Source: an uncultured Acidimicrobiaceae bacterium
Lineage (GTDB): Bacteria > Actinomycetota > Acidimicrobiia > Acidimicrobiales > Bog-793
Length of the DNA stretch: 64,000 nt
Direction: 5' to 3'
Assembly: GCA_963719125.1 (NCBI GenBank)
Contig: CAVRAT010000015.1
Location: 77,782-141,781 of the forward strand
A program made the translations under genes and the position numbers. The notes beneath the pieces are model-generated. The model was not told the origin of the DNA. It was given only the letters and a program-made list of their open reading frames with translations, and did no database searches. Below, piece by piece: positions 1 through 64,000 of the stretch (positions are counted from its first letter, which is position 1; the number at the start of each line of letters is the position of its first letter).

Positions 1-1
1 C

Positions 2-937
2 GCAAGCCCGTTGCTCTCGCTCACATTCGCACAGGCCGTCGATCGCGTGCGGCAAAACGCCCGGGTCGCAGTGGTTGAGGAGCAGGGTAAGATTAAAGCT
101 TTCTTCCCGTACGAGCTGACCCCGAACAACGTCGCGCGAGCGATCGGCTGGCGCGTCAGCAGCTTACAGGGACTCATCAGCTCAGGTGCTCCGCTCGACG
201 CACGATTGCTCGTAAGGATGGCGGGCCTGCGCGGGTGGCGATTCGATCACGCCGATGCCACTGAGCCAGCTCTCGCCCCCTACCACTACCGTGGAACGAA
301 GATGCAAGTGCCCGTCATCGACCTCGGAAGTGGCTGGGATTCATATATCAACACACGAACCAATCAGTTCAGGCGAGAGAACCGCAGGAGGAGACGACAC
401 CTGGAGAGCGATGTCGGCACAATATCATTGGAATGGAATGTCTCCCGCCTTGATTACCTCCCGCTCCTCATCAAGTGGAAGTCCGAACAGTACGACTCAG
501 CTCGCTATTTGTACTCCGACCCCGCGGCGCGTCTGATCATCGAAGAGCTCATAACTACGACCAACGAGGACTGCCATGGAGGCCTCAGCGTCCTGTTCGC
601 CGATGATCAGCCGATCGCGATTCATTTTGGGATGATGGGGCCGCGCTTCCTTTGCTCTATCGAGACGGCGTACGACCCTAACTTTGCTCGCGCCGCTCCT
701 GGCCTGACGCTATGGCTCGCCCTGGCAGAACAGGCAGCAGGTCACGGCATCGCTTGGATCGATCTCGGCTGTGGGACGCCAAGTCGCAACGGCCGACGCA
801 ACTACAAGCTGGACCTGGCGAATTACTCATACGCGGTCATCGGAGGCGCGGTATGGGCGAGCCGCGCGGAAGCGGCGGTTCGTGCTGTCTATCGGCGGCT
901 CCTCTACGATCGCCAAGGGCACCAACCAGATCAGTGA
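2..937 (+). CDS. FemAB/CelD-like GNAT acyltransferase (PF13480-like), 5' partial
   Basis: The frame is open to the window edge. It aligns with the downstream paralog from about residue 30 (..NARVAVVEE.GKI.AF.PYEL.., ..W.S.Q.DSAR..YSDP.., ..WIDLG.G..). The pattern matches CelD/BioF2-like GNATs. Confidence 0.7.
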   Translation, partial: ASPLLSLTFAQAVDRVRQNARVAVVEEQGKIKAFFPYELTPNNVARAIGWRVSSLQGLISSGAPLDARLLVRMAGLRGWRFDHADATEPALAPYHYRGTKMQVPVIDLGSGWDSYINTRTNQFRRENRRRRRHLESDVGTISLEWNVSRLDYLPLLIKWKSEQYDSARYLYSDPAARLIIEELITTTNEDCHGGLSVLFADDQPIAIHFGMMGPRFLCSIETAYDPNFARAAPGLTLWLALAEQAAGHGIAWIDLGCGTPSRNGRRNYKLDLANYSYAVIGGAVWASRAEAAVRAVYRRLLYDRQGHQPDQ

Positions 938-1004
938 ATCGCCACCAAGGCCCAGCTCGGGCACCTCAGCGCAGCACACGGTCCTTCGCCGGCGAGAACT
1001 TTCC

Positions 1005-2018
1005 ATGCACGTAACCTTCGCTCGGCCCGACGAGCTCGGGCCGAGCGAAGCGCGACGATGGGCCGAGTTCCAGCAGCTCTCGGTCATCATGTCGAACCCC
1101 TTCCTTTCTCTCAGCTATGCGCGAGCGATTGGTCGTGCTCGACCGAATGCACGGGTCGCGGTGGTCGAAGAGGGCGGCAAGATCGAAGCCTTTCTTCCCT
1201 ATGAGCTGATCTGCAGAGGCATCGGCGGACCGCTCGGCGGCCCAATGACGATGCTGGATGGCATCGTGAGCTCTGGCGCAGCTCTGGACATGCGAGCAGT
1301 CGTCAGAATGGCGAGCCTGCGCGGATGGCGCTTCTTCCACGCACCCGCGGAACAGCGGGTCCTCAATCGATATCGCTACGACTATAGCTATCACGGCAAC
1401 GCCGTCTTCATCATCAACCTAACCGATGGGTACGATGCCTATTTGCGGAGTCGTAGCAAGTCCCTCACGAAAGCGACCGCCAAGCAGCGACAGGCCCTCG
1501 AACGCCAATTCGGCCCTGTCTTACTGGAATGGAGCAGCTCGAGTCGAGAACACCTGCACCAGCTGTTCGAGTGGAAGTCTGCCCAGTTTGACTCGGCGCG
1601 CGAGATGTACTCGGACCCGACCCAGAGCGCTGTCGAAGAGCTGATGACGGCGGATGCTGGCGATTGCAGCGGGAGCGTCAGCGTCCTCTCCGCTGGCGAG
1701 CACATGATCGCCATTTGCCTTTATCTGGTGGGACCACGGTATCTCTGTGCATGGCAGGCAGCCTACGACCGCGATTTTGCTCGTTTCTCACCGGGAACAA
1801 TTATGTTCCTGGCTCTCGTCGAGGAGGCCGCCAGTCGCGGCTTCACCTGGATCGATCTCGGTTATGGCCAGGACCACTACAAGCAGCGCTTGGCGAACGA
1901 CTCATATCCGATAGCCGGGGGCGCTGTCTGGGCCAGCCGGGTAGAAGGGGCAAGCCGCGCGGTCTACCGGCGACTCATCTACGAGCCGCGCATGCGCCAC
2001 AAGACGGCCCAAGGATAG
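1005..2018 (+). CDS. FemAB/CelD-like GNAT acyltransferase (tandem paralog)
   Basis: ATG at 1005 (MHVTFARPDELG..). The annotated ORF start at 771 overlaps the upstream gene and is an extension artefact. Clear paralogy to 2-937. Confidence 0.75.
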   Translation: MHVTFARPDELGPSEARRWAEFQQLSVIMSNPFLSLSYARAIGRARPNARVAVVEEGGKIEAFLPYELICRGIGGPLGGPMTMLDGIVSSGAALDMRAVVRMASLRGWRFFHAPAEQRVLNRYRYDYSYHGNAVFIINLTDGYDAYLRSRSKSLTKATAKQRQALERQFGPVLLEWSSSSREHLHQLFEWKSAQFDSAREMYSDPTQSAVEELMTADAGDCSGSVSVLSAGEHMIAICLYLVGPRYLCAWQAAYDRDFARFSPGTIMFLALVEEAASRGFTWIDLGYGQDHYKQRLANDSYPIAGGAVWASRVEGASRAVYRRLIYEPRMRHKTAQG

Positions 2019-2141
2019 AACTACTTCAAGACCAACCGTCAAGCGACTGGCGCTCTGTGAGGCCCGCGGAGGCACTGGTGGTGTGCTGCCGTCGCGGTGA
2101 CCAGACCTAGCTGACCCGCATGCCGCCCGCACCAGGCCGGC

Positions 2142-3038
2142 TCATGGGAACCAGACCCGCTGGCGCAGCGATTCCTCAAGCCGTCCCTCGAGATGTCCGG
2201 CCCACCAGGCAAAGCTCCATTGCCAGTGATCCCCGCCACGTAATGCTTCGGTAAGCATCCAGCGGACATAGCCAACAAACTCACCCAAGCCTCGTCGCGG
2301 CTGACCAAGATCACGATAACGCATATACAGCCATACGAAAGCACGCCCATAGCCGCGAGCTTTGCGGAAGTTGCCCCAGGCGTCCGGCGGGCGCCGGAAG
2401 TGAAGTATCGCGTCGGGGGCAAGGCCGATTGTGATACCGAGGAGCTGAGCACGCCACGTGAAGTCCGCGTCCTCGCCAATCAGAAGATCGGTGGCGAACT
2501 CGCCGATGCGTTTGCAAGCGGATGACCGGATCCCTATCAGTGCTCCCGGAACATAGATGCGGAATCCCAACAGAAGGACGAGACGGTCGGCAGGCGCGAT
2601 CTCCGCCCTGGCCCATACCGGATTGAGCCGCTTCGTATCGATGCTCGCACTCACTAGCTCGTATTTCTCAAGCGCTCGCGCCATCGCCTCGATATACCCG
2701 TCACCTACCTCGTCGTCGGCATCCACGAGAACCAGTAGCTCACCCCGCGCTACGGCGATGCCTGCATTGAGGGCATATGACTTGCCGCGCCGTGGCTCGG
2801 AGAGTATCTGCAGATTCGGGAGATCACCCTCGAACTCTTTCGCCGTCTCGGCTGAGCCATCGGTCGAGCCGTTGTCGACGACAATCACCTCCCACGGGAA
2901 AGAGCACTGCTGTGAGGCCAGCGCCCGCAGCTGGTGGCGTAGGTATGGCTCACCGTTCCTCACTGGCAGCACCACGCTAAGGCGGACGGGAGGAAGGGAA
3001 GAGGAAAACTCAACGTTATTATCCATTATAAACAGCAT
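2142..3038 (-). CDS. Family 2 glycosyltransferase
   Basis: LSVVLPVRNGEPYL..VIVVDNGSTDGS..LVLVDADDEV: a typical GT2 N-terminal GT-A fold with a DxD motif. Confidence 0.85.
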   Translation of the reverse strand: MLFIMDNNVEFSSSLPPVRLSVVLPVRNGEPYLRHQLRALASQQCSFPWEVIVVDNGSTDGSAETAKEFEGDLPNLQILSEPRRGKSYALNAGIAVARGELLVLVDADDEVGDGYIEAMARALEKYELVSASIDTKRLNPVWARAEIAPADRLVLLLGFRIYVPGALIGIRSSACKRIGEFATDLLIGEDADFTWRAQLLGITIGLAPDAILHFRRPPDAWGNFRKARGYGRAFVWLYMRYRDLGQPRRGLGEFVGYVRWMLTEALRGGDHWQWSFAWWAGHLEGRLEESLRQRVWFP

Positions 3039-3212
3039 ATCAGTATAGCGAAACTTCCTTCCATGGGCTCGCTACCGCGGGCTGAAGGGTCCGAAAACCT
3101 CCGGCACCTACTCGAACGCGGAACTGCGGGCGCATGTGCGATCTCGTCGTGTTCGCGTGCGGATCATGAGCGGCCGGGCGACGGCCAGATATTGACGTCG
3201 TAGTCGTTCAAG

Positions 3213-3217
3213 GCCTT
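3213..3217. repeat. Left copy of 5-bp target site duplication (GCCTT) of the IS21-family element
   Basis: GCCTT lies immediately outside the left terminus. The same pentamer lies immediately outside the right terminus (16157-16161). Confidence 0.6.
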
Positions 3218-3270
3218 TGTCGCTTGCCAGTCCCAAGGGACCATTCCGTTGCCAGAAGCATGGGACCACC
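3218..3270. repeat. IS21-family left terminal repeat block (2 copies of TTGCCAG..CATGGGACCACC-like motif)
   Basis: 3218-3244 reads TGTCGCTTGCCAGTCCCAAGGGACCAT and 3249-3270 reads TTGCCAGAAGCATGGGACCACC. These are the reverse complement of the repeats at 16071-16156. Confidence 0.8.
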
Positions 3271-3323
3271 TCGCGCCCCACAACGACCGGCTGGCGTGAT
3301 GATCCCGGCAGCCGGTCGGCTTG

Positions 3324-3788
3324 TCAAGCGCGCCGTTGTCGGCGCGTCGGCGAAGTCTGCGTTCGGTCCGCTCCGATGGCCGGCTTTTCGTTCTGACGGT
3401 AGGACTCGCCTTCTATGACGAGCTCCCAGGCGGCGCTCTTCAGCCGGTCGACTGCGGACTGGGCTAACAGCGGATCGGCCATGAAGCCCAGCCATTCGCT
3501 TGGGTCACGGTTCGAGGTCAGCACCGTTGCTGCGCAGTGATGTCTTTCGACGCAGATCTCATAAATGTCGGCCGTCTCGACCGAATCGAGGTGCTGGAGC
3601 GCGAAGTCGTCGATCAGGAGGAGATCGACGCCGATGAGCTTTCGCATCTCGGCGTCGTAGGTCGCGTCGAGACGTGCCGCCTTCAATCTCTTGAGCAGGC
3701 GGTCGGCCCGTTCGAAGTGCACCCCGACGCGTCGCCGGCAGGCGATGTGGCCGAGTGCGGTGGCGAAGAAGGTCTTCCCGACGCCAGG
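3324..3788 (-). pseudogene. istB: istB (IS21 helper ATPase), C-terminal fragment from the Walker A motif onward
   Basis: ..(S)PGVGKTFFATALG..LLLIDDFALQ..TSNRDPSEW..DRL.. are typical IstB/AAA motifs. N-terminal homology is lost upstream of GVGKT. Confidence 0.85.
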
Positions 3789-3836
3789 CGAGACAGCGAC
3801 AGACTGCAACATCTTCGGCGGTTGTTGCCTTGCGAG

Positions 3837-4106
3837 GTGCGAGTCACCTCCGCTGTGCACCCGCTGTTTGGGCGTCTGGTTCCGGCGACCGGTTTCAAAC
3901 GCCGCGAGGGTGTCCTGCTGCTGGTGGTGATCCTGCCGGACGGCTCGCCGGGCACGATTCCGGCCGACGCGACGAACGCGTTGGGAGAGCCACCAGTCGA
4001 AGTCGGCACGTCGGTGCTCTCAGTGGAGGGAGTACGTCGACTCCAGGCGCTGATCAGCTCGCTGGAGCCCCGACGATCCCGCTCTCGACGCCAAAGACGC
4101 AAATAG
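3837..4106 (+). CDS. DUF5372-like small protein (putative accessory protein of the LSR element)
   Basis: GTG at 3837. VHPLFGRL..ILPDGSPGTIPADATN..VLSVEGVRRLQALISSL resembles the DUF5372 ORF at 23371-23706 (HPFRPWSGREF..GVKHSLPLSWTDA..FRVDDLIVLADLV). Same position upstream of an LSR gene. Confidence 0.5.
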   Translation: MRVTSAVHPLFGRLVPATGFKRREGVLLLVVILPDGSPGTIPADATNALGEPPVEVGTSVLSVEGVRRLQALISSLEPRRSRSRRQRRK

Positions 4107-4206
4107 GCTCGCCTGACCCTGTACGCGCCAACGAACCGGGAGGTGAGCCTCTTTGCGAAGGCTCAGAATAGCCGCGCCCACTCAGCTGACCCTGGTCATA
4201 CCCGGG

Positions 4207-4341
4207 ATGGCTCCAACCTCGCAGCAATGTTGGTCGTTGCTGCCAGATACCAACCAAGCAGCGGTGCTCTCGCTGCTCGCCCGGATGATCGCCCGTGGCG
4301 TAGTTCTCGAGGAAGAGGGAGCTGCTGATGACGATCGTTGA
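4207..4341 (+). CDS. Possible small ORF overlapping the recombinase start
   Basis: ATG at 4207. ..WSLLPDTNQAAVLSLLARMIARGVV.. ends 14 nt into the recombinase gene. An analogous small ORF sits at 24415-24618 at the second LSR locus. Weak support. Confidence 0.25.
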   Translation: MAPTSQQCWSLLPDTNQAAVLSLLARMIARGVVLEEEGAADDDR

Positions 4342-6559
4342 GTCCTCCTCCAAGGTGAGCGCCAGTCACCTCGGTCGTGACGCCTACGTATACGTACGTC
4401 AGTCGACCCTCACTCAGGTGCGCGAGCACACCGAGAGCCTTGAGCGCCAGTACGAGCTCGCATTTCGCGCCCAGGCCCTTGGGTGGGCACCCCGTCAAGT
4501 GATCGTGATCGACGACGACCTCGGTCGTTCGGGCGCCAACGCGTCAGCACGGGAAGGGTTCAAGAACCTTGTCGCCCATGTCGGACTCGCCCGTGTCGGG
4601 ATCATCTTCGGGATAGAGGTGTCACGCCTAGCCCGCAACAACGCCGACTGGTATCAGCTGTTGGACCTCTGTGCCGTGACCGACACCCTCATCGCTGACG
4701 GGGACGGCATCTATCATCCGGCCGACTTCAACGACCGGCTCGTACTTGGGCTCAAAGGCACGATGTCGGAGGCGGAGCTGCATCTCATCCGCCATCGCCT
4801 GACCGCCGGGCTTCGACACAAGGCTGCCAAAGGCGAGCTGCGTCAAGGTGTGCCGGTCGGGTTCGTCTATGACGAGGCAGATCGGGTCGTCCTCGACCCC
4901 GACGAAGCGGTCATCGAGGCGATCGCAACGGTGTTCCGTCGTTTTGACGAGCTCGGGTCAGCGCGCCAGGTGATGTTGTCGATGCAAGGAGACGGTCTTC
5001 TCATTCCTCGCCGGCCGACCGGAGCCAGGCGGATCTCCTTCGCGACGGCAACATATCCGGCGATCCACGATTTCTTGACCAACCCGAACTACGCCGGTGC
5101 GTTCGTGTTCGGCCGAACCAGGACTGAGAAGCGCCTCGACGCTGAAGGGCGCTTAGTCGCTCGCGCACGGTTCCTGCCACGGGACGAATGGGCAGTCCTG
5201 ATTCCCGACCATCACCCCGGCTTTGTGTCCTGGGAGCGTTACGAGCAGATCCAAGACCAATTGCGGGCAAACTGGCGGGCCCCTCGTGGACATGGCGGCG
5301 GTGCGGTGCGAGAAGGCACGGCCTTGTTGCAAGGCCGACTTCGCTGTGGGCGCTGTGGGCGGATGATGCAGACCGGCTACTCAGGCGCCCAGGGCAACTG
5401 TCCCAGGTACGTCTGCGGGCGAGCACGCCAGCTCTATGGCAGCGAATCGATGTGCCAGAGCTTCGGAGGTCGAAAACTCGAAGCCCGCGTCCTCGACGAG
5501 GTGTTCGCTGTGCTCGAGCCCGCCGCGCTCGCGGCCACAGCTCTGGCGCTAAACGACGCTGAGTCCGCACATCGCCAGCGGCTGCACGCCTTTGAACTCG
5601 CGGTGGAGCGAGCACGATTCGAGGCAGAGCGCGCACATCGTCAGTTCGACGCTGTCGAACCGGAGAACCGCCTTGTGGGCCGAACTCTGGAACACGCCTT
5701 CGAGGAGGCGCTCAGCGCCCAACGTCATGCCGAAGCCGACTTGGCAACTCAGCGTGCCCGTCAGCCCACGCGTCTGAACGACGACGAACTGGCTTGGCTG
5801 ACTCGGGCGGGGGCGGATCTGCGCGCAGTGTTCCACGCATCGACAACCACTTGGCGGGAGCGCAAGCAGCTTCTGCGGGCCATCATCGCCGAGGTCGTCG
5901 TCGCTTGTCGCGGAGAAGACCATCAGGCCGATGTCACGATCGTCTGGGAAGGTGGCGCCTCCACGAGCTTCGTCCACGAGCTCAACAAACGTGGCGGCCA
6001 CTACCGAGCAACCGACGAGGACACCGTCGAGCTCGTTCGTCGCCTTGCTCAGCGTTATGACGACAGGACGATCGCGGCCGTGTTGTCCAAGCAGGGACGT
6101 CGGACCGGAACCGGTCTTACATTCACGAAGACGAGAGTCGCCAGTCTGCGCTTTTCGAGAGGCATCCCGGCCTTCCAGCCAAAGCTGGATGTCACAGCAT
6201 CGGACCATGATGTCGAGGTGGTCTCGATCACCAAGGCCGAGCAGATCCTCAAAGTCAACCGGACCACGATCTATCGCTGGATGCGCGAAGGCTTCATCGA
6301 AGGCGAGCAACTCACCTGCGACGGACCATGGCACATTCGCATCAACGACGAGGTTCGCAAGCGAATCGTGCCCGAGGTGCCCGAAGGCTGGCTCAATCTC
6401 GATCAAGCAGCCCGAGCCCTTGGGATCGCCCGCCAGACCGTGTTGCACAAGGTCCAACGCGGTGAGCTCAAGGCAGTCCACGTCAACCGCGGGAAGAGAA
6501 AAGGCCTGCGTATCCAGGTCGAATCCCCGGTCGCTGGACTGTTCGACACACCGTCATGA
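4328..6559 (+). CDS. Large serine recombinase (resolvase domain + recombinase domain + zinc ribbon + coiled coil + two C-terminal HTH modules)
   Basis: AYVYVRQSTLTQ (catalytic Ser), ..VSRLARNNADW.., LRCGRCGRMM..CPRYVC (zinc ribbon). The C-terminus has TIYRWMREG and TVLHKVQRGEL, which are excisionase/MerR-like HTHs. Confidence 0.9.
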   Translation: MTIVESSSKVSASHLGRDAYVYVRQSTLTQVREHTESLERQYELAFRAQALGWAPRQVIVIDDDLGRSGANASAREGFKNLVAHVGLARVGIIFGIEVSRLARNNADWYQLLDLCAVTDTLIADGDGIYHPADFNDRLVLGLKGTMSEAELHLIRHRLTAGLRHKAAKGELRQGVPVGFVYDEADRVVLDPDEAVIEAIATVFRRFDELGSARQVMLSMQGDGLLIPRRPTGARRISFATATYPAIHDFLTNPNYAGAFVFGRTRTEKRLDAEGRLVARARFLPRDEWAVLIPDHHPGFVSWERYEQIQDQLRANWRAPRGHGGGAVREGTALLQGRLRCGRCGRMMQTGYSGAQGNCPRYVCGRARQLYGSESMCQSFGGRKLEARVLDEVFAVLEPAALAATALALNDAESAHRQRLHAFELAVERARFEAERAHRQFDAVEPENRLVGRTLEHAFEEALSAQRHAEADLATQRARQPTRLNDDELAWLTRAGADLRAVFHASTTTWRERKQLLRAIIAEVVVACRGEDHQADVTIVWEGGASTSFVHELNKRGGHYRATDEDTVELVRRLAQRYDDRTIAAVLSKQGRRTGTGLTFTKTRVASLRFSRGIPAFQPKLDVTASDHDVEVVSITKAEQILKVNRTTIYRWMREGFIEGEQLTCDGPWHIRINDEVRKRIVPEVPEGWLNLDQAARALGIARQTVLHKVQRGELKAVHVNRGKRKGLRIQVESPVAGLFDTPS

Positions 6560-6587
6560 AGGGAGCGCGCAGTGTCAACCACATTCG

Positions 6588-6929
6588 ACTGGGCCCAAGA
6601 ATAAAGGCGTTGCGCGCTTGGTCGACAAAGCGCAGCGACACGAGCTCTGACCACACCGCCCGGTCGTAGGTGATCTTGGCGGTGTCGTCCCAGGCCTCGA
6701 GTGTCATCGTCGGGTCCAGCGTGGCCGCCCGAGCACGGCGACCGGCCGAGTCGCCGTCACGGCGCTGCACCTCGTCGGAGAAGAGCTGCTCCAAGAACTC
6801 CATGTGGGTGAGCTCGTGGCTGCGAGCGAGCGCCAGGCGCTCGGGCAAGGTGTCGAGGAGGCGGCCGAGCTTCAGTGATCTCATGAGCGACTTGAGCTCT
6901 GGAGAGACGCTCGGTGTGGGCGGCGTCAT
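6588..6929 (-). pseudogene. istB: istB N-terminal fragment
   Basis: ..LKLGRLLDTLPERLALARSHELTHMEFLEQLFSDEVQRRD..LEAWDD..SLRFVDQARNAFILGPS then homology stops. The ATG at 6929 overlaps the istA stop (ATGA), as in IS21 operons. Confidence 0.85.
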
Positions 6930-7403
6930 CGTCCCGCCTCCTTTGTCGTCGCGAACTCCGACGGGTCACGGGAAAAGCGCCCCTGTATGACGACGAGATG
7001 GGCAGGACTGGCCTCTTGTCCGAGGTCCTCGCGAGCGCGTTCGAGCATGCGGCTCACGAGGTTCACGTCGATCGCCTCGGCATCAAGTGCCCGGCGACAG
7101 GCCAGCTCGACGCGGCTCGGGCCCCACTTTTTCACGAGGCCCAAGAGCCGGTAGACCTGGCGCATCTTGGTCCACGGCAAAGGCGTGTCCAACAGCGCCT
7201 CGGCGTAGCGCCCGATCGCCTCGCCGTGCTGGGCCGCCAGGCGCCTCAACGCGTCGACGTCTCGTGTGGCGTAGATCTCCTTGCCGGTCGGGTAGTCCGC
7301 CGGGTCGGTCGAGCGCTGACCCGGGGCTTTTCGCGGATGGACCTTTATGAGCTCTCCGCGGAAGTAGAACTTCACCGTCTTTGAGTCACGCCTGGCCTTT
7401 AAG
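6926..7403 (-). pseudogene. istA: istA (IS21 transposase), C-terminal fragment
   Basis: ..KARRDSKTVKFYFRGELIKVHPR..LPWTKMRQVYRLLGLVKKWG..ACRRAL.. is a typical IstA C-terminus. It begins abruptly at the IS1634-type insertion. Confidence 0.85.
7398..7403. repeat. Left copy of 6-bp TSD (TTTAAG) of the IS1634-family element
   Basis: TTTAAG directly abuts both IRs (second copy 11427-11432). Removing one copy plus the IS restores istA in frame. Confidence 0.7.
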
Positions 7404-7478
7404 CGGAAGTTACGTCACCATGAAAGGGCATTGAGTCCTTCACGAGGGGAAATGCTGAGATCTCGACGGCTTTCCTGT

Positions 7479-8313
7479 CTACAGGAGGCGGAGGGGGACG
7501 TTTGCGCCGATGAGCTCGAAGGCCCGTCGCTGGACCTCGGTTAGCTGGGCGAGTTGCTCGAAGGTCTGATCTGTGCCCGGCACCGTACAGGTGTTGCGGG
7601 TGAGGGTCCCGAGATGGTCGAGGAGTCCCTGGAAGCTCTGCACGGGAAGCCCCTCCTCATTGCGCTTTCTTGCTGCCTTGCGGGCTGCAGAGGCCGAGCG
7701 TTCCGCTTTTGCCACCGGGTCGTCGCGAAACGGTGGTGCCTCGTCGGCGAAAGTGAGCGGGGCAAGGGCCCTGCGCAGGTGCCAGACGAGATGAGCAGCG
7801 AGCAGGCAGAGCAAGGCATGGGCGCGCACCCGGTCGGCGAGGCGGTGGCGGATGGGCCGGATCTCGATGTCGAGGGACTTCATGGAACGAAAGTCCCTTT
7901 CGATGCCGGCGAGCGACTTGTAGCTGCGCACGACGTCGGCCGCAGAGAGCCGCTTCGGCGCACAGCTCGTCCGCAGTACATAGATGCCGTCTAAGGCTGC
8001 CTCAGCGGCGATCGCCTCTTGTCTTCTCGAGAAGGAGAAGCTGCCCTCTTCGATGAACAGCTCGAAGTGCTTGGCCATCTTGTAGCGGTTGACGACCCGC
8101 CCCAGGCGAAGCCCGATCTTGGCCCGGTCCGAGAGGCGGCCCGCCACAACGGCGTCTTTTACCTTTGCGAGCTCGAGCTCGGTCGCAGACAAGAGCGCTT
8201 CGCGCTTTCTCGCCCGCTCGGTCGCAAGAGCCGGGTTGCGACAGCACACGAGGCGCTCGCCGGGGTAGTCCGGGTGGGTGATCTCGGCGAAGTTCACCTC
8301 GTCGAACAAAGAC
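7479..8313 (-). pseudogene. IS1634-family transposase, C-terminal fragment
   Basis: SLFDEVNFAEITHPDYPGERLVCCRNP..YVLRTS..VVRSYKSLAGIERDFRSMKS..IRPIRHRL.DRVRAH..LC: a typical DDE IS1634/IS4 C-terminal region. Confidence 0.8.
8306..8313. repeat. Left copy of 8-bp TSD (ACAAAGAC) of the ISL3 element
   Basis: ACAAAGAC abuts both IRs (second copy 10394-10401). 8 bp is the usual ISL3 duplication size. Confidence 0.8.
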
Positions 8314-8398
8314 GGCTCTCCTGACTCTTCCGTGGGTGGGAAGGTCGAACAGGTGTGCGATGTGAGTCCGACACGCGATTGTCGAGCAAGATGGGACG

Positions 8399-9040
8399 GT
8401 GGAGAACACCGCCTCGCGCTGGGAGCCTGAGGACGACGACGAGTACGAGTCGGCGAGGGCCGAGCTGAAGGAGCGCTTTGCAACCTGGGCCGCGAACGCG
8501 GGTGTCGCGATCGATCACGATGTGCCCGAGGGTCTGCTCCACTACAAGTGGGCATACGTCGATGGCCATCTCACCCGTTGGACGCGTCGCGACCTGAGCG
8601 AGATCTATCTCGAGCTCTACCCGGCCAAGGTCATGGCCGATCCCGACGAACTCGACGAGGTCCTCGCCGAGGCGAGGGCGTTTCTCACCTTTCTCTCTGC
8701 GACCGGACTGCTCGAGGAGGAGAGCGAGTCTGCCGAGGTCCTCATCGACCACCTCGACCAGATCGCAGGGCGATTCCGGGCGAACATGGCCGATCAGTCG
8801 CGCTACAGCTTTGGCAAGCGCCTGTGGACCGAGGCCGCAGCCGAAGGCGTACGGCCCGACGACCCCGCTGCGGTCGAGGCCTTCATGGCGCGCTTTAACG
8901 CCCGGCCCCGAGCCGAGCGGGACGCGATCCTCGGAGACGGTGTGAAGCCGGGGAGCCGCCGCGCACAGACGGGCCGGTTCACTCCTCCGGGAACCCCGCC
9001 CGGACCCGGTTCAGGAAAGCGGCGCAAGCGCCGGAGATGA
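8399..9040 (+). CDS. Hypothetical acidic protein with basic C-terminal tail (passenger gene of the ISL3 element)
   Basis: 213-aa ORF with high GC3 and protein-like composition. It lies inside the IS between the left IR and the 3' end of the transposase gene (convergent, 30-nt overlap). No family recognised. Confidence 0.55.
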   Translation: MENTASRWEPEDDDEYESARAELKERFATWAANAGVAIDHDVPEGLLHYKWAYVDGHLTRWTRRDLSEIYLELYPAKVMADPDELDEVLAEARAFLTFLSATGLLEEESESAEVLIDHLDQIAGRFRANMADQSRYSFGKRLWTEAAAEGVRPDDPAAVEAFMARFNARPRAERDAILGDGVKPGSRRAQTGRFTPPGTPPGPGSGKRRKRRR

Positions 9041-10279
9041 ACGGCCGGGCAGCGGGGGGCAGTAGCCGCCGCGGTCCAAGAGTGCGAGGGCGATCAGGTG
9101 CTCGGGATCGCGGAACCCGAACGCCATGCGGTGGAGCACGCGCAGCTTCGTGTTCGTCGACTCGACGAGCGCGTTCGAGACCTTGTGCAGCATCGCCGCC
9201 TCGATGCCCGGGAGGTGGCGGCGGATCTTCCGGCCGAGCTCGACGAACGCGGTGATGCGGCAACGCTGTGCCCAGGCGAGCCACTCGTCGAGCATCGTGA
9301 GCGAAAGCACGCCCTTTCGCCTGATCGCGAGACGGAGCTGCTCTTTCATCAGGTAGGCCCGATAGAGGGGCGAGTTCGTCTTCGCGATGGTCGCGAGCTT
9401 CCCCCGCTGGCGACGCGTCAGGTCCTCTGGGTTCTTCCAGAGGGCGAAACGCGCCCCCTTCAGCTCGCGCGCGTGCTCGGTCATGCCGGATCGGCGAGCG
9501 GAGTTCCAAACGTCGCGTCGCACCTCGTCGAGGGCGTCGGTCGCCCACTGAACGACATGAAACGCGTCGATGCATAGCGTCGCGTTCAAGCAGCGCTCTC
9601 GCACGACATCCGCGATCCACTCCGCTCCGTCCGCGGAGACGACGGTGATCCCGGCACAGCGTTCTTCGCCGACAAGGTCGAAGAAGCCCCGGAGCGTCTT
9701 CTTGTCCCGACCGACCGCCGCCCAGACGAGGCGACCCGAATCGTGATCCACCACCACCGTCAAGTACCGGTGGCGGCGCTTGTAGCTGATCTCGTCGATG
9801 CCGATGCGGCGCAGACCACAGAAGGGGTCGTGCGCCGCGCGTCCATCCGCGACGACGCGGGCGATGACCGAGCCGACCGTGCGCCAGGCGATGCGCATCA
9901 AGTCAGAGACAGCGGACTTCGGGGTGTGGGTGACGAGCCAGGCGACCTGGTCGTCGAAGTGCCGGGTGTGGCCCGCGCCGTGCCGCGCCCAGGGGACCTG
10001 GGCGACCGTCGGGCCGTGGGCGGGGCAGTTCACTCGCGGCGAGTCCGCCTCCAGGTAGCACTGGACGGTCCCGAGGTCGAGCGCTCGCCATCGTCGACGA
10101 CCCTCGCCCTGGTCATAGCCGGGAGCGCGCACCCCGCAGCGCCCACAACGACGCTTTGTCGACTTGCGCGGCCGGACGTGCGCGACCACGGCGTTCAGCT
10201 CCTCGTCGACCTCGACCGACTCGATCACCGTCGCCTTGTCGACACCGACCATCCGCCGCCACACATCGGCACCGAACAA
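9011..10279 (-). CDS. ISL3-family transposase
   Basis: zf-ISL3 signature ..RRCGRCG..GYD..RRWRALDLG.., then ..IGIDEISYKRRHRYLTVVVD.. and a DDE_Tnp_ISL3-like C-terminus. Confidence 0.9.
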   Translation of the reverse strand: MFGADVWRRMVGVDKATVIESVEVDEELNAVVAHVRPRKSTKRRCGRCGVRAPGYDQGEGRRRWRALDLGTVQCYLEADSPRVNCPAHGPTVAQVPWARHGAGHTRHFDDQVAWLVTHTPKSAVSDLMRIAWRTVGSVIARVVADGRAAHDPFCGLRRIGIDEISYKRRHRYLTVVVDHDSGRLVWAAVGRDKKTLRGFFDLVGEERCAGITVVSADGAEWIADVVRERCLNATLCIDAFHVVQWATDALDEVRRDVWNSARRSGMTEHARELKGARFALWKNPEDLTRRQRGKLATIAKTNSPLYRAYLMKEQLRLAIRRKGVLSLTMLDEWLAWAQRCRITAFVELGRKIRRHLPGIEAAMLHKVSNALVESTNTKLRVLHRMAFGFRDPEHLIALALLDRGGYCPPLPGRSSPALAPLS

Positions 10280-10393
10280 TGCCGTTCTCCTCGCCTCGTT
10301 TTCACGTCGCCGAACGGAGGGAGAACGTAGCCACGAGGTGGCGTTGCGTGCCTTTCAGCTGCTCAGAATGCCCACGGATCGGACACAAGAGCC

Positions 10394-10401
10394 ACAAAGA
10401 C
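10394..10401. repeat. Right copy of 8-bp TSD (ACAAAGAC) of the ISL3 element
   Basis: Identical to 8306-8313. Joining across it restores ..GPLQLSLFDEVNF.. in frame. Confidence 0.8.
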
Positions 10402-11303
10402 AGCTGTAACGGGCCGTTGTCTTGGGCGAGAGCTCTTATCTGCGGGGCACGCAGGGCGCTCACCCAGTCGAGCCCTCCGAGGCTTTTCAGTTCCTCGATG
10501 CGGGCGTTGGTGATCATGCCCCGGTCGCCGACGACGACGATCTCTTTTAGGGAAAAACGCTCCAGCACGGCCTTTAGCACGGCGGAGAAGGACTTCGGAT
10601 CGGCGGTGTTGCCTTCGAAGACCTCGATCGCAAGCGGGAGCCCGTCGCTATTGGCGATCACCCCGTACTCGATCTGGCGCTTTCCCCGCTTGCCGTCCCG
10701 GTTGTGGCCGAATGCTGCGAGCTCGTTGTGGGAGCCCTCGACATAAGAAGAGCTGAGGTCATAGCAAAGAATCGAGCCGTCGCCCAGATGCGAGGCGACG
10801 AGGGAGCCTTCGATGGCGTCCTTCTTCTCTAACAGCCAGTCCATCGCCTCGTAGCACTCATCAGAAGAGAGCCGTTCCAAGGCGAGGTCCACTGACAGGG
10901 TCGTGTTCAAGACCGCCCTCGTGTAGGCGAGCTTTGAGTCCGGCTCGATCACTTGGCCGACGAGCAGGGCGAGCGCTACGTCACGCTGGCGGCAAGGCGC
11001 GCCGAAAAGCTCATAGATGCCCGTCTTCTTCGCCATCTCGAAGACCAAGGCGGCACCACCGTGAAAAAGCGAGCGCTTGATGGCGATCGCCTCGCCGGCA
11101 GGCACGAACCTGTCGCCCGCAAGGCCACGGCGGACGAGCTCTAGGACCTCTTCGGGCAGGTGGCTCAAATTGGCGAGGGTCTCGTTGCGCACCTTGCCAT
11201 TTTCCCTATAGGAGCGCCGGAGCAGCTGCGTTTCGTAGAGCTTGCCTTTGTACTGTCGACGGATCGTGGCCACGTGCATCGCCCCACCACGCCGCACTGT
11301 CAT
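10394..11303 (-). pseudogene. IS1634-family transposase, N-terminal fragment
   Basis: MHVATIRRQYKGKLYETQLLRRSYRENGKVRNETLANL..CYDLSSSYVEG..GHNRDGKRGKRQIEYG..VVGDRGM. The true start is possibly the ATG at 11279. Confidence 0.8.
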
Positions 11304-11426
11304 GGCATAACTCTACCTCTAACCGGTCATGATTACCAGCATCTTCTGTCTACGTCTGGAAGGAGAAACAGAGCTGGACTCGCTGCTCAGGAGACAGAAA
11401 GCTCGTTAGAGCGGACTTAACTTCCG

Positions 11427-11432
11427 TTTAAG
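11427..11432. repeat. Right copy of 6-bp TSD (TTTAAG) of the IS1634-family element
   Basis: Identical to 7398-7403 and occupies the same codon phase in both istA fragments. Confidence 0.7.
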
Positions 11433-11874
11433 CGGCGACCGATGAACTGGTGTGGGATCGAGTAGAGCGCCTTGTCCACCTCGACGTGGAAGTCACGGTG
11501 CACCTTCGGCTCTGACCAGCGCGGGATGTCGAACGGTGTGCCCGGAAGAGCCAGGAGCTTGCCGAGTTCCTCGAGCCTGAACTCCTCGGCAGGCCGGCAC
11601 TGGGTCGTGCCGTGGATGCGCATGCCGGCGGTCTGTTTGCACCATGTCTCGGCACGTTCCCGGCAGTCGGTGAGGTCGACGAAGCTCTCACCGGCGAAGA
11701 AGTTCCTCCGCACGTAGGGCACGACGCGTTCCACCCGAGGCTTGTCGGTCGGCGTGGCGACGCGGGCGGCGTCGATCACAAAGCCCCGTGCCTGCGCGTA
11801 CTCGAGGAACGTGTCGTTGAAGCGAGGGGCGGTGTTCTCCGCCTCGATGACGATCGAGCTCATGTTGTCCGGAT
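11427..11874 (-). pseudogene. istA: istA middle fragment (end of the integrase core)
   Basis: PDNMSSIVIEAENTAPRFNDTFLEYAQARGFVIDAARV..DKPRVER..RIHGTT..YSIPHQFIGRRL matches the IstA catalytic-core to C-terminal transition. Confidence 0.8.
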
Positions 11875-11900
11875 TCTGTGCCCGACCGCGTTATGTGGCC
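11875..11900. repeat. RIT left terminal inverted repeat (26 bp)
   Basis: TCTGTGCCCGACCGCGTTATGTGGCC is the exact reverse complement of 15301-15326. Confidence 0.9.
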
Positions 11901-11958
11901 GATGACGACGATGTCCATCGATGACGCGGACTCTCTGCCGTCACCGGCCACATAACGG

Positions 11959-12969
11959 TCAGAGCGACGAGAGCCAATCGAGTAGTGATTCGTCCGAGCG
12001 CCAGACAGGACGAGAACGGGACCCCAGCGAAGAACCGGGAGGCTCCGTGTTCCGCAGCGCCTCGATCTTCGCTCGGGTGTTGATCTCGGCGTAGCGGTTT
12101 GTCGTGGTGAGATCGGCGTGTCCGAGCCAACCTCGGATGACGTTCACCTCCACACCGGCCTCGAGGAGATGAACCGCCGCGGTGTGGCGGAACAGGTGAG
12201 GGCTCACCCGGCGCTCGGAGCGAGCGTCGTCGAGGTGACCGACATGCCGCCGCACGATCTTGTAGATTCCGAAGCGCGTGAGTGGCGCACCGGTCGCCGA
12301 GGTGAACACGGGAGCGTCTGCCGCGCACGGCCTATTCGACGTGATGAGCAGCTGGTCGAGTAGAACCGTGGTCTCGCGCCAAAGCGGGCAGGTTCGCCAC
12401 TTGTCACCCTTGCCGTGGAGCCGAACAAGTCCTGCCTCACCAAGATCGACGTGGCCGACGCGGAGATCGGCGACCTCCTGCACCCGTGCCCCAGTGTTGT
12501 AGAGGAAGAGCAGCAGGCCGCGGTCCCGGAGAGCGAGTCGACCGGATTGCGGGAGGTCGCGAAACAGCGCCTCGATCTCGTCCCGCTCGAGGTAGTGGGT
12601 TTCAGCCGGCGCAGCACGCTTCGCTGGGATGGCCGCGACCCGCTGACAGATCCCGAGCATCTCCGGTTCCCGACTGGCGATGTACTCGAACAGCGTGTGC
12701 AGCACGGCCAGTCGCTGGTTGCGGGTGCGGACGTGATTGTGCCGATCTCCTTCCAGGTAGCGGAGGAACCCAAGGCAGCTCTCGAAGTTCAGGTCCTCGA
12801 GGCGGAGCTTGGTGATCTTCACCTTCTTGTCGCTGGCCACGAAGCACAGGAAGAGCCGGATGGTGTCCCGGTAGCTGCGCACAGTCGCCGGACGGAGTCC
12901 CTTCACCGCGATGAGATGATCGACGAAGAAGGAGTGGACGACCGGTCCGAGCGGTGTCGACCCGCTCAT
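11959..12969 (-). CDS. ritC: Tyrosine recombinase, third gene of the trio
   Basis: N-terminal SAM-like domain plus catalytic ..TGARVQEV.. / HLFRHTAAVHLL / LGHADLTTTNRYA (R..HxxR..H..Y). Confidence 0.9.
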   Translation of the reverse strand: MSGSTPLGPVVHSFFVDHLIAVKGLRPATVRSYRDTIRLFLCFVASDKKVKITKLRLEDLNFESCLGFLRYLEGDRHNHVRTRNQRLAVLHTLFEYIASREPEMLGICQRVAAIPAKRAAPAETHYLERDEIEALFRDLPQSGRLALRDRGLLLFLYNTGARVQEVADLRVGHVDLGEAGLVRLHGKGDKWRTCPLWRETTVLLDQLLITSNRPCAADAPVFTSATGAPLTRFGIYKIVRRHVGHLDDARSERRVSPHLFRHTAAVHLLEAGVEVNVIRGWLGHADLTTTNRYAEINTRAKIEALRNTEPPGSSLGSRSRPVWRSDESLLDWLSSL

Positions 12970-13919
12970 CGTCTGGCCTCACTCCACACCGGTTCGGTGA
13001 AGGCCTCGAAGCGCCTGTTCGCCTCGTCGATCAGCTGCGGCGTGATCGTGAGATAGACGGCGGTCGAGTCAGGGCTGACGTGGCCCATTAAGGTCGAGAG
13101 CCGGTACAGGCGGCTCTGCGGGTCCACCCCCTCCCGATACCAGCGCAACAGGCAGCCCACAGCAAAGGAATGACGGAGGCTGTGGAGCACGGGCGGGGAC
13201 ACGCCGTCGGGAACCGGAAGGCCGAGCGTCATGACGAGGCGGTGGAAGACCTGGCTCGCGCTCTGGGGATGGACGCTTCGCCGTCCGTCGAAGCTGAACA
13301 GCGGGTCGTCGGCGGTCCCATGGCGCCGTTCGACCTGGCAGGCGAGAACCTCACCGACGCGCGGACCGTGGGGAACGAGGCGGCTCTTGCCGAACTTGCC
13401 GCCGCGCACGACGAGCAGCTGACGGTCCGCGTCGACGTCGCTGATGAGGAGACTGCATGCCTCGCCGGCTCGCAGCCCGAGGCCGTAGCAGAGGGCGAAG
13501 ATGGCGTGGTAGGTGGACCCGCGGCCTCTCGCCCGCGCGTTGTCTGGAAGTGCCGCTGCGGCTTTGAGCAGCCGTCGCGCCTGGATGGTGTCGAAGAGGA
13601 ACGGCACACGCTGATCGGTCTCCCGTCGGCGGGTCCTTCGCAGCGGGGAGGCCACTAGGCGCTGTTGGCTGACCGCCCAGTCGAGGAAGCAGCCGAGGAC
13701 GTTAACGAGATGGTTGAAGCTGCGCGCTCGGGTCCGCGGTCGCGACGCGACGAAAACGTCGAGGAAGGCGGAGGTGAGCTCGTCCAGCTCGGTCACGCCG
13801 TGCTGATCGCAAAAGGCGAGAAACAGGTGAAGCGTCGCCTCCTCGGTCATGTACTTGCGACCGAGGGCGCGCTTGTGGGCAAGGAAGTCGCTGACGGTGG
13901 AGGCGAGCGCGGCGCTCAT
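12966..13919 (-). CDS. ritB: Tyrosine recombinase, second gene of the trio
   Basis: ..GLRAGEAC.. / HSLRHSFAV / MGHVSPDSTAVYL. ATGA overlaps with both neighbours. Confidence 0.9.
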   Translation of the reverse strand: MSAALASTVSDFLAHKRALGRKYMTEEATLHLFLAFCDQHGVTELDELTSAFLDVFVASRPRTRARSFNHLVNVLGCFLDWAVSQQRLVASPLRRTRRRETDQRVPFLFDTIQARRLLKAAAALPDNARARGRGSTYHAIFALCYGLGLRAGEACSLLISDVDADRQLLVVRGGKFGKSRLVPHGPRVGEVLACQVERRHGTADDPLFSFDGRRSVHPQSASQVFHRLVMTLGLPVPDGVSPPVLHSLRHSFAVGCLLRWYREGVDPQSRLYRLSTLMGHVSPDSTAVYLTITPQLIDEANRRFEAFTEPVWSEARR

Positions 13920-15184
13920 GCGAGCACCGCCTCGCCGTCACCGAGCGCGACCTCGCGGAGGCGCTCGATGGCGACCTTGGCGTAAACCTCGGTGGAGCGC
14001 GCCGAGCGATGCCCGATGAAGTCGCCGATCGTCTTGAGCGGGAAGTCCGCGTCGACGAGGCGCTGGACGGCCGAGTGACGCAGCGTGTGCGACCCCGGCC
14101 GGGGAACCTCGACGCCGGCACGCAGCAGGTAGGCGCGGCACAGCGACGACACCGCGGCCGCCCCGATCGGGCGCCGGGGCGCGACGGCGCGGAAGAAGAC
14201 GTGGCGATCGGACGTCGTCGGACGGCCATGCCGGAGGTAGTCGAGGATCGCCTCGCCGACCACGAGCGAGAGCGGGAACGCCGTGGAGTGACCGGCCTTG
14301 CGCTCGGGGACCCGGAGTCGGTCGTTCTTCCAGTCGATGTCGTCCAAACTGAGTGCCGCGACCTCCCGACCCCGCAGCCCGTAGGTGACGAGCAGGAGCA
14401 AGATCGCGTAGTCCCGCCGTCCCGCCTGGGTGCGACGGTCAACGCTGGCGAGCACCCGGTTGACGTCTTCCCAGGAGATCGAGCGGGGCACGTTCGAGAG
14501 CCGATACACCTGGGGCCACCCAACGGCGTTGGCGAGATCGGCATCGAGAACACCCTCGCGATGGGCGTAGCGCAAGAACACCCGGAGCACCCCGGCGCTG
14601 TCACGAACGGTGCTCTTCGCCAGCCCCGAGCCGGCGCGTTCGACGATGTAGGCGCTGAGGATCACTGGCGAAAGCTCGCCGATCGACTGGAGGCCGATCC
14701 GAGCGAGGTAGGCCTCGAAGCGGTCGAGGTGGTGGCGGTAGCCGTAGATCGAGGCGGGGCGCAGCCCGCGCTCTTCGACCAGGTAGTCGAAGAAGCCAGG
14801 AACGACGTCGACGAAGGGCTGGGGGTGAGGGCTCCGACCGGTTGGCTCGAAGCCGGGGAGCACCACCGAGAGCATCTGCTCGATCGGACCTCTCACCTCC
14901 TTCTCCATCGGTCTTGTTGAGCGGGTCCGTCGGTGATGGTCGGCGACGCGGTTGGTGATGAACGCGTCGACGTGGGCAGGCAACTCGCCGATAGTGTCCG
15001 CCCCACGCGCCCGACCGAACTCAGCAAAGGCGAAGACGATCGGCACCCGGCGCCAGACGCTCTTCGTGCTGAAGCCTTCTTCGACGAGCCAGGTGACGTA
15101 GGCCTCGATCTCGGCCGCGATCCACGAACCGCGCAGGCGATCGATAGTCGCCGGCTTGATGAAGTACTCCTCCAACATGGACAA
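13916..15184 (-). CDS. ritA: Tyrosine recombinase, first gene of the trio
   Basis: 422 aa. ..GLRGREV.. / HTLRHSAVQ / IGHRSARSTEVYA. The long N-terminal extension is typical of the first RIT gene. Confidence 0.9.
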   Translation of the reverse strand: MSMLEEYFIKPATIDRLRGSWIAAEIEAYVTWLVEEGFSTKSVWRRVPIVFAFAEFGRARGADTIGELPAHVDAFITNRVADHHRRTRSTRPMEKEVRGPIEQMLSVVLPGFEPTGRSPHPQPFVDVVPGFFDYLVEERGLRPASIYGYRHHLDRFEAYLARIGLQSIGELSPVILSAYIVERAGSGLAKSTVRDSAGVLRVFLRYAHREGVLDADLANAVGWPQVYRLSNVPRSISWEDVNRVLASVDRRTQAGRRDYAILLLLVTYGLRGREVAALSLDDIDWKNDRLRVPERKAGHSTAFPLSLVVGEAILDYLRHGRPTTSDRHVFFRAVAPRRPIGAAAVSSLCRAYLLRAGVEVPRPGSHTLRHSAVQRLVDADFPLKTIGDFIGHRSARSTEVYAKVAIERLREVALGDGEAVLA

Positions 15185-15300
15185 CCTCCTGTCTCTTTGT
15201 GATCTGAAACAGGAGCCTGTTGGAAACCACCGGCGTTATGTGGCGCAGAGTGACTGGAGCGGGTCGTTCACTAGGAAGCTGTCAGAGCGAGTGCCGGCGC

Positions 15301-15326
15301 GGCCACATAACGCGGTCGGGCACAGA
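15301..15326. repeat. RIT right terminal inverted repeat (26 bp)
   Basis: GGCCACATAACGCGGTCGGGCACAGA is the exact reverse complement of 11875-11900. Confidence 0.9.
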
Positions 15327-16000
15327 ACTGCGAAAATGTTCCGCGGAACATTTTCGGGGATGACGACCGGAAAGATCCCGCCGAAGAACCACCAGGCGGC
15401 CTCGAAGCCTTTGATCACCTCTTTGGTGGTCTGGAGAAACGTCGGCCACACGAACTGATGGCGGCTGTAGCACGCCGTGAAGATGAGCCCCCAGCACACA
15501 CGGCGATGCTCGCCGTCGGCCACGAGCCCGAGACGGCCGAAGTCGACCTGGACCTCGATACCAGGCGGCGGGTCGTCGACCCGCACCGTCGTCTTGCGCC
15601 TGCCAGCACCACAGCGCTCGACGGCAAAGCGCGCCAAGGTGCGGTGCGGGACCTCGATGCCGCGGCGACCAAGCAGTATCCCGATCTTGACGACGGTGAG
15701 GCCGTCGTCCACCCACTTGGTGATCTCGTCTTCCTGGGCGAGCAGAACCCGCCAAGCCTCTCCGTGGCCGTCGGGCCGGTGCGGGCGAACCCGTTCCACC
15801 ATCTGGCCGATCAGCTTGTCGGTGAGCTGCTCCTCGCCACCTGAGCGGTCGAGCCCGAGCTCGATCGCAGCTGAGATGTAGCGCCTCGCCGTCTTTCGGT
15901 CGATGCCGATCCCGTGAGCGATCGGGCGCTCACCCTCACCTTTCAGCCAGCGCCGAAGTGCCTCTTTGATCTGGACCACCGATACCTCCCTGAACGCCAT
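15327..16000 (-). pseudogene. istA: istA N-terminal fragment (HTH domains and start of the integrase core)
   Basis: MAFREVSVVQIKEALRRW..GIGIDRKTARRYI..VQVDFG..FTACYSRHQFV..FGGIFPVVIPEN, then homology is replaced by RIT end sequence. Confidence 0.85.
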
Positions 16001-16070
16001 CAGGCCTCCTCGGAAACGGCTTCGGAGGCCCAGCCGAATATCTCGTCGGCCGGGGGTGGTGGATGCTCAG

Positions 16071-16156
16071 GGTGGTCCCATGACTGGCAACGGAGGTGGT
16101 CCCATGCCGCTGGCAAAACTGGCGGCTAGGTGGTCCCATGTCGCTGGCAAACGACA
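16071..16156. repeat. IS21-family right terminal repeat block (3 direct copies of GGTGGTCCCATGnnGCTGGCAA)
   Basis: Copies at 16071-16090, 16095-16116 and 16129-16150. The terminus ..AACGACA ends at 16156. Confidence 0.8.
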
Positions 16157-16161
16157 GCCTT
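16157..16161. repeat. Right copy of 5-bp TSD (GCCTT) of the IS21-family element
   Basis: Matches 3213-3217. Confidence 0.6.
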
Positions 16162-16214
16162 TAGTTGCCCAGGCCTTGATGCTCGCCTTGTGGTGTGTTG
16201 TGCGAGCAATCGAA

Positions 16215-16445
16215 CTATTGGTCAGGCGACGCGCTCGTACTCATGAATGACGCCACCAAGGACGTTGTAGCAGCGAACCGTCCCAGCTCGTTGTGGCTTG
16301 CTGCGGGGCATCGGCGCGAGGAGCTTGAGCCCTCGATGTGGTCGGACCGTGTTTTAGGGCCGGACGTATTCGGCGACCACCGACTCCAGATGACCGCGGG
16401 AGACGACGAGGAGATGATCAAGGCAGTCCTCTCGAACGGTCCTCA
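16215..16445 (-). pseudogene. Integrase-core (rve-type) transposase, C-terminal remnant with an in-frame stop
   Basis: Minus-strand translation ..CLDHLLVVSRGHLESVVAEYVRP*NTVRPHRGL..RCYNVLGGVIHEYERVA resembles the conserved C-terminus of actinobacterial rve integrases. Confidence 0.5.
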
Positions 16446-16930
16446 CCCACCGCGCGGCGAAAGCGTTCGCCGAAGTCGACAGATTGGCCGGTTAACCAGA
16501 GGGTCGCGGCAAGCAGGAACGGCTCAACCGCTACATAAGAGAGGCGTTCTTGTCCGAGGCGACCCATCAGGGCATCTCCTCGCTCGAGGAGCTGAACGAC
16601 CTGTTCTTCGCCTGGCCGAACAGGTGGCCAACCGCCGCGTGCACGCAGCGACGAATAGACGCCGATTTCCCGCTTCGAGCGGACCGGCCCGCACCGCCAG
16701 GTTGATCCCGACCGGCTGAGAGAGGCCTTCAGCTGGTCAGTGACGAGGCGGGCTTCGTAGCAGCGATCATAGACGAGGATGCAGCCGGTCGGCGGGCAGG
16801 GATCTGCCCCGGCGAGGATCGGGCGGGCTGACAGACGAGCTGGCTGGACCCAGCTGACGCCCACGACGAGGCCGACATCGGCAAGCACTTTGTTGCGCCT
16901 CATCGTACGATTCATCGAGTGGCCGTTAGC
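16446..16930 (+). pseudogene. Mu-like/rve DDE transposase remnant, multiply frameshifted
   Basis: Pieces in different frames: ..GRGKQERLNRYIREAFL..GISSLEELNDLFFAW / AEQVANRRVHAATN / DPDRLREAFSWSVTRR. No intact ORF. Confidence 0.4.
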
Positions 16931-17035
16931 GGGAGGGGGACAGGCCCCCCTCCCGGCCTCCTCCCGGCGCGACAGCACTGAACGTTGAGGTAGTCGGGCC
17001 GGCAGAGCCGTCCCTCATGCGCTATCGCGTCGCGC

Positions 17036-18119
17036 ATGACAAGCGTTGTGAACATCAACGACGTGCTCGACGGTCACGTCAGTCTGGAGATCGACTGCAT
17101 CGACCGCCTGCTGCTCAACGCCTACGTCCCCAATCTGCAAGTAAGTGGTCAGGTGGTCACCTTCCTCACCGGACACCTCGGCTTCCCGGTCCCGTCACCG
17201 GCGCTGCTCGAGAAGATCGGCAACCGTTTTCGTCGAGAGGTGAAGGCCTTTGCCGCCGAGCACAACGTGCCGGTCCTCACCTTGAAAAAGCCCGATCGGA
17301 CGCGATGGGACGACCGCAAGCTCGCCCATGTCCGTCCCTACCTCGAAAGGGCCGAGGCCGAGCACCGCACCGGCGTCGTCGCCATCGTCCAGGCCCAGGA
17401 GTTCCAGTGGGTGTTCAGCGCGAAGAACCGTTCGAGCACGCCGGGGGGTTGTGAGCTTCGACTTCGTGAAAGAAGAACGCCGGGTCGGGATCTACTACTT
17501 CTACGTTCTCGATGCCGAGTTCGGACCCGGCTTCATCAAGATCTGCACGTACTTCCCCTATCCGTCCAAGGTCTGGTTGAACGGTCACGAGTGGGCCAAG
17601 CGTCAGGCTCGGCGCGAGGGCCTCAGTTTCGGCGAGCTCGCGAACGGCTTCTCCTCGTGCGAGGACCCTCAAGCCCTCCAGGCGATCTGTGACCGGCTCG
17701 GCCCGCGTGACATCGAAGACTTCATTACCCGGTGGACCGCTGTCATCCCACTCCCGGTCACCGCCGAGGACAAGAACGCCGGATACTTCTTCGAGCTCTC
17801 CATGCGCCAGGTCGAGGTCTCTCGCACGCTCGTCTTCGACGACCCTCGCCGAGCCAGAGGTTTCTTCGAGTCGCTCGTCACCGACAACATCGGCATCGGG
17901 CGCCCCCACGAGGTCCACGCCGTGTTCGGGCGCGACCGGCGTGGCCGCACCACTGCTCAGCCCTTCGCGACCAGGGTCTTCAGCCCCGGGACCGAAGTGA
18001 AGATGGACTTTCGCTACAAGAACAGTCGCGTCAAGCAGTATCTGAAGGAAGGGAGGGCACTACGTATCGAGACCGTCATCAACAAGCCCGCGGACATCGG
18101 CGTCCTCGCCCGGCTCGGG
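17036..18119 (+). pseudogene. Conserved actinobacterial hypothetical protein (possibly IS-associated), frameshifted and 3'-truncated
   Basis: MTSVVNINDVLDGHVSLEIDCIDRLLLNAYVPNLQV..FSAKNR.. continues in another frame after a G6 run (17443-17448) as ..FDFVKEERRVGIYYFYVLD..SRVKQYLKEGRALRIETVINKP. Homology ends near 18117. Confidence 0.6.
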
Positions 18120-18555
18120 CCGATTGTGGGTGTCCCGTTTCCTGTTGCCTTTCGGCCGCCGGCATCGGCTTCTCGGGTCATCCGCTGCCCACCGGGGGAT
18201 TGGGCCTTCCTTGCGGTCGGCTTACCGGGGCACGTCACCGCGCCCGGACCCCGTCGGGATTACCACGTTCCACACGCACGAGATGCGACCGGGGTGGGTG
18301 CCTCCTGTATCTCGAGGGCGGCGGTGCTCACCCGGTTGACAAAAAATCCCCGACCGGCGCCTGCCGTTTTACAGCGGCCAGCCCCTCCACCCCGCCTACC
18401 ACATGCCATCAGGCGAGGCTCACGCATAACAAGACATCAACGGAGGTTCACGCAATTCACCCGTCCGGTCTGCCCCTTGCCCGTGACCCCCAGATGGAAC
18501 AGGGGTCCTTCGGCTTTCCCTTGGGCTTCGCACCCCGCTGTTACCAGCGACGCAC
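18120..18555 (-). ncRNA. Probable group II intron 5' fragment (domains I-III), truncated before the IEP ORF
   Basis: The minus strand starts with GTGCG (18555-18551), followed by a GC-rich stretch with many short complementary segments (..GGTAACAGCGGGGTGCGAAGCC..CCGGTAAGCCGACCGCAAGGAAGGC..GAAAGGCAACAGGAAACGGGACAC). No coding potential. Identified by eye only. Confidence 0.45.
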
Positions 18556-18659
18556 GCCAAGGGCGGGGCCAGGCCTTCGAGCACGGGCCTGGGACTACGC
18601 CTCCGGCATAGGCCGGGCCTCCGATCTGCGAGCCCGCTCGCTACGTGCGACCTCGTGTC

Positions 18660-19230
18660 GCAGCTTCTTCTTGGTGTCGACACTGATCACCGGCTGGTTG
18701 CCGCCGAGAAAGGTGGTAGCCATCCCGTTCAGGTAGGAGAACTGCGCGTCCCGGTCGGGGTGAGTGGTTCCCTCCTTTTCCTTGGTCGGTGCCTGCAGGG
18801 AGTAGCCGAGCGACTTCAAGATCCGCCCGACGGTGTCGTCGGAGACCTTGAAGCCCTTTTGGACCAAGGCGTCTGCAAGGTGCCGAGTCGACTTCGATGT
18901 CCAGCGAAGCAGTGACATCGGGTTGCCGCGGGTATCGGGGTGGACGAGCTCGTCGAGGGCTTGGAGGAGTCCCGGCTGCTTGTCGATGAGCGGCCGGTCG
19001 CCGCCGCCCTTCACTCGTAGGCGCTCGGACGGCTCAATGCCGTCTTCCACCTCGCGCTCTGCTTTGATCACGGTGTTGCGGCTCATGCCTGAAGCCTAGG
19101 CGACCGCACTCTTGCCGCCGCGTCCGAGCATGCGTGAACAGGCCCCCGATACGACACGGCGCTGTCGCTCGTTCAGATGGGGCAGGACGGTCTCGAAGAA
19201 TCGCGCGAGCTCCTCTTGTCCGACCTCCAC
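18660..19230 (-). pseudogene. ISAzo13-family transposase, N-terminal fragment with an in-frame stop
   Basis: VEVGQEELARFFETVLPHLNERQRRVVSGACSRMLGRGGKSAVA*ASGMSRNTV..LLRWTSKSTRHLADAL..HPDRDAQFSYLN..QPVISVDTKKK. TAG at 19096-19098. Truncated after DTKKK. Confidence 0.75.
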
Positions 19231-19270
19231 AACCCCATATTACTACGCGCGTTCTAACATGCGGTGGACC

Positions 19271-20096
19271 CTAACCGACTCCGCTCGTCGCTCGGGCCCA
19301 AGGCGCCCGCCGACGCCATATCGGCCACCGGCCCGTCTCGACTTGCAGGTCGTCGAACGAGGTCAGGCCGACGCTAGCGAGGACCTCGAGGGCACCCTCG
19401 TACGCGACCTCACGGTCGTAGCTCGTCGCGACCGGGGTCAGGTGCCGCATGCCCGCCGCGTCGACGATGCCGAGCTGCAGCGATCCCGCCGCCATGGCGA
19501 AGTGCACCTCCAGCCCCCAGCCCATGACGAGGGACTCGGGGAACGGCAGGCAGGCCATCCACGCGGGGCGACAGCAAGACCAGGGGGCCTTGCTCGATAT
19601 AGCGGGTCGTGCGGGCAACGGAGCTCAATCGCTGGCCGTTGATCTTCCAGCTGTGGTAGCTCCGGGCGAGGTGCGCCGGCTGGCTCACGTCGAGCGCGGC
19701 GATCTGCGCGATGCGGATGAAGAGCCGGAGCTGGCCTCGGGGCATCTTGATGTCGTCGTCGGTGATGAGCAGCCAGCGATCGCTCCCCTCCCCCGACGCA
19801 TTGGCGCACAGCCGGTTGAGCAGCTCGATCCGCGTGCCCGGTCCGGTGCCGACGGTGATCGACGCGAGCTGCTCGTCGATCTCGTCGAGTGCCCACAGGT
19901 GAACCATGGCTTGCGGTACGCATGCCATGAGGTTCGTCACCCGGGCGGCGTTCCGGCGCCGGTAGACGCAGCAGAAGTCGAGGGCGGGCAACGATTGGCC
20001 AACGCCCGACACCACCCCGGCAAGCAGGCTCCCCGCATGGAGTGGTTGGAAGAGCTGGCGGACCACGAGTGAAGGAGGAACGTCACGCAACGCCAT
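19271..20096 (-). pseudogene. Uncharacterised GT-A-like protein (LLITDDDIKMP), apparent 1-nt frameshift near 19571-19580
   Basis: The protein-like N-part (MALRDVPPSL..WLLITDDDIKMP..RYIEQGPLVLLSP) continues in another frame (AWMACLPFPESLVMGWGLEVHFAMAAGSLQLGIVDAAGMRHL..). The longer 587-aa ORF upstream is antisense shadow. Confidence 0.55.
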
Positions 20097-20315
20097 ACGA
20101 CGGGTCCGTCCTTTCACGATCACCCGCGTGCATCGCGACCTCGCGGGCACGAGGAGGACAACGGCATCGAGTGCCGCCGGTCCCCGCCTGCCGAGGCGTC
20201 CGACCTCGTGACAAGCAGGTTCTCGATGGCACCACGGTACTGCCCCGATGGCCGCCCGACCATCGGGGTGAGAGCGCAGCACCGCGAGCGACAAGCTTGC
20301 TAGCATGCTAGTTGC

Positions 20316-21203
20316 ATGGCTGCCGAGACAGGGGCGTCTGCTGTGTTCGAATACCGCCATGGCACTGTGCCGGTCTTTGCGCGTCGGGTCGTCCGCACCA
20401 GTCGGTACTTCTTGCTCGACCGGTTGCCCCAACTCAGAAAGGCTCCTCGACAGTACCTCTATGAGTTTGTTCGGAGCCGCATCGGAGGTGACGACGAGCG
20501 TCGGCTGCTGATCCAGGCACGTGGGAATAACGACGTCTGCTGGGCCGCAACAGACGAAGCCGAACCGCTCGTCACTGTCCGGATCGCCACTTACAACCGC
20601 GGGCCGCTGGTCGCCGAGCGTGCCATCTCCTCGGCTATCCGGCAAACCTATGAACGGCTCGAAATTCTCGTCGTCGGTGACCACTGCGATGAGCCGACCG
20701 AGCGAGCAGTGAAGTCGATCAAAGATCCTCGTCTGCGCTTCATCAACTTGGCCGAGCGCGGCCTGTATCCAACCGATCCCTGGCGGCGGTGGATGGTGGC
20801 CGGAAGCACACCGATGAACGCAGCACTCGCGATCGCTCAGGGAGCATGGATCGCCCCTTGCGACGACGACGACGAGCTCACCGACAATCACGTCGAGGTC
20901 CTGATCCATGAAGCGCGCCGGCGACGGCTCGAGTTCGTATGGAGCAAAGCAGCGATGGAGGTCACAGCAGGCACCTGGGCCGAGGTCGGCAAATGGCCGC
21001 TTGCCTGCGAAGGCATCACCCACGGGTCGGTGCTCTATGCCGGAGGGCTTCGGTTCTTCCGCCACAACGAGAACAGCTGGAAGCTCGACGAGCCCGGGGA
21101 TTGGAACTTGTGGAGGCGAATGCAGGCTGCCGGGGTCAAGATGGGTTTCGTTGACCAAGTGACGTACCGGCACTATCTCGAAGCGTATAGTCGAGGCAAC
21201 TAA
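20316..21203 (+). CDS. Family 2 glycosyltransferase
   Basis: VTVRIATYNRGPLVAERAISSAIRQTYERLEILVVGDHCDE..IAPCDDDDEL: GT2 signature with a DxD motif. Confidence 0.85.
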   Translation: MAAETGASAVFEYRHGTVPVFARRVVRTSRYFLLDRLPQLRKAPRQYLYEFVRSRIGGDDERRLLIQARGNNDVCWAATDEAEPLVTVRIATYNRGPLVAERAISSAIRQTYERLEILVVGDHCDEPTERAVKSIKDPRLRFINLAERGLYPTDPWRRWMVAGSTPMNAALAIAQGAWIAPCDDDDELTDNHVEVLIHEARRRRLEFVWSKAAMEVTAGTWAEVGKWPLACEGITHGSVLYAGGLRFFRHNENSWKLDEPGDWNLWRRMQAAGVKMGFVDQVTYRHYLEAYSRGN

Positions 21204-22298
21204 GTGATCCCGATCGTCCGCCCATCGCTCCCGCCGCTAGAGGACTACGTGACCCTGCTCGAGCGCATCTGGGAAACGAGGATGTTGTCGAACTTCTCCG
21301 AGTTCGCCCAGCTGTTCGAGGCGCAAGCTGCGACCTATCTCGAAGTCCCCGAAACCAGAGGAGTCGTCTCGTGCGACATCGGGCTCATAATCACGCTGAA
21401 ATCGCTCGGTTTGCCGGACGGAGCACCCTGTTTCCTCTCGGACTTCACCTTCAACTCGACGGCCAACGCCGCTGTATGGGCCGGGTTGCGCCCGGTGCTT
21501 GTCGATGTCGACCGGTTCACGTTCAACATGAGCTACGAATCGCTGGCCCAGGCGATGCGAGATCAGCCGCCCGGAGTGGTCCTCGCGACACACGCCTTTG
21601 GGAACCCATGTGACGTCGATTCTCTCAAGCTGGAAGCGGACGCCCACGGCTCTCGACTTGTCTTCGACGCCGCGCACGCCTACGGAAGCATGCGCGGCGG
21701 GACGAAGGTCGGAGGCCTAGGTGATGCCGAGGTCTTCAGCTTCAGTGGCACCAAGGTGGTCACGATGGCCGAGGGCGGCCTGATCGCCACCCACGACCCC
21801 GATCTCGCCGAGCGAATCACATACATCCGAGCTTACGGATTCCAGAACGACTACATCTCGCGTCTTTGCGGTTTGAATGGCAAGCTCTCCGAGCTGCACG
21901 CTGCTCTCGGAACTCTGGAAATCGACCTGATCGAGCCGCTGCTCAAACAGCGTCTCAGCCTGCTCGCCCACTATCACGGACGACTCGAAGATCTGGTCGG
22001 CTGGCAGTACGTCCGCGACACCGATCGCAGTACTTTCAAGGACCTGGCACTCGACTTGGGCACCGCGCAGCGTCGAATGGCGGTGGAAAGAGCACTAACC
22101 GATGCCGACGTGGAGTCCAAGCGTTACTTCGTCCCGCTGCACACCATGCCCGCCTACGAGCGGTTCGCCGAGCCCGCGGGCTACCCGATCACCGATGAAC
22201 TGCACCTTAGGCTGCTTTGTGTTCCGCTTTTTGCCGACTTGGCGCTCGACGATGTGGACCATATCTGCGACTTGGTTGTCGGAGCCTTGCGCTCCTGA
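21204..22298 (+). CDS. DegT/DnrJ/EryC1/StrS-family PLP-dependent sugar aminotransferase
   Basis: IPIVRPSLP..DFTFNSTANA..FDAAHAYGS..FSFSGTKVVTMAEGG (PLP lysine motif). GTG start immediately after the upstream stop. Confidence 0.9.
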   Translation: MIPIVRPSLPPLEDYVTLLERIWETRMLSNFSEFAQLFEAQAATYLEVPETRGVVSCDIGLIITLKSLGLPDGAPCFLSDFTFNSTANAAVWAGLRPVLVDVDRFTFNMSYESLAQAMRDQPPGVVLATHAFGNPCDVDSLKLEADAHGSRLVFDAAHAYGSMRGGTKVGGLGDAEVFSFSGTKVVTMAEGGLIATHDPDLAERITYIRAYGFQNDYISRLCGLNGKLSELHAALGTLEIDLIEPLLKQRLSLLAHYHGRLEDLVGWQYVRDTDRSTFKDLALDLGTAQRRMAVERALTDADVESKRYFVPLHTMPAYERFAEPAGYPITDELHLRLLCVPLFADLALDDVDHICDLVVGALRS

Positions 22299-22307
22299 AG
22301 GAGGAGC

Positions 22308-23018
22308 CTAGGGTTTCCGATCCGCGAGCGGGCGAGCGGGAATGCCAACCACGGTGCAGTTCGCCGGCAAGTTCTTCGTCACGACAGCTCCCGCTCCGAC
22401 TCTGGTACCGCGTCCGACTGTGACTCCTGGAAGGAACGCCGCGCCGGTTCCGCACTCGACGCCGTCGTGAAGCGTAACGTGCCCGGCGATGTTCACCCCG
22501 GGGCTGACTGTCACGTAATCACCTAGAACACAGTCGTGGCTGACGGTGCTATTGACATTAAGATGGACATGACGTCCTAGGCGAACGTTTGTTGTCACCC
22601 TCACGCCAGCGGTGATGACTGCCCCTGGGGCGATTTCGCACTTTGCCCCGATCGTCGCAGATGGATGAATCAGAGTAGCTGCGACCCATCCGGCCTTGGT
22701 TAGCCGCTCATCGAGCGATTCCCGCGCGGCTGAGGACCCAATTCCGATCACGAAGCGCGCTTGCAGACCGGCAACTGCGCCGTCCACACCGTAGGCACCG
22801 CCGACATCCAGCTGGTCGACTGCCCCTAGGAATGGCACCCCGAGCGCCTCGAGCTCGTCCAGGTCCCCACCACCGTCCGCGACGAACCCGAGGAAATTCC
22901 AGGTCGGCACAACTGTGTCCATGGCCTTGATGACGTCGAGAAGTTCTCGTCCGTGTCCGCCAGCTCCAACTATGACAAGTGGGGTTCTCGTCGATGATTC
23001 ACAGAGCACTTCCTTCAT
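22308..23018 (-). CDS. NeuD/PglD-type sugar N-acetyltransferase (left-handed beta-helix)
   Basis: N-terminal Rossmann-like LVIVGAGGHGRELLDV..FLGFVAD, followed by hexapeptide repeats (..IGAKCEIAPGAVITAGVRV..VSPGVNIAGHVTL..). Confidence 0.85.
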   Translation of the reverse strand: MKEVLCESSTRTPLVIVGAGGHGRELLDVIKAMDTVVPTWNFLGFVADGGGDLDELEALGVPFLGAVDQLDVGGAYGVDGAVAGLQARFVIGIGSSAARESLDERLTKAGWVAATLIHPSATIGAKCEIAPGAVITAGVRVTTNVRLGRHVHLNVNSTVSHDCVLGDYVTVSPGVNIAGHVTLHDGVECGTGAAFLPGVTVGRGTRVGAGAVVTKNLPANCTVVGIPARPLADRKP

Positions 23019-23132
23019 GCCGCTAAGCGTACGACAGTGCCTCTCTGACCTGAAAGCTCTGAACTCAGCACGCGCGAGGTCAGGGTGCGGGGCGGAGCCC
23101 CGCTCGGGGCGGAGCCCCGAGGTTCGGTTGGC

Positions 23133-23415
23133 TCAGGCGGCTTCGGTGGGCTCGACGCTCACGCGGTAACCGAGCCAGGTACTGAACGGCCCCGCCGCGG
23201 TCGTACTCGAACTCGACGCGTTTCGTGCCCGAGGCGCTAAAGCAAGGCTCTCATGGCAGCGGATACGGGCCTGGATGGAGGTCTTCTCATCGGCGGAGAC
23301 CACGTAGTCCGCTTTGCCGAGGGGCCTTCCCTCCCACTCCCGGGCGTAGAGGTCGAGCACCCGGGCGGCCTTGGTTCCAAAGCCACGGTCGCGGGGAAAG
23401 AAGTCGTCAACTACG
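23133..23415 (-). pseudogene. IS630-family transposase internal fragment
   Basis: ..SFPRDRGFGTKAARVLDLYAREWEGRPLGKADYVVSADEKTSIQAR.. then decays. The motif (D/S)ADEKTSIQA is typical of IS630/Tc1-like transposases. Confidence 0.55.
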
Positions 23416-23706
23416 TCTGATGGAGACGGTCAGGCCAGAAGTGTCCGGGCGACCCACCCGTTTCGTCCGTGGTCAGGTCGGGAGTTCCTGTTCCTCTCCG
23501 TCGGTCACAACTGGGGCGAGGACAGGGTGTTCTTCCTCGACGATGACGGCGTCAAACACTCGTTGCCCCTTAGCTGGACAGACGCGGCGTCTGTTGACGT
23601 GTTCGTCGCTCTCGCCGCCGGGCGCAGCCCGTTTCGCGTCGACGACCTCATCGTGCTGGCGGATCTGGTGGCGCGACTGTCACGAGCTGCCGATGAAGAC
23701 GTGTAA
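23371..23706 (+). CDS. DUF5372-family small protein (start uncertain)
   Basis: ..THPFRPWSGREFLFLSVGHNWGEDRVFFLDDDGVKHSLPLSWTDAASVDVFVALAAGRSPFRVDDLIVLADLV. By recollection this matches DUF5372 (Y4bD/Y4pK-like). The 5' part overlaps the IS630 remnant, so the real start is probably downstream or lost. Confidence 0.6.
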   Translation: MVPKPRSRGKKSSTTSDGDGQARSVRATHPFRPWSGREFLFLSVGHNWGEDRVFFLDDDGVKHSLPLSWTDAASVDVFVALAAGRSPFRVDDLIVLADLVARLSRAADEDV

Positions 23707-23888
23707 GGCGAATTATGCCGGTGATGTAAGGTGAATTACGCCGAGGCAATCGAAGTGTCCACCAGTATCTTCGGTGTAGATCCGCAGATTGCCCAGCATG
23801 AGGGCATTAATAGAGAACTGATGCCTTGACAGCGTCCGATAAGGAGGCATAATGATACTTACACCAATGTGGTTCGGAAGGAGAGCCG

Positions 23889-24356
23889 GTGGCCAAGAAG
23901 GCAAGTGACCCGAAGATCGAGGCGCTTCAGGCGCAGCGGTGCTTGAACCCCCATCCCGAAGCGGTGATCGACGAAGCGTTCTCGGCCTCGGAGTTCCTCG
24001 ATCCCCGGGACCTCGTGCAGGTGAAGTACGAGATGGTGCGCCGGGTGCGGGTCGAGGGCGACACGGTCGTCTCCGCGGCCGCCGAGTTCGGGTTCTCCCG
24101 GCCCTCGTTCTACGAAGCGGCGGCGGCATTGGACCGTGGTGGCCTGCCCGCCCTTGTCCCGGCCCGTCCCGGGCCCCGCCGGGCGCACAAGTTGACTGAC
24201 GAGATCGTCGCCTTCGCAAGGGCCGCCACCGAGGAGGACCCGACGCTTCGCGCAAGGGATCTCGTCGTGAGGGTCGAGGAGCGCTTCTCGCTCAGCGTGC
24301 ATCCACGTTCGATCGAGCGGGCACTGGCCCGCCAGCCCAAAAGTCCCGGCCGGTGA
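23889..24356 (+). CDS. Helix-turn-helix DNA-binding protein (mobile-element associated)
   Basis: ..FLDPRDLVQVKYEMVRRVRVEGDTVVSAAAEFGFSRPSFYEAAAALDRGGLPALVP.RPGPRRAHKL: an HTH followed by a winged-helix-like region. Sits between the DUF5372 and LSR genes. Confidence 0.7.
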   Translation: MAKKASDPKIEALQAQRCLNPHPEAVIDEAFSASEFLDPRDLVQVKYEMVRRVRVEGDTVVSAAAEFGFSRPSFYEAAAALDRGGLPALVPARPGPRRAHKLTDEIVAFARAATEEDPTLRARDLVVRVEERFSLSVHPRSIERALARQPKSPGR

Positions 24357-24414
24357 ACCGGCTCGCCAAGACGGCGCGGATCTGGCCCGCCGCTACGAGG
24401 AGCTGCGGCGGCGT

Positions 24415-24618
24415 GTGCTTTGCGGGGAGATCGACGGACACCGGCTCGGTCTCTCTGTGCTGTTACGCCAAGGCGTCACGGCGTGGATGCGAGCCGCTTG
24501 CAGCATCCCCACAGCCCCCGCTCCGGCACCCCCAGCACGCCCAGACGGCGACACCGAGCCCTTGGTGGCTGTGCTCGTCTCCCTGTGGCGCTTGCATGTC
24601 ATCGAGTCTGAGCGATGA
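24415..24618 (+). CDS. Possible small ORF overlapping the recombinase start
   Basis: The frame is open from upstream (..ARRYEELRRRVLCGEIDGHRLGLSVLLRQGVTAWMRA..) and ends 4 nt into the LSR fragment. Same position as 4207-4341. No canonical start found upstream of 24415. Confidence 0.25.
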   Translation: MLCGEIDGHRLGLSVLLRQGVTAWMRAACSIPTAPAPAPPARPDGDTEPLVAVLVSLWRLHVIESER

Positions 24619-25140
24619 GCGTCGAAGTCGCCCACAAGGTCAGCGCGGCACACCTGTCGCGCACGGCCTACCTCTATGTACGGCAGAGCACGCTTCGCCA
24701 GGTAATGGAGAACACCGAGTCCGCCGCCCGTCAGTACGCGCTGCGCCAGCGGGCGGTCGCCCTGGGCTGGGCCGTCGACCAGATCGTGGTGATCGACACC
24801 GACCAAGGCCAGTCGGGCGCGTCTGCGGCCGACCGCGAAGGGTTCTGTCGCCTCGTCGCGGAAGTCGGCATGGACCGGGTGGGGATAGTGCCCGGCCTCG
24901 AGGTGTCCCGGCTCACCCGCAACAACGCAGACTGGCACCGCCTGCTCGAGCTGTGCTCGCTCTCTTCCACCTTGATCTGCGACGAAGACGGGCTCTATGA
25001 CCCGTGCGACTTCAACGACCGGCTCCTTTTGGGGCTGAAGGGCACGATGTCAGAAGCAGAGCTCCACTTCATCCCGCGCGCCTGCGGGGCGGCATCTTGT
25101 CCAAGGCGCGGCGCGGTGAGCTCAAGGTGCCGCTCCCTCG
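24615..25140 (+). pseudogene. Large serine recombinase, N-terminal (resolvase-domain) fragment, frameshifted and truncated
   Basis: AYLYVRQSTLRQ..VSRLTRNNADWHRLLELC..LLLGLKGTMSEAELHFI parallels 4328-6559. It continues in another frame (ARLRGGILSKARRGELKVPLP) and then stops. Confidence 0.8.
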
Positions 25141-25145
25141 CGCTC

Positions 25146-25510
25146 GGATGACGCATCTCGAGAAAGCTGAACAGCCCCGAGATCGCCGCGAGGCGGCGAT
25201 TGATCGTGCTCGGCGCGAACCCGAGGGCGCGGCCGCTCGCCAACGGGATCACGTCGTCGTGCTGGCCGCTGCGTCGCGTCATGCGGCATGCCGCGAGGTA
25301 GCGCAGCAAGGCGTCGGTGTCGACCGCTTTGAAGCGCAGCCCTTCCGTGCGCAGCCACCGGGTGAAGTGCAAGAGGTCGAAGGCATAGGCGCGCACGATG
25401 GCGGGCGAGTAGTTCCGGTCGGCGAGATAGGCGAGGTAGTCGTTGCACAGCTTGAGGTCCGGCGCCGAACTGTCTCCGGCGAGTCGCCAGCGCTCGCCGC
25501 CTCCGGATTC
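25146..25510 (-). pseudogene. Tyrosine recombinase N-terminal (SAM-like domain) fragment
   Basis: ..CNDYLAYLADRNYSPAIVRAYAFDLLHFTRWLRTEGLRFKAVDTDALLRYLAACR..STINRRLAAISGLFSFLEMR. No catalytic domain follows. Confidence 0.55.
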
Positions 25511-25655
25511 ACAGCGCTCCTTCCATGACACATGAGAAACGCAGCATGAGCCGGTGGAGCGCAAGAGGGAAAGCCCGTGGATTCTTCGAATGCCATTGTC
25601 CCCAAAATCCACAGGATCCACAGGCAACTACTACTACAGACGGATCATTGACCGG

Positions 25656-26036
25656 TTAAAGGGCCAGGCGACAGATGAGCTCGACGGTCTCTGCGGGAAG
25701 CGTCGGTCGACAAGGTCGGCAGTGCGGGTAGGTCCATCGCCATCGGACGAGAGAGCGATGCCAGTCGAGGATCATCTGCGGGGAGACGAGGAACGAGCGC
25801 AATCGATCACGGGGAAGCAGCTGGGCGAGCAAGACGATCACCGCTCGGTCGGACCAGGTGAGGCGCGGTCGCTTTACTTGGCGTCGCAGAACCGCGAGCT
25901 GGTGGAGCAGCACGAGAATCTCCGCGTCCTTCGCGAATCTGATGTCCATCTGGTGGACGCGGAGGAGTTCGAGGGCGCGCCGAAGGAGGCGATGGAAAGA
26001 CACAGAGCCACGGACTGGCAGCTTCGCCCAGCACAT
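25656..26036 (-). pseudogene. rve-type integrase/transposase N-terminal fragment
   Basis: ..DAEILVLLHQLAVLRRQVKRPRLTWSDRAVIVLLAQLLPRDRLRSFLVSPQMILDWHRSLVRWRWTYP.. is the characteristic N-terminus of a common actinobacterial integrase family. The catalytic core is absent. Confidence 0.55.
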
Positions 26037-26255
26037 TGGGCCAGCTCAAGATGGGTTGGGGGAGTAAATGGCCCTTCAGGCGCCAGGCGCGTTTGGCGTC
26101 GCACACCAGGTAGGAGCACCCCTCGGACCTGCGGCCTCGCGTGAGTGCCTCACCAAGGTCGACGCTCGATATCATCTCGCGATTGGTGACGTTGACCGCG
26201 AGCGTTCCGCAGCCGAAGCGAACGACGGAATCGGGCGTTCCGGCAAGGACGGAAG

Positions 26256-27845
26256 GTGAGCCCCGACGTGCCGATCGAAACGCCGGCGCCGCACTCGGAA
26301 GGCCAACATGACGTAGGGCGTGACCGGTTCGCGAAGATCCTCTCAGGGCTGAGCTGGAACACCGGCGGCCAGGTCGTGACGGTCGCGCTCAATCTCGTCC
26401 TGACGCCATTCCTGCTGCTCCACCTAGGCGTCAGCCGGTACGGGCTGTACGCACTGCTCAGCTCCTTTCGCGGGTTGCTGTCGAACCTCGACGGCGGTCT
26501 CGGCCCAACGGCGTCACGCTACTTCTCGGTCTTCGCCGGCTCGCGCGACCACAGGGCAACCTCATCGCTGCTCATGACGATCTCGGTCATGCTCGCCTTG
26601 GTCGTAGGCACCGTCGCGGCGCTCGTCGCGATCTTCGCGCCGGATATCACCGTGGTCCTCCACGCATCGGCAGCTCTCCATCGAGAGGCCGCTGTGCTCC
26701 TGCGAGCATTCATGCCGCTGCTGTTCGCGGCGGCGCTGCGCGCGGTTTTCCAGCGGATCATCAGCGCGCAGCACCGATGGGCCTACCTGAACATCTCCGG
26801 GACCGTCTCCACGGCAGTCTACGTGGTCCTTGCGCTGCTGTTCGTCTGGCAGGGTCATGGGCTCATCGGTCTCTTCTGGGCGAACGTGGGCCAAGAGGTC
26901 GTCCTCGTGCTCGCCTCGGTGGTCGGCTCTCGTCGCTTCGTGAAGCTGCGCGAATGCCACCTCCTGCCATGGGTCGAGATCCGTGACATCGTGCGCTACG
27001 CCAGTCGCGTGCAGGTGGCCGCGGTCGCGAGCTCGTTCAACTTCGAGATCGACTCAGTCTTGGTGGGCTTGATCTTCCCAGTGCGTTACGTGGCCTTCTA
27101 CAGCATCGGCGCGAACTTCTCGAGCCAGCTGGTCAGCCTGCCGATCAACGCGGTGGGCCCGATAGCGGTGACGTTGTCACGAACCTACGGACGGTCCGAC
27201 CTCAAGACCACGCTCCGCGAGTTCGTGGACATCCAGCGACTGTGGGTCCGCGCGATCGCTGCGTACCCGCTCATCGGCGCCGCAAGCGTGTACTTCGCCA
27301 TCCTGCGTTGGCTCGGGCCGCAGGAGCGTCTAGCCGGCGTCGTCGCTGCCATCTTGCTGGTCGGGCAGACGATGACCTTGCTGAGCCAGGTGATGGCCGA
27401 ATTCGGCAAGTCAGTCAAGCGGCCTGGCCTCGAATCGCGCTATCTCGGGGTCGGAATGGTCATCAACGTCGCCTTCACCGTCCCGCTGGCGTTCACCATC
27501 GGCATGCTCGGTGTGCCGGTCGGCACCGCTCTCGGTCAGATCGCGAGCAACCTGTATTTCCTGCACATTGCACGGCGCGAGATTGATCCGAAGCTCCGCA
27601 GTTTCTTCGCAGACATACCCAAGTTGGCGGTGATTCTGGGCGTGGTCACCACGGCTTGTCTTGAGCTGCCCGCATACGAGGTGGCACCCCGCGGCCCGGT
27701 GGGGCTCTTAGTCTGTGCGATTCCGGCAGTTGTAGGGCTCGGGGTTTATACGATCGTCGTCACGGGCCTGAAACAGACCTTCGCCCGCCCTTTCGCCTGG
27801 GCCAGCCGAGCCGAGGGGGCCGTCGCGCCCGAGGATCTCGAGTAG
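26256..27845 (+). CDS. Wzx-type oligosaccharide flippase (MOP superfamily)
   Basis: 529 aa with about 12-14 predicted hydrophobic helices. N-terminal ..SWNTGGQVVTVALNLVLTPFLLLHLGVSRYGLYALL.. is typical of polysaccharide biosynthesis (Polysacc_synt) proteins. Confidence 0.85.
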   Translation: MSPDVPIETPAPHSEGQHDVGRDRFAKILSGLSWNTGGQVVTVALNLVLTPFLLLHLGVSRYGLYALLSSFRGLLSNLDGGLGPTASRYFSVFAGSRDHRATSSLLMTISVMLALVVGTVAALVAIFAPDITVVLHASAALHREAAVLLRAFMPLLFAAALRAVFQRIISAQHRWAYLNISGTVSTAVYVVLALLFVWQGHGLIGLFWANVGQEVVLVLASVVGSRRFVKLRECHLLPWVEIRDIVRYASRVQVAAVASSFNFEIDSVLVGLIFPVRYVAFYSIGANFSSQLVSLPINAVGPIAVTLSRTYGRSDLKTTLREFVDIQRLWVRAIAAYPLIGAASVYFAILRWLGPQERLAGVVAAILLVGQTMTLLSQVMAEFGKSVKRPGLESRYLGVGMVINVAFTVPLAFTIGMLGVPVGTALGQIASNLYFLHIARREIDPKLRSFFADIPKLAVILGVVTTACLELPAYEVAPRGPVGLLVCAIPAVVGLGVYTIVVTGLKQTFARPFAWASRAEGAVAPEDLE

Positions 27846-28063
27846 ACGTCCTCGCGCGGCCGTGGCGGGCGCCGTGCCGTCTGGCTCGCGCCGGGGGCGC
27901 GGGCGGGCGCTACAGGGTGCCGTGGGAGCGTCGGGCAGTCCGGCGGCAGGGATACGCGCTATCGTGAACCGGTGAGGGGGCGGCCCTTCCTCGTGACGGT
28001 GGAAGGGAGGCCGGTGGTGACAGTAACAGCACTGGGTCGGGAGTCTGAGGCCGAGAGCCGATA

Positions 28064-28909
28064 GTGACGCTGTTGGGAGCGGACAGGAAGCGACTCGAGC
28101 CGCCCGCTACGGACTGCCGGACCGGTATCACGAGCACGCGCGCGGGACAGCGCCGACTGCGACCGTCGGATCCCTCGGTCTCGGTTGTCATCCCCGCGAA
28201 AAACGAGGGCGAGAACATCTCCTGGGTGTTGAGCCGCCTGCCGGACTGCGTCAAAGAGGTCATCGTTGTCGACGGGCGGTCCGAGGACAGCACAGCCGCG
28301 ATCGTCAGGTCGGTGTGCCCCGCGGCCAAGGTGATCGAGCACGGCAACTCTGGAAAAGGGAACGCAATTGCGACCGGCCTGCTCGCCGCTGAAGGCGACG
28401 TGGTCGTGATGCTGGACGCCGACGGGTCGATGGACCCGGTCGAGATCCTGCTCTATGTTGATGCTCTCTGCGCGGGGGCCGACCTTGTGAAGGGGTCCCG
28501 AACAATCGCAGGCGGTGGCTCTCAGGACTTGTCCTTTGTGAGGAGGGTCGGGAATCGTGCCCTTCGACTCTTCTCGAACGTTGGCTATCGCCAGTCGTGG
28601 AGCGATCTCTGCTACGGCTACGCCGCGTTCTGGAAGGACTCTCTCGATCACCTCGGTCTCGTTGAGTTGTGCGCACAACGTCCCGAGCGCCAGGCATCCA
28701 CGTTGTGGCGCGGACCCTGGTACGGCCATGGTTTCGAGATCGAGGCGCTGCTCTACTGCAGGGCAGCTCGTGCCCACATGCGCATAGTCGAGGTCTTCAG
28801 TCATGAGTACAAGCGGCGCAACGGTGAGTCGCACCTCGCCACATGGCGGGACGGCGGTCGCGTCATGTTCACGATTCTCAAGGAGCTTCGGTGGCAACCA
28901 CGTCGGTAG
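28064..28909 (+). CDS. Family 2 glycosyltransferase (polyprenol-phosphate glycosyltransferase/DPM1-like)
   Basis: VSVVIPAKNEGENI..VIVVDGRSEDST..GKGNA..VVMLDADGSMDP..VKGSR resembles GtrB/Ppm1/DPM1-type GT2 enzymes. Confidence 0.8.
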   Translation: MTLLGADRKRLEPPATDCRTGITSTRAGQRRLRPSDPSVSVVIPAKNEGENISWVLSRLPDCVKEVIVVDGRSEDSTAAIVRSVCPAAKVIEHGNSGKGNAIATGLLAAEGDVVVMLDADGSMDPVEILLYVDALCAGADLVKGSRTIAGGGSQDLSFVRRVGNRALRLFSNVGYRQSWSDLCYGYAAFWKDSLDHLGLVELCAQRPERQASTLWRGPWYGHGFEIEALLYCRAARAHMRIVEVFSHEYKRRNGESHLATWRDGGRVMFTILKELRWQPRR

Positions 28910-29838
28910 TCGTCTGCTCCTACACGATGTCCCGGTGGGAGAACCTGTGTGCCACTCTCGAGGGGCTTGAGCGTCAGAGCCGGCTACCCGACGAGATCCT
29001 CCTCGTGGCCGACCACAATCCCGAGCTGTCCCACGCACTGGCATCGCTCGGGGTGGGTCGTGTCCTTCTGCATACAGGTGCCCGCGGCTGCGCGGGTGCC
29101 CGAAACCACGGTTTGCAGGCGGCCAACGGTGAGCTCGTCGCCTTCCTCGACGACGACGCCCTCCCCGAACAGGACTGGCTCGACCGGCTCGTGGCGCCGC
29201 TCGAGGCGAGCCCGTCGGTGGTCGCGACCGGTGGCTGGGTTCTGCCCGACGGCGGCAACGTGGCTGCCTGGTACCCAAAGGAGCTTTACTGGGTCTTCGG
29301 CTGTTCCTGGGCAGGCCTGGAAGCGCGCCAGACGTTGCGCAACCCGATCGGAGCGTCCATGGCCTGGCGTCGGGGCGTCCTGTCGGATGTCGGCGGGTTC
29401 AGCGTGGCGATCGGGCATGTGGGCAACTGGAGCGGGGCAATCGGCGGGTGCGAGGAGACGTTGGCCGGGATCCAGTCGACCGCACTCACGCGGGGGATGA
29501 TCGTGCACGCCCGCGATGCCGTTGTGCACCACTACGTCGGGCCCGAAAGAGTCAGGTTCAGCTACTTGTTGCGTCGTGGCTTTGGAGAAGGCACATCGAA
29601 ATGGGTAGTCCGGAGTGTGACCGGCGAGCCGCTGGGCGACGAAAAGGCGCACTCTCGCCGGATTGCCGCTGCTATCGTCACGTCGCTCGCGTTTCCTGGA
29701 CGGTGGCGGACGGCGCTCTACCTCACGGGTGGGCTGGGCGCGACTGCAGCCGGGTACCTCTACGGGCGCTTCAGCCTCGGCGCGGTCCGCCTCGAGCAAT
29801 GCGAGTCCCCTTCGAAGGCTTGGAAGGTCTCGACATGA
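28891..29838 (+). CDS. Family 2 glycosyltransferase
   Basis: GTG at 28891 preceded by AAGGAG. TSVVVCSYTMSRW..ILLVADHNPE..VAFLDDDALPEQDWL. The annotated start 28843 is probably an extension. Confidence 0.85.
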   Translation: MATTSVVVCSYTMSRWENLCATLEGLERQSRLPDEILLVADHNPELSHALASLGVGRVLLHTGARGCAGARNHGLQAANGELVAFLDDDALPEQDWLDRLVAPLEASPSVVATGGWVLPDGGNVAAWYPKELYWVFGCSWAGLEARQTLRNPIGASMAWRRGVLSDVGGFSVAIGHVGNWSGAIGGCEETLAGIQSTALTRGMIVHARDAVVHHYVGPERVRFSYLLRRGFGEGTSKWVVRSVTGEPLGDEKAHSRRIAAAIVTSLAFPGRWRTALYLTGGLGATAAGYLYGRFSLGAVRLEQCESPSKAWKVST

Positions 29839-30773
29839 ACGGCCCTGACCAGAACCGATCAGGTCGGCTCAGACTTCGCGATCACGGCGGTCCGATTGCC
29901 GTCATGGTGTTGCTGGCCATGGTCGCGGGCGTGGCGGTGTACTGCCTGACGGCCAGCTCGCCCGCCAACGCCACCTTGCACCAGCCCGGCGTTCATGGCA
30001 GTGCACGAGCACATGGCCGCCTGTCTTCGGTCCAGTGGACGACAGTGTTTGACGACAATTTCTCCGGCACGGCAGACTCGTCCCTCGGTCCGTCCTGGCG
30101 CGTCTATACGGGCACAGGCATAGGGATCGGACAGTTTGTCGATTCGTCGTCTGTGGTCCACGTCGACGGCCAAGGCCATCTCGTCGTCGGGGCTACGGAG
30201 AGCCCACAGGGGTGGCTCTCCGGCGAGGTCGAGACCACGCAAGCCTACATGCCCGGTCCGGGCCAGGACATGCTCGTCGAGTCGCGCATCGAGCTGCCCG
30301 CGGGCGGCCGGGGCTACTGGCCTGCCTTCTGGGGACTGGGTCTTCCGGCAGTCACGAACCCGAAGGCAGCGCCCATGGCCGGTGAGGACGATTTTGCTGA
30401 GACGATCAACAACGATCCCTGGGTCGGCCAGTTCATGCACTGCGGCATCTCGAACCGCGATGGACCCTGCGGTCTTGACACCCAGGTGGAGACCCCGCTC
30501 GGCGTCCCCTCGGGCGACAGCGGCTGGCACGTGTACTCGTGGCTGTGGTGCAACAAGGGCAGCAACTCTTATGTGGCCTTCTATATCGGCAACACGCTCG
30601 AGATGAAGGTGACCGAACAGCAGATCGGCGCGAAGTACTGGACGCTCTCGTTCGACCACCCGTACGTGTTCATCTACGACCTGGCCATCGGTGGCTGGGC
30701 AAGCCCGCCGGGCCTCTCGACCGCACCGAGCTCGTCCATGAAGGTCGACTACCTCCGGATCGAGCTCTCGTGA
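29835..30773 (+). CDS. Membrane-anchored glycoside hydrolase family 16-like protein
   Basis: The ATG overlaps the upstream stop (ATGA). N-terminal TM anchor (IAVMVLLAMVAGVAVYCL). GH16-type catalytic motif ExDxxE (GEDDFAE). Beta-jelly-roll-like ..WHVYSWLW....VAFYIGN... Confidence 0.75.
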   Translation: MNGPDQNRSGRLRLRDHGGPIAVMVLLAMVAGVAVYCLTASSPANATLHQPGVHGSARAHGRLSSVQWTTVFDDNFSGTADSSLGPSWRVYTGTGIGIGQFVDSSSVVHVDGQGHLVVGATESPQGWLSGEVETTQAYMPGPGQDMLVESRIELPAGGRGYWPAFWGLGLPAVTNPKAAPMAGEDDFAETINNDPWVGQFMHCGISNRDGPCGLDTQVETPLGVPSGDSGWHVYSWLWCNKGSNSYVAFYIGNTLEMKVTEQQIGAKYWTLSFDHPYVFIYDLAIGGWASPPGLSTAPSSSMKVDYLRIELS

Positions 30774-30782
30774 GTCCCAGGA

Positions 30783-32699
30783 ATGATCACCTCGTCTGGG
30801 ACCCTGACATCTCCTGAAGACGTCCCAGACGAGGGCAGAGGCGCTCCGGCCGGGCCAACCGCAGCAGACGTCCTGACGACCCCCACGAGCCACCGGTTGG
30901 TGGTCGTCTCGGCATTCGTCTCGTCGATCATCTGTCTGGTCGCGGCCTACTTCGTTCCCCGGCTCGCGATTTCGACCATGTTCGGCCTGTTCTGGCTGGC
31001 GATGATCATCCTCGTCGGTGCATCGACGTGGGTGCTTTTCGTCGGACGCTTCTCGGACTGGGCCCGTCTTGTCACCCTGACTGCAGTGAGCGTCGTCACC
31101 TATCTCCCGAAGTTGTTCCGCAGCTACCGGCGGCCGGCGTACCTGGACGAGCTGCTTCATCTCGGCCAGGCGCGTCTTGTGCAGCAGGGAATCCTCATGG
31201 GCCACAACTCCCAGGACCCGACAGTCGGTTACTTCCCGCTCTATCAGTTGCTCGTGGTCGCTATTCACGATCTCGCCCGCTTGTCCTTGTGGGACAGCGA
31301 CTTGCTTGTCGCCGGGCTCGGCCATGTCGCCATCGTGCTTGGCATCTGTGTTCTCGCCCGGCAGGTGACCGGGAGCGTGCGGATCGCAGCGACGGCAGGA
31401 TTGCTCTACGCCATCGGACCATCCGTGCTCTTCTGGCTGAGCGAGGCCTCCTACGAGTCGGTCGGCTTACCGCTCGCCCTGTTCACGGCGCACGCATGCC
31501 TGCGCGTTGCGGCCGAGCAACGTCGGAGATGGCTCTGGGTCGCGGCCGCGGGGATGATCGCGACGACCAGTGCCCAGCCGGTGTCCGGGCTGTTCCTCGC
31601 CTGCTTCCTCCTCGTCATGGGGCTCTCGGATTCCTACCGGGGTGGTGCCTATCGCCGTTTCGGACGGGTGCCGGTTCTCCTCCTGTTCGGCCTCGGCTCC
31701 GCGGCCGTCAACCTCGTCTGGATCGCCACCACGAACTGGGCTGTGATCTGGACTTACGTGCTGCCGGGCAGCTCCGCCTTCACGAGCGCGTTGTCGGCCG
31801 TCGCCCACTTCGCCGACCACCGGAGCTTCTTCCAGGGTTCCGGGCTTCCCGCATACGAGAGGTACTGCGGCGAGGCCACCCTTGTGCTGGTCCCGCTGGC
31901 CCTGATCGCATGTTTCGTCCTCTATCGCCGGGGGAGTCTCCGCCAGTCGATGAGCGGGCGGGAACGGGTCGTGCTCCGGGGGTGCTTCGTCCTCGGGACG
32001 CTCTTTGTCCTGTCGTATCCCTTCGACCTGTCCCCGACCTCTGTCACCTGGGTGCACCGGTCTTGGCAGCTCGTCTGGGTCGGGGTCTGCCTGCTGTTCG
32101 CCTACCTGATCGCGCGTGTCACGGATGACACCGCCCCGCGGACTGCCGCGGCAAACCATTGGTTGAAGGCAGGCGTGGTCGCCTTCGTGCTCGTGACCCT
32201 TGTCGGCAATACCTCTGTCAACGCTCCCGCCAGCTACATGTTCGCGGTGCCCTACCAGCTCGGTTCCGGGGCCGGACTGGTGACGAGCGACCAGCTCGAT
32301 GCGGCCTCGTGGATGCGGCTCAACGCTCCCGGCGCCGTGATCGCGTCTGACGATGACACCGAGGTGGTGCAGTGGGCATACGGCGGCACACTTAGTGCTC
32401 CCGGCGCCTTTCCTACCTGGGAATTGACCTTCGGCGGGACGCAACTCGGCTCTGTCGCACAGCGGGACGTGAGGCAGTACCGCGTGGGGTACCTGATCGT
32501 TGACAAGCTCATGTACCACGAGACGAGTGCACGCGGGTACCTCTATTCGCCAACGGAGCCGCACGCCTTTCACGAGTCGCCGGTGCCTCTGGCGGCCTAC
32601 GAGCGGCTGGTGACGGCGAGCTGGATGCGCCTCGTCTACTCCAACCCCCAGATCGCGATCTTCAAGCTCTTGCCACCAATGCAGTCGGAGCCGTCGTGA
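30783..32699 (+). CDS. Large polytopic membrane protein, GT-C-like glycosyltransferase or polymerase candidate
   Basis: 638 aa with at least 10 hydrophobic segments followed by a soluble C-terminal domain. The first extracytoplasmic loop has ..RRPAYLDELLHLGQ.., reminiscent of the D-E motif of PMT/ArnT-type GT-C enzymes. Confidence 0.55.
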   Translation: MITSSGTLTSPEDVPDEGRGAPAGPTAADVLTTPTSHRLVVVSAFVSSIICLVAAYFVPRLAISTMFGLFWLAMIILVGASTWVLFVGRFSDWARLVTLTAVSVVTYLPKLFRSYRRPAYLDELLHLGQARLVQQGILMGHNSQDPTVGYFPLYQLLVVAIHDLARLSLWDSDLLVAGLGHVAIVLGICVLARQVTGSVRIAATAGLLYAIGPSVLFWLSEASYESVGLPLALFTAHACLRVAAEQRRRWLWVAAAGMIATTSAQPVSGLFLACFLLVMGLSDSYRGGAYRRFGRVPVLLLFGLGSAAVNLVWIATTNWAVIWTYVLPGSSAFTSALSAVAHFADHRSFFQGSGLPAYERYCGEATLVLVPLALIACFVLYRRGSLRQSMSGRERVVLRGCFVLGTLFVLSYPFDLSPTSVTWVHRSWQLVWVGVCLLFAYLIARVTDDTAPRTAAANHWLKAGVVAFVLVTLVGNTSVNAPASYMFAVPYQLGSGAGLVTSDQLDAASWMRLNAPGAVIASDDDTEVVQWAYGGTLSAPGAFPTWELTFGGTQLGSVAQRDVRQYRVGYLIVDKLMYHETSARGYLYSPTEPHAFHESPVPLAAYERLVTASWMRLVYSNPQIAIFKLLPPMQSEPS

Positions 32700-33959
32700 G
32701 GCTCGGCGAGGGGCAGTGGCGACGCCTGCCGCTTCTCGGCGGCACGCTGAGCCTGCTCGTGGTGCAAGCGGCGACGTCCTCCACCGGCTACTTCTACTGG
32801 CTCATCGGCGCCAGGTCCTATCCCTCGCACGAGATCGGGGAGGCAGCCAGCATCACCTCGATCTCGATAGTCGTGGCACTGGTCGCCGGCCAGGCGATCG
32901 TGGCCTCACTTATCGTCCGGCTTCCCCGCAGCGACGCTCAGCGGGCAGTTCTCGCGTCTTCGGCGCTCTTAGCCGGAGCGGTTGCCTGTGCTCTGTCCGT
33001 AGTTGGACTCGTTGCCCTTCTCGCGTTCGTTCCCGCCCTGGGCGTGCTGCACCAGGCCGGGGTGGCCTTCGCCATGATCGTCGTCTGCGTGAGCCAGACC
33101 GTCGGCCTCGTCGTCGACGGTGCCGCGTTCGCCCTCGGCAGGTTCCGCGTTCTCGTTGGCCGGAACGCCGCCTTCGGAGCCGGGAAGTTGGCCCTCGTGG
33201 CGGTGATGGCGGCTGTCGGAGTGGGAACGGGGACCGACGTGCTCGTGGGCTCGTGGGCCGCGGCGGGGACACTCACGTCGTGCTGGGCGCTGTGGAGGGT
33301 CTGGAGGGTCACCCGCGGCTCGGGCTGGTCGTTCGCCACGATCCGGCCCGGCCTCGGCTACCAGACGATCACGGCGATCAGCGCCACGGTGCCGCCTCAG
33401 CTGCTCCCCACCCTCGTTGCGGCTCAAGTGGGTGCGTCTCTCGCCGGCGACTTCTCGCTCACCTGGTTGCTCGGCGGGCTGTGCTTCTCGATCTCTCCTG
33501 CCGTCGCTCAGGCGATGCTGGTGACGCACGAGAGCGATCTCGCCCGTTCCACTCGTTATGCGGCGCTGACCATCGGCCTCATGCTCGTGATACCGGTGAC
33601 ACTGTTCCTGACCTACGGGCACAAGATCCTTGGGTTCTTCGGCCCTTCCTACAGCCGCTACGGAGCGGTGCTGCTCGTCTGGCTTGCCGTCTCGACGGCG
33701 CCCAACGCCATCACGAACGTCGCCGTCGCCCGGTGGCGGGTCCGGGAGAGGCTGCGCCCCGCCGCCGCGCTCGAGCGGCCTTACGGCCGCCGTGACGCTC
33801 GGGCTCGTGATCGGCCCCCTCCGGGCGACCCACGGTGGTCTCGGCTCGGTCGGACTGGCGTGGCTCATCGCCCAGGTGGTCGGCTGTGGGTTTGTCCTCG
33901 GCCGGGCGATGTTCCTCCGCCCATCGGTAGGCGCCAAGCTCGAGACGGTGCCGACGTGA
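32696..33959 (+). pseudogene. Second Wzx/MOP-type flippase, apparent frameshift near 33740-33780
   Basis: GTGA overlap with the upstream gene. Polytopic until ..NVAVARWRVRE. The last TM helices (..LTAAVTLGLVIGPL..LAWLIAQVVGCGFVLGRAMFL) lie in another frame ending at 33959. The in-frame continuation to 34090 is Arg/Pro/Gly-rich nonsense. Confidence 0.6.
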
Positions 33960-34086
33960 CGGAGCGACGGATGGGGACATCGTCGCCGGGAGAGCGCCGC
34001 GGCCCGACTGGCGGAACGGGCGTCAACGAGTACCGGCTCAGGAGCGTCCCACGGCCGTTGCGGGCTTCACCCGGCGAGTTGACACG

Positions 34087-35214
34087 ATGAGGGTGGCCCT
34101 CGTCACGAGCGCCTACCCTCCCCATCTCGGTGGCGTCGAACGCCACGTGCAAGGACTCGCGCAGAGCCTGGCGGGCCTTGGATGTGAGATTGAAGTGCTC
34201 ACTCAGGCTCCGCGAGGCGCCTCACCTTCGGTGGATCAATCGGATGGACTCGTCGTGCGTCGCTGGCCGGCGAGCGGGCCTTCCCAGACCGCTCTCTTTT
34301 CGGTCGGCCTGTTCCGGTACCTGAGAGCGGCACGAGGTCGCTATGACGTCGTCCACGCCCACAACTACCATTCTGCGGCACCTGCGATGAGCTACCTGTC
34401 GGGTTGTCGCCCGCTGGTCGTCTCGACCTACCTGCATGCCCGGCCCGCGTCTTTCGTCGCGAGGGTCTTGCACGGGCCTTACGGGATCGTTGGGCGGAGG
34501 ATGTTGCGGGCGGCATCGAGTGTGATCGCCCTCTCGTCGTCCGAGGCGGACCTGGTGGCACAGCGCGTGCCCCGGGTGCGACCGGTCGTCGTCCCGAGCG
34601 GGGTTGACGCAGGCCGTTTGCGGGCGGCGCAGCCCAAGGAGAAGACCGCTCCGGTCGTCCTTTGCGTCGGGCGACTGACTGCGTACAAGGGTGCGGAGCG
34701 CGTCCTCGAGGCGGTGCCCTTGTTGGGTGAAGCGCGACTTGTTGTCGTGGGCAGCGGGCCCGAGGCGGCCACACTCCGACGATTGGCAGAAAGGCCCGGC
34801 TTCAGGGAGAAGGTGCAGCTCATGGGGACAGTCGACGACGACGAGCTCGCCCGCTGGTATGCGACCGCGGACGTCGTCATATCGATGTCGTCATATGAGT
34901 CGTTCGGGATCGTCGTCCTCGAGGGGCTTGCCGCGGGCACCCGGGTCGTGGCAAGTGACATTCCCGCTCACCGCGACATGCGGCAGTTCGACGAACACGG
35001 TTCCCTGCACCTCGTCCCGCTCGCCAGTTCACGCGAGGCGGTCGCGAAGGTGGTTCGCGACGAGCTGGCGATGGGGCGCGCCACGCCGAGCTCGACAGTT
35101 CCGAACTGGGAGACGGTGGCACAACTCCACGTCGACCTGTACGAGGCCGTCCTCGCAAGACAGTCGGCTTTGAGCCGTCGGAGAGCCAACCGGGGCACCC
35201 GTCGTGGCGGGTGA
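34087..35214 (+). CDS. Family 4 (GT-B, group 1) glycosyltransferase
   Basis: MRVALVTSAYPPHLGGVERHV.. N-terminus and ..SSYESFGIVVLEGLAAG.RVVASDI (E-x7-E region). Confidence 0.9.
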   Translation: MRVALVTSAYPPHLGGVERHVQGLAQSLAGLGCEIEVLTQAPRGASPSVDQSDGLVVRRWPASGPSQTALFSVGLFRYLRAARGRYDVVHAHNYHSAAPAMSYLSGCRPLVVSTYLHARPASFVARVLHGPYGIVGRRMLRAASSVIALSSSEADLVAQRVPRVRPVVVPSGVDAGRLRAAQPKEKTAPVVLCVGRLTAYKGAERVLEAVPLLGEARLVVVGSGPEAATLRRLAERPGFREKVQLMGTVDDDELARWYATADVVISMSSYESFGIVVLEGLAAGTRVVASDIPAHRDMRQFDEHGSLHLVPLASSREAVAKVVRDELAMGRATPSSTVPNWETVAQLHVDLYEAVLARQSALSRRRANRGTRRGG

Positions 35215-35393
35215 GCGTGGAGATCGCCGCTGCCGTCACAAGCCGAGGTCCCGGTGGGGCCGCAAGGGTCGTGTCGGGGTCGTTCGTCAATCCGTGTGGG
35301 CAGCCCGAGGTACGGGCGGCGGGGAGCGGCGTCGCAGGGCTTTGCGTTCGGCAAACCTTGTCTGGTAGAGCCGTGCTGTGAAACCGGTGTCAG

Positions 35394-36700
35394 TTGATCG
35401 CCGGCGACCCCGGCTGGTGGTGGCCGCACGGCTTCGGTTCGGTACCCCCACTGCAGATCGCGGAAGCTGCGTCAGTTCTGTGTGACATCGTCTGGATCGT
35501 CGACGAGAGCGTTCCGGAGAGTGCCTTCACCTGTCAGTTGTTGAGGAAGGTCGGGCCTGTGGTGAATACCGCCGGCCTGTCATCGCAGGAGGTCGCTTCG
35601 TTATTGCGTCCGCACTGTCCCCAAGGGGTGATGGCCTATCGAGGGGACGACATCGTGCCGCTTGCGCTGATAGCCGAGGAACTTGGGCTCAGCTATCGCA
35701 CACGCGAAGTGGCTGGCGCTTTGTGGACAAGCTCCTGCAGCGCGAGGCGCTGCGAAACGGTGGCGTGCCGTCGCCGCCTTGCTGGGCGGTCCCAGCCGAC
35801 AGCAGCCCCGCCGCCGTCGAGACTCTTGCCGCGGCAGTGGAATACCCGGCCGTGCTCAAGCCGCGCATGGCCAATGCCAGTCGGTACGCGACGCCCGTCG
35901 CCGACGCGGGCGATCTCGTCCGCCAGATCGCCCAGCTCCCACAAGAGGCTGGGGGCGAGACCGGCATGTACGTCGAGCAGTAACTTCCGAGCCTTGTCAC
36001 GTGGACGGGCGAGCGTTTCGGCGACTACCTGTCGGTAGAGAGCCTGGTGAGCTCCGGCGAGATCAGCCATGTGGCCGTGACCGGGCGGTTCTCGCTGGCC
36101 GAGCCTTTCCGGGAAACCGGGTTCTTCATACCCGCTGAGCTGCCGCAATCTCAGCTCGACGCTGTGCTCGAACTCGCCACGGCCGCCCTGCGAGCGCTCG
36201 AAGTGAGGAACGGTGACTGCCACACCGAGATCAAGCTGACCCCGGACGGCCCCCGTGTGATCGAGGTGAACGGCAGGCTCGGTGGGGGCATTCCAGAGAT
36301 GCTGCTCCAGGCAAGCGGCGTGCCGCTCTTCGAGCTCTCGATGCGCGCCGCGCTCGATGAGCGGGTGGTCGTGAACCACTTGGTCCCCTGCCGCAGAGTC
36401 GGCTGGCTCTTCGAATTCCAGCCCCCGACCGATGCCTGCCGGGTCTTGAGCATCCAAGGCCTCGACCGGTTGGCCAGGCTCGCCGGGGTGAACGCGGTCT
36501 TCGTGAACCGGGCGCCCGGCGACGAGATCGACTGGCGAGCAAGTGGTGGCAGCCACTTCATCTACTCGGTCTCCGGGGTGTCGGCGGACTACGACGGACT
36601 CCTCGAGATCAACCGCTTTCTCCGTGAAGAAGTGTCGATCGTCTACGAGTTCGGCGACTCCGCGCCTTTCGACGGGGAACTGTCAGCCACTAATTTCTGA
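35394..36700 (+). pseudogene. ATP-grasp ligase paralog, inactivated (1-nt deletion near 35718-35725 and TAC to TAA nonsense at 35981-35983)
   Basis: Collinear with 37950-39221 over its full length in three ORF pieces (35394-, 35723-35983, 36047-36700). Where the intact paralog has VEQYIPSL, this copy has VEQ*LPSL. Confidence 0.8.
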
Positions 36701-36733
36701 CCAGCGCTGCACCGGCTCAGACCGGCAGGCCAC

Positions 36734-37876
36734 TTGATTGGACCGGCGTTCACTATGGCCTACCGGACGATTGTCTGCACCGGGCACGACGGTTTCGAAC
36801 AGGTGCGAGGTCACTTCGAGGCACTCGCTTGTCACGCGCGGTACTTCACCCAGTTGCCGGAGTGGCTGGGGAGCCTCACAACAGATGCAGTTTCGTGGTT
36901 TGCGGTCGTGGACGAGGACCGCACCGTCGCGGTGGCCGCCCTCAGCCCACAGCGAGCAAGGTTCTGGGGCAAGGAACTCAGGCTCCTCGGTGGCGTACGG
37001 CAGGTTCTCGACGGCAGGCAGGAGCATGGCTTGCCGTTGGGCGCCGTTGCGATCGCCCACCCCGAGGCAGATCTCAAGACCACAGCCAGGGCATTGCTGG
37101 TCGGCTATCGGCAGGCCGGTGCCAACTGGGACGTACTGTGGCTCGACGCGGTTCGCGAAGGATCACCCTGGCTGGGGTCCGGATTCGAGTGTGACATGCG
37201 GGAAGTGGAATCCAGCGTGCCCGTTCTCGACACCACAATGCCGAGCAGTCAGTTCTGGGCAGCGGCGTCGGCACACCTCAGGCATGGGCTGAGCACGAAC
37301 CGGAGGCGCATGGACCGCGAGGGACGGACCAGCGCCGTTGTCGAGGCGCGCACGCCGGACGAGGTGGCCACCGCGTTCGACGACTTCGTGGAGTTGGAAG
37401 GCAGGGGCTGGAAGCGTCGTGTGGGTGCTTTCGTGAAACGGCCGGAGGCGGCTGACTTTGTCAGACGCTTCTTCGTGAGTGCCGCCGCGTCGCGTCGCGT
37501 GTCGATCCGATCCTTGCTCATCGACGATCGCCTGGCAGCCTCTCAGCTCTCGGTACGGGTAGGAGACTCGATCGCGTTGGTGAAGATCGCATACGACGAG
37601 ACCTTGCAGCATCTGAGCCCCGGGAACCTGCTGATGGCCGATCTCATCTCGAAGGCGTGTGACGATCCCACCGTCAACCGCATCGATTTCGGGGAACGGG
37701 CGAGTTGGTTCGACCGCTGGGGCACAGTCACGTCACCGACATACGACCTGATCGCCTTCAACCCACGCTCGCCGGCGGGACTCGCGGCCGGAACGGTCTG
37801 GAAGGCTCTGCGCGCCGTGGGAAAGCGGCCACGCTACTCAGACTCACCCGATGACCCCGGAGTCCACATGCATTGA
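36734..37876 (+). CDS. FemAB/CelD-like GNAT acyltransferase (PF13480-like)
   Basis: ..FDDFVELEGRGWKRRVGAFV..SIRSLLIDDRLAASQLSV..KIAYDETLQHLSPGNLLMADLI. Same family as 2-937 and 1005-2018. Start is TTG 36734 or ATG 36755. Confidence 0.75.
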   Translation: MIGPAFTMAYRTIVCTGHDGFEQVRGHFEALACHARYFTQLPEWLGSLTTDAVSWFAVVDEDRTVAVAALSPQRARFWGKELRLLGGVRQVLDGRQEHGLPLGAVAIAHPEADLKTTARALLVGYRQAGANWDVLWLDAVREGSPWLGSGFECDMREVESSVPVLDTTMPSSQFWAAASAHLRHGLSTNRRRMDREGRTSAVVEARTPDEVATAFDDFVELEGRGWKRRVGAFVKRPEAADFVRRFFVSAAASRRVSIRSLLIDDRLAASQLSVRVGDSIALVKIAYDETLQHLSPGNLLMADLISKACDDPTVNRIDFGERASWFDRWGTVTSPTYDLIAFNPRSPAGLAAGTVWKALRAVGKRPRYSDSPDDPGVHMH

Positions 37877-37949
37877 AGAGGCTGAGCTTGGCTGAGCCGC
37901 GGCGGGACTGCTGCTTGTACTTTGCACAACCATCTGGTAGTCCCTTGCT

Positions 37950-39221
37950 GTGCCACCGGTGACCGCCGACCGCCGGCAACCTCTGCTCGTGGTGGGGCAC
38001 GGCCATCGCTCCGTGCCTCCCATGCAGATCGTGGAGGCGGCGTCAGAGCTCTGCGACATCCTGTGGCTCCTCGACGAGAGCTCTCCGGACGGTGCCTTCA
38101 CCAGCCGCTTGCTCAGGAAACTCGGGACCGTGGTGAACCTTGCCGGCCCGTCACCGGAGGAGGCTGCCTCGCTGCTGCGGTCGTATTCCCCCGACGGGGT
38201 GGTGGCCTATCGCGACGAGGACATCGTCCCTCTTTCGCTCATAGCCGCAGAACTGGGGCTCGAGTACCGCACACCCGAGGTCGCCAGGCGCCTCGTGGAC
38301 AAGCTCTTGCAGCGAGATGCGCTCCGCAAGGGCGGACTGCCTTCACCGTCTTGCTGGGCGGTCCCCGTCGACCGGAATCCTGCCGCGATCGAAGAGTTAG
38401 CCGCGGAGGTGCAATACCCTGCGGTCCTCAAACCGCGTATCGGAAACGGCGGCCAGTACACGATGCCGGTCGCCGACGCGGGCGATCTTCTCCGTTCGGT
38501 TGCCCAGCTCCCGCCCGAGGCAGGCGGCGACACGGGGATGTTCGTCGAGCAGTACATCCCGAGTCTCGCGACAGCGCCGGACGAGCGATTCGGCAGCTAC
38601 GTGTCGGTGGAGAGCCTGGTAGCCGGAGGTGAGATCAGCCATCTCGCGGTGACGGGGCGGTTCCCCCTGGCCGAGCCGTTCCGGGAGACGGGTTTTTTCA
38701 TCCCTGCTGACCTCCCCCGGGCTCAGCTTGCGGAAGTGCTCGCAGTCACCACGGCTGCGCTGCACGCGCTCGGTGTGAGGACCGGTGACTGCCATACAGA
38801 GCTCAAGCTGACACCGGACGGTCCCCGAGTGCTCGAGGTGAACGGCAGGCTCGGTGGCGGGATCCCTGAGATGCTCCTGCGGGCGAGCGGCGTGTCGGCC
38901 TTCGAGCTCTCGATGCGCGTCGCCCTCGGTGAGCCGGTCGTCGTGGATGGCCCCGTCCCGTGCTCCAGGGTCGCCTGGCGCTTCTTGTTCCAGCCTCCGA
39001 CTTCTGCCCACCGCGTCGTCGCCATCGACGGCCTCGACCGGCTGTCCGAGCTCCCGGGGGTCAACGAGATCTATGTGAACAGGTCGCCTGGCGATCCCGT
39101 CGACTGGCGCGAGGGGACTCGCCATTACGTCTACTCGGTCTTCGGGGCGTCCGCGGATTACGACGGGCTTTTGGAGATCAACCGTTTCCTCCACGAGGAA
39201 GTGTCCATCGTCTACGAGTGA
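37950..39221 (+). CDS. ATP-grasp domain ligase (carboxylate-amine/L-amino-acid-ligase-like)
   Basis: Pre-ATP-grasp N-domain, then ..YPAVLKPRIGNGGQYTMPV..MFVEQYIP..SVESLV..GEISHLAVTGRF..CHTELKLTPDGPRVLEVNGRLGGG: classic ATP-grasp motifs. Confidence 0.85.
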   Translation: MPPVTADRRQPLLVVGHGHRSVPPMQIVEAASELCDILWLLDESSPDGAFTSRLLRKLGTVVNLAGPSPEEAASLLRSYSPDGVVAYRDEDIVPLSLIAAELGLEYRTPEVARRLVDKLLQRDALRKGGLPSPSCWAVPVDRNPAAIEELAAEVQYPAVLKPRIGNGGQYTMPVADAGDLLRSVAQLPPEAGGDTGMFVEQYIPSLATAPDERFGSYVSVESLVAGGEISHLAVTGRFPLAEPFRETGFFIPADLPRAQLAEVLAVTTAALHALGVRTGDCHTELKLTPDGPRVLEVNGRLGGGIPEMLLRASGVSAFELSMRVALGEPVVVDGPVPCSRVAWRFLFQPPTSAHRVVAIDGLDRLSELPGVNEIYVNRSPGDPVDWREGTRHYVYSVFGASADYDGLLEINRFLHEEVSIVYE

Positions 39222-41101
39222 GGCGGCTCGAGCGCGGACTCGGTCGCCCCTTTGCTGGTCAGCTCGAGCGAGCGTCTGAGCCCATGATCCTCTCGACGCA
39301 CTGCTGCGCGTCGAGGAACGCCCGCAGGCAGCTCTTCGGCGAGGGGACGTAGTGGGTGAAATAGCGCACGCCCCTCGGTGAGCGAGCCGAACAGCCAGAT
39401 TCTTCGCGCCGGCTGCCCGTAGGCGTCGGTTGGGTGGAACTTCTCGTTCAAGGCAACGCTTCCCACCTCTGTCGCGTCGTAGCAGAGGGGCTGGAGCCTC
39501 CCGTCGTGCCAGAGGTTCGTCAGCAAGGAGGAACTCGAGCGCGAGACGGTGGGGTTCTCGAGGTGACCGTGGATGAGCCAATTCACCTTCTCGGAGTACG
39601 TGTGCTCCAGGTGCCTCGAGCCCAGCAGGAATCCCTCGGCCCCGATGGGCTCGACCCACGGCGAGGGCCCGAAGGGCACCGTGACGACGTCCGCGTCGAT
39701 GAGCGCCAGGAGCTGCTTGGAACGGATCGCCGGTGGGCCGGCCACGATGCGGTTGACCCTCGTCTTGATGTTGTCGCGGAAGTCGAGGTAGGAGTCGAGT
39801 GTGAGGCCGCTGAACTCGATCACTGTGCGCATGAGGTCCCGCAGGTGACGGAGCACCTCGTAGGCGGACTTCACCGGACATGAGCCCCCGCGGAGAGACT
39901 CGCGTAGGTCGGCCTCGACCAACGAGTAGATCTGCGACTCGTAGTCCTTGGAGGAGACGTAGTCACTACGGGGGCCGAAGAAATGCACCCAGGGGTCGAA
40001 ATCGCCGTAGCGACCGGCGAGGCCGTTGACCACGGTCCCATACGACCCGTCGTGCCAGGCCCGGCCCAGCTGACTCGTCACTTCCTCGCTGGCTGCTCGC
40101 CCCTTTGCGAGCAGGGCCGACTGGGCGAAGTACCTGATCTGCATCTCTGTGAGGACGAGGGGCAGGACTGCGGAGCGAAAGTCGATCTGGCGCCTGGGCC
40201 TCCCCGTCGCCTGACCCCCCTGGACCTCCCCGATCGCCTCTTTGGTGCAGACGACGGCTTGGAACTCGTCGCTCTCGTCGACGGTCGCCACCGCCTTCGA
40301 GCAGTAGGGGAACCCGCTCCGGGAAAAGAGCCGCAGCGTCGGTTCGTCCCCCGAGCCGACATAGCGCAGCCGGTCGCCGGACTCGACGAACGAGCCGCCT
40401 CTTCCGACAGTGAGGGCGATGACGACGTCGGTTGCCACGAGCCCCATCCCCTCGACTCCGACCGTGGCCCCGCGTGGGATGGCCTTCGTGTAGCGATCAA
40501 CCGGGTAAGGCCGCGGTATCAGTGCTGGGCTCGCCTGCGGCTCGACGTTGTCGGTGTGTCCCGAAGTCAAGATGACGTGATCGACGTCGAGGTACTCCCC
40601 GTTTGCCAGCAGGACGCGCTCACGCTCGCCGCGGCTCACGATGTTCACCGCAGCGGTGTGGTGGTGGACGATCTCCACCTTCGCGGGCGCCGACGCCACG
40701 AGCGTCGCATAGAACCACTGCAGGTACTCGCCCATGAGCCGCCGCGGAAGGTAGTCGTCGCCGGTTATCTCGCGGCCAACGGCGTCGACCCGACAGGTGT
40801 CACCCACCCAGCGGTAGCCGGCTGCGGTGACCCACTCGTATAGTCCGACGGCGTAGCGGGGCGATGGGCCTTCGTCCTGCCAGGGATAGAGCGATATCTG
40901 CCCACAAGGTGTGTTGAGGATCAGATAGTCGGGCTGATCGACCGCGTAGACGCCTGATCCCGGCGTGCCCGGCTCGACGACGTGAACGCGCGCAGATCCC
41001 CACTGTGAGCGCGAACCTGTCACGATGCGTTCGAGGAAGCTGAGCCCCCACGAACCCAGTCCGATGACGGCAATTTCCATCAGAACATCCTGGTCCGGCA
41101 A
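39212..41101 (-). CDS. FAD/NAD(P)-binding domain protein (NAD_binding_9-like, uncharacterised flavoprotein)
   Basis: IAVIGLGSWG dinucleotide-binding motif near the N-terminus, ..HVILTSGHTDN.., about 620 aa. The alternative start ATG 41080 gives MEIAVIGLG. Confidence 0.75.
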   Translation of the reverse strand: MPDQDVLMEIAVIGLGSWGLSFLERIVTGSRSQWGSARVHVVEPGTPGSGVYAVDQPDYLILNTPCGQISLYPWQDEGPSPRYAVGLYEWVTAAGYRWVGDTCRVDAVGREITGDDYLPRRLMGEYLQWFYATLVASAPAKVEIVHHHTAAVNIVSRGERERVLLANGEYLDVDHVILTSGHTDNVEPQASPALIPRPYPVDRYTKAIPRGATVGVEGMGLVATDVVIALTVGRGGSFVESGDRLRYVGSGDEPTLRLFSRSGFPYCSKAVATVDESDEFQAVVCTKEAIGEVQGGQATGRPRRQIDFRSAVLPLVLTEMQIRYFAQSALLAKGRAASEEVTSQLGRAWHDGSYGTVVNGLAGRYGDFDPWVHFFGPRSDYVSSKDYESQIYSLVEADLRESLRGGSCPVKSAYEVLRHLRDLMRTVIEFSGLTLDSYLDFRDNIKTRVNRIVAGPPAIRSKQLLALIDADVVTVPFGPSPWVEPIGAEGFLLGSRHLEHTYSEKVNWLIHGHLENPTVSRSSSSLLTNLWHDGRLQPLCYDATEVGSVALNEKFHPTDAYGQPARRIWLFGSLTEGRALFHPLRPLAEELPAGVPRRAAVRREDHGLRRSLELTSKGATESALEPPHS

Positions 41102-41262
41102 GAGGCCATCACGCGAGGTTACTACGGTGTCGCAACCCTCCCGAACGGAGACGGCCTCAGGCAGACCCAGACGTTGTGTCGCCGAATTGTCACTCAGAGC
41201 AGTCGGCCGGGACCTTCGCCGCCCACGGGGCGCACGGTTTGCACCGGGTTAGGATCAGCCTT

Positions 41263-42393
41263 ATGCCTCCCGAGAAGCTGCACTGGTCTCACCTCTACAC
41301 CGAAGTCGTGACCTCCGGTCTGTGCACAGGGTGTTCGGCCTGCGTGGTCGTCTGCCCATACGACGTGCTTGGCTACAACGACCAGGACGGGGTGTACCGC
41401 CCGTTCCACGTCGCGGAGATGGGCGGGACGGACAACTGCACGCACGGCGAGAAGGGCTGCACCCTCTGCACGAGAGCCTGTCCGCGGTTCCGGACCTGGG
41501 AGCCTGAGATCGACGCCTTCCTCTTCGGGCGCGAACGCGAGGAGGACGAGGTCTACGGCATCGCACAGGACGTGATTCTTGCCCGGACCACCGACCCTGA
41601 GCTGCTGGCGGCCGGCCAGGACGGCGGCCTTGTTTCGGCGCTCTTGATCTGGGCTCTCGAGCACGACATGATCGACGCCGCCCTGGTCTCGGTCCTCGAG
41701 GGGGACGGGACCACCTGGAAGGCGGTGCCCGGAGTCGCCCGCAACAGGGATGAGGTGATCGCGGCTGCAGGCTCGCGCTACACCTATTCGGCCAATCCGA
41801 GCGCCTACGCGGCGGCGACCGAGGCAGGCGCGGAGCGCATCGCACTTGTCGGAATGGGCTGCCAGGCCTCGGCCCCGGCGGTCATGTCCGCGCGCAAGGC
41901 GGGCAAGGTCGCGCGGCGCTTCGTGCTGACGATCGGCCTTTTGTGCTCGAAGTCCTTCGACGACGCCATCTTCCCCGAGCTGTTCGAGGCCCGTTACGGC
42001 CTGGCCCGAGAGGACATCGTGAAGATGAACATCAAGGGTGTCTTCCAGGTGTGGACCCGCGACGGCGTGCTGCACGAGGTCCCGTTGAAAGAGGCGTACC
42101 CGTGGACGCGGGAGGGCTGTAACCACTGCCCCGACTTCGCAGCCGAGCACGCGGACCTCTCGGCCGGTGGCATCGGCGCCTTCCCCGACTGGACGCTCAC
42201 GATGGTCCGCACCGACCGGGGCCGGGAGCTGATTTCGGCGATGCAGACAGCCGGAGCCATCGAGGTGCGTTCCGCTTTCGACGACGACCCCGGCGCGGTG
42301 ACCCTGCTCCGCAAGCTCTCGCGTGTGAGCCGCCGGCGATGGCCGGAGGACGGAGAACAGGCTCCGAGGCGCATCCCGGTCGCAAGCACCTGA
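41263..42393 (+). CDS. FrhB/FdhB-family protein (coenzyme F420 hydrogenase/dehydrogenase beta-subunit-like) with N-terminal 2x[4Fe-4S] ferredoxin motifs
   Basis: CTGCSACVVVCP and CTLCTRACP cysteine clusters. ..GQDGGLVSALL..AAGSRYTYS..VGMGCQ..CPDFAAEHADLSAGGIG are typical FrhB_FdhB N/C domains. ATG at 41263. Confidence 0.8.
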   Translation: MPPEKLHWSHLYTEVVTSGLCTGCSACVVVCPYDVLGYNDQDGVYRPFHVAEMGGTDNCTHGEKGCTLCTRACPRFRTWEPEIDAFLFGREREEDEVYGIAQDVILARTTDPELLAAGQDGGLVSALLIWALEHDMIDAALVSVLEGDGTTWKAVPGVARNRDEVIAAAGSRYTYSANPSAYAAATEAGAERIALVGMGCQASAPAVMSARKAGKVARRFVLTIGLLCSKSFDDAIFPELFEARYGLAREDIVKMNIKGVFQVWTRDGVLHEVPLKEAYPWTREGCNHCPDFAAEHADLSAGGIGAFPDWTLTMVRTDRGRELISAMQTAGAIEVRSAFDDDPGAVTLLRKLSRVSRRRWPEDGEQAPRRIPVAST

Positions 42394-42413
42394 GGCGAAG
42401 GCCCCGAACGGAC

Positions 42414-43151
42414 TTACGCTCCAAGCTCGCGGGCCCGTGCGAGCACTGTGTCGAACATGTCCGCAGTCAGAAGACCGGTGAAGACGTTGCGCTGGCTCGG
42501 GTGGTAAGAGCAGAGCAATGTGCGAGGACCTGCTATCTGTGGGTGGCCTTGAGTACCTGAAGCACGCCCTTGCTGCGGCGCCAGTGGCAGCTCGAGGCCG
42601 TGAGCGAAACGCACCCGTTTCCCCTTTGTCGTTCCCGCAACATCAGGTAGGCGCCATAGCGCGTCGTAGGCGAAAGCGCCGAGAGCGAGCAGCACGCGGG
42701 CACCGGAAAGCTCTTGCAGCTCCGAGGAGAGGTAACGAGCGCATGTGTTGCGCTCGAGTGGGGTCGGCTTGTTGGCGGGCGGGGCGCAGCGTACCGCGGC
42801 GGTGACCCAGGTCCCGGACAACTCAAGGCCGTCGTCGATCGACCGGCTGAGCGCCTGGTTGGCGTAGCCCGCGCGATGCAGAGCTGCGTACAGGAAGTTG
42901 CCGGAGCGGTCCCCCGTGAACATCCGGCCGGTTCGGTTCCCGCCGTGGGCCGCCGGAGCCAGGCCGACGATCACGAGCCGCGCCTCCGGGTCGCCGAAGC
43001 CCGGCAGAGGACGCTCCCAGTATCTTTCCGTGCAATGCGAGACCGGTGGGTTGGACGCCGCGGCGTGGCGCCAGGCTACGAGCCTCGGGCAGAGGGAACA
43101 ATTCGCCACCTCGCGACCGATTTGCTCCAGGCGTCCCGCGGTCGATTGCAC
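42414..43151 (-). CDS. Uracil-DNA glycosylase superfamily protein (family 4/5, UdgB-like)
   Basis: ..CSLCPRL..GFGDPEARLVIVGLAPAAHGGNRTGRMFTGDRSG..SYHPSQRN. The start is uncertain (GTG 43151 proposed). The upstream part of the 411-aa ORF is shadow. Confidence 0.8.
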   Translation of the reverse strand: MQSTAGRLEQIGREVANCSLCPRLVAWRHAAASNPPVSHCTERYWERPLPGFGDPEARLVIVGLAPAAHGGNRTGRMFTGDRSGNFLYAALHRAGYANQALSRSIDDGLELSGTWVTAAVRCAPPANKPTPLERNTCARYLSSELQELSGARVLLALGAFAYDALWRLPDVAGTTKGKRVRFAHGLELPLAPQQGRASGTQGHPQIAGPRTLLCSYHPSQRNVFTGLLTADMFDTVLARARELGA

Positions 43152-43166
43152 GGGCCAAAGGCTACG

Positions 43167-43838
43167 GTGTCGGGCGTGCCGCCAACTCGCCCCAAACCGC
43201 TCCGCCCGACCGTGGTGTGCTTCGTCCGCCACGGGACGACGGCGACGACCGGCAAGGTGCTGCCGGGCCGGGCACGGGGCCTGCACCTGTCCGACAAGGG
43301 CTGGGATGAGGCGGCAAAGGCCGGCGAGGCCATTGCCGGTATATCCGTCTCGGCGGTGTACGCATCGCCACTCGAGCGGGCGAGAGAGACGGCTTCGGCA
43401 ATCTCCCAGCGTGTGGGCAAGCCCGTCGTTATTGAACGTGGGCTCGTCGAGTGCGACTTCGGGAGCTGGACCGGCGAGCCGTTGGCCCAGTTGCGCAAGC
43501 TTCCCGAGTGGCAGGCCGTCCAGCGCGTGCCCTCGAGTTTTCGCTTCCCCGGCGGCGAGTCGTTCGCAGAGCTGCAGGCCCGCATGGTTGACACCGTCGG
43601 AAGGCTCTGCACAGCGCACCCCGGCGAGTTCGTCGTTGCGGTGTCGCATGCGGACTGCATCAAGGTTGCACTAGCCAACGCTCTCGGCGTGCCGCTCGAT
43701 CTCTTCCAGCGGATCGTCGTCGCCCCTTGTTCGATCAGCACGGTCGTGTACAGCTCCGAGGGGCCGGCTGTCTTGGCCATGGGCGCGACCGGCGCGCCGC
43801 CGGCGGGCCTGCCTTCAACTCATGAGAGGTCGAGGTGA
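43167..43838 (+). CDS. Histidine phosphatase superfamily protein (MSMEG_4193/Rv2135c-like putative phosphomutase/phosphatase)
   Basis: ..VVCFVRHGTTATTGKVLPGR..LS.KG..YASPLERARETA..VSHAD.IK. RHG catalytic motif. GTG 43167 proposed. Confidence 0.8.
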   Translation: MSGVPPTRPKPLRPTVVCFVRHGTTATTGKVLPGRARGLHLSDKGWDEAAKAGEAIAGISVSAVYASPLERARETASAISQRVGKPVVIERGLVECDFGSWTGEPLAQLRKLPEWQAVQRVPSSFRFPGGESFAELQARMVDTVGRLCTAHPGEFVVAVSHADCIKVALANALGVPLDLFQRIVVAPCSISTVVYSSEGPAVLAMGATGAPPAGLPSTHERSR

Positions 43839-44395
43839 CTGAGGATTTCGAGCTTGCGAACCCCGACCGGGTGACGATCGGGACGGTCGGTCCCGTGGGC
43901 GAGCGCGTGTTCCTGTTCCAGGTGCGTGAGGGCCCCATCTTGAAGACGCTCAAGGTCGAGAAGGCCCAAGTCTCCGCGCTGGCGCGCTTTCTCGGCAGGA
44001 TGCTCGCCGAGCTCGAGCGCCCCGGGGAGCTGCCGTCGGGCGAAGATCTTGCTCTCGAGCCGTTCGGGGAACCGGATTTCGTGGTTCGCTCACTCGGTGT
44101 CAGCTACGACGACGACCTCGACCGCATCATCCTCGTCGCGGACGAGATCGACCGGACCGAAGCCGAGACTGAGGTCGAATCACTTTTCGATATCGCGGAG
44201 GATTCCGAGCCGGAAGCCGAGACGGGCGAGAGCGTACGGTTAGCGATGACCCGGGAGCAGGCGGCTGCGCTGGCCATTCGCGGGACGGAGCTCGTCGAGG
44301 CGGGCCGGCCGCCTTGCCCGCTCTGCGGGTACCCACTCGACCCGAGAGGCCACGTGTGCCCGAGGACGAACGGCCACCGTCCGCCGCTGACCTGA
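43835..44395 (+). CDS. DUF3090-family protein
   Basis: ..VTIGTVGPVGERVFLFQ..LKVEKAQV..GRPPCPLCGYPLDP.GHVCPRTNGH: conserved C-terminal Cys/His motif. GTGA overlap with the upstream gene. Confidence 0.85.
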   Translation: MTEDFELANPDRVTIGTVGPVGERVFLFQVREGPILKTLKVEKAQVSALARFLGRMLAELERPGELPSGEDLALEPFGEPDFVVRSLGVSYDDDLDRIILVADEIDRTEAETEVESLFDIAEDSEPEAETGESVRLAMTREQAAALAIRGTELVEAGRPPCPLCGYPLDPRGHVCPRTNGHRPPLT

Positions 44396-45096
44396 GCGGA
44401 CCCGCCTGGCTCGAGCTTCTCGCCGAAGGGGAGCTCGAAGTTCTGGGCAGGCTGCCGTGGAGCTCGAACTACTCGTTCCTGGCGGCGGTTCGGCTCCGGG
44501 GGACCGACGAGCGCGCCGTCTACAAGCCGGGGCGCGGCGAACGCCCCCTGTGGGACTACCCGGGTGGCCTTTTCCGACGTGAGGTCGCCGCCTACGAGCT
44601 TTCCGCCGCGCTCGGCCTCGGCATCGTGCCCGAGACGGTGCTGCGGAAGAAAGGGCCTCACGGCCAGGGATCGGTGCAGCGTTTCATCGACGCCGACTTC
44701 GCCGAGCACTATTTCACGCTGTTGAACGAGGCTTCGCACCACTCCCAGTTACGTCGGATAGCGGCCTTCGATCTCCTCGCGAACAACGGCGACCGCAAGG
44801 GCGGCCATCTCATAATCGACCAGGAGAGACGGATCTGGGGGATCGACCACGGCCTGTGCTTCCACGCTGACGCAAAGCTCAGGACCGTGATGTGGGATTT
44901 CGCCGGCGAGGAGTTACCGTCCGAGGTGCTGGCGGGCTGTGAGCTGGTGGTCGACTCGATCCCGGACGCAGTGGCGGCGTTGCTGGAGCAAGACGAGCGC
45001 GCAGCGCTTAGACGTAGAGCCGCCGGGCTGCTTCGAAAGCCTCTCTTTCCGGCCCCACGCGACGACTACCGGGCCTATCCCTGGCCCCTCGTGTGA
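44356..45096 (+). CDS. SCO1664-family protein (PI3/4-kinase-like fold, conserved actinobacterial)
   Basis: ..LELLAEGELEVLGRLPWSSNYSFLA..AVYKPGRGERPLWDYP..REVAAYELS..ANNGDRKGGH..IDHGLCFH. The start codon is uncertain. Confidence 0.75.
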   Translation: MPEDERPPSAADLSGPAWLELLAEGELEVLGRLPWSSNYSFLAAVRLRGTDERAVYKPGRGERPLWDYPGGLFRREVAAYELSAALGLGIVPETVLRKKGPHGQGSVQRFIDADFAEHYFTLLNEASHHSQLRRIAAFDLLANNGDRKGGHLIIDQERRIWGIDHGLCFHADAKLRTVMWDFAGEELPSEVLAGCELVVDSIPDAVAALLEQDERAALRRRAAGLLRKPLFPAPRDDYRAYPWPLV

Positions 45097-45137
45097 ATCA
45101 GTAGTGCCAGGTGAGCCGAGGAGCTGTCGGCCGGCGC

Positions 45138-46154
45138 TCAGTGGGCCCGAAGAGATTGCGGCGGTGCGCCCTCCTCCTCTGGGAAGAGACGTAGCGCGGC
45201 TTCTGCCGGTTTTGCGCGAGCTCGACGCCGTGCGGGCGTGGCCCGCATGACACGGCGTCGCGCGTACAGGTCGGCGTCGGCGACGGCGAGCAGCTCCGCC
45301 ACCGCAGCGCACCCCGTCGACAGGTAGCTCGCAGTACCCCAGCTGAACGACGGGGCACCGAGGCGCAGCGCGCGGGCGATGAGCACCGCCGCGTCCTCCG
45401 GCGAGGTGTCAGGCAGAACCAGGCCGAACTCGTCGCCACCGAGGCGGTAGATGCCGTCCATGCTCCGCAGAGCCTTTCTCAAGGTGTCGACGAGGAGCAC
45501 GAGCTGGCGGTCACCAGCCGCGTGGCCTGCTGTGTCGTTGACAACCTTGAGGCCGTCAAGGTCGATGGCGACGACGCTCAGGTCGAGCTCGGCACGAGCG
45601 CAGCGGGCCAATTCCCGGTCGAGGTCGCGTTCGAAGGCGCGCCGGTTGGAGCACCCGGTCAACGGGTCGCTGAACGCCGCCCGCTGGAGCTCGTCGGTGG
45701 CCCCGCGACAGGCGTTGATCATGGTGAGGTCGATGAGGCGCGTGATCGCCCGCTGTCCGGGCTCGACGGCGACCAGACCCCGGAGCTGGACGAGCTGCTC
45801 GACGACGAGAACCGGCGATCCAACTCGGGCTCCCCAGCGCGTCGCCGCGGCAGCAAGCGTTCGCCTGCGTTCAATCGGGACGGCCGGGCTGCTGGCGTCG
45901 GGCGGGAGAGCGGCGTTCTCTAGGCCTGCCCCGTCTGGGCCCTTGTCCTTGGCTGATCCAGGGTCTCCTTTTGGCAGGCCCGCATGCCCGAAAAGCCGCG
46001 GCGACCCGCCGGCAGCCGCCCCGAGCGCGCGAAGCAACAGCTCACGCTCGTCGGCGTCTGCTCGACCCGAGGCGCACCGGCGAGCCTGGCACCTTTGCCA
46101 CCATGCCTCAGCCAGCGCTTCGATCGTGGGGGCTTTGGGCATCATGTTGGTCAA
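45138..46154 (-). CDS. GGDEF-domain diguanylate cyclase with I-site
   Basis: ..DPLTGCSNRRAFE..VVAIDLDGLKVVNDTAGHAAGD..RSMDGIYRLGGDEFGLVL: RxxD sits five residues before GGDEF. The N-terminal about 160 aa match no recognised sensor domain. Confidence 0.85.
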   Translation of the reverse strand: MTNMMPKAPTIEALAEAWWQRCQARRCASGRADADERELLLRALGAAAGGSPRLFGHAGLPKGDPGSAKDKGPDGAGLENAALPPDASSPAVPIERRRTLAAAATRWGARVGSPVLVVEQLVQLRGLVAVEPGQRAITRLIDLTMINACRGATDELQRAAFSDPLTGCSNRRAFERDLDRELARCARAELDLSVVAIDLDGLKVVNDTAGHAAGDRQLVLLVDTLRKALRSMDGIYRLGGDEFGLVLPDTSPEDAAVLIARALRLGAPSFSWGTASYLSTGCAAVAELLAVADADLYARRRVMRATPARRRARAKPAEAALRLFPEEEGAPPQSLRAH

Positions 46155-46316
46155 CTCTTGGGCTGATCGCTTGACGAGGCGAACCTACCATCGGGGCGCT
46201 CCACCGCCGCGGATGCCGCCGCGGATGCCGCCTCCGCCACGTTCACGCTAGCCGCGGGATGATCAGGCGCTGCCTGGCCAGCTGGCAAGCTTGTATGGAA
46301 GAGGAGGAGGCGCGCC

Positions 46317-47414
46317 ATGTCCGCGGATTCACCCGAGCCTGTCGAGTCCGAAGCGGCCGTTTCCTCGCCGAACCTTCCGACGGTCTCGATCATCCTCCCG
46401 GTCCTGAACGAGGAGTCCCAGCTCGAGCGCTGCATGACCTCGGTGGCCCAGCAGAGCTACCCCGCGGTCATCGAGGTGGTAGTTGCCGACGGCGGCTCGA
46501 CAGATGGAACCCGGTCGCTGGTGTCCAAGTTCGCCAACGTGCGCGTCGTCGACAACCCGAGACGCATCCGCCCTGCCGGCTTGAACGCTGCCATTGCGGC
46601 AGCTTCCGGCGACATCATCGTCCGGGTCGATGCCCGCACAGCGCTGGCGCCCGACTACGTCGAGTGCTGCGTCTCGGCGCTGGAGCGGTCGGAAGCGGCC
46701 ATCGTCGGCGGGCAGATGCGCTACGAGGCTCACGGCGCACGCCAGCGCGGCATCGTGGCGGCCATGACCTCCCGCCTCGGAGCCGGGCCCGCCGCCTTCC
46801 GGCGAGAAGGTGGAGAGCCGCGATACGTCGACACCGTCTACCTGGGAGCTTTCCGGGCAAGCACGATCCGCGAGATGGGCTGCTACGACGAGTGGTCAGG
46901 AGGCAACGAAGACGCCGAGCTCGCTTGGCGGGCGCAAGGCTTCGGCGGTGTCTACCTCGACCCGTCGATCAAGTCCTACTACCTCGGACGCGACGGGCTG
47001 GGACCGCTCGCACGCCAGTTCTACCGGTACGGCCACAACCGCGCCCGTACGATCCGCAAACACCCGAGCTCGCTTTCGTGGCGCCAGCTTGCCGTCCCGG
47101 CACTCTTCGTCGGTCTCGCGAGCCCGTGGCGCCGGCCCGTGCTCGCGGCCTACGTGGCGATCATTCTCGAGCGGGGCGCCGTCGAGTTCACCCGTGACCC
47201 TCCGGCCGTGCCGACACTTCTCGCGGCCTTTCCCACCATGCATGCAGCCTGGGGCCTGGGCTTTGTCAGGGGGATCGTCAAGAAGCCGGGCCCGAGCGAT
47301 CTTCACGGATCTGTGCATGGGTCACATGCCTGTTCAAGGCGATCGACCCGGGTCGCCCGCTCGGCAAGGTTCTTTGTTCACGGGACCATTACGGAAGCTC
47401 GACATGCCAACTGA
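46317..47414 (+). CDS. Family 2 glycosyltransferase (ExoA-like) with C-terminal membrane segments
   Basis: VSIILPVLNEESQL..VVVADGGSTDGT..IIVRVDARTA..GGNEDAEL.. GGAGGAGG sits upstream of the ATG. Confidence 0.85.
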   Translation: MSADSPEPVESEAAVSSPNLPTVSIILPVLNEESQLERCMTSVAQQSYPAVIEVVVADGGSTDGTRSLVSKFANVRVVDNPRRIRPAGLNAAIAAASGDIIVRVDARTALAPDYVECCVSALERSEAAIVGGQMRYEAHGARQRGIVAAMTSRLGAGPAAFRREGGEPRYVDTVYLGAFRASTIREMGCYDEWSGGNEDAELAWRAQGFGGVYLDPSIKSYYLGRDGLGPLARQFYRYGHNRARTIRKHPSSLSWRQLAVPALFVGLASPWRRPVLAAYVAIILERGAVEFTRDPPAVPTLLAAFPTMHAAWGLGFVRGIVKKPGPSDLHGSVHGSHACSRRSTRVARSARFFVHGTITEARHAN

Positions 47415-48312
47415 CGGTTCCGACCAGGTCGACCTCACCCTGTTCACGACTGCGAAGCCTTTTGCCGGGCATTCGGGGATCATTCAGCACAATGCTCTGC
47501 GCAGCTGGTCGCGGTTGCAACCACGCCCCGAGATACTCCTCATCGGTGACGAGGAGGGCTATGAGGAAGCGGCTGCGGACGTGGGCGCTTTTCGTGTGCC
47601 TGGCCTCGAGCGGAACGAGTTCGGCACGCCTTTGGTCTCGGAGATCTTCCGAAGCGGCCGGGAACGCGGAAAAGGACACGTTCTCACTTTCCTGAACGCG
47701 GACATCATTCTTCCGCCACTCTTTGCTCAAGCCGTGGCGATCGTCGAGCGAACGTTCCCGCGGTTCTTGTTAGTTGGACGGAGGGTCGACCTTGAAGTCG
47801 ATCAACTCCTCGAGTTTGACGACGACTGGTACGAACGCTTGTCCACGCGTGCCGTTGCCGACGGAACTGCCCGTGGCGATCTGTGTATCGACTACTTTGT
47901 TTTCACACGCGATCTGTTCGCGGCAATCCCACCTTTTGCGATTGGGCGCACCAGATATGACAACTGGTTGATTTGGAGAGCCGCACAGGACGGCGCTGCT
48001 GTCGTGGACGCGTCCGCTTTTGTGAAGGTGATTCATCAGAACCACGATTACGGCCATGTGGACGGTCTGATCAAAGCATGGGAGGGAACAGAAGCCAAGC
48101 GGGCTGAACAGCTACTTGGTCACTGGTCCCACTATCACTCGATTTCTCACGCTAGGTACATGCTGGCGCCGTCGGGTGAGGTGAGACCTGCCCAGGGTTT
48201 GCGGTACACCACGGCTCGTTCCCGGCGTGTTCTCAGCCACCTGCTTCGATCTTCAAGGCCGCTCAGGAGGCGTGTCAAAGTGCTATTGGCTCGCCGCTCC
48301 ACGAAGCGCTGA
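47404..48312 (+). CDS. Uncharacterised protein, possible GT-A-like glycosyltransferase
   Basis: ATG 47404 overlaps the end of the upstream gene. ..LTLFTTAKPFAGHSGIIQHNALRSW..ILLIGDEEG..FLNADIIL..CIDYFVF..RYDNWLI. The 46810 start is out-of-gene shadow. Confidence 0.55.
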   Translation: MPTDGSDQVDLTLFTTAKPFAGHSGIIQHNALRSWSRLQPRPEILLIGDEEGYEEAAADVGAFRVPGLERNEFGTPLVSEIFRSGRERGKGHVLTFLNADIILPPLFAQAVAIVERTFPRFLLVGRRVDLEVDQLLEFDDDWYERLSTRAVADGTARGDLCIDYFVFTRDLFAAIPPFAIGRTRYDNWLIWRAAQDGAAVVDASAFVKVIHQNHDYGHVDGLIKAWEGTEAKRAEQLLGHWSHYHSISHARYMLAPSGEVRPAQGLRYTTARSRRVLSHLLRSSRPLRRRVKVLLARRSTKR

Positions 48313-48416
48313 GCGAGTCCTATTGACACGTGCGGAATTGTCCGGGAACGGAGTCAGAGTTGCCTAGATCCGGCCTTGTAGACTGAACAACATGCCGACC
48401 CCAGTCGCAGGTTTTC

Positions 48417-49262
48417 GTGTCCGGTAGTTCCGTCTTTGACGAGGTCCCTATCGACAGGGTCCGGCGGTACTGGGATAATCGACCTTGCAACGTTCGCCAC
48501 TCACCTCTTCCGGTGGGAAGTCGCGAGTACTTCGACGAGGTCGAAGCCCGCAAGTACCGCGTTGAGCCTCACATTCCCGGTTTCGCCGAGTTTGACCGCT
48601 GGAAAGGCAAGCGAGTACTGGAGATAGGTTGCGGGATAGGCACCGACACGGTCAACTTTGCGCGAGCCGGTGCCGAGGTGGTGGCGTGCGACCTCTCAGT
48701 GGAGTCGATCAAGATCGCTCGCCAGCGGGCCGAGGTGTTCGGTCTCTCTGAGCTCATCACTTTTGTGAACACGAATGCCGAACAGATGGAAGAAGTGCCT
48801 GCTGAGAGGCCATTCGATCTCGTCTACAGCTTTGGTGTGATCCATCACACCCCGAAGCCCCAGCGGGTTCTCGAGAGCGCCCGCCGGCGGATGAGTGCCG
48901 GAGGCAAGCTGAAGGTGATGGTGTACAACCGCCATTCCTGGAAGGTTGCTGGGATTGTGATCGGTCACGGTAAAGGCCGGTTTTGGAGGGCAGACGAATT
49001 GATTGCCGAGCAGTCCGAGGCGCAGACAGGCTGTCCGGTGACCTTTACGTATACCAAGGACACAGTGCGTGACCTGATCGAACCGCCCGGCTTCAAGGTG
49101 GACGACATCAGGATCGACCACGTCTTCCCCTACCGCGTGAAGGACTACGTCGAGTACCGCTACGAGAAGCGCTTCCCGTTCCGGGTGATGCCCGCTCCGA
49201 TGATGAGGAAGCTCGAGACGAGTGTCGGCTGGCATCTCATGGTCGATGCCACGGCCGCTTAG
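48417..49262 (+). CDS. Class I SAM-dependent methyltransferase
   Basis: ..RVLEIGCGIGTDTVNFARAGAEVVACDLS.. (motif I, GxGxG) and ..DLVYSFGVIHHTP... Confidence 0.85.
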   Translation: MSGSSVFDEVPIDRVRRYWDNRPCNVRHSPLPVGSREYFDEVEARKYRVEPHIPGFAEFDRWKGKRVLEIGCGIGTDTVNFARAGAEVVACDLSVESIKIARQRAEVFGLSELITFVNTNAEQMEEVPAERPFDLVYSFGVIHHTPKPQRVLESARRRMSAGGKLKVMVYNRHSWKVAGIVIGHGKGRFWRADELIAEQSEAQTGCPVTFTYTKDTVRDLIEPPGFKVDDIRIDHVFPYRVKDYVEYRYEKRFPFRVMPAPMMRKLETSVGWHLMVDATAA

Positions 49263-49298
49263 AAGCTGTCCCCTGGACACCGAGCAGAAGGGACGACG

Positions 49299-50609
49299 AT
49301 GCAGCTTGCCGTAATCGGTCTTGGAAAACTTGGCTGTCCAATGGCCGCCCTGTTAGCCGCCGCGGGCTACGACGTCGTCGGAGCAGACCTGAGCGAGGCA
49401 GTTGTGGCAGCGGTCAACGAAGGTCGTGCTCCTGTAGACGAGACCGGCCTTGCTGAGCTCATGACGCAGGCTGCGCCTCGGCTATGGGCGACGACGAGCG
49501 TTGAGGAGGCGGCCGAGGATGCCGAGGTCGCTTTCTGCATCGTCCCGACCCCCAGCCTGGAGGACGACTCCTTCGACACGGGCGGCGCCGAGTCGGCTTT
49601 CACGGCCATTGGCCGTGGATTCGCACGCAAGGACCGCGGTAGGCGGGTGGCTGTGCTGACCAGCACCGTGCTGCCGGGCGCCACGGAGCTACGCATCAAG
49701 CCGGCACTAGAAAAAGGCAGTGGCATGGTTGTTGGCCCCGAGCTCGGTCTGTGCTACTCGCCAGAGTTCATCGCTCTGGGCAGCGTTATTGAGAACATGC
49801 GCCACCCAGACATGGTTCTTATGGGCTCGTCCGACACATGGGCAGCCGAAAAGGCAGCGCACATCATCAAGACAGTCGCCGACCAGGATGTTCCAGTGGC
49901 CTTCATGTCCATCGTCGAGGCCGAGATGACGAAGATATCGGTGAATGGATTCATTACCACGAAGATCTCGTACGCCAACATGATCGCCGAGATCTGTGAA
50001 CGCCTTCCCGGCGCCGACGCGGCGGTAGTGACGGCAGCGGTCGGCCTCGATTCTCGGATAGGGCAGAAGTACCTGCGCCCGGGCGCTCCGTACGGCGGTC
50101 CGTGCTTCCCGAGAGACAACGCGGCGTTCAGGGCCCTGGCCAATTCTCTCGGAGTGGAAGCAGACCTCGCAGTCGCGACCGATCGCATCAATCGCCGCCA
50201 GACGCGCCTGCTTGTCGAGAGAATCACCGACCAAGCGGGCAAAGAGGCGAGAGTTGCCATCCTGGGACTCACCTACAAGCCGTTCACTCCTGTCACAGAA
50301 GAAGGCTTCGGGACCTTGCTGGCCCGGGAATTGGTGTCGGAGGGACTATCAGTGTCGGTGTACGACCCGAAAGCGATCGTCGAACTGGACGGGGTTCATA
50401 GAACTGGGTCAGCTGAAGCCTGTATCGCTGCTGTGGATGTCGTCGTCGTGGCAACGCCTTGGCCGGAGTTCGCCGAGATCAAACATGTCGATTCAGGCCT
50501 GCTGTTCGACTACTGGCGTATCGTCCCCGAGTCCGCTCTAGCGCGGTCGACGAGGGTTTTCTACCCGGGCGCGGGCTCGGCACTCGCAGACGACCGCGCC
50601 ACTACATGA
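49299..50609 (+). CDS. Nucleotide-sugar 6-dehydrogenase (UDP-glucose/GDP-mannose dehydrogenase family)
   Basis: MQLAVIGLGKLGCPMAA.. N-terminal Rossmann fold. ..EFIALGS..KISYANM..GGPCFPRDN (catalytic Cys). C-terminal UDP-binding domain. Confidence 0.9.
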   Translation: MQLAVIGLGKLGCPMAALLAAAGYDVVGADLSEAVVAAVNEGRAPVDETGLAELMTQAAPRLWATTSVEEAAEDAEVAFCIVPTPSLEDDSFDTGGAESAFTAIGRGFARKDRGRRVAVLTSTVLPGATELRIKPALEKGSGMVVGPELGLCYSPEFIALGSVIENMRHPDMVLMGSSDTWAAEKAAHIIKTVADQDVPVAFMSIVEAEMTKISVNGFITTKISYANMIAEICERLPGADAAVVTAAVGLDSRIGQKYLRPGAPYGGPCFPRDNAAFRALANSLGVEADLAVATDRINRRQTRLLVERITDQAGKEARVAILGLTYKPFTPVTEEGFGTLLARELVSEGLSVSVYDPKAIVELDGVHRTGSAEACIAAVDVVVVATPWPEFAEIKHVDSGLLFDYWRIVPESALARSTRVFYPGAGSALADDRATT

Positions 50610-50681
50610 TGGAGACCGCCACCAGCTAGGAGTTTGTTGGCCCTTGGTCATACGAGCACCACACAGAGGACGGAGGTAAAT

Positions 50682-51698
50682 GTGCCAGTCGAACTGGACA
50701 AGGATGCGTATGTAGTCGTCGCGGGCGCAGGCGGGTTCATTGGTGGTCACCTTGTGAGCCGGCTACTCGACGACGGGTACAAGAAGATCCGAGCTGTCGA
50801 CAACAAGCCCATCGGCCAGTGGTACCAGCGACCCGCGGGCGTGGACTATGTGCAGGCTGACCTGCGACTCCTCGAATCGTGCCGTGAAGTCGTCGACGGC
50901 GCGCGCTACATATTCGACTTCGCCGCCGACATGGGTGGTATGGGTTTCATCGAGTATCACAAGGCTGACTGCATGCTTTCGGTTCTGATCGCGACTCATC
51001 TGCTCATGGCGGCGCGCGACAAGGGCACCATCGAGCGCATGTTCTTTTCGTCCTCGGCATGTGTCTATAACGCCGACAAGCAACGCGATCCGAATGTCAC
51101 GGCTCTCAAAGAGGAGGATGCCTATCCCACGCTTGCGGAGGACGGCTACGGTTGGGAAAAGTTGTTCACCGAGCGCATGTGTCGGCACTTTGACGAGGAG
51201 TTCGGGATCACCACGCGTATTGCCAGGTTCCACAACGTCTACGGCCCGAACGGTACCTGGAACGGCGTGAGGGCGAAGGCGCCTGCGGCGATCTGCCGAA
51301 AGGTGGCCGAGGCGAAGATAGGTGGCGCCTCCGAAATTGAGATTTGGGGCGATGGCGAGCAGACGCGGAGCTTCATGTACATAGACGATTGCGTCGAGGG
51401 AGTCATGAGGATCACGACGGGTGATTACGGCGATCCGCTCAATCTAGGCAGCACTGAACTCGTGTCCGTCAACCAACTTGTCGACATGATCGAGTCCATC
51501 GCTGGCATAAAGCTTCGTCGCAACTACAATCTGGCCGCGCCCCAAGGCGTGAGGGGCCGCAATAGCGACAACACACGGCTCGTTCGCGAGATCGGCTGGG
51601 AACCGCAGGTCACTCTGATGGACGGTCTGGAGCGCACGTATCGCTGGATCTATGACGAGATATCTCATGGCCGTCGGGATGTGGCCGAGGCATCATAG
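50682..51698 (+). CDS. SDR-family nucleotide-sugar epimerase, GDP-mannose 3,5-epimerase-like
   Basis: GGAGG then GTG at 50682. VVVAGAGGFIGGHL..FAADMGGMGFI..SSSACVY..YGWEKL..RFHNVYGP.GTW.G.R.KAPAAICRK closely follows GME signature blocks as I recall them. Confidence 0.8.
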   Translation: MPVELDKDAYVVVAGAGGFIGGHLVSRLLDDGYKKIRAVDNKPIGQWYQRPAGVDYVQADLRLLESCREVVDGARYIFDFAADMGGMGFIEYHKADCMLSVLIATHLLMAARDKGTIERMFFSSSACVYNADKQRDPNVTALKEEDAYPTLAEDGYGWEKLFTERMCRHFDEEFGITTRIARFHNVYGPNGTWNGVRAKAPAAICRKVAEAKIGGASEIEIWGDGEQTRSFMYIDDCVEGVMRITTGDYGDPLNLGSTELVSVNQLVDMIESIAGIKLRRNYNLAAPQGVRGRNSDNTRLVREIGWEPQVTLMDGLERTYRWIYDEISHGRRDVAEAS

Positions 51699-51763
51699 AC
51701 TTCGTTGGCCGCCTCGGGGCTCGACAGGGGTTGGCCCCGTCACCGGGTAGGAGTTTCGGATAA

Positions 51764-51805
51764 CCGCGCCGCACAAGTAGGGCGCACACTATTCGTGCGG
51801 CGCGG
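51764..51805. repeat. Perfect 11-bp-stem inverted repeat (CCGCGCCGCAC ... GTGCGGCGCGG, 20-nt loop)
   Basis: Read directly from the sequence. Lies in the 400-bp convergent spacer between the epimerase and the minus-strand methyltransferase. Possible bidirectional terminator or protein binding site. Confidence 0.4.
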
Positions 51806-51959
51806 ACAGAAGCGTGGCAACTGCACTTCCGGCGCAGAGTCGTTGCATCAGGTGAAAGCGGCACCGGAGCAACTCGTCTTATCATCTGATGTTGACGGAC
51901 GTATTTTGGGTCGCGGGTGTGCTATGACTCGAGGAGGATGTATCTCCTATCGAAAATTC

Positions 51960-52110
51960 TTAAGCCAAGTGGCATACTCATCCATCTCGGTGCCAATATC
52001 GTCTCTACAGCCTGGCGGCCGCTCGCATCGTTGGCTTGGGCGGAAGGGTGCTGGCGTTCGAGCCGAGTTCGCGCCGACCGCATCGAGCTCAGAGGTCAGA
52101 TATTCGCTGG
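51960..52110 (+). pseudogene. Possible FkbM-type methyltransferase N-terminal remnant
   Basis: Across two frames: ..ILIHLGANI / LYSLAAARIVGLGGRVLAFEPS.. resembles the FkbM motif D.GANIG.Y.L.AA...G.V.AFEP. Very short and frameshifted. Confidence 0.3.
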
Positions 52111-52866
52111 CCCAGCTAGGTACCTTGACTGCATCTCGGGAATAGTCTCCACGAGGAGAGGATTGTCGAGGGGGACCCGCGAACCTACAAAAATCGCACG
52201 AGTATTCTCCGTCGGCCGAACATCGCGGTGAAGACCAGTCCAGGCCAAGGGGAACTCTCGATGGTCAGGCTGGGTCAGTGGAAGATACCCGTGTCCCCAA
52301 AGCTCGCGGACGCGCCGAAGCACCCAGGGACGCGTCGGACGGCAGCCTTGTCCAGAGCTCGACTGATTCCTCACGTTCAGCTGTTCAGGGACGACGTTTA
52401 CCTCCTCGGTGTCGCCCGGTGCACAGCAAGTCTCAAGGAGTATCAACGACGAGACTTTGGCCAAAGCGCGGAGTGCTGTTTCGGGATTCGACAAATGGTA
52501 TAGAGTTCCGTAGCAAAAAACGACATCAAAGATGCCTATAGCTGAGATCTCGTCTGGCCTCTCCAGATCAAGACTGCAAACATTTCGGCCTGGGTAGCGA
52601 CGTCGCATCTCAGCAACGTTTTCAGGACGAGAGTCGGTGGACAGCACCGAACATCCCCGGCTTAGGAAGAACTCCGTCAGTAGTCCGATCCCCGCGCCAA
52701 CCTCGAGCACATGTCGACGATCAAGGTCGAGTCTGAGGCTCGCCAGATGATCGACGCGAGCGGTATTGAGAGATCGCGCGTCTGGGGTGACAAAGACATA
52801 GAAGGCGTTAAAGTGAACCGCAATTCGTTGTCGGATGTTCGACCGTCCGAAGCGCGATAGTGGCAT
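52096..52866 (-). CDS. Class I SAM-dependent methyltransferase (low-GC gene)
   Basis: ..HVLEVGAGIGLLTEFFLSRGCSVLSTDSRPENV.. and ..FDVVFCYGTLYHL... Local GC is about 45-55% in sampled 60-nt lines, against about 68% elsewhere. Confidence 0.8.
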   Translation of the reverse strand: MPLSRFGRSNIRQRIAVHFNAFYVFVTPDARSLNTARVDHLASLRLDLDRRHVLEVGAGIGLLTEFFLSRGCSVLSTDSRPENVAEMRRRYPGRNVCSLDLERPDEISAIGIFDVVFCYGTLYHLSNPETALRALAKVSSLILLETCCAPGDTEEVNVVPEQLNVRNQSSSGQGCRPTRPWVLRRVRELWGHGYLPLTQPDHREFPLAWTGLHRDVRPTENTRAIFVGSRVPLDNPLLVETIPEMQSRYLAGPANI

Positions 52867-53096
52867 GATTTCGATTCTAGTTGCAGATCTCTCGCTGATC
52901 TACGACCTGCTGTAACGGCCCATGCTGGGTGCTACTAGATGACCACGTCGTCGAAGACATGCGAGAGCCGCTCGAGAAAGATCAGGGGAAGAATGTAAGT
53001 CCTGGTAGTTCGGACTCGACTTCGGCGACTCAACTCCATTATCGGGGCCTCGCACCCCTGCTGACCTGGGCGAGCTGTGGATAAAGTCGAGTTTCA

Positions 53097-54918
53097 GAAG
53101 TCCGATGTAGTGACAAATGAGTGATTGACCGACGGGATCACACACCTGTAATATGTGATTCCTGTACGTGAAGGTGAGCACGGTGCGTAGCGGCAAGAAG
53201 ACCTACCGCTATCTCACCTTGGCCGAGTCGTTCCGCAACGAGGACGGCCAGCCCCGGAGCCGGATCGTCGCCCGCCTGGGCGAGGTGTCGGAGATGACCA
53301 CCTCGGGCGAGCTCGAGCGCATCGTCGATGCCCTCTCGGCCCAGTTGGGACGCGGAGCTTCTCTCGAGCTCACCGCCGAGTCCGCTCCCTCTTATGGGGC
53401 GATGGCGGCTTGCGACGCAGTCTTCTCGCGCCTGTCGCTTGATGAGCTGTTCGACACCCTTGGTGCTCGCCGGCGCTCGGCCGGCCTCTCGGACGCGGTC
53501 TTCGGGATGGTGGCGAACCGGTTGTCGGACCCCTCCTCGAAAAGGCGCTGTGTCACCGACTGGCTCGGTGCCGACGCGGCACTGCCCGAGGCTCGCAGCG
53601 CCCCGTCGCTCGACCGGCTATATCGGGCCTTGGACGCGGTCGCGGACTGTAAGGACGAGATCGAGGCCCGCTGCTACACAGAGCTGTGCAATCTGACAAA
53701 CCTGGATCTGCGCCTTGTCTGTTACGACCTCACCTCCACCTACTTCGAGGGGGACGAGAAGGTCTCGGACAGCTTTCCCTCCAAGGCCTTCGGCTACAGC
53801 CACGACCATCGGGGCGACCGGCCGCAGATCGTGATCGGATTCCTCGTCACATCCGACGGCATCCCGATCGCCCATCACGTCTTTGCGGGCAACACGGCGA
53901 ACCGATCGACGCTGGCCGAGGTGATGGCCGACCTGCAGGCACGCTTCGGGGTTGGACGCATCGCCCTTGTGGCAGACAGAGGCCTCATCTCAGAGGAGAA
54001 CCTGGCCCTGGTCGCCGAGCGCGGCTTCGACCACGTACTCGCGACCCGCCTCCATCGCGATCCGTCGGTCGCCGCTGTCTTGGAGGCTGCCGCCGACAAA
54101 GACGCCGTCTTCGTGCCGGTGGGAGACGACGGGACCAGAGCGACCGAGGTCACCTACGAGTCCCGCCGCTATGTCGTGGTCGATTACCCCAAGCGTCACG
54201 TGCGCGACGGCGCCCGTCGATCGGAACTGTTGGCGCGAACGGAGGATCGCCTAAGGGCCCTTGCAGATCGGGTGCGTAAGGGCCGCCTCGTCGACCCGGC
54301 CAAGATCGGCGCCGCCGCCGACCGGATCCTCAGGGACTCGGGGGTCTCGCGTTGTTTTTCGACCAGGATCGCCCACGGGGTCTTCACCTGGGACTACGAC
54401 GAGGAGGCCATGGGCTACGAGGAGAGGCTCCTTACCGGACGCTACGTGATCACGACCTCGCTCGACCAGAAGACCGCTTCGACCGCAGAGGTCGTCGGCC
54501 ACTACAAGGCCCTGCAGTCGGTCGAACGGCGCTTTCGAGTGCTGAAGGACTTCTTAGCGCTGCGCCCGGTCTTCCACTACACCGAAAAGCGCGTGCGGGG
54601 TCACGTCGCTATCTGCGTGCTTGCCGCTGTCCTGGAATCCGTGATGAGCATCGACTTGAGGGCCCGAAAGCTCACCGACCCGGACCTCGAGGGCAGCACC
54701 TCACCGCTCGGCGGGCGCTTCGTGAGCTCGAGCGGGTCCGGATAGTCCGCTTCAGTGAAGCGGACGGCAACGAACCTCAGGTCGTGACCCGGCCGAGCCC
54801 CTTCCAGGCCGAGATCCTCGCCGCTCTCGGTGTCGACACTTCCGCTTGGCGCTCACGCGTCGCCTGATCACCGACGATCACACGCGATGTAGGGCAAAAA
54901 CTGCCTACGCGCGACTTC
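53097..54918 (+). mobile_element. IS1634-family insertion sequence (ends approximate)
   Basis: Transposase 53168-54867. Weak IR candidates GAAGTCCGATGTAG (53097-53110) and the complement of CTACGCGCGACTTC (54905-54918), 10 of 14 matching. No TSD identified. Confidence 0.5.
53168..54867 (+). pseudogene. IS1634-family transposase with an apparent -1 frameshift at a G run (54691-54693)
   Basis: VKVSTVRSGKKTYRYLTLAESFRNEDGQPRSRIVARLG..CYDLTSTYFEG..GYSHDHRGDRPQIVIG..VADRGLISEEN... The C-terminal ..QHLTARRALRELERVRIVRF.. continues in another frame to 54867. Confidence 0.8.
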
Positions 54919-55182
54919 GTGACTAGGACCTTTAGGTTTGAGCCGCCGAAGTCGGGTCGGAGCGTCGAGCTACCCGCGAATCTAGCGAGCAACGTCCCCG
55001 ATAGGAGTACTAAGGGCCTTCAAACCGAGGGGGCCGTTCCCATCCATGCTGCGCCGTTCCTCGAATCCTGATCCACAGTCGTATCCGGACGTATCATGCG
55101 ATCGACTACTGGACAATGCAGTACGCGATATGATGCTGTTGCCGTCATCGCCATGATGGCGTTCTAACCCGACGGACACTAG

Positions 55183-56367
55183 TCATCGCGCTCTAAGTGC
55201 TCGTACATCAGTGATGTCTGCCTTCTCCAAGCCCCAATCAGGTTGGTTATACAAGACCTCGTGATTGTGCGCGGCGAGAAGCGAACGCTTCATCGCTCGC
55301 AGTTCCGCGGGCTTGATGTGGGGCATCCCGCGCTGTTCTACAGCGGCGTAGTGCTTTTGGTGCCCCTCGGGTGTCCAGCCGGAGCCCGAGGCGTGCTCCA
55401 TATGGTACGCGACAGCGGGAGGTTCGACGTCCACAAATCGCAGGCCATTCGCGTGCATTTGATGCATGAAGATCGTGTCGAGATGCATTGAGTGAACGAC
55501 CAGCTCTGGATAAGCCCGAAATCTCCACCAATCATGTCGTGATAGCAATGTGAAGTCACCGCAAGCGTTGACGTTTAACCTAGGAAGAATCATGAGATCA
55601 GCGAGTGCTCTAGCCCGATCCAGTGCGAAGCGCGAGATGGCACCTAACGACCGAGCGTCTTTTGGCCTGTGCCTGGGAAGTTGAAGCAATGGCCTGGCAG
55701 CGCTGTGGCTAGGATGCCCCCCAAGATGCCGCACCGAAGAGAATAGCTGGGTGACCTGCCATGCTAGGAAGTCACCGACGCCTTGGTAGATCGGTAAGAC
55801 TCGCCCGAGCCGAGGATAGTAAATGCCGTCTCTCCGCTCGTATCGGATCGGGTGCGATTTGCAGAAGGCTAGAGCTTCTTCGACCGTGGCGACGCCGTCG
55901 GGGAAGGGAAACTCGACGTCGTTACGGTCGGCCCGCCACACCGTCCCGTCCCCGATTTTGGTGGTGGTGAAGTCGAACAACTCAGGCGCGAGCAGGATGT
56001 CTATGTTAGTGGCGAGAACGTTATCCCCGTGGGCACGCCGAATGCCGACGTTCTTCGCGATCATTTGTAACATTGGTATGCCACCTTCGGGAAGCAATCT
56101 CTGGTGCTCAGCGTGCGGAACGGTGAGGACGCGTACAGACAGCATTGACTCTCCCGAAGGCCAGCGCATTGTGTCGATAAGTGGCGCTCGGTCCTCCGGA
56201 GGGTTCCATTCGACGAGTACGAGCTCCACGCTGACATGGCGTCGATCTGCATTCCACGCCAGTCCATCGACGAACCACTGCATTCTTTCGAGGAGATGTC
56301 CGCCATGATCGTCGTTGCGGCTTGTCGTCACGACGCTCAGACGTGGTCGACTGAGGGGGAGACTCAC
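55183..56367 (-). CDS. Uncharacterised putative glycosyltransferase (GT-A-like)
   Basis: The GTG start overlaps the upstream stop (GTGA). ..LSVVTTSRNDDHGGHLLERMQWFVDGL..VELVLVEWNPP..NIDILL... The part of the 510-aa ORF upstream of 56367 overlaps the flippase and is rejected. Confidence 0.55.
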   Translation of the reverse strand: MSLPLSRPRLSVVTTSRNDDHGGHLLERMQWFVDGLAWNADRRHVSVELVLVEWNPPEDRAPLIDTMRWPSGESMLSVRVLTVPHAEHQRLLPEGGIPMLQMIAKNVGIRRAHGDNVLATNIDILLAPELFDFTTTKIGDGTVWRADRNDVEFPFPDGVATVEEALAFCKSHPIRYERRDGIYYPRLGRVLPIYQGVGDFLAWQVTQLFSSVRHLGGHPSHSAARPLLQLPRHRPKDARSLGAISRFALDRARALADLMILPRLNVNACGDFTLLSRHDWWRFRAYPELVVHSMHLDTIFMHQMHANGLRFVDVEPPAVAYHMEHASGSGWTPEGHQKHYAAVEQRGMPHIKPAELRAMKRSLLAAHNHEVLYNQPDWGLEKADITDVRALRAR

Positions 56368-57866
56368 TTTGGCCTTTCCTCTCTGGTCGCGTGCCCCAAG
56401 CGTGAAACACCAAAGGTAAGAGACCCATAGATCGCGAGCAACACGAGCAGTTCCGGGATCATAAGCCAACCACCTCGAGGGGCATATCCTGCAGTGAGGT
56501 GCATCACAAGGTAGATCGCGATAAGAACGGCCGAGATGAGGAAAAACCGCCCACTTTGCTCCAGTGAGACTCCGAAACCGGCGACGCGCCGAAATGCCGT
56601 AGCGCCCCATACGACGATCACCACGCTCCCTGTGAGGAGGGCGATAGCTGCGGCCGACGCGGCATAAAAGGGAATCGTGGAACCGGCGACCACCAAAGCA
56701 GCGACAGTCGCCCAAAGCGTTATTCGTAGCACAATTCCCTCTGCTTGAAGGTAAACCAAGCCGTCGATGAAGACTGCTGCCGGGCAGGACAATGCTGCGT
56801 AGAAGCTCAGCAACACGAGGGGTGTCGCGCCTCCGGCGAAGCCTCGTCCAGCGATTAGTACGAGTCCAGGGCGCGCAAAGACGATCGCAGCTAGGGGCAA
56901 AGCGGCTCCCCCCAGGGTCAAGACATCGAAGGCGCGCTGGGTGAGGCGCTGTCTGCGGATGGACGAACCGTCGATGAACTTCGGGAGCATGGCGGCCGTG
57001 AGCACATATGGGACAGCTGTGCCGAAGACGGCGAGTTGGAGAGCCACGCCGAACTCCCCGACCGTGGCGAGCGGCGCCAAGAGCGACAACAACACGACGT
57101 CGACCTGGACCGCGATGCTGCTCAGCACTTGGCTAATACCGAGAGGCGTGGCACTTCTGATCAACTCCCGGACTTGTTGGCGGCCCGATCGGAAGTCGGC
57201 ACGAACGTAGTGACGAGCGATGCCAAGGCCCAGCAGCGCCGTTGCGACATCTGCCGCGACAGTGAGCCACAAATAGCCTGCCACGCCAAGCGCCGCGGCC
57301 ACCGTTGTCCCGGCCGCTCCAAGCAGGAAGAGGCTGCTGGTGAGATCGATGAAAGCTCGAGCATCGTTGCGGGCTTTGGCGATGAGCACAGCACCGCTGA
57401 TTACCCAGGCGGCATTGGGAGGCAGGCTTACGACGAGGACGAGACTGAGGGCTCGAAGATGAGGATGCTTAGCATAGACAACGAACGCGGCGGCGGTCAT
57501 CATTGCCATGGCAACTGAAGAAACGATCAGGCCAGCCAGCAGGCCGCCACCGTAAACTGCTCGATCGTTCGCCCCGGGTGTTGCCATCTCCCTGCTGACG
57601 ATGCGAGTTAAACCGAAGTCACAGAGTCCTACGAACAAGTTTGCGACCGCGGAGGCAGCGACGACCTCGCCCCAGCGCACTGGGCCGAAGTCGTGGGTGA
57701 TTAAGCGCAAGGCAACAAGCGATACCGCCGCTCCGGCTACGCGACCAATCAACCTGGTCGAGGCGTTGTAACTGACCCGCGCACGCAATTTTCGTCTTCC
57801 TGCCGAATCAGCCGAGCTTGCCGGCGTCGCCGGTCGGGCGTCTGGACCGCTCGAAGACTGAGTCAT
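56364..57866 (-). CDS. Wzx-type flippase (MOP superfamily), third in the window
   Basis: 500 aa, about 12-14 hydrophobic helices. Polysacc_synt-like N-terminus (..NASTRLIGRVAGAAVSLVALRLITHDFGPVRWGEV..). Confidence 0.85.
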   Translation of the reverse strand: MTQSSSGPDARPATPASSADSAGRRKLRARVSYNASTRLIGRVAGAAVSLVALRLITHDFGPVRWGEVVAASAVANLFVGLCDFGLTRIVSREMATPGANDRAVYGGGLLAGLIVSSVAMAMMTAAAFVVYAKHPHLRALSLVLVVSLPPNAAWVISGAVLIAKARNDARAFIDLTSSLFLLGAAGTTVAAALGVAGYLWLTVAADVATALLGLGIARHYVRADFRSGRQQVRELIRSATPLGISQVLSSIAVQVDVVLLSLLAPLATVGEFGVALQLAVFGTAVPYVLTAAMLPKFIDGSSIRRQRLTQRAFDVLTLGGAALPLAAIVFARPGLVLIAGRGFAGGATPLVLLSFYAALSCPAAVFIDGLVYLQAEGIVLRITLWATVAALVVAGSTIPFYAASAAAIALLTGSVVIVVWGATAFRRVAGFGVSLEQSGRFFLISAVLIAIYLVMHLTAGYAPRGGWLMIPELLVLLAIYGSLTFGVSRLGHATREERPK

Positions 57867-57878
57867 TCCTTCCGCCCG

Positions 57879-59204
57879 CTAGCGGGCTTTGCCCTCGAAG
57901 ATCGTTCGCAATGTCCGGCCCAGGATACGCAAGTCCAGGCTCAGGCTCTGGTGACGGAGGTAGAAGAACTCGTACTGCAGTTTCTCGAGGGCGTCGATGT
58001 CGCTCGATCCGTAGTCGTAGTTGATCTGTGCCCAGCCCGTGATACCTGGACGGACGAGATGGCGCAGCTCGTAGAAGGGGATGGTCTTCGTTAACAGCTC
58101 GACGTAGTGCGGTTGCTCCGGCCGTGGTCCCACGATCGACAGATCGTGGCGAATGACGTTCCACATCTGCGGCAGCTCGTCGACGTGGAGTTTCCGAAGC
58201 ACCCGGCCGACCTTGCCGAGCCGAGGGTCGTCTTCTGCGGTCCAGTCCGAGGACAAGCCCCCAGGGCGCATCGTCCGGAACTTGTGAATCGTGAACACGA
58301 CACCGTCCTTGCCCACTCGGGGCTGGCTGTAGAAAAGGGGCCCGCGATTGCCGAACAAGTCGACGATCGCCACGATCGGCACGGCTACGGCAAGGGCCAG
58401 TAGTCCGAGCAGGGCGATCACGAGGTCCAACGCCCTCTTGCTCCGCGCGTAGGCAGGCCTGTGGATCTCGTTGATGTCGAACAGTAGAGAGATGCGCTCG
58501 AGTTCCGAGATCGGCAATCTGCCTAGCCAGACGTCGTAGAAGAGCGAGAGCGTCCGGATCCGCACCCCCTTTGAGTGGAGCTCTGCGGCTTGAGCGACGA
58601 TCTCCTCGCGTTGTTGCGATTCCCGGTCGAGTACCAGGAGGTTCGCATTGGCCGACTTCACGAGTTGCGCCAAGAGCATGGGCTCGTCAGGCGTTGGCAT
58701 CACGTCGTCGGGACGAGCCACCGCGACAAGCAGGGCCGGCCTTTCGGCGAGTTGCTGCGTATCGCGGACTAGGCGGTTTGCTTCTTCACCTGCGACGATC
58801 GCGACCACTCGATCGAGGTTCGCGCGCCTGCGCTGGGTGGCGCCCGATAGTCCGGAGACGAGCACGAAGACAGGCACCAGGATCACCGAGCTGACGAAGA
58901 CGACAAAGCGCGGAAGCAGCTGGGCACCCGTGAAGAGCTGCAGAACAGAGATTATGACGTCGGCGGCCACTAGCGCGGCAAACGCCCTCGCGAACTGTCG
59001 CGAGAGGCGACCTCCCCCGTCCGGAAGCCCTGCTGCGTAGCTGGTTGCCCAGATCAGGGCGATGAAGATCAGGATCCATCGGAAACGTGGCTCTTCAGTC
59101 AGCGAATAAACATGCCGAGCTACGTAGTGTGAATGAACCACTTCGGTCGCGATGACGACGGCTAGCGTCAAGACGGGAAGGAGCCACTTGACCGGACGAC
59201 TCAT
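57879..59204 (-). CDS. Polyprenyl-phosphate phosphoglycosyltransferase (WbaP/EPS sugar-transferase type, initiating enzyme)
   Basis: ATG at 59204 (MSRPVKWLL..). N-terminal TM helices and central Rossmann-like domain. C-terminal Bac_transf motifs ..GPLFYSQPRVGKDG..F.IHKFRTM..DPR....G..LR...VDELPQ..NV..G.LS.VGPRP..PGITGWAQ. Confidence 0.9.
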   Translation of the reverse strand: MSRPVKWLLPVLTLAVVIATEVVHSHYVARHVYSLTEEPRFRWILIFIALIWATSYAAGLPDGGGRLSRQFARAFAALVAADVIISVLQLFTGAQLLPRFVVFVSSVILVPVFVLVSGLSGATQRRRANLDRVVAIVAGEEANRLVRDTQQLAERPALLVAVARPDDVMPTPDEPMLLAQLVKSANANLLVLDRESQQREEIVAQAAELHSKGVRIRTLSLFYDVWLGRLPISELERISLLFDINEIHRPAYARSKRALDLVIALLGLLALAVAVPIVAIVDLFGNRGPLFYSQPRVGKDGVVFTIHKFRTMRPGGLSSDWTAEDDPRLGKVGRVLRKLHVDELPQMWNVIRHDLSIVGPRPEQPHYVELLTKTIPFYELRHLVRPGITGWAQINYDYGSSDIDALEKLQYEFFYLRHQSLSLDLRILGRTLRTIFEGKAR

Positions 59205-59274
59205 CACAAACCATTCAAGCCCAGAAGAAGCCGGCAGCGGTGCCAATGATCTGGTTGGCGCGCCCGGGAGTGAA

Positions 59275-61131
59275 ATGTCGGGGTCGCGTGGGTTGCTGCC
59301 GCAGGATCGCTTCGGCGGGGTGAGCGGGCTCGGCGCGTTCGCCGCTGTCGGCGCAGCTCTTCTCTGCCTTGCCTTTTCGCCCAAGGTGGATTCGGTGACC
59401 TTCACGCCGAAGTACGCCGTGTTGCTCATCTTCGCCGCGGTAGGCATCGTGCCCGTGGCGCGTCTCGTCACCAGCCGTTCGCCGCTACGTTGGCCTGCGA
59501 GAGCAGCGGTCGCGTTTCTCGCCGTCGCCCTCGTATCGGCGCTGGTCTCCCCGTCGCCGAACATCGCGTTCTTCGGCCTATATCTCTGGGGTACGGGCTG
59601 GCTGTTCTGGCTCGGAGTCGTCGGCGCCTTCGCAATCGGTGCCTCACTTGGTCCGAAGGATCGTCGCTGGCTGTTTTGGGGCCTGCTCGTCGGCTCAATT
59701 GGCAGCGCGGTTGTTGCGGTCTTCGAGATCGTCGCCAATCCTTCAACCCCGGGTTTCAGTCTCTATGACGGCACGCAGGCGGCCGGTTTCCTGGGGAACC
59801 CGATCTATTTGGAGGCTCTCCTGCTCGGCGGGCTCGCGCTGGTGCTAGGCAGAGCGTGCTGGTCACCGCTGCGGTGGGGCGCTCCCGTTCTCGTGCTCGC
59901 CGTCGCGCTCGAATTCACCTTTGAGCGCTTCGCGATCGTGGTGCTCGTCCTGCTGGTCCTATATGCGCTGTATGCCTACGGCGTTCGCCGTGGTGGGCTG
60001 TTCGCGTTGCTCGTTGGCGTCGGCTACGGCATCGCCTACCTCGGTGGGGGCTCCGGCCTCGGTTCCAGGGTGACCTCGGGAACTTCCGAGAGCACTTTCG
60101 GGCTCCGACTGCGAGTGTGGTTGCAATCGGCGCACTACGTGCTGCACCATCCTCTGCTGGGTGCCGGCCCCGGTCAGCTCCGAACTGCGATGGACTCGAG
60201 CGCCACCCTCTCGTTCTTTCAGCGAGTGCTGGCTGGCAGGGTGTTGACCGACGGCCATGACATGTTCGTCGAGGTCGCCGTCACGACCGGGCTCATCGGC
60301 ATGGCCTGTTTCCTCGTGTGGCTGGTCAGAGCCGCCCGGATGGCAGCGCGTGGAGCCTTTCTGGGATTTGCCGCGGCGATGTTCGCGACTGAGCTCGTGG
60401 AGCCGATCAACATAGCCATCATCCCTCTCGCGTTCCTGGCCCTAGGTGCCGCAACGGCACAGCGATCCATACCTGAGTGCTCATCCGCCGATACCGCTCC
60501 TCAGCTGGCAGAACAGCAGATTGCTGATGTCAATGGCCCCAAGGCGAACGGCCGCCGCGTCGCCGTTTATCTCACAACCATCGTCGCGCTCGCTCTTGCG
60601 CTTTTTCTCGGAGCGACGATGGTGGCAGGCGACGCCTACATGTTCCGCGGGACGAACTTCGCTCCCGGCCAGCCGTACAATCTTGCGGCCGCGAGTGACG
60701 GGAATCGGCTCTTGCCCTACTGGCCGGACTCGGCGCTCAAGCTAGCCCAGATCGAGGCCTTCGACAGCATCAGCGGCGTGTCCTCCACGGCTACAGCCCA
60801 CCTGGCCGAAGCGCGCCGGTGGACGGCGGTTGCCGCGAACCGGGACTCGCACAGCCCGCAGCTCTGGACGCTCTTGGCGGTCGCGGACGTCGATCTCAAA
60901 GCCTACGGGCATGCCCGCACCGAGTACTACCGCGCGCTCTCATGCGACAAATGGTTCACGCAGGCGCTCCAAGGTCTCGGCCAGCTCGCGGGGATCGATC
61001 ATAACTGGAACGAGGCTGTCCACTTCTACCGGTTGGCTCTGACGACGGCGAAATACGATGCAGAGCTGGCAGCGCCACTGCGCGTCTTGCTCAGCAGCGC
61101 GGAACGGAATGCCAGACCCGCCGGTGGGTGA
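59275..61131 (+). CDS. Wzy_C (O-antigen ligase/O-oligosaccharyltransferase/polymerase family) membrane protein with C-terminal TPR-like domain
   Basis: ATG 59275. At least 10 TM helices. ..RLRVWLQSAHYVLHHPLLGAGPGQL.....GHDMFVEVAVTTGLIG is the Wzy_C signature region. C-terminal soluble part has TPR-like repeats (..YYRALSCDKWFTQALQGLGQL..AVHFYRLAL..). Confidence 0.8.
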   Translation: MSGSRGLLPQDRFGGVSGLGAFAAVGAALLCLAFSPKVDSVTFTPKYAVLLIFAAVGIVPVARLVTSRSPLRWPARAAVAFLAVALVSALVSPSPNIAFFGLYLWGTGWLFWLGVVGAFAIGASLGPKDRRWLFWGLLVGSIGSAVVAVFEIVANPSTPGFSLYDGTQAAGFLGNPIYLEALLLGGLALVLGRACWSPLRWGAPVLVLAVALEFTFERFAIVVLVLLVLYALYAYGVRRGGLFALLVGVGYGIAYLGGGSGLGSRVTSGTSESTFGLRLRVWLQSAHYVLHHPLLGAGPGQLRTAMDSSATLSFFQRVLAGRVLTDGHDMFVEVAVTTGLIGMACFLVWLVRAARMAARGAFLGFAAAMFATELVEPINIAIIPLAFLALGAATAQRSIPECSSADTAPQLAEQQIADVNGPKANGRRVAVYLTTIVALALALFLGATMVAGDAYMFRGTNFAPGQPYNLAAASDGNRLLPYWPDSALKLAQIEAFDSISGVSSTATAHLAEARRWTAVAANRDSHSPQLWTLLAVADVDLKAYGHARTEYYRALSCDKWFTQALQGLGQLAGIDHNWNEAVHFYRLALTTAKYDAELAAPLRVLLSSAERNARPAGG

Positions 61132-61255
61132 TGACGTCAGCAGGGGCGCACAGAGACCGTGTGATCACTCAGAGCGTCAGGTTGGGCTAAAGTTTTCCCC
61201 GATGCTGCCGATGACTACTCGGTAGCAGTTTCCATTGACCCGAGGAGGAAAGCTT

Positions 61256-61843
61256 ATGAGGAACGTTCCCGAGAGGCTCCGTGCGCGGCGCCTTAGGTTG
61301 GAGGAGGCGGGTGAGGAGGGCTTCACGCTCATCGAGCTGCTCGTTGTCCTGCTCATCATCGGCATCCTGCTCGCGATCGCCATCCCGACGTTCCTGTCGG
61401 TGACCAAGACCGCGAACAACACCGCCGCGCAGGCCAACTTGCAGACCGCCCTGACCGGCGCCGACACCTACTACACCAGCGACAACCAGACCTACTCCGG
61501 CATCGACGTGGCTGGGCAGGGCGTGTCGAACATCTCGCAGATCGACACTGGCTTGACGTATGTGAGCCAGGCTGATTCGACCAAGGCGAACGTGGTCTCG
61601 CTTGACGTCGCTACAGTGACTCCGGCGAAAACCACGCTAGTGATGGCGGCTTTCTCGCCGGGTACGAACGACTGCTGGATCATCCAAGACCAGAAGTCGA
61701 CGATCACAGCATTTGACGGCGCACCCACGGCTGCCGGCACCTATTACTCAGTGATCAAGGGCAGCAGCCCTACAACTTGCACATCCGTTCTTAGTGCGGC
61801 ACCAGCGAGCGGCTGGTCAACCACCGGCTTCCCGAAGGGGTAG
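61256..61843 (+). CDS. Type IV pilin / pseudopilin with class III signal peptide
   Basis: GAGGAGG then ATG 61256. Leader MRNVPERLRARRLRLEEAGEEG, then FTLIELLVVLLIIGILLAIAIPTF (prepilin peptidase site G/F, E5). Two Cys (..NDCW.., ..PTTCTS..) and a Ser/Thr-rich C-terminal tail. Confidence 0.85.
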   Translation: MRNVPERLRARRLRLEEAGEEGFTLIELLVVLLIIGILLAIAIPTFLSVTKTANNTAAQANLQTALTGADTYYTSDNQTYSGIDVAGQGVSNISQIDTGLTYVSQADSTKANVVSLDVATVTPAKTTLVMAAFSPGTNDCWIIQDQKSTITAFDGAPTAAGTYYSVIKGSSPTTCTSVLSAAPASGWSTTGFPKG

Positions 61844-61908
61844 TCGTCGGCCCAAGATCTGCCTAGGGAGTTACTGGGTTTTCTCCAATGGCAGTATCAG
61901 CGATTGTG

Positions 61909-61940
61909 AAGGACCTCCCGGCCCTGGCCAGGAGGTCCTT
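61909..61940 (+). terminator. Candidate intrinsic terminator after the pilin gene
   Basis: 10-bp stem AAGGACCTCC / GGAGGTCCTT with a 12-nt loop, followed by TTC. 66 nt downstream of the pilin stop. Only a weak T tract. Confidence 0.4.
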
Positions 61941-62099
61941 TCGCGGTATGGGCCGACAGTCTCGCCAGCAAGGAGATGAGAGTCCTTCCTGAGCTTTGGT
62001 CGTTGAAGTTCAGTAGCTGATGCCCAGTGCGTCGTGCCGACCCGGGGTGCGGAGGGGGCGAAGGCAAAGCCACAGGCCCGAGCGCGAGCAAACGGATTT

Positions 62100-62640
62100 A
62101 GGCTGTCCATCGGTGGTGACCTGCTTGCGAACAGGGAAGCCGAGGACCCATCCCTCCGCCCGCTGAGCTCATCCCAGCTGGGCGAATAAACGATCCAAGC
62201 GGGGTACGTGGGAGGTGATTTCGTCGGGCCGTGGCGACGTCAACGCGCGACATATTGATCCACGAGCTGCAGGTGGGTGAAGTGGAGATGAACGCGTGGA
62301 TGTCGCACCAGCCAGCGCCCGACGTCGAGATGTTCGGCGCTGAACGGTTGATTCGGTGGAAGAATCTGCTGGTGGTGCCGGAACAGACGTGATCGTGTGT
62401 GCGGACGTTCGGGCAGTCCAGAGCGCAATGGGAGCACCTGCGATGGGACCGAGGCGGCTTCCGCGTCGCGTGCTGGTGCCATCTCGATCTGGACGGGCAC
62501 TTCGCCCGGATCGGCAAGGCGCGCCGCTCTGTCGCCCGCCGATGCGGTTTCGTGATGACGGCGAACCTCAACATTGTCAGCCTGTGCTCGGATCGGAGCG
62601 TAGGGCGATCGGTGACGGCTCCGCGCCGACATCGTGCGCC
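62100..62640 (-). pseudogene. IS630-family transposase C-terminal remnant, multiply frameshifted
   Basis: Pieces in different minus-strand frames: ..FSAEHLDVGRWLVRHPRVHLHFT / PTCSSWINM.. resemble the IS630 ..HPR.HLHFTPT..SWLN.VE.. block. Confidence 0.4.
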
Positions 62641-62908
62641 CAGATGAGAAGGCGGGACATTCAGGGCTGCTACCCGGGTGCTCGACGTAGTCGCCGAGTA
62701 CAAGGAGGCGACGGACGGAGGCCCATTTGTTCAGGGAGGTCCGCGGTCTCGGCGACCGCTATCTCCGGCTCCCGCGCTGTGACTCGACCTCCTCGAGGTA
62801 TGACCTGAAGTTGTGGATCACCCACTCGTCCAAAGGCGCGACGTACCTTCCTCGTTGAAATCCAAGACGAGCAGCCGGCGTTAGCGCGCCGGCGAGGAAG
62901 GGACGCCG

Positions 62909-64000
62909 ATGTTGAGCGTAGTGAACAACGACGAGGCCGGCGCGGAAGGTCGCTCGAACCTTGACGAGATCTGTCGCGAAGGTGCGAGGACGATGCTCGC
63001 CGCGGCCTTGGAGGCCGAGGTCGACGCCTATCTCGCCGAGCTCGTAGACGAGCGTGATGAGGACGGGCATCGCCTCGTGACGCGCAACGGCCACGCACGA
63101 CAGCGCAAGGTCCAGACCGTGGCCGGCGCGGTCGAGATCACAGCACCGAGGGTGAACGACAAGCGCGTGGACGAGGAAACCGGTGAGAAGGCCCAGTTCC
63201 GCTCCGTCATCATCCTGCCCTGGTGCCGGAGATCCCCGAAGGTCACCGAGGTCCTGCCGCTTTTGTACCTGCACGGACTCTCGACAGGGGACTTCGCCCC
63301 TGCCCTCGAGGGCTTCTTCGGTTCTGCAGCTGGGTTGTCGGCCTCTGTGATCACCCGGCTCACCACCGCTTGGCAGGACGAGCACCGTGCCTTCATGGCG
63401 CGCAACTTGGCGGACCGGGACTACGTGTACCTCTGGGCCGACGGGGTGCACTTCAACGTGCGACTCGAAGAGGAACGGCTGTGCTGTCTCGTGATCGTCG
63501 GTGTTCGCCTCGACGGCAAAAAGGAGCTCGTCGCGATCGCGGACGGCTACAGGGAGTCCACCGACTCCTGGGCGGCGTTGCTAAGAGACCTGCGCCACCG
63601 CGACATGCGCGCCCCGGTCGTCGCGGTCGGTGACGGTGCGCTCGGGTTCTGGGCAGCCCTTCGAGACGTGTTCCCCGAGACCAAAGAGCAGAGGTGTTGG
63701 GTGCATAAATCCGCGAACATCCTCGACGCCCTGCCCAAGTCCATCCAGCCGCTCGCTAAGACGATGCTCGCCGAGGTGAGAGACGCCGAAGACCGTGAGC
63801 ACGCCCGCGACGCCGCCAAGGCCTTCGACAACGAGTTCTGTGCCAAGTGGCCGAAGGCCGCCGAAAAGCTCCACGACGACCTCGGACCGCTGCTGTGCTT
63901 CTTCGACTTCCCGGCCGAGCACTGGGTGCACTTGAAGACCGCGAACCCGATCGAGTCGACCTTTTCGACCGTGAGGCTAAGGACGAAGGTGACCAAGGGC
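62909..64000 (+). CDS. IS256-family (Mutator-type) transposase, 3' partial (runs off window)
   Basis: My own translation from ATG 62909 is open to the window end: MLSVVNNDEAGAEGRSNLDEICREGARTMLAAALEAEVDAYL..LPLLYLHGLSTGDF..YLWADGVHFNVRLEE..CWVHKSANILDALPK..NPIESTFSTVRLRTKVTKG. Not in the supplied ORF track because it has no stop. Confidence 0.9.
   Translation, partial: MLSVVNNDEAGAEGRSNLDEICREGARTMLAAALEAEVDAYLAELVDERDEDGHRLVTRNGHARQRKVQTVAGAVEITAPRVNDKRVDEETGEKAQFRSVIILPWCRRSPKVTEVLPLLYLHGLSTGDFAPALEGFFGSAAGLSASVITRLTTAWQDEHRAFMARNLADRDYVYLWADGVHFNVRLEEERLCCLVIVGVRLDGKKELVAIADGYRESTDSWAALLRDLRHRDMRAPVVAVGDGALGFWAALRDVFPETKEQRCWVHKSANILDALPKSIQPLAKTMLAEVRDAEDREHARDAAKAFDNEFCAKWPKAAEKLHDDLGPLLCFFDFPAEHWVHLKTANPIESTFSTVRLRTKVTKG

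Follow-up and report, generated by a model that had tools for sequence, protein, structure and literature searches.

Do two paralogous ATP-grasp ligases that lie downstream of glycosyltransferase (GT) genes in an uncultured Acidimicrobiaceae bacterium decorate a glycan, or do they serve another pathway? The DNA analysed is a single stretch of 64,000 nucleotides, termed the window. The ligases flank a GNAT protein, and the original prediction was that this trio attaches amino acids or short peptides to a uronic-acid-containing polymer. The amino-acid or short-peptide chemistry is a fair reading, since the downstream ligase (copy 2) falls in the L-amino-acid ligase (LAL) clade and the GNAT fold is of the FemX type. 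Gene integrity, family placement, synteny and co-occurrence were determined directly. Partners were counted by tblastn across 85 related loci, with unbiased clustering of open reading frames (ORFs) as a second approach.

The core ligase

Copy 2 (37950..39221, + strand) is intact and encodes 423 aa. By synteny, it is the orthologue of a conserved gene adjoining an N-oxygenase gene in relatives. Sequence profiles and modelled structure identify it as a carboxylate-amine ligase of the LAL clade of ATP-grasp enzymes. Pfam ATP-grasp_4 (PF13535) is matched at 30.3 bits, above its cutoff of 27, and a profile search of the PDB finds 3VOT (BL00235) at 9e-34, BacD at 1e-23 and RizA at 1e-12, with D-Ala-D-Ala ligases as weaker matches. 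The AF2 model has a pLDDT of 88 and aligns in Foldseek with YwfE and BL00235 at TM 0.76-0.82 (YwfE 0.82). Several ATP-grasp clades had been named as candidates, and both the PDB profile search and the model settle on this one.

Copy 2 shares the three-domain ATP-grasp fold and the LAL C-terminal domain with BL00235 (3VOT), YwfE/BacD (3VMM/3WNZ) and RizA (4WD3), which are closest to it by both sequence profile and structure. The Lys and Glu/Asn/Arg motif columns (K161, E200, E296, N298 and R300) are invariant in an alignment of 14 sequences, and the motif HTE..K...GPRVxEVNGR is retained in 40 family members, both window copies included. By analogy, the invariant columns would have nucleotide-binding, Mg-binding and catalytic roles. 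In contrast, identity to the solved LALs is just 18-21%, the match to LAL_C2 (PF18603) is slightly under the Pfam cutoff (25.8 against 29.4 bits), and the family has different genomic partners: an N-oxygenase, the MetA-type homoserine O-acyltransferase HTS, the enzyme MetY, and a system built around a carrier protein. Its substrates may be carrier-bound instead of free amino acids.

The C-terminal amidoligase of Cj1438, from the Campylobacter jejuni capsule, had been cited as the precedent, and the comparison does not carry over. Both enzymes belong to the ATP-grasp superfamily as ATP-dependent carboxylate-amine ligases and lie beside glycosyltransferases. However, Cj1438C is a TupA-like ATP-grasp fused to a GT2 domain (PMC11800379), whereas copy 2 is free-standing and its family retains its partners at loci with no GT nearby. 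The Pfam matches of copy 2 at E <= 0.01 are ATP-grasp_4, LAL_C2, CPSase_L_D2, ATP-grasp_3 and ATPgrasp_Ter only, with no TupA family among them. A TupA-like identity was accordingly rejected for copy 2, which clusters with dipeptide ligases.

The accessory ligase

The predicted trio is present and co-oriented on the + strand, but its first gene is not intact. Three-frame translations and DNA alignment to copy 2 reveal copy 1 (35378..36700, + strand) as an accessory LAL-type ATP-grasp paralogue that is a pseudogene in this strain. Homology begins at a GTG at 35378 instead of at 35394. Compared with copy 2 and the orthologues, copy 1 has an additional C at 35424 (+1), lacks a C at 35712 (-1), and carries a TAA stop at 35981-35983 in place of their Tyr codon TAC. 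The reconstructed protein is 71.4% identical to copy 2 (290/406), in line with the two-thirds estimated by eye, and it clusters with the accessory copies L005a and L006b in a neighbour-joining tree.

All three lesions recur in L088, an independent assembly with 98.85% identity to window positions 28416-48679. They are missing from the metagenome contigs L094 (97.2%) and L095 (95.4%), where copy 1 is intact and encodes 438 aa. Between the window and L094, copy 1 has a dN/dS of 0.51, compared with values of 0.17 in copy 2 and 0.07 in the FrhB-like gene. The lesions common to L088, the intact copies in L094 and L095, and the dN/dS contrast point to a recent and real pseudogenisation in the window/L088 lineage. 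Single-base indels at 33772 and 39371 are, however, private to the window, which leaves a small chance that the lesions stem from a systematic assembly error common to both assemblies.

The GNAT between the ligases

The middle gene (ATG 36755..37876, + strand) is intact and encodes a tandem-GNAT protein of 373 aa belonging to PF13480 (Acetyltransf_6, CelD/BcsL-like; 71.6 bits, cutoff 22). It shares 72% identity with the GNAT of L005. Its AF2 model (pLDDT 87, pTM 0.87) retrieves Weissella FemX first in Foldseek (E 1e-11, TM 0.58-0.65), followed by Sba18/Sbb17, FemA and the MprF C-domain. The modelled fold is the tandem GNAT of FemX-type aminoacyl-tRNA-dependent transferases, and the architecture is common to FemX/FemABX, Sba18/Sbb17 and MprF. 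In contrast, identity to these proteins is 10-15% at a TM of about 0.6, and the Pfam family is PF13480 and not FemAB; sequence searches gave neither a FemAB Pfam match nor a PDB match. The donor may be an aminoacyl-tRNA or, just as possibly, an acyl-CoA, as in BspF-like enzymes.

The structural matches raise the possibility of a cell-wall role, in which the GNAT and the ligases would make a side chain or cross-bridge of peptidoglycan, or alter its composition, as FemX-type transferases and ATP-grasp cross-link ligases do in Gram-positive bacteria. In favour of this, the GNAT matches FemX, FemA and their kin best in structure, the ATP-grasp protein has D-Ala-D-Ala ligases among its weaker matches, and a part of PMC2922099 describes peptidoglycan peptide synthesis as using both enzyme classes. 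However, mur, fts and pbp genes were not seen in any neighbourhood examined, and the conserved partners are the N-oxygenase, HTS, MetY and the carrier-protein system. The GNAT with an accessory ligase is confined to a few close relatives (4 of the 85 loci), and one of the two is dispensable here, a poor fit to a core wall function. A cell-wall role is thus very improbable.

Polysaccharide loci carry PF13480 GNATs under the name 'CelD/BcsL family', and one homologue at 40% identity has a PIG-L deacetylase and a GT4 nearby; both facts favour decoration of a glycan. Against it, homologues with 53-57% identity occur as orphans in unrelated settings. The two further GNATs at 2-2018, taken earlier as paralogues, do belong to PF13480, but their identity with the GNAT of the trio is low, at about 29% across some 100 residues; one of them has a weak ATE_C match. 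In L005 and L006 the slot between ligase paralogues holds two PF13480 GNATs that are unrelated to each other (29% identity, opposite strands). Elsewhere the trio occurs in L005 and L006/L008, in a biosynthetic-cluster-like setting with no GTs between, which is largely the kind of context that had been named beforehand as refuting a glycan role.

Conserved partner genes

The convergent neighbour of copy 2, a conserved partner, is a PF13454 flavoprotein (39280..41101, - strand; 113 bits) homologous to the N-oxygenases CreE, FzmM and PcxL. The extra C at 39371 frameshifts its C-terminus in this assembly, leaving tblastn matches in two frames, and is found in neither L088 nor L094. The L005 orthologue (77% identity) matches PDB 8CP2 over its full length (E 1.6e-45), an L-aspartate N-hydroxylase with key residues named in PMC10404684. 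In the alignment with those residues, R409, R412 and R416 are kept, whereas W, K and E stand in place of R13, R266 and R276, respectively. The protein resembles CreE/FzmM, which convert aspartate to nitrosuccinate, and PcxL in its full-length alignment with the Streptomyces sp. V2 enzyme and in its catalytic Arg cluster, but differs in the entry-chamber residues R13 and R276 and in R266. Its substrate is probably not aspartate. No CreD-type partner (fumarase/argininosuccinate-lyase-type) was noticed among the annotated conserved neighbour clusters, a subset of all clusters. Divergent from the N-oxygenase is an FrhB/FdhB-like F420-type iron-sulfur flavoprotein (41263..42393, + strand; Pfam FrhB_FdhB_C/N and Fer4), which is 90% identical to its L005 orthologue and occurs in 10 of the 85 loci, all of them close relatives.

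The copy 2 family is found across Acidimicrobiia and in some Mycobacterium, with one to three ligase copies per locus. By tblastn, its partners are HTS (MetA-type) in 70 of the 85 loci, MetY in 67 and the N-oxygenase (NAD_binding_9, CreE/PcxL-type) in 65. At least one carrier-system gene is present in 49, this system comprising a carrier protein, a phosphopantetheinyl transferase, a SerRS-like amino acid:carrier protein (aa:CP) ligase or an AMP-ligase, and a fused double alpha/beta-hydrolase. ORF clustering left the ranking unchanged and added an AMP-binding ligase in 38 loci. N-oxygenase, ATP-grasp, HTS and MetY genes form, in this order, tight co-directional operons in L041, L058, L087 and L051. 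In L019 the same four follow phosphopantetheinyl transferase, carrier protein, aa:CP ligase and hydrolase fusion genes, all co-directional. The order in L007 is phosphopantetheinyl transferase, aa:CP ligase, ATP-grasp and hydrolase, with a 4-nt overlap of the two ligase genes; an operon of aa:CP ligase and carrier is also present in L086. Distant loci add luciferase-like monooxygenases, PhyH, aldo/keto reductase, amidohydrolase and beta-eliminating lyase, and are of the biosynthetic-cluster type.

The aa:CP ligase of the relatives scores 409 bits against NF005479 (cutoff 357) and its carrier 99 bits against PRK07081 (cutoff 72). The hydrolase fusion has TIGR03101 and TIGR03100 in tandem, both under their cutoffs, and resembles the hydrolases of exosortase-A EPS loci. 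These loci are similar to the SerRS-like aa:CP ligase systems (Mocibob et al. 2010, cited in PMC2922099) in having the ligase, a dedicated carrier and a phosphopantetheinyl transferase in one operon with an ATP-grasp and a Rossmann-fold oxygenase, and the operon fits the neighbourhood described in the part of PMC2922099 on aa:CP ligases. That part leaves the association of ATP-grasp with HTS and MetY unmentioned, and a literature search found no description of this gene cluster. In contrast to such systems, most distant loci have the AMP-binding ligase instead, and tblastn of the window found no homologue of the aa:CP ligase, carrier, phosphopantetheinyl transferase or hydrolase fusion. HTS and MetY are likewise not within the 64 kb.

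HTS and MetY look canonical (MetY: TIGR01326, 552 bits, over cutoff). They could be housekeeping methionine genes, with a co-occurrence that is partly inherited synteny. Alternatively, copy 2 and the N-oxygenase may work with them in the primary metabolism of methionine, homocysteine or sulfur. The output would then be, for example, a dipeptide containing methionine or homocysteine, or a low-molecular-weight thiol that has the flavoprotein as its partner, and no secondary metabolite. BL00235 favours Met or Leu as the N-terminal residue, which agrees with this idea, as do the constancy of HTS and MetY as neighbours and the position of the block amid housekeeping genes in close relatives. However, it is with CreE/PcxL-group N-oxygenases, not with disulfide reductases, that the flavoprotein shows full-length alignment, the distant loci hold many tailoring oxidoreductases and adenylating enzymes, and ligase copy number varies. 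Searches of seven loci and the window yielded no riboswitch, of the SAM type or otherwise. A role in primary metabolism is accordingly quite unlikely.

The glycan cassette

Upstream of the ligases lies a six-gene glycan cassette (28049..35214, + strand) of two GT2 genes, a gene of unassigned family, two genes for large proteins without Pfam matches, and a GT4 gene. It fills a variable slot between HTS and ATP-grasp in this lineage. The idea that its polysaccharide is decorated with amino acids or short peptides, perhaps on a uronic acid that the 49.3-kb dehydrogenase would provide, draws on the position of the cassette: it is co-oriented with the ligase genes and about 165-275 bp upstream in the window lineage, so that co-transcription is possible, and it lies directly upstream in the window, L088, L094, L095, L089 and L090. 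The EPS-like hydrolase fusion of the relatives also favours such decoration, as does the proposal of Iyer and Aravind, in the part of PMC2922099 on aa:CP ligase systems, that these aminoacylate a cell-surface sugar.

The distribution of the genes argues against decoration. All four combinations exist: the cassette and the accessory ligase/GNAT pair are together in the window, L088, L094 and L095; L089 and L090 have the cassette, flanked by HTS and by one lone ATP-grasp gene, but not the pair; the pair abuts HTS without the cassette in L005; and both are missing in L001 and L003. The cassette is absent throughout L001-L006, so the trio of L006 also lacks it. The cassette and the pair are therefore not obligately coupled. 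The copy 2 family has no constant polymerising GT or uronic-acid supply: a GT homologue lies within 10 kb in just 13 of the 85 loci, in close relatives a GT2 past a housekeeping block, and homologues of the window's flippase, priming transferase and UDP-glucose/GDP-mannose-type dehydrogenase were found in 0/85.

The dehydrogenase at 49.3 kb is, as predicted, a real gene (49263-50609). Its position speaks against a tie to the ligases: about 10 kb of conserved housekeeping genes separate it from the trio, and it sits in a region of lower GC with a transposase gene. With the LAL-type identity of copy 2, the independent variation of the two gene sets and one ligase dead in this strain, decoration of the adjacent polysaccharide is unlikely, and the cassette is context and not a demonstrated partner of the ligases.

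Proposed function

A ligation step in an orphan pathway to an N-oxygenated amino acid or peptide is the best explanation overall, and is held with moderate confidence. Our inferences on substrates, product and GNAT role are as follows. Copy 2 would most likely activate an amino-acid carboxylate as an acyl-phosphate and couple it to an amine, with a dipeptide-like amide as the result. The conserved module would make a small N-oxygenated product, an amino acid or short peptide, from homoserine or methionine. One sub-lineage appears to have gained one or two ligase paralogues and the FemX-like GNAT directly upstream of the core ligase, which plausibly attach further residues. In this strain the accessory ligase is dead, the GNAT and the core ligase remain, and the 64-kb window has no carrier-system, HTS or MetY genes. 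The adjacency of the GTs would be due to a slot between HTS and the ligase that takes up different insertions, and not to a common pathway.

The housekeeping-like HTS and MetY, the co-oriented GT cassette, the EPS-like hydrolase fusion and the lack of carrier-system, HTS and MetY genes in the window sit less easily with an orphan pathway. Given the surface-sugar proposal in part of PMC2922099, a glycan may be the acceptor within it.

A bolder extension is conceivable but doubtful. The relatives' operon, from phosphopantetheinyl transferase to MetY, would be the missing downstream pathway of aa:CP ligases and, with no NRPS, would turn homoserine or methionine into an N-oxygenated peptide (a hydroxamate, oxime or nitro compound). 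Lineage-specific extension would fall to the accessory ligase and the FemX-like GNAT of the window, and the hydrolase fusion might move the product onto a cell-envelope glycan.

For the trio itself, peptide-bond chemistry is supported, and decoration of a uronic-acid glycan is not.

Core ligase and cassette GNAT

The downstream core ATP-grasp ligase (copy 2; 37950-39221) is an intact protein of 423 aa. It passes Pfam ATP-grasp_4, narrowly misses LAL_C2, and has no match to a TupA-type domain in the Pfam search. Its best solved relatives by a 14-sequence profile are BL00235 (3VOT, 9e-34), BacD/YwfE, and RizA, and its AlphaFold model (pLDDT 88) aligns to YwfE and BL00235 with TM scores of 0.76-0.82. 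Profile and structural comparison puts copy 2 among the L-amino-acid ligases (LALs). In the description by its authors (PMC11800379), Cj1438C, the precedent cited in the original prediction, combines a TupA-like ATP-grasp with a GT2 glycosyltransferase in one fusion; copy 2 belongs to a different branch of the ATP-grasp superfamily. In a neighbour-joining tree, copy 2 groups with the core copies that adjoin a flavoprotein gene, and the upstream accessory paralogue (copy 1) falls beside L005a and L006b, which are accessory copies of related loci. The top copy 2 homologues with a source name are labelled as Acidimicrobiales MAGs.

The cassette GNAT (36755-37876; 373 aa, PF13480 in Pfam) is intact and is modelled as a tandem GNAT (pLDDT 87). 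The closest structures are Weissella FemX, Sba18/Sbb17, FemA, and the MprF C-domain; the resemblance to Sba18/Sbb17 is to aminoacyl-tRNA-dependent peptide synthases. Comparison with PDB sequences gives nothing significant. Homologues with 53-57% identity are orphans, and the other members of the cluster of P0121, a GNAT of 100% identity, are labelled Acidimicrobiales. The amino-acid or peptide chemistry foreseen for the trio is supported by the LAL-type profile and fold of copy 2 and the FemX-like fold of the GNAT.

Two further PF13480 GNATs lie in tandem at 2-2018 (+), with 49% mutual identity and about 29% identity to the cassette GNAT. One has a weak match to the C-domain of Arg-tRNA-protein transferases (ATE_C), and the pair adjoins a GT2 gene and an IS21 IstB fragment.

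Variable slot in related loci

Relatives with a 72-83% identical ligase have a lone ATP-grasp gene between two conserved groups, with no intervening glycosyltransferase (GT). One group comprises a PP-binding protein, a ~600-aa hydrolase, a 298-aa protein, a phosphopantetheinyl transferase (ACPS), MetY, and a MetA-type homoserine O-acyltransferase (HTS). The other comprises a NAD_binding_9 (PF13454) flavoprotein, FrhB, UDG, His_Phos, and DUF3090. NF005479 (409 bits, cutoff 357) identifies the 298-aa protein as an amino acid:[acyl-carrier-protein] ligase, and PRK07081 (99 bits, cutoff 72) identifies the PP-binding protein as the carrier dedicated to it. The hydrolase has tandem TIGR03101 and TIGR03100 matches, both below cutoff.

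Locus L005 has the order ATP-grasp, ATP-grasp, GNAT, ATP-grasp immediately beside HTS; the L005 and cassette GNATs share 72% identity. L006 and L008 have two ATP-grasp genes, then a different, oppositely oriented PF13480 GNAT (29% identity), and then a further ATP-grasp gene. L089 and L090 (ligase 88% identical) have the window's GT cassette between HTS and a lone ATP-grasp gene, without the GNAT. From these arrangements, one variable slot has received the GT cassette and the accessory-ligase/GNAT pair independently of each other. Such a slot can juxtapose unrelated pathways and mislead gene-neighbourhood reasoning.

Neighbourhood survey

Scanning the GTDB species representatives yielded 80 loci, mostly from Acidimicrobiales/Acidimicrobiaceae MAGs, with several Mycobacterium records that include the apparent isolates UM_CSW and 94-17. 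Neighbours were counted by tblastn with reference proteins in 85 non-redundant loci. HTS is present in 70, MetY in 67, and NAD_binding_9 in 65; the hydrolase fusion is found in 38, ACP and ACPS in 36 each, the amino acid:carrier-protein ligase in 16, and any carrier-system gene in 49. GT homologues occur in 13/85 loci and PF13480 GNATs in 4/85, and homologues of the flippase, the priming transferase, and the UDP-glucose/GDP-mannose-type dehydrogenase (UGDH) in 0/85. Unbiased ORF clustering gives the same ranking and adds an AMP-binding ligase in 38 loci. Lone ligase paralogues have unrelated contexts without GTs, and no GTs were found in the contexts checked, those of L013, L016, and L017.

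The decoration of a uronic-acid glycan by the trio, as proposed in the original prediction, gains no support from these GT and UGDH counts or from the non-TupA type of copy 2. Ligases and a GNAT also recur in L005, L006, and L008 with no GT between them, and the GT cassette is separable. If true, the glycan-amidation claim would have given Actinomycetota genes a rarely assigned chemistry. The evidence does not support it, and annotating the locus as a cassette for glycan amino-acylation is therefore unwarranted.

The typical operon in distant loci is NAD_binding_9, ATP-grasp, HTS, and MetY. All eight genes of L019 (4602-13612) are co-directional, and L007 (8615-13149) and L086 have the order ACPS, amino acid:carrier-protein ligase, ATP-grasp, hydrolase. 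Across these relatives, the amino acid:carrier-protein ligase, carrier, ACPS, and fused double alpha/beta-hydrolase share an operon with the ATP-grasp, a CreE-like N-oxygenase, HTS, and MetY. Distant loci also contain luciferase-like monooxygenases, PhyH, aldo/keto reductase, amidohydrolase, FMN_bind_2, and beta-eliminating lyase genes.

The four-gene operon also occurs in the Mycobacterium-labelled records L041, L042, L051, L058, L067, L068, and L087, with ligases 44-47% identical to the window's. This suggests either cluster transfer between actinobacterial classes or MAG mislabelling.

Flavoprotein

The PF13454 flavoprotein of L005 is 77% identical to the window's orthologue, and matches PDB 8CP2 over its full length (E 1.6e-45). 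The 8CP2 protein is the L-aspartate N-hydroxylase of Streptomyces sp. V2, of the CreE/FzmM/PcxL group (PMC10404684). When the alignment is read against the residues of that study, R409, R412, and R416 are conserved in the L005 orthologue, and R13, R266, and R276 are replaced by W, K, and E. Judged by these residues, the flavoprotein is probably an N-oxygenase that acts on a carboxylate-bearing amine other than aspartate.

In NCBIfam, copy 2 (37950-39218) has its top match (1e-28) in PRK02186, along the ATP-grasp portion of this 890-position model, which bears the label 'argininosuccinate lyase'. The lyase paired with CreE-type N-oxygenases belongs to the argininosuccinate-lyase superfamily. 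Since a lyase is the normal partner of these N-oxygenases (PMC10404684), the match may be a lead if the model represents a ligase-lyase fusion.

Probable loss of the accessory ligase

All three genes of the predicted trio exist, and two are intact; copy 1 carries frameshifts and a stop. In the ORF listing, and when 35394-36700 is translated in three frames, its reading frame is broken across two frames with an in-frame stop. Homology begins at GTG 35378, and the reconstructed protein is 71.4% identical to copy 2. DNA alignment to copy 2 and comparison with relatives locate a surplus C at 35424, an absent C at 35712, and a TAA at 35981-35983 in place of the TAC of the others.

The ENA contig L088, 98.85% identical to window 28416-48679, is the same as the window at all three sites. 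Two JGI metagenome contigs, L094 (97.2% identical over 30645-44843) and L095 (95.4% over 29759-37482), have none of the lesions and encode an intact 438-aa protein. They were recovered by a protein-based scan of metagenome contigs, used in place of an exact-pattern scan across the TAA site that gave 0 matches. Window-to-L094 dN/dS falls from 0.51 in copy 1 through 0.33 in the GNAT and 0.17 in copy 2 to 0.07 in FrhB. These data are most simply explained if the window/L088 lineage lost the accessory ligase recently. The copy 1 'MANAS' loop (copy 2: 'IGNGG') was rejected as a sign of decay, as the intact L094 copy has the identical loop and family members vary there.

Single surplus C residues at 33772 and 39371 are private to the window assembly, being absent from L088, L094, and L095 where the sites are covered. 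The first shifts the frame of a membrane protein of ~420 aa encoded in the GT cassette, and the second that of the flavoprotein's C-terminus; they are private mutations or else errors of assembly. Because of these indels, read-level confirmation of the copy 1 pseudogene is desirable.

Surroundings in the window

The six-gene GT cassette (28.0-35.2 kb) lies upstream of the trio, which is convergent with the flavoprotein gene. A FrhB-like gene is next, followed by a housekeeping block that comprises a UDG homologue (by tblastn), His_Phos_1, DUF3090, and a GGDEF protein, then another GT2 and a lower-GC region. Promoter and terminator consensus sites across 34.9-41.4 kb are no commoner than in shuffled sequence. 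An Rfam search of the window and seven loci found no SAM or other riboswitch linking the operon to methionine control.

The lower-GC stretch (48000-57000; GC 0.60 against about 0.66) contains genes for a methyltransferase, UGDH, an epimerase, and a DDE transposase, and adjoins a gene of the Polysacc_synt flippase family. The stretch has the look of a glycan module that was acquired separately.

The leftmost 27 kb is dense in transposases and recombinases. Three tyrosine-recombinase (Phage_integrase) genes of 340, 324, and 440 aa lie head to tail with overlapping ends at 11959-15235 (-), the arrangement typical of 'recombinase in trio' elements. Transposase genes (ISL3, DDE_Tnp_1, and a Mu-like C-terminal fragment) flank them. 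A group II intron D1-D4-7 match in Rfam (18486-18592, -; 38.1 bits, gathering score 34) adjoins a truncated ISAZ013-type transposase (18595-19095).

Proposed pathway

On this evidence, copy 2 is placed as the ligase of a conserved uncharacterised pathway around the N-oxygenase, HTS, and MetY, commonly with an aminoacyl-carrier system. The accessory ligases and GNAT are lineage-specific additions, probably adding residues, and one such addition is dead in the window strain. A note added in proof (PMC2922099) reports that amino acid:carrier-protein ligases are found alongside an ACP and an oxygenase of Rossmann fold, and suggests a surface-sugar acceptor. A glycan end-point is possible on the strength of that note and ranks below the pathway reading best supported here.

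Literature searches found no paper on the N-oxygenase/ATP-grasp/HTS/MetY combination, nothing relevant on alazopeptin-type precedents, and no paper that establishes a biological role for the SerRS-like amino acid:carrier-protein ligases. The locus is one more variant among the known non-NRPS systems for amide formation. It belongs to an orphan, widely conserved actinobacterial gene set that joins an N-oxygenase to three non-NRPS routes to amide bonds, namely the LAL-type ATP-grasp, the FemX-like GNAT, and the aminoacyl-carrier system with hydrolase-type transferases. Its main significance is the tie to amino acid:carrier-protein ligases in the relatives, and the L019-like operon provides a defined eight-gene context for such ligases.

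Follow-up and report, generated by a model that had tools for sequence, protein, structure and literature searches.

The window, i.e. the whole 64,000-nt stretch of DNA analysed, harbors a divergent arrangement of glycan and pilus genes around the gene of a Wzy_C-family membrane enzyme with 618 aa (59275-61131, plus strand), a candidate pilin O-oligosaccharyltransferase (O-OTase). Its start lies 70 nt from that of a minus-strand gene (57879-59204) for a large initiating polyprenyl-phosphate sugar-1-phosphate transferase (PGT) of the WbaP/WcaJ type, which matches Pfam Bac_transf with 184 bits and NCBIfam TIGR03025 with 281 bits, slightly below the cut-off of 295. A 12-nt gap separates the PGT gene from that of a Wzx-like flippase (56364-57866, minus strand; Polysacc_synt, 57 bits in Pfam), which is part of a variable glycan island and whose stop codon overlaps with a further minus-strand ORF (55183-56367) in the sequence GTGA, as read directly. 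On the other side, a 124-nt spacer leads from the Wzy_C gene to a type IV prepilin gene (61256-61843, plus strand), which encodes the presumed major pilin and acceptor. The original prediction had named the PGT, the flippase, the Wzy_C protein and the prepilin; all four are located at the coordinates that it gave, with Pfam or NCBIfam support, and its four intergenic distances and overlaps agree with the coordinates and the sequence. Its designation of the ORF 55183-56367 as a glycosyltransferase (GT) holds for the reading frame and the GTGA overlap but not for the function, since searches of Pfam, NCBIfam and PDB returned no match; a 55% identical homologue is present in a related locus (L001).

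The rest of the variable island (46317-52866) is located between a conserved GGDEF gene and an insertion sequence (IS). Pfam matches and ORF reading identified a GT2 (46317-47414), a soluble ORF (about 47440-48312), a methyltransferase (48417-49262), a UDP-Glc/GDP-Man dehydrogenase (49299-50609), an epimerase/dehydratase (50634-51698) and a second methyltransferase (52096-52866, minus strand). The IS transposase within the island (DDE_Tnp_1; 53168-54745, plus strand) is also found in L116, a contig with 99% identity, and a predicted IS256-family transposase beyond the pilin proved to be present as a Transposase_mut ORF (202 bits; 62885-64000, plus strand) that is cut by the window end. The IS630 remnant, likewise proposed to follow the pilin gene, comes down to 16 residues that match an IS630-like ORF of L004. 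The window is 99.1% identical to L116 from 51264 to 62794, and the divergence coincides exactly with the start of the IS256 element. In its place L116 contains pilO, about 230 bp past the end of collinearity, together with pilM, pilC, pilB and a prepilin peptidase gene; the pilin of the window is thus parted by IS256 from the pilus assembly genes that come next in L116.

The Wzy_C domain (residues 205-347; 44 bits in Pfam against a cut-off of 31.7) lies in a protein with 13 predicted transmembrane (TM) helices. Hydropathy and the positive-inside rule place a catalytic loop of approximately residues 259-329 on the extracytoplasmic side, and the predicted topology continues via a disordered cytoplasmic linker (about 398-428) and TM13 (429-447) to an extracytoplasmic domain (about 470-613). 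The C-terminal 150 or so residues match consensus TPR and OGT TPR in a profile search (E 1e-55 to 1e-16), which establishes the predicted periplasmic TPR-like tail as a true TPR domain. Both the topology and an AF2 model (pLDDT 89, pTM 0.90) locate the catalytic loop and the TPR domain on the same, extracytoplasmic side. The Pfam domains PglL_A and Wzy_C_2, which are the marks of PglL and PglS, are absent from the protein in a Pfam search.

Eight residues are invariant in the Wzy_C homologues (E213, E217, R218, R265, R278, D326, H328, E333), with R218, R278 (together with R265) and H328 retained in 62 of 62 sequences. The regions of R218, R278 and H328 align with the segments 'GVRLKIW' and 'HAHNDIVE..TTG' of the O-antigen ligase WaaL from Cupriavidus metallidurans (PDB 7TPG), in an alignment that spans the catalytic loop and its flanking helices including the Arg and His motifs. 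E. coli WaaL needs the triad R215/R288/H338 to function, and R224/R298/H349 is its equivalent in PglL, conserved among PglLs (PMC3643930); a His equivalent to H328 is required in TfpM (PMC9829042). R218/R278/H328 accordingly match the Arg/Arg/His triad of WaaL and PglL. No sequence test distinguishes O-OTases from WaaL-type ligases (PMC12645811). For the membrane part, the WaaL of C. metallidurans is the single relative by sequence in the PDB, and the only solved structure with detectable similarity (E 1e-11). In databases, the family is listed as 'O-antigen ligase family protein'. Both observations favor the possible, though rather unlikely, alternative that the enzyme acts as a ligase like WaaL, or with lower likelihood as a polymerase, for a non-protein surface glycan such as a lipid-anchored or wall-linked polysaccharide, and that its pilus neighbors are co-regulated surface structures encoded in one hot spot. 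TPR domains, moreover, are present in exopolysaccharide export proteins too. Conversely, WaaL (413 aa) is devoid of a thirteenth helix, a TPR domain and a link to pilin genes, and its acceptor, the lipid A-core, is to our knowledge absent from Actinomycetota.

The prepilin of 195 aa starts with an ATG at 61256, and a ribosome-binding site (GGAGGA) lies 6 nt before it. Matches to N_methyl (28 bits) and TIGR02532 (30 bits) and the sequence itself confirm the predicted G/FTLIELLVV cleavage motif and the two cysteines; the 22-residue leader (MRNVPERLRARRLRLEEAGEEG) directly precedes FTLIELLVV, with which the mature protein begins. The pair Cys140-Cys175 is followed by a 20-residue tail that ends in W-S-T-T-G-F-P-K-G, and in an AF2 model, which comprises the alpha1 helix and a beta-sheet, this tail is a coil at lower confidence. 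The C-terminus GFPx[G/A] is shared by 116 of 120 homologues, 114 of which carry Ser or Thr directly before GFP (position -6), and family alignments define the conserved end as aromatic-x-x-[S/T]-G-F-P-x-G. The 17-26 residues from the second Cys to this motif are hypervariable. The tail had been described as Ser/Thr-rich, and an enrichment does exist across the 120 homologues but is modest (median 29% versus 24% in the rest of the pilin).

Our comparative analysis covered 34 assessable loci with Wzy_C homologues (36-90% identical), all from MAGs of the Acidimicrobiales, an order to which every named relative, likewise a MAG, belongs. This order consists of uncultured actinobacteria of soil and peat. 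A pilin gene adjoins the Wzy_C gene in 25 of these loci, and searches that began with the pilin found a Wzy_C gene directly upstream in three of three cases (7 contigs). The divergent PGT is kept in the same position in most pilin-linked loci, and in many the pilin is followed by pilO-pilM-pilC-pilB, with two or three pilB-type ATPases. Minor-pilin-like ORFs are present on the opposite side of the Wzy_C gene in L027, L028 and L031. The pilin gene does not adjoin the Wzy_C gene by chance. A fortuitous adjacency had been raised as an alternative with the original prediction, and IS elements, which border and disrupt the locus of the window, could have produced it by rearrangement in this single genome; this reading is extremely improbable, because the same layout recurs in 25 loci that are independent and stem from different MAGs and sites, which refutes it. 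Some loci carry an IS or an acidic coiled-coil ORF between the Wzy_C and pilin genes, thus indicating that their co-transcription is not universal.

Eight loci constitute a paralogous clade (class B) with the context gpsA-GT2-Wzy_C and neither pilin nor PGT nearby, which shows that the Wzy_C family is not tied to pilins as such. These paralogues speak for the ligase alternative, as do L026, where the PGT and the Wzy_C gene are kept without a pilin within the next 2 kb, and the resemblance of the islands to ordinary Wzx-dependent polysaccharide loci. Against it stands the position of the enzyme gene directly upstream of the major pilin gene and with matching orientation, which is held over very deep divergence and seen from both search directions. 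Furthermore, genes for a chain-length regulator, an LCP ligase or any other polysaccharide export function were not seen in the loci, and the gene lists of the islands are free of a second Wzy-like membrane protein and of Wzz/PCP and LCP genes. The polymerase form of this alternative is opposed by the unequal conservation of the loci: identity amounts to 75-92% for the PGT (close clade), 60-80% for Wzy_C and 54-66% for the pilin, but only 30-36% for Wzx, and the remaining sugar genes are replaced. The island genes 46317-52866 recur only in L001 and L012 and partly in L029, with other sugar genes elsewhere. A Wzy_C protein that is conserved while flippase and sugar genes change argues against a repeat-unit polymerase; this pattern fits an O-OTase, as such enzymes are reported to read the lipid carrier and the reducing-end sugar and to tolerate the rest of the glycan (PMC12645811).

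The closest parallels in genetic logic are the pilin-dedicated O-OTases TfpO (PilO) of Pseudomonas aeruginosa 1244 and Acinetobacter and TfpM of Moraxellaceae (PMC12645811, PMC9829042). As in these enzymes, Wzy_C is the sole catalytic Pfam domain and both PglL_A and Wzy_C_2 are lacking, the gene adjoins in the same orientation a pilin gene, whose product is modified there and predicted to be modified here, and the donor is, in our proposal, a polyprenyl-PP-linked oligosaccharide from a Wzx-type pathway (PMC12645811). The conserved His, essential in TfpM (PMC9829042), is invariant here. By contrast, the genes of TfpO and TfpM are located downstream of the pilin and that of the present enzyme upstream; their hosts are diderm Proteobacteria rather than a monoderm actinobacterium; and TfpM has 425 aa, TfpO is given a similar size and neither is described with a TPR domain, whereas the present protein, of 618 aa, has one more TM helix and a TPR domain. 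TfpO and TfpM modify the very last pilin residue, a Ser or Thr, with which none of the 120 pilins ends, so that the predicted TfpO analogy holds for the genetic logic but not for the acceptor.

PglL (Neisseria, Burkholderia) and PglS (Acinetobacter baylyi) share the Arg/Arg/His set (PMC3643930) and glycosylate Ser or Thr at internal positions of pilins or the pilin-like ComP, in flexible segments rich in Ala, Ser and Pro. A general PglL-like O-OTase for many extracytoplasmic proteins, with the pilin as its most abundant substrate and without specific recognition through TPR or GFPxG, is nevertheless a distinctly unlikely explanation. Pilins are also glycosylated by general O-OTases, and PglL typically targets stretches of low complexity that are rich in Ala, Ser, Thr and Pro, resembling the pilin tail (PMC12645811); L036 encodes, away from the enzyme gene, a related pilin whose tail is of this kind. 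However, tight substrate linkage is reported as typical of the dedicated TfpO, TfpM and PglS and not of PglL (PMC12645811). Of 31 surveyed PglL homologues, all from Gram-negative bacteria, 21 adjoin pilin genes (PMC3643930). The lack of the marker domains PglL_A and Wzy_C_2 also sets the protein apart from PglL and PglS, and the class B clade suits the role of a general enzyme better.

In architecture, the Wzy_C protein instead resembles an enzyme of Firmicutes: WsfB, the O-OTase proposed for the S-layer protein of Paenibacillus alvei, combines Wzy_C with a C-terminal TPR motif, while WsaB, with WsaA the S-layer protein O-OTase of Geobacillus stearothermophilus, has a separate TPR protein encoded alongside (PMC2943079). 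WsfB and WsaB likewise belong to Gram-positive hosts, possess a Wzy_C domain and are encoded in or near glycan clusters with an initiating PGT (PMC2943079). Their acceptor is an S-layer protein and their phylum another one, and the likeness is one of domain description.

Judged from its sequence and genomic context, the 618-aa protein is probably a protein O-OTase with the major type IV pilin, the product of the next gene downstream, as its cognate substrate. The synteny, the pilus genes and the Arg/Arg/His set lend support to the candidate pilin O-glycosylation system of the original prediction, and none of the three findings that it had named as contradicting it in silico was made: the adjacency is conserved in relatives, pilus assembly genes are present, and the protein, with its ligase/OTase-type residues and a conservation far above that of the flippase, does not group with polymerases. 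In the proposed pathway, the divergent PGT would load the first sugar phosphate onto polyprenyl phosphate, the enzymes of the strain-variable island would extend and modify a short oligosaccharide, and the Wzx-like flippase would bring it to the membrane's outer face. The Wzy_C domain may then, either while the pilus is being assembled or earlier, transfer it en bloc to a pilin Ser or Thr, with an Arg/Arg/His site as in WaaL and PglL. We infer that the TPR domain docks the pilin, most plausibly via its conserved C-terminal motif, which would bring into the active site the invariant Ser/Thr that precedes GFP, or else the adjoining variable tail. The claim that no such OTase has been characterised in Gram-positive-type genomes does not extend to Firmicutes (WsaB, WsfB; PMC2943079) and applies, as far as we found, to Actinomycetota only, for which a pilin-linked O-OTase system would be new to the literature.

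The gene of the candidate pilin O-oligosaccharyltransferase (O-OTase) lies near the end of the window, between a divergent sugar-transfer operon and a pilin gene. On the minus strand, an open reading frame (ORF; 55183-56367) overlaps the gene of a Wzx-like flippase (56364-57866; Polysacc_synt, 57 bits) by a GTGA, as read directly from the sequence, and the coordinates leave a gap of 12 nt between the flippase and a large polyprenyl-phosphate phosphoglycosyltransferase (PGT; 57879-59204; Bac_transf 184 bits, TIGR03025 281 bits). The plus-strand gene of the 618-aa Wzy_C protein (59275-61131) starts 70 nt from the PGT start and is followed, after a 124-nt spacer, by a prepilin gene (61256-61843; N_methyl, TIGR02532) on the same strand, with GGAGGA before its ATG at 61256. 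The spacer contains one hairpin (61203-61227) with a weak T tract, and a scan of 58900-62900 for sigma-70 promoters found none. All genes listed in the original prediction are present, including the ORF at 55183-56367, but its designation as a glycosyltransferase has no match in Pfam, NCBIfam or the PDB to back it. The support for an IS630 remnant behind the pilin gene comes down to a match of 16 residues. An IS256-type transposase ORF extends from 62885 past the window end (64000).

Elsewhere the window carries a dense mobile-element block (4328-15184) with a large serine recombinase (4328-6559), an ISL3 transposase (9011-10279), a DDE_Tnp_1 transposase (10302-11303) and three adjoining tyrosine recombinases (11959-15184). 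A second, separate polysaccharide-type cluster (21204-42393) is located upstream of conserved DUF3090/GGDEF genes. It encodes a DegT aminotransferase, another Wzx-like flippase (26256-27845), two GT2s, a GT4, two ATP-grasp ligases, a GNAT protein, an FAD/NAD protein and an F420-hydrogenase-beta-like Fe-S protein, together with three large ORFs (29448-34090) that have no Pfam match.

The conservation of the pilin linkage was assessed in 36 distinct loci with a homologue of the Wzy_C protein, comprising the window, three long contigs, 31 further genome loci and one metagenome locus; two of them are cut off by a contig end, leaving 34 assessable loci. A pilin of the same family stands beside the Wzy_C gene in 25 of these 34, in 24 cases oriented the same way and inverted in one, and the divergent PGT is kept in most of them. 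Eight loci have neither pilin nor PGT nearby, and a single one (L026) contains PGT and Wzy_C genes with no pilin within the following 2 kb. The reciprocal approach, exact look-ups of three pilin clusters on long contigs (7 contigs), retrieved a Wzy_C gene directly upstream and a divergent PGT in all three cases. The adjacency thus recurs among relatives, and that pilin and Wzy_C genes are neighbours by chance is extremely improbable. All named relatives are metagenome-assembled genomes (MAGs) of Acidimicrobiales/Acidimicrobiaceae from peat, palsa and Danish soils; neither the homologue search nor a second search with a profile of distant members found named relatives beyond Acidimicrobiales or a cultured organism. 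A metagenome scan seeded with the pilin N-terminus returned mostly unrelated type IV pilins of other phyla; the one new family locus with gene context was L037, and L036 holds a related pilin away from such a locus.

The linkage extends to the pilus machinery. In at least 11 loci, including L001, L002, L004, L008-L011, L033, L035 and L037, the pilin is followed by pilO, pilM, pilC and pilB-type ATPases; in L018 the pilO/M/C/B-type genes are found on the other side, and minor-pilin-like ORFs are located upstream in L027, L028 and L031. Contig L116 matches window positions 51264-62794 in a single block of 99.1% identity; beyond it stand pilO, pilM and pilC, genes for T2SSE ATPases (two or three) and one for an A24 prepilin peptidase. 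This collinearity places the IS256 of the window about 230 bp ahead of pilO. The pilus assembly genes whose existence the original prediction had made a point of are therefore found in a nearly identical contig, and those of the window's own genome most likely lie just beyond the window end. Acidimicrobiales, like Actinomycetota in general, are monoderm, and the gene lists of the compared loci contain no secretin gene, which matches the expectation for a monoderm pilus.

Insertion sequences have hit the pilin/Wzy_C locus repeatedly in different MAGs. They are located between Wzy_C and pilin genes in L004 (about 12049-12615) and L007 (11871-13100), and they separate pilin from pilO in the window (62885-64000) and L117 (9207-11560). 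A DDE_Tnp_1 insertion among the sugar genes of the window (53168-54745) is also present in L116, which does not have the IS256. Some loci, the window not among them, harbor a gene for an acidic low-complexity protein directly after the Wzy_C gene (L001 11679-12302; L002 11874-12866; L026 5785-6567; L032 11931-13418); in L026 it stands where the pilin would be. These proteins share a conserved coiled-coil segment (..VLEGREHALN..) at the N-terminus and a DDFF motif at the C-terminus. Neither they nor the product of 55183-56367 has a match in Pfam, NCBIfam or the PDB, except for a below-threshold, low-complexity hit of the PE-repeat region in the L026 protein to Trypan_PARP (43.8 bits, cut-off 100).

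The 618-aa protein contains a Wzy_C domain (PF04932/IPR007016; residues 205-347) that scores 44 bits in Pfam against a cut-off of 31.7, and PF04932 is found in all listed homologues except P0113, a partial sequence. At E <= 0.01 it is the only Pfam domain detected; there is neither PglL_A (PF15864) nor Wzy_C_2 (PF11846). The sole solved membrane protein matched by the family profile is the O-antigen ligase WaaL of Cupriavidus metallidurans (7TPG, E 1e-11), and the match spans the catalytic loop and its flanking helices, aligning 'GLRLRVW' with 'GVRLKIW' of WaaL and 'DGHDMFVEV..TTG' with 'HAHNDIVEA..TTG'. Six residues (R218, R265, R278, D326, H328, E333) are invariant in 62 homologues. They include the Arg/Arg/His set of O-OTases and ligases, represented by R218, R278 (and R265) and H328; the loop 259-329 is predicted to be extracytoplasmic. 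The corresponding residues (R215/R288/H338 of WaaL, R224/R298/H349 of PglL) are reported to be required in E. coli WaaL and to be conserved among PglLs (PMC3643930), and TfpM likewise requires its equivalent His (PMC9829042).

The C-terminal 150 or so residues are a bona fide TPR domain, with matches to consensus TPR proteins and the TPR of OGT at E 1e-55 to 1e-16. The AlphaFold model is of high confidence (pLDDT 89, pTM 0.90) and has a single long disordered stretch (401-418), and hydropathy combined with the positive-inside rule predicts 13 transmembrane (TM) helices. According to this topology, the catalytic loop 259-329 faces outward and is followed by three helices, as in WaaL, and thereafter by a basic cytoplasmic linker, TM13 (429-447) and an outward-facing TPR domain. 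The TPR domain, the active site and the pilin awaiting assembly would hence share one side of the membrane. A Foldseek search of the full-length model against the PDB retrieved TPR proteins only and gave no ranking of WaaL, Wzy and O-OTase folds.

The glycan genes surrounding this core are far less constant. Across the close clade, identities amount to 75-92% for the PGT, 60-80% for the Wzy_C protein and 54-66% for the pilin, and to 30-36% for the flippase. The remaining sugar genes of the window encode a methyltransferase, a UDP-sugar dehydrogenase, an epimerase, a second methyltransferase and an ORF of no recognised family; all five recur in L001 and L012, the first three also in L029, and other loci have different sets with a dTDP-sugar isomerase, a DegT aminotransferase, an acetyltransferase or several GT2s. 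A repeat-unit polymerase (Wzy) is expected to vary with its glycan, and a protein that stays constant while these islands differ is unlike such an enzyme. The island gene lists contain no second Wzy-like membrane protein, no LCP gene and no Wzz/PCP, the chain-length regulator with which Wzy polymerases work. Assignment as Wzy O-unit polymerase is thus disfavoured by 60-80% identity despite 30-36% in Wzx and differing sugar genes, with no Wzz/PCP listed, and the suspicion that the protein would group with polymerases is not borne out by this comparison. O-OTases are described as sensitive to the reducing-end sugar and largely indifferent to the remainder of the glycan (PMC12645811). An initiating enzyme and a final transferase that stay constant around an exchangeable middle correspond to this description, but the pattern of constant core and variable island fits a ligase with a non-protein acceptor equally well, so that the argument depends mostly on the pilin linkage. 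We consider it unlikely, on balance, that the enzyme is a ligase or polymerase for a non-protein glycan that merely neighbours the pilus genes.

The eight pilin-less loci (L016, L017, L020-L022, L024, L025 and L034; e.g. L020 7021-11166) form one clade in the distance tree and have a common context, in the fixed order gpsA (glycerol-3-phosphate dehydrogenase), GT2 and Wzy_C-TPR gene. This paralogous clade of the same Wzy_C-TPR protein, at about 40% identity, might serve these bacteria as a general O-OTase or as a ligase for wall glycan. The window enzyme belongs with the genes that adjoin a pilin, and it is quite improbable that it is itself a general O-OTase with multiple substrates. The GT2 of the window (46317-47414) has homologues of 58-79% identity in several pilin-linked loci, and others directly upstream of the pilin-less paralogue, so that, in contrast to the other genes of the glycan island, it accompanies both Wzy_C-TPR clades as a conserved partner. 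It could not be assigned to a specific family, the best NCBIfam matches being far below their cut-offs.

The presumed acceptor can be classed as the major pilin of a type IVa-like monoderm pilus by its class III signal EG|FTLIELLVV (G-1, F+1, E+5), alpha1 helix, two conserved Cys and the assembly genes in contig L116 (99% identical). As modelled, the pilin has the typical alpha1 helix and beta-sheet, and its tail is a coil of lower confidence; Foldseek returned no match for this model at E <= 0.001. In this family the first 50 mature residues are near invariant and both Cys are shared by all members; beyond the second Cys follow a hypervariable stretch of 17-26 residues of Ser, Thr, Ala, Gly and Pro and then a conserved end. 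This end reads GFPx[G/A] in 116 of 120 homologues, of which 114 have Ser or Thr at position -6 and 102 Trp, Phe or Tyr at position -9; none of the 120 ends in Ser or Thr. The Ser/Thr-rich tail invoked in the original prediction amounts to a slight enrichment (29% versus 24% in the core) that fails as a discriminating feature; with so small a difference, the case rests on the conserved [S/T]GFPxG end and the hypervariability of the tail. Two near-invariant N-x-T sites (prepilin residues 54-56, ANNTAA, and 77-79, NQTY) are located at the end of the alpha1 helix or just past it. In L001 (12414-14643), L029 (5619-6927) and L031 (12015-13423) the major pilin gene is present two or three times in tandem, and the copies diverge chiefly in their surface loops and C-terminal tails.

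C-terminal peptides are common ligands of TPR domains. The TPR domain of the enzyme would accordingly recognise the conserved C-terminal motif of the pilin, and the sugar acceptor may be either the invariant Ser/Thr ahead of GFP or a residue in the variable tail. The in-silico tests proposed with the original prediction and run here support pilin O-glycosylation, and for these uncultured organisms we predict from sequence that the Wzy_C protein is probably a pilin O-OTase.

Reviews name four O-OTase classes (TfpO, TfpM, PglS and PglL), all of them characterised in Gram-negative bacteria (PMC12645811; PMC9829042). A survey of 2013 listed 31 PglL homologues, all Gram-negative, of which 21 are encoded beside pilin genes, an arrangement its authors read as functional evidence (PMC3643930). 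The Wzy_C protein resembles TfpO and TfpM in the lack of PglL_A and Wzy_C_2 and in a gene that adjoins the pilin gene in the same orientation, but differs in the reversed gene order, its size and its TPR domain, and the C-terminal Ser/Thr acceptor rule fails for its pilins. It differs from PglL and PglS in the absence of the flanking PglL_A and/or Wzy_C_2. WaaL acts in an LPS core/O-antigen locus on lipid A-core, whereas the present loci, from a lineage of Acidimicrobiales (Actinomycetota), contain no LPS genes and fit the WaaL class poorly. By description, the closest architecture is that of WsfB, the proposed S-layer O-OTase of Paenibacillus alvei, in which Wzy_C is joined to a C-terminal TPR; in Geobacillus, WsaB is accompanied by a TPR protein from a separate neighbouring gene (PMC2943079). 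These Firmicute enzymes make the claim that no such system existed in Gram-positive-type genomes too broad. It appears to hold for Actinomycetota, for which our literature searches found no en bloc O-glycosylation of this kind, the only Gram-positive precedent found being the S-layer of two Firmicutes. The known protein O-glycosylation of Actinomycetota is PMT-type mannosylation.

Judged by class descriptions, the enzyme appears to follow the logic of a pilin-dedicated O-OTase, yet fails a defining feature of each named class. We tentatively propose, as a possibility that may well not hold, a fifth O-OTase class dedicated to the major pilin of monoderm Acidimicrobiales, with a WaaL-like core, an extra TM helix and an extracellular TPR domain. 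The TPR domain would read aromatic-x-x-[S/T]-G-F-P-x-G, and the glycan would be transferred to Ser/Thr -6 or the hypervariable tail; a constant PGT would supply a constant reducing-end sugar, possibly a hexose, and the exchangeable island would diversify the pilus surface. If such a fifth class exists, the paralogous clade might be the general O-OTase, by analogy with the TfpO and PglL pair of Acinetobacter.

For bioconjugate vaccines, OTases are wanted that accept non-acetamido reducing sugars and recognise short transplantable sequons. With a WbaP/WcaJ-type PGT and a short C-terminal motif, the Wzy_C-TPR family is worth screening for glycoengineering. If true, our reading would also provide a concrete hypothesis for the choice of a protein acceptor by a TPR domain. 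With a pilin-linked O-OTase shared throughout an abundant order of peat and soil bacteria, both en bloc O-glycosylation and type IV pili that bear glycans would be extended to a new phylum and envelope type. The constant core of PGT, OTase and pilin with its swappable island suggests that the pilus surface is diversified from strain to strain, for instance where phages or grazers exert pressure.
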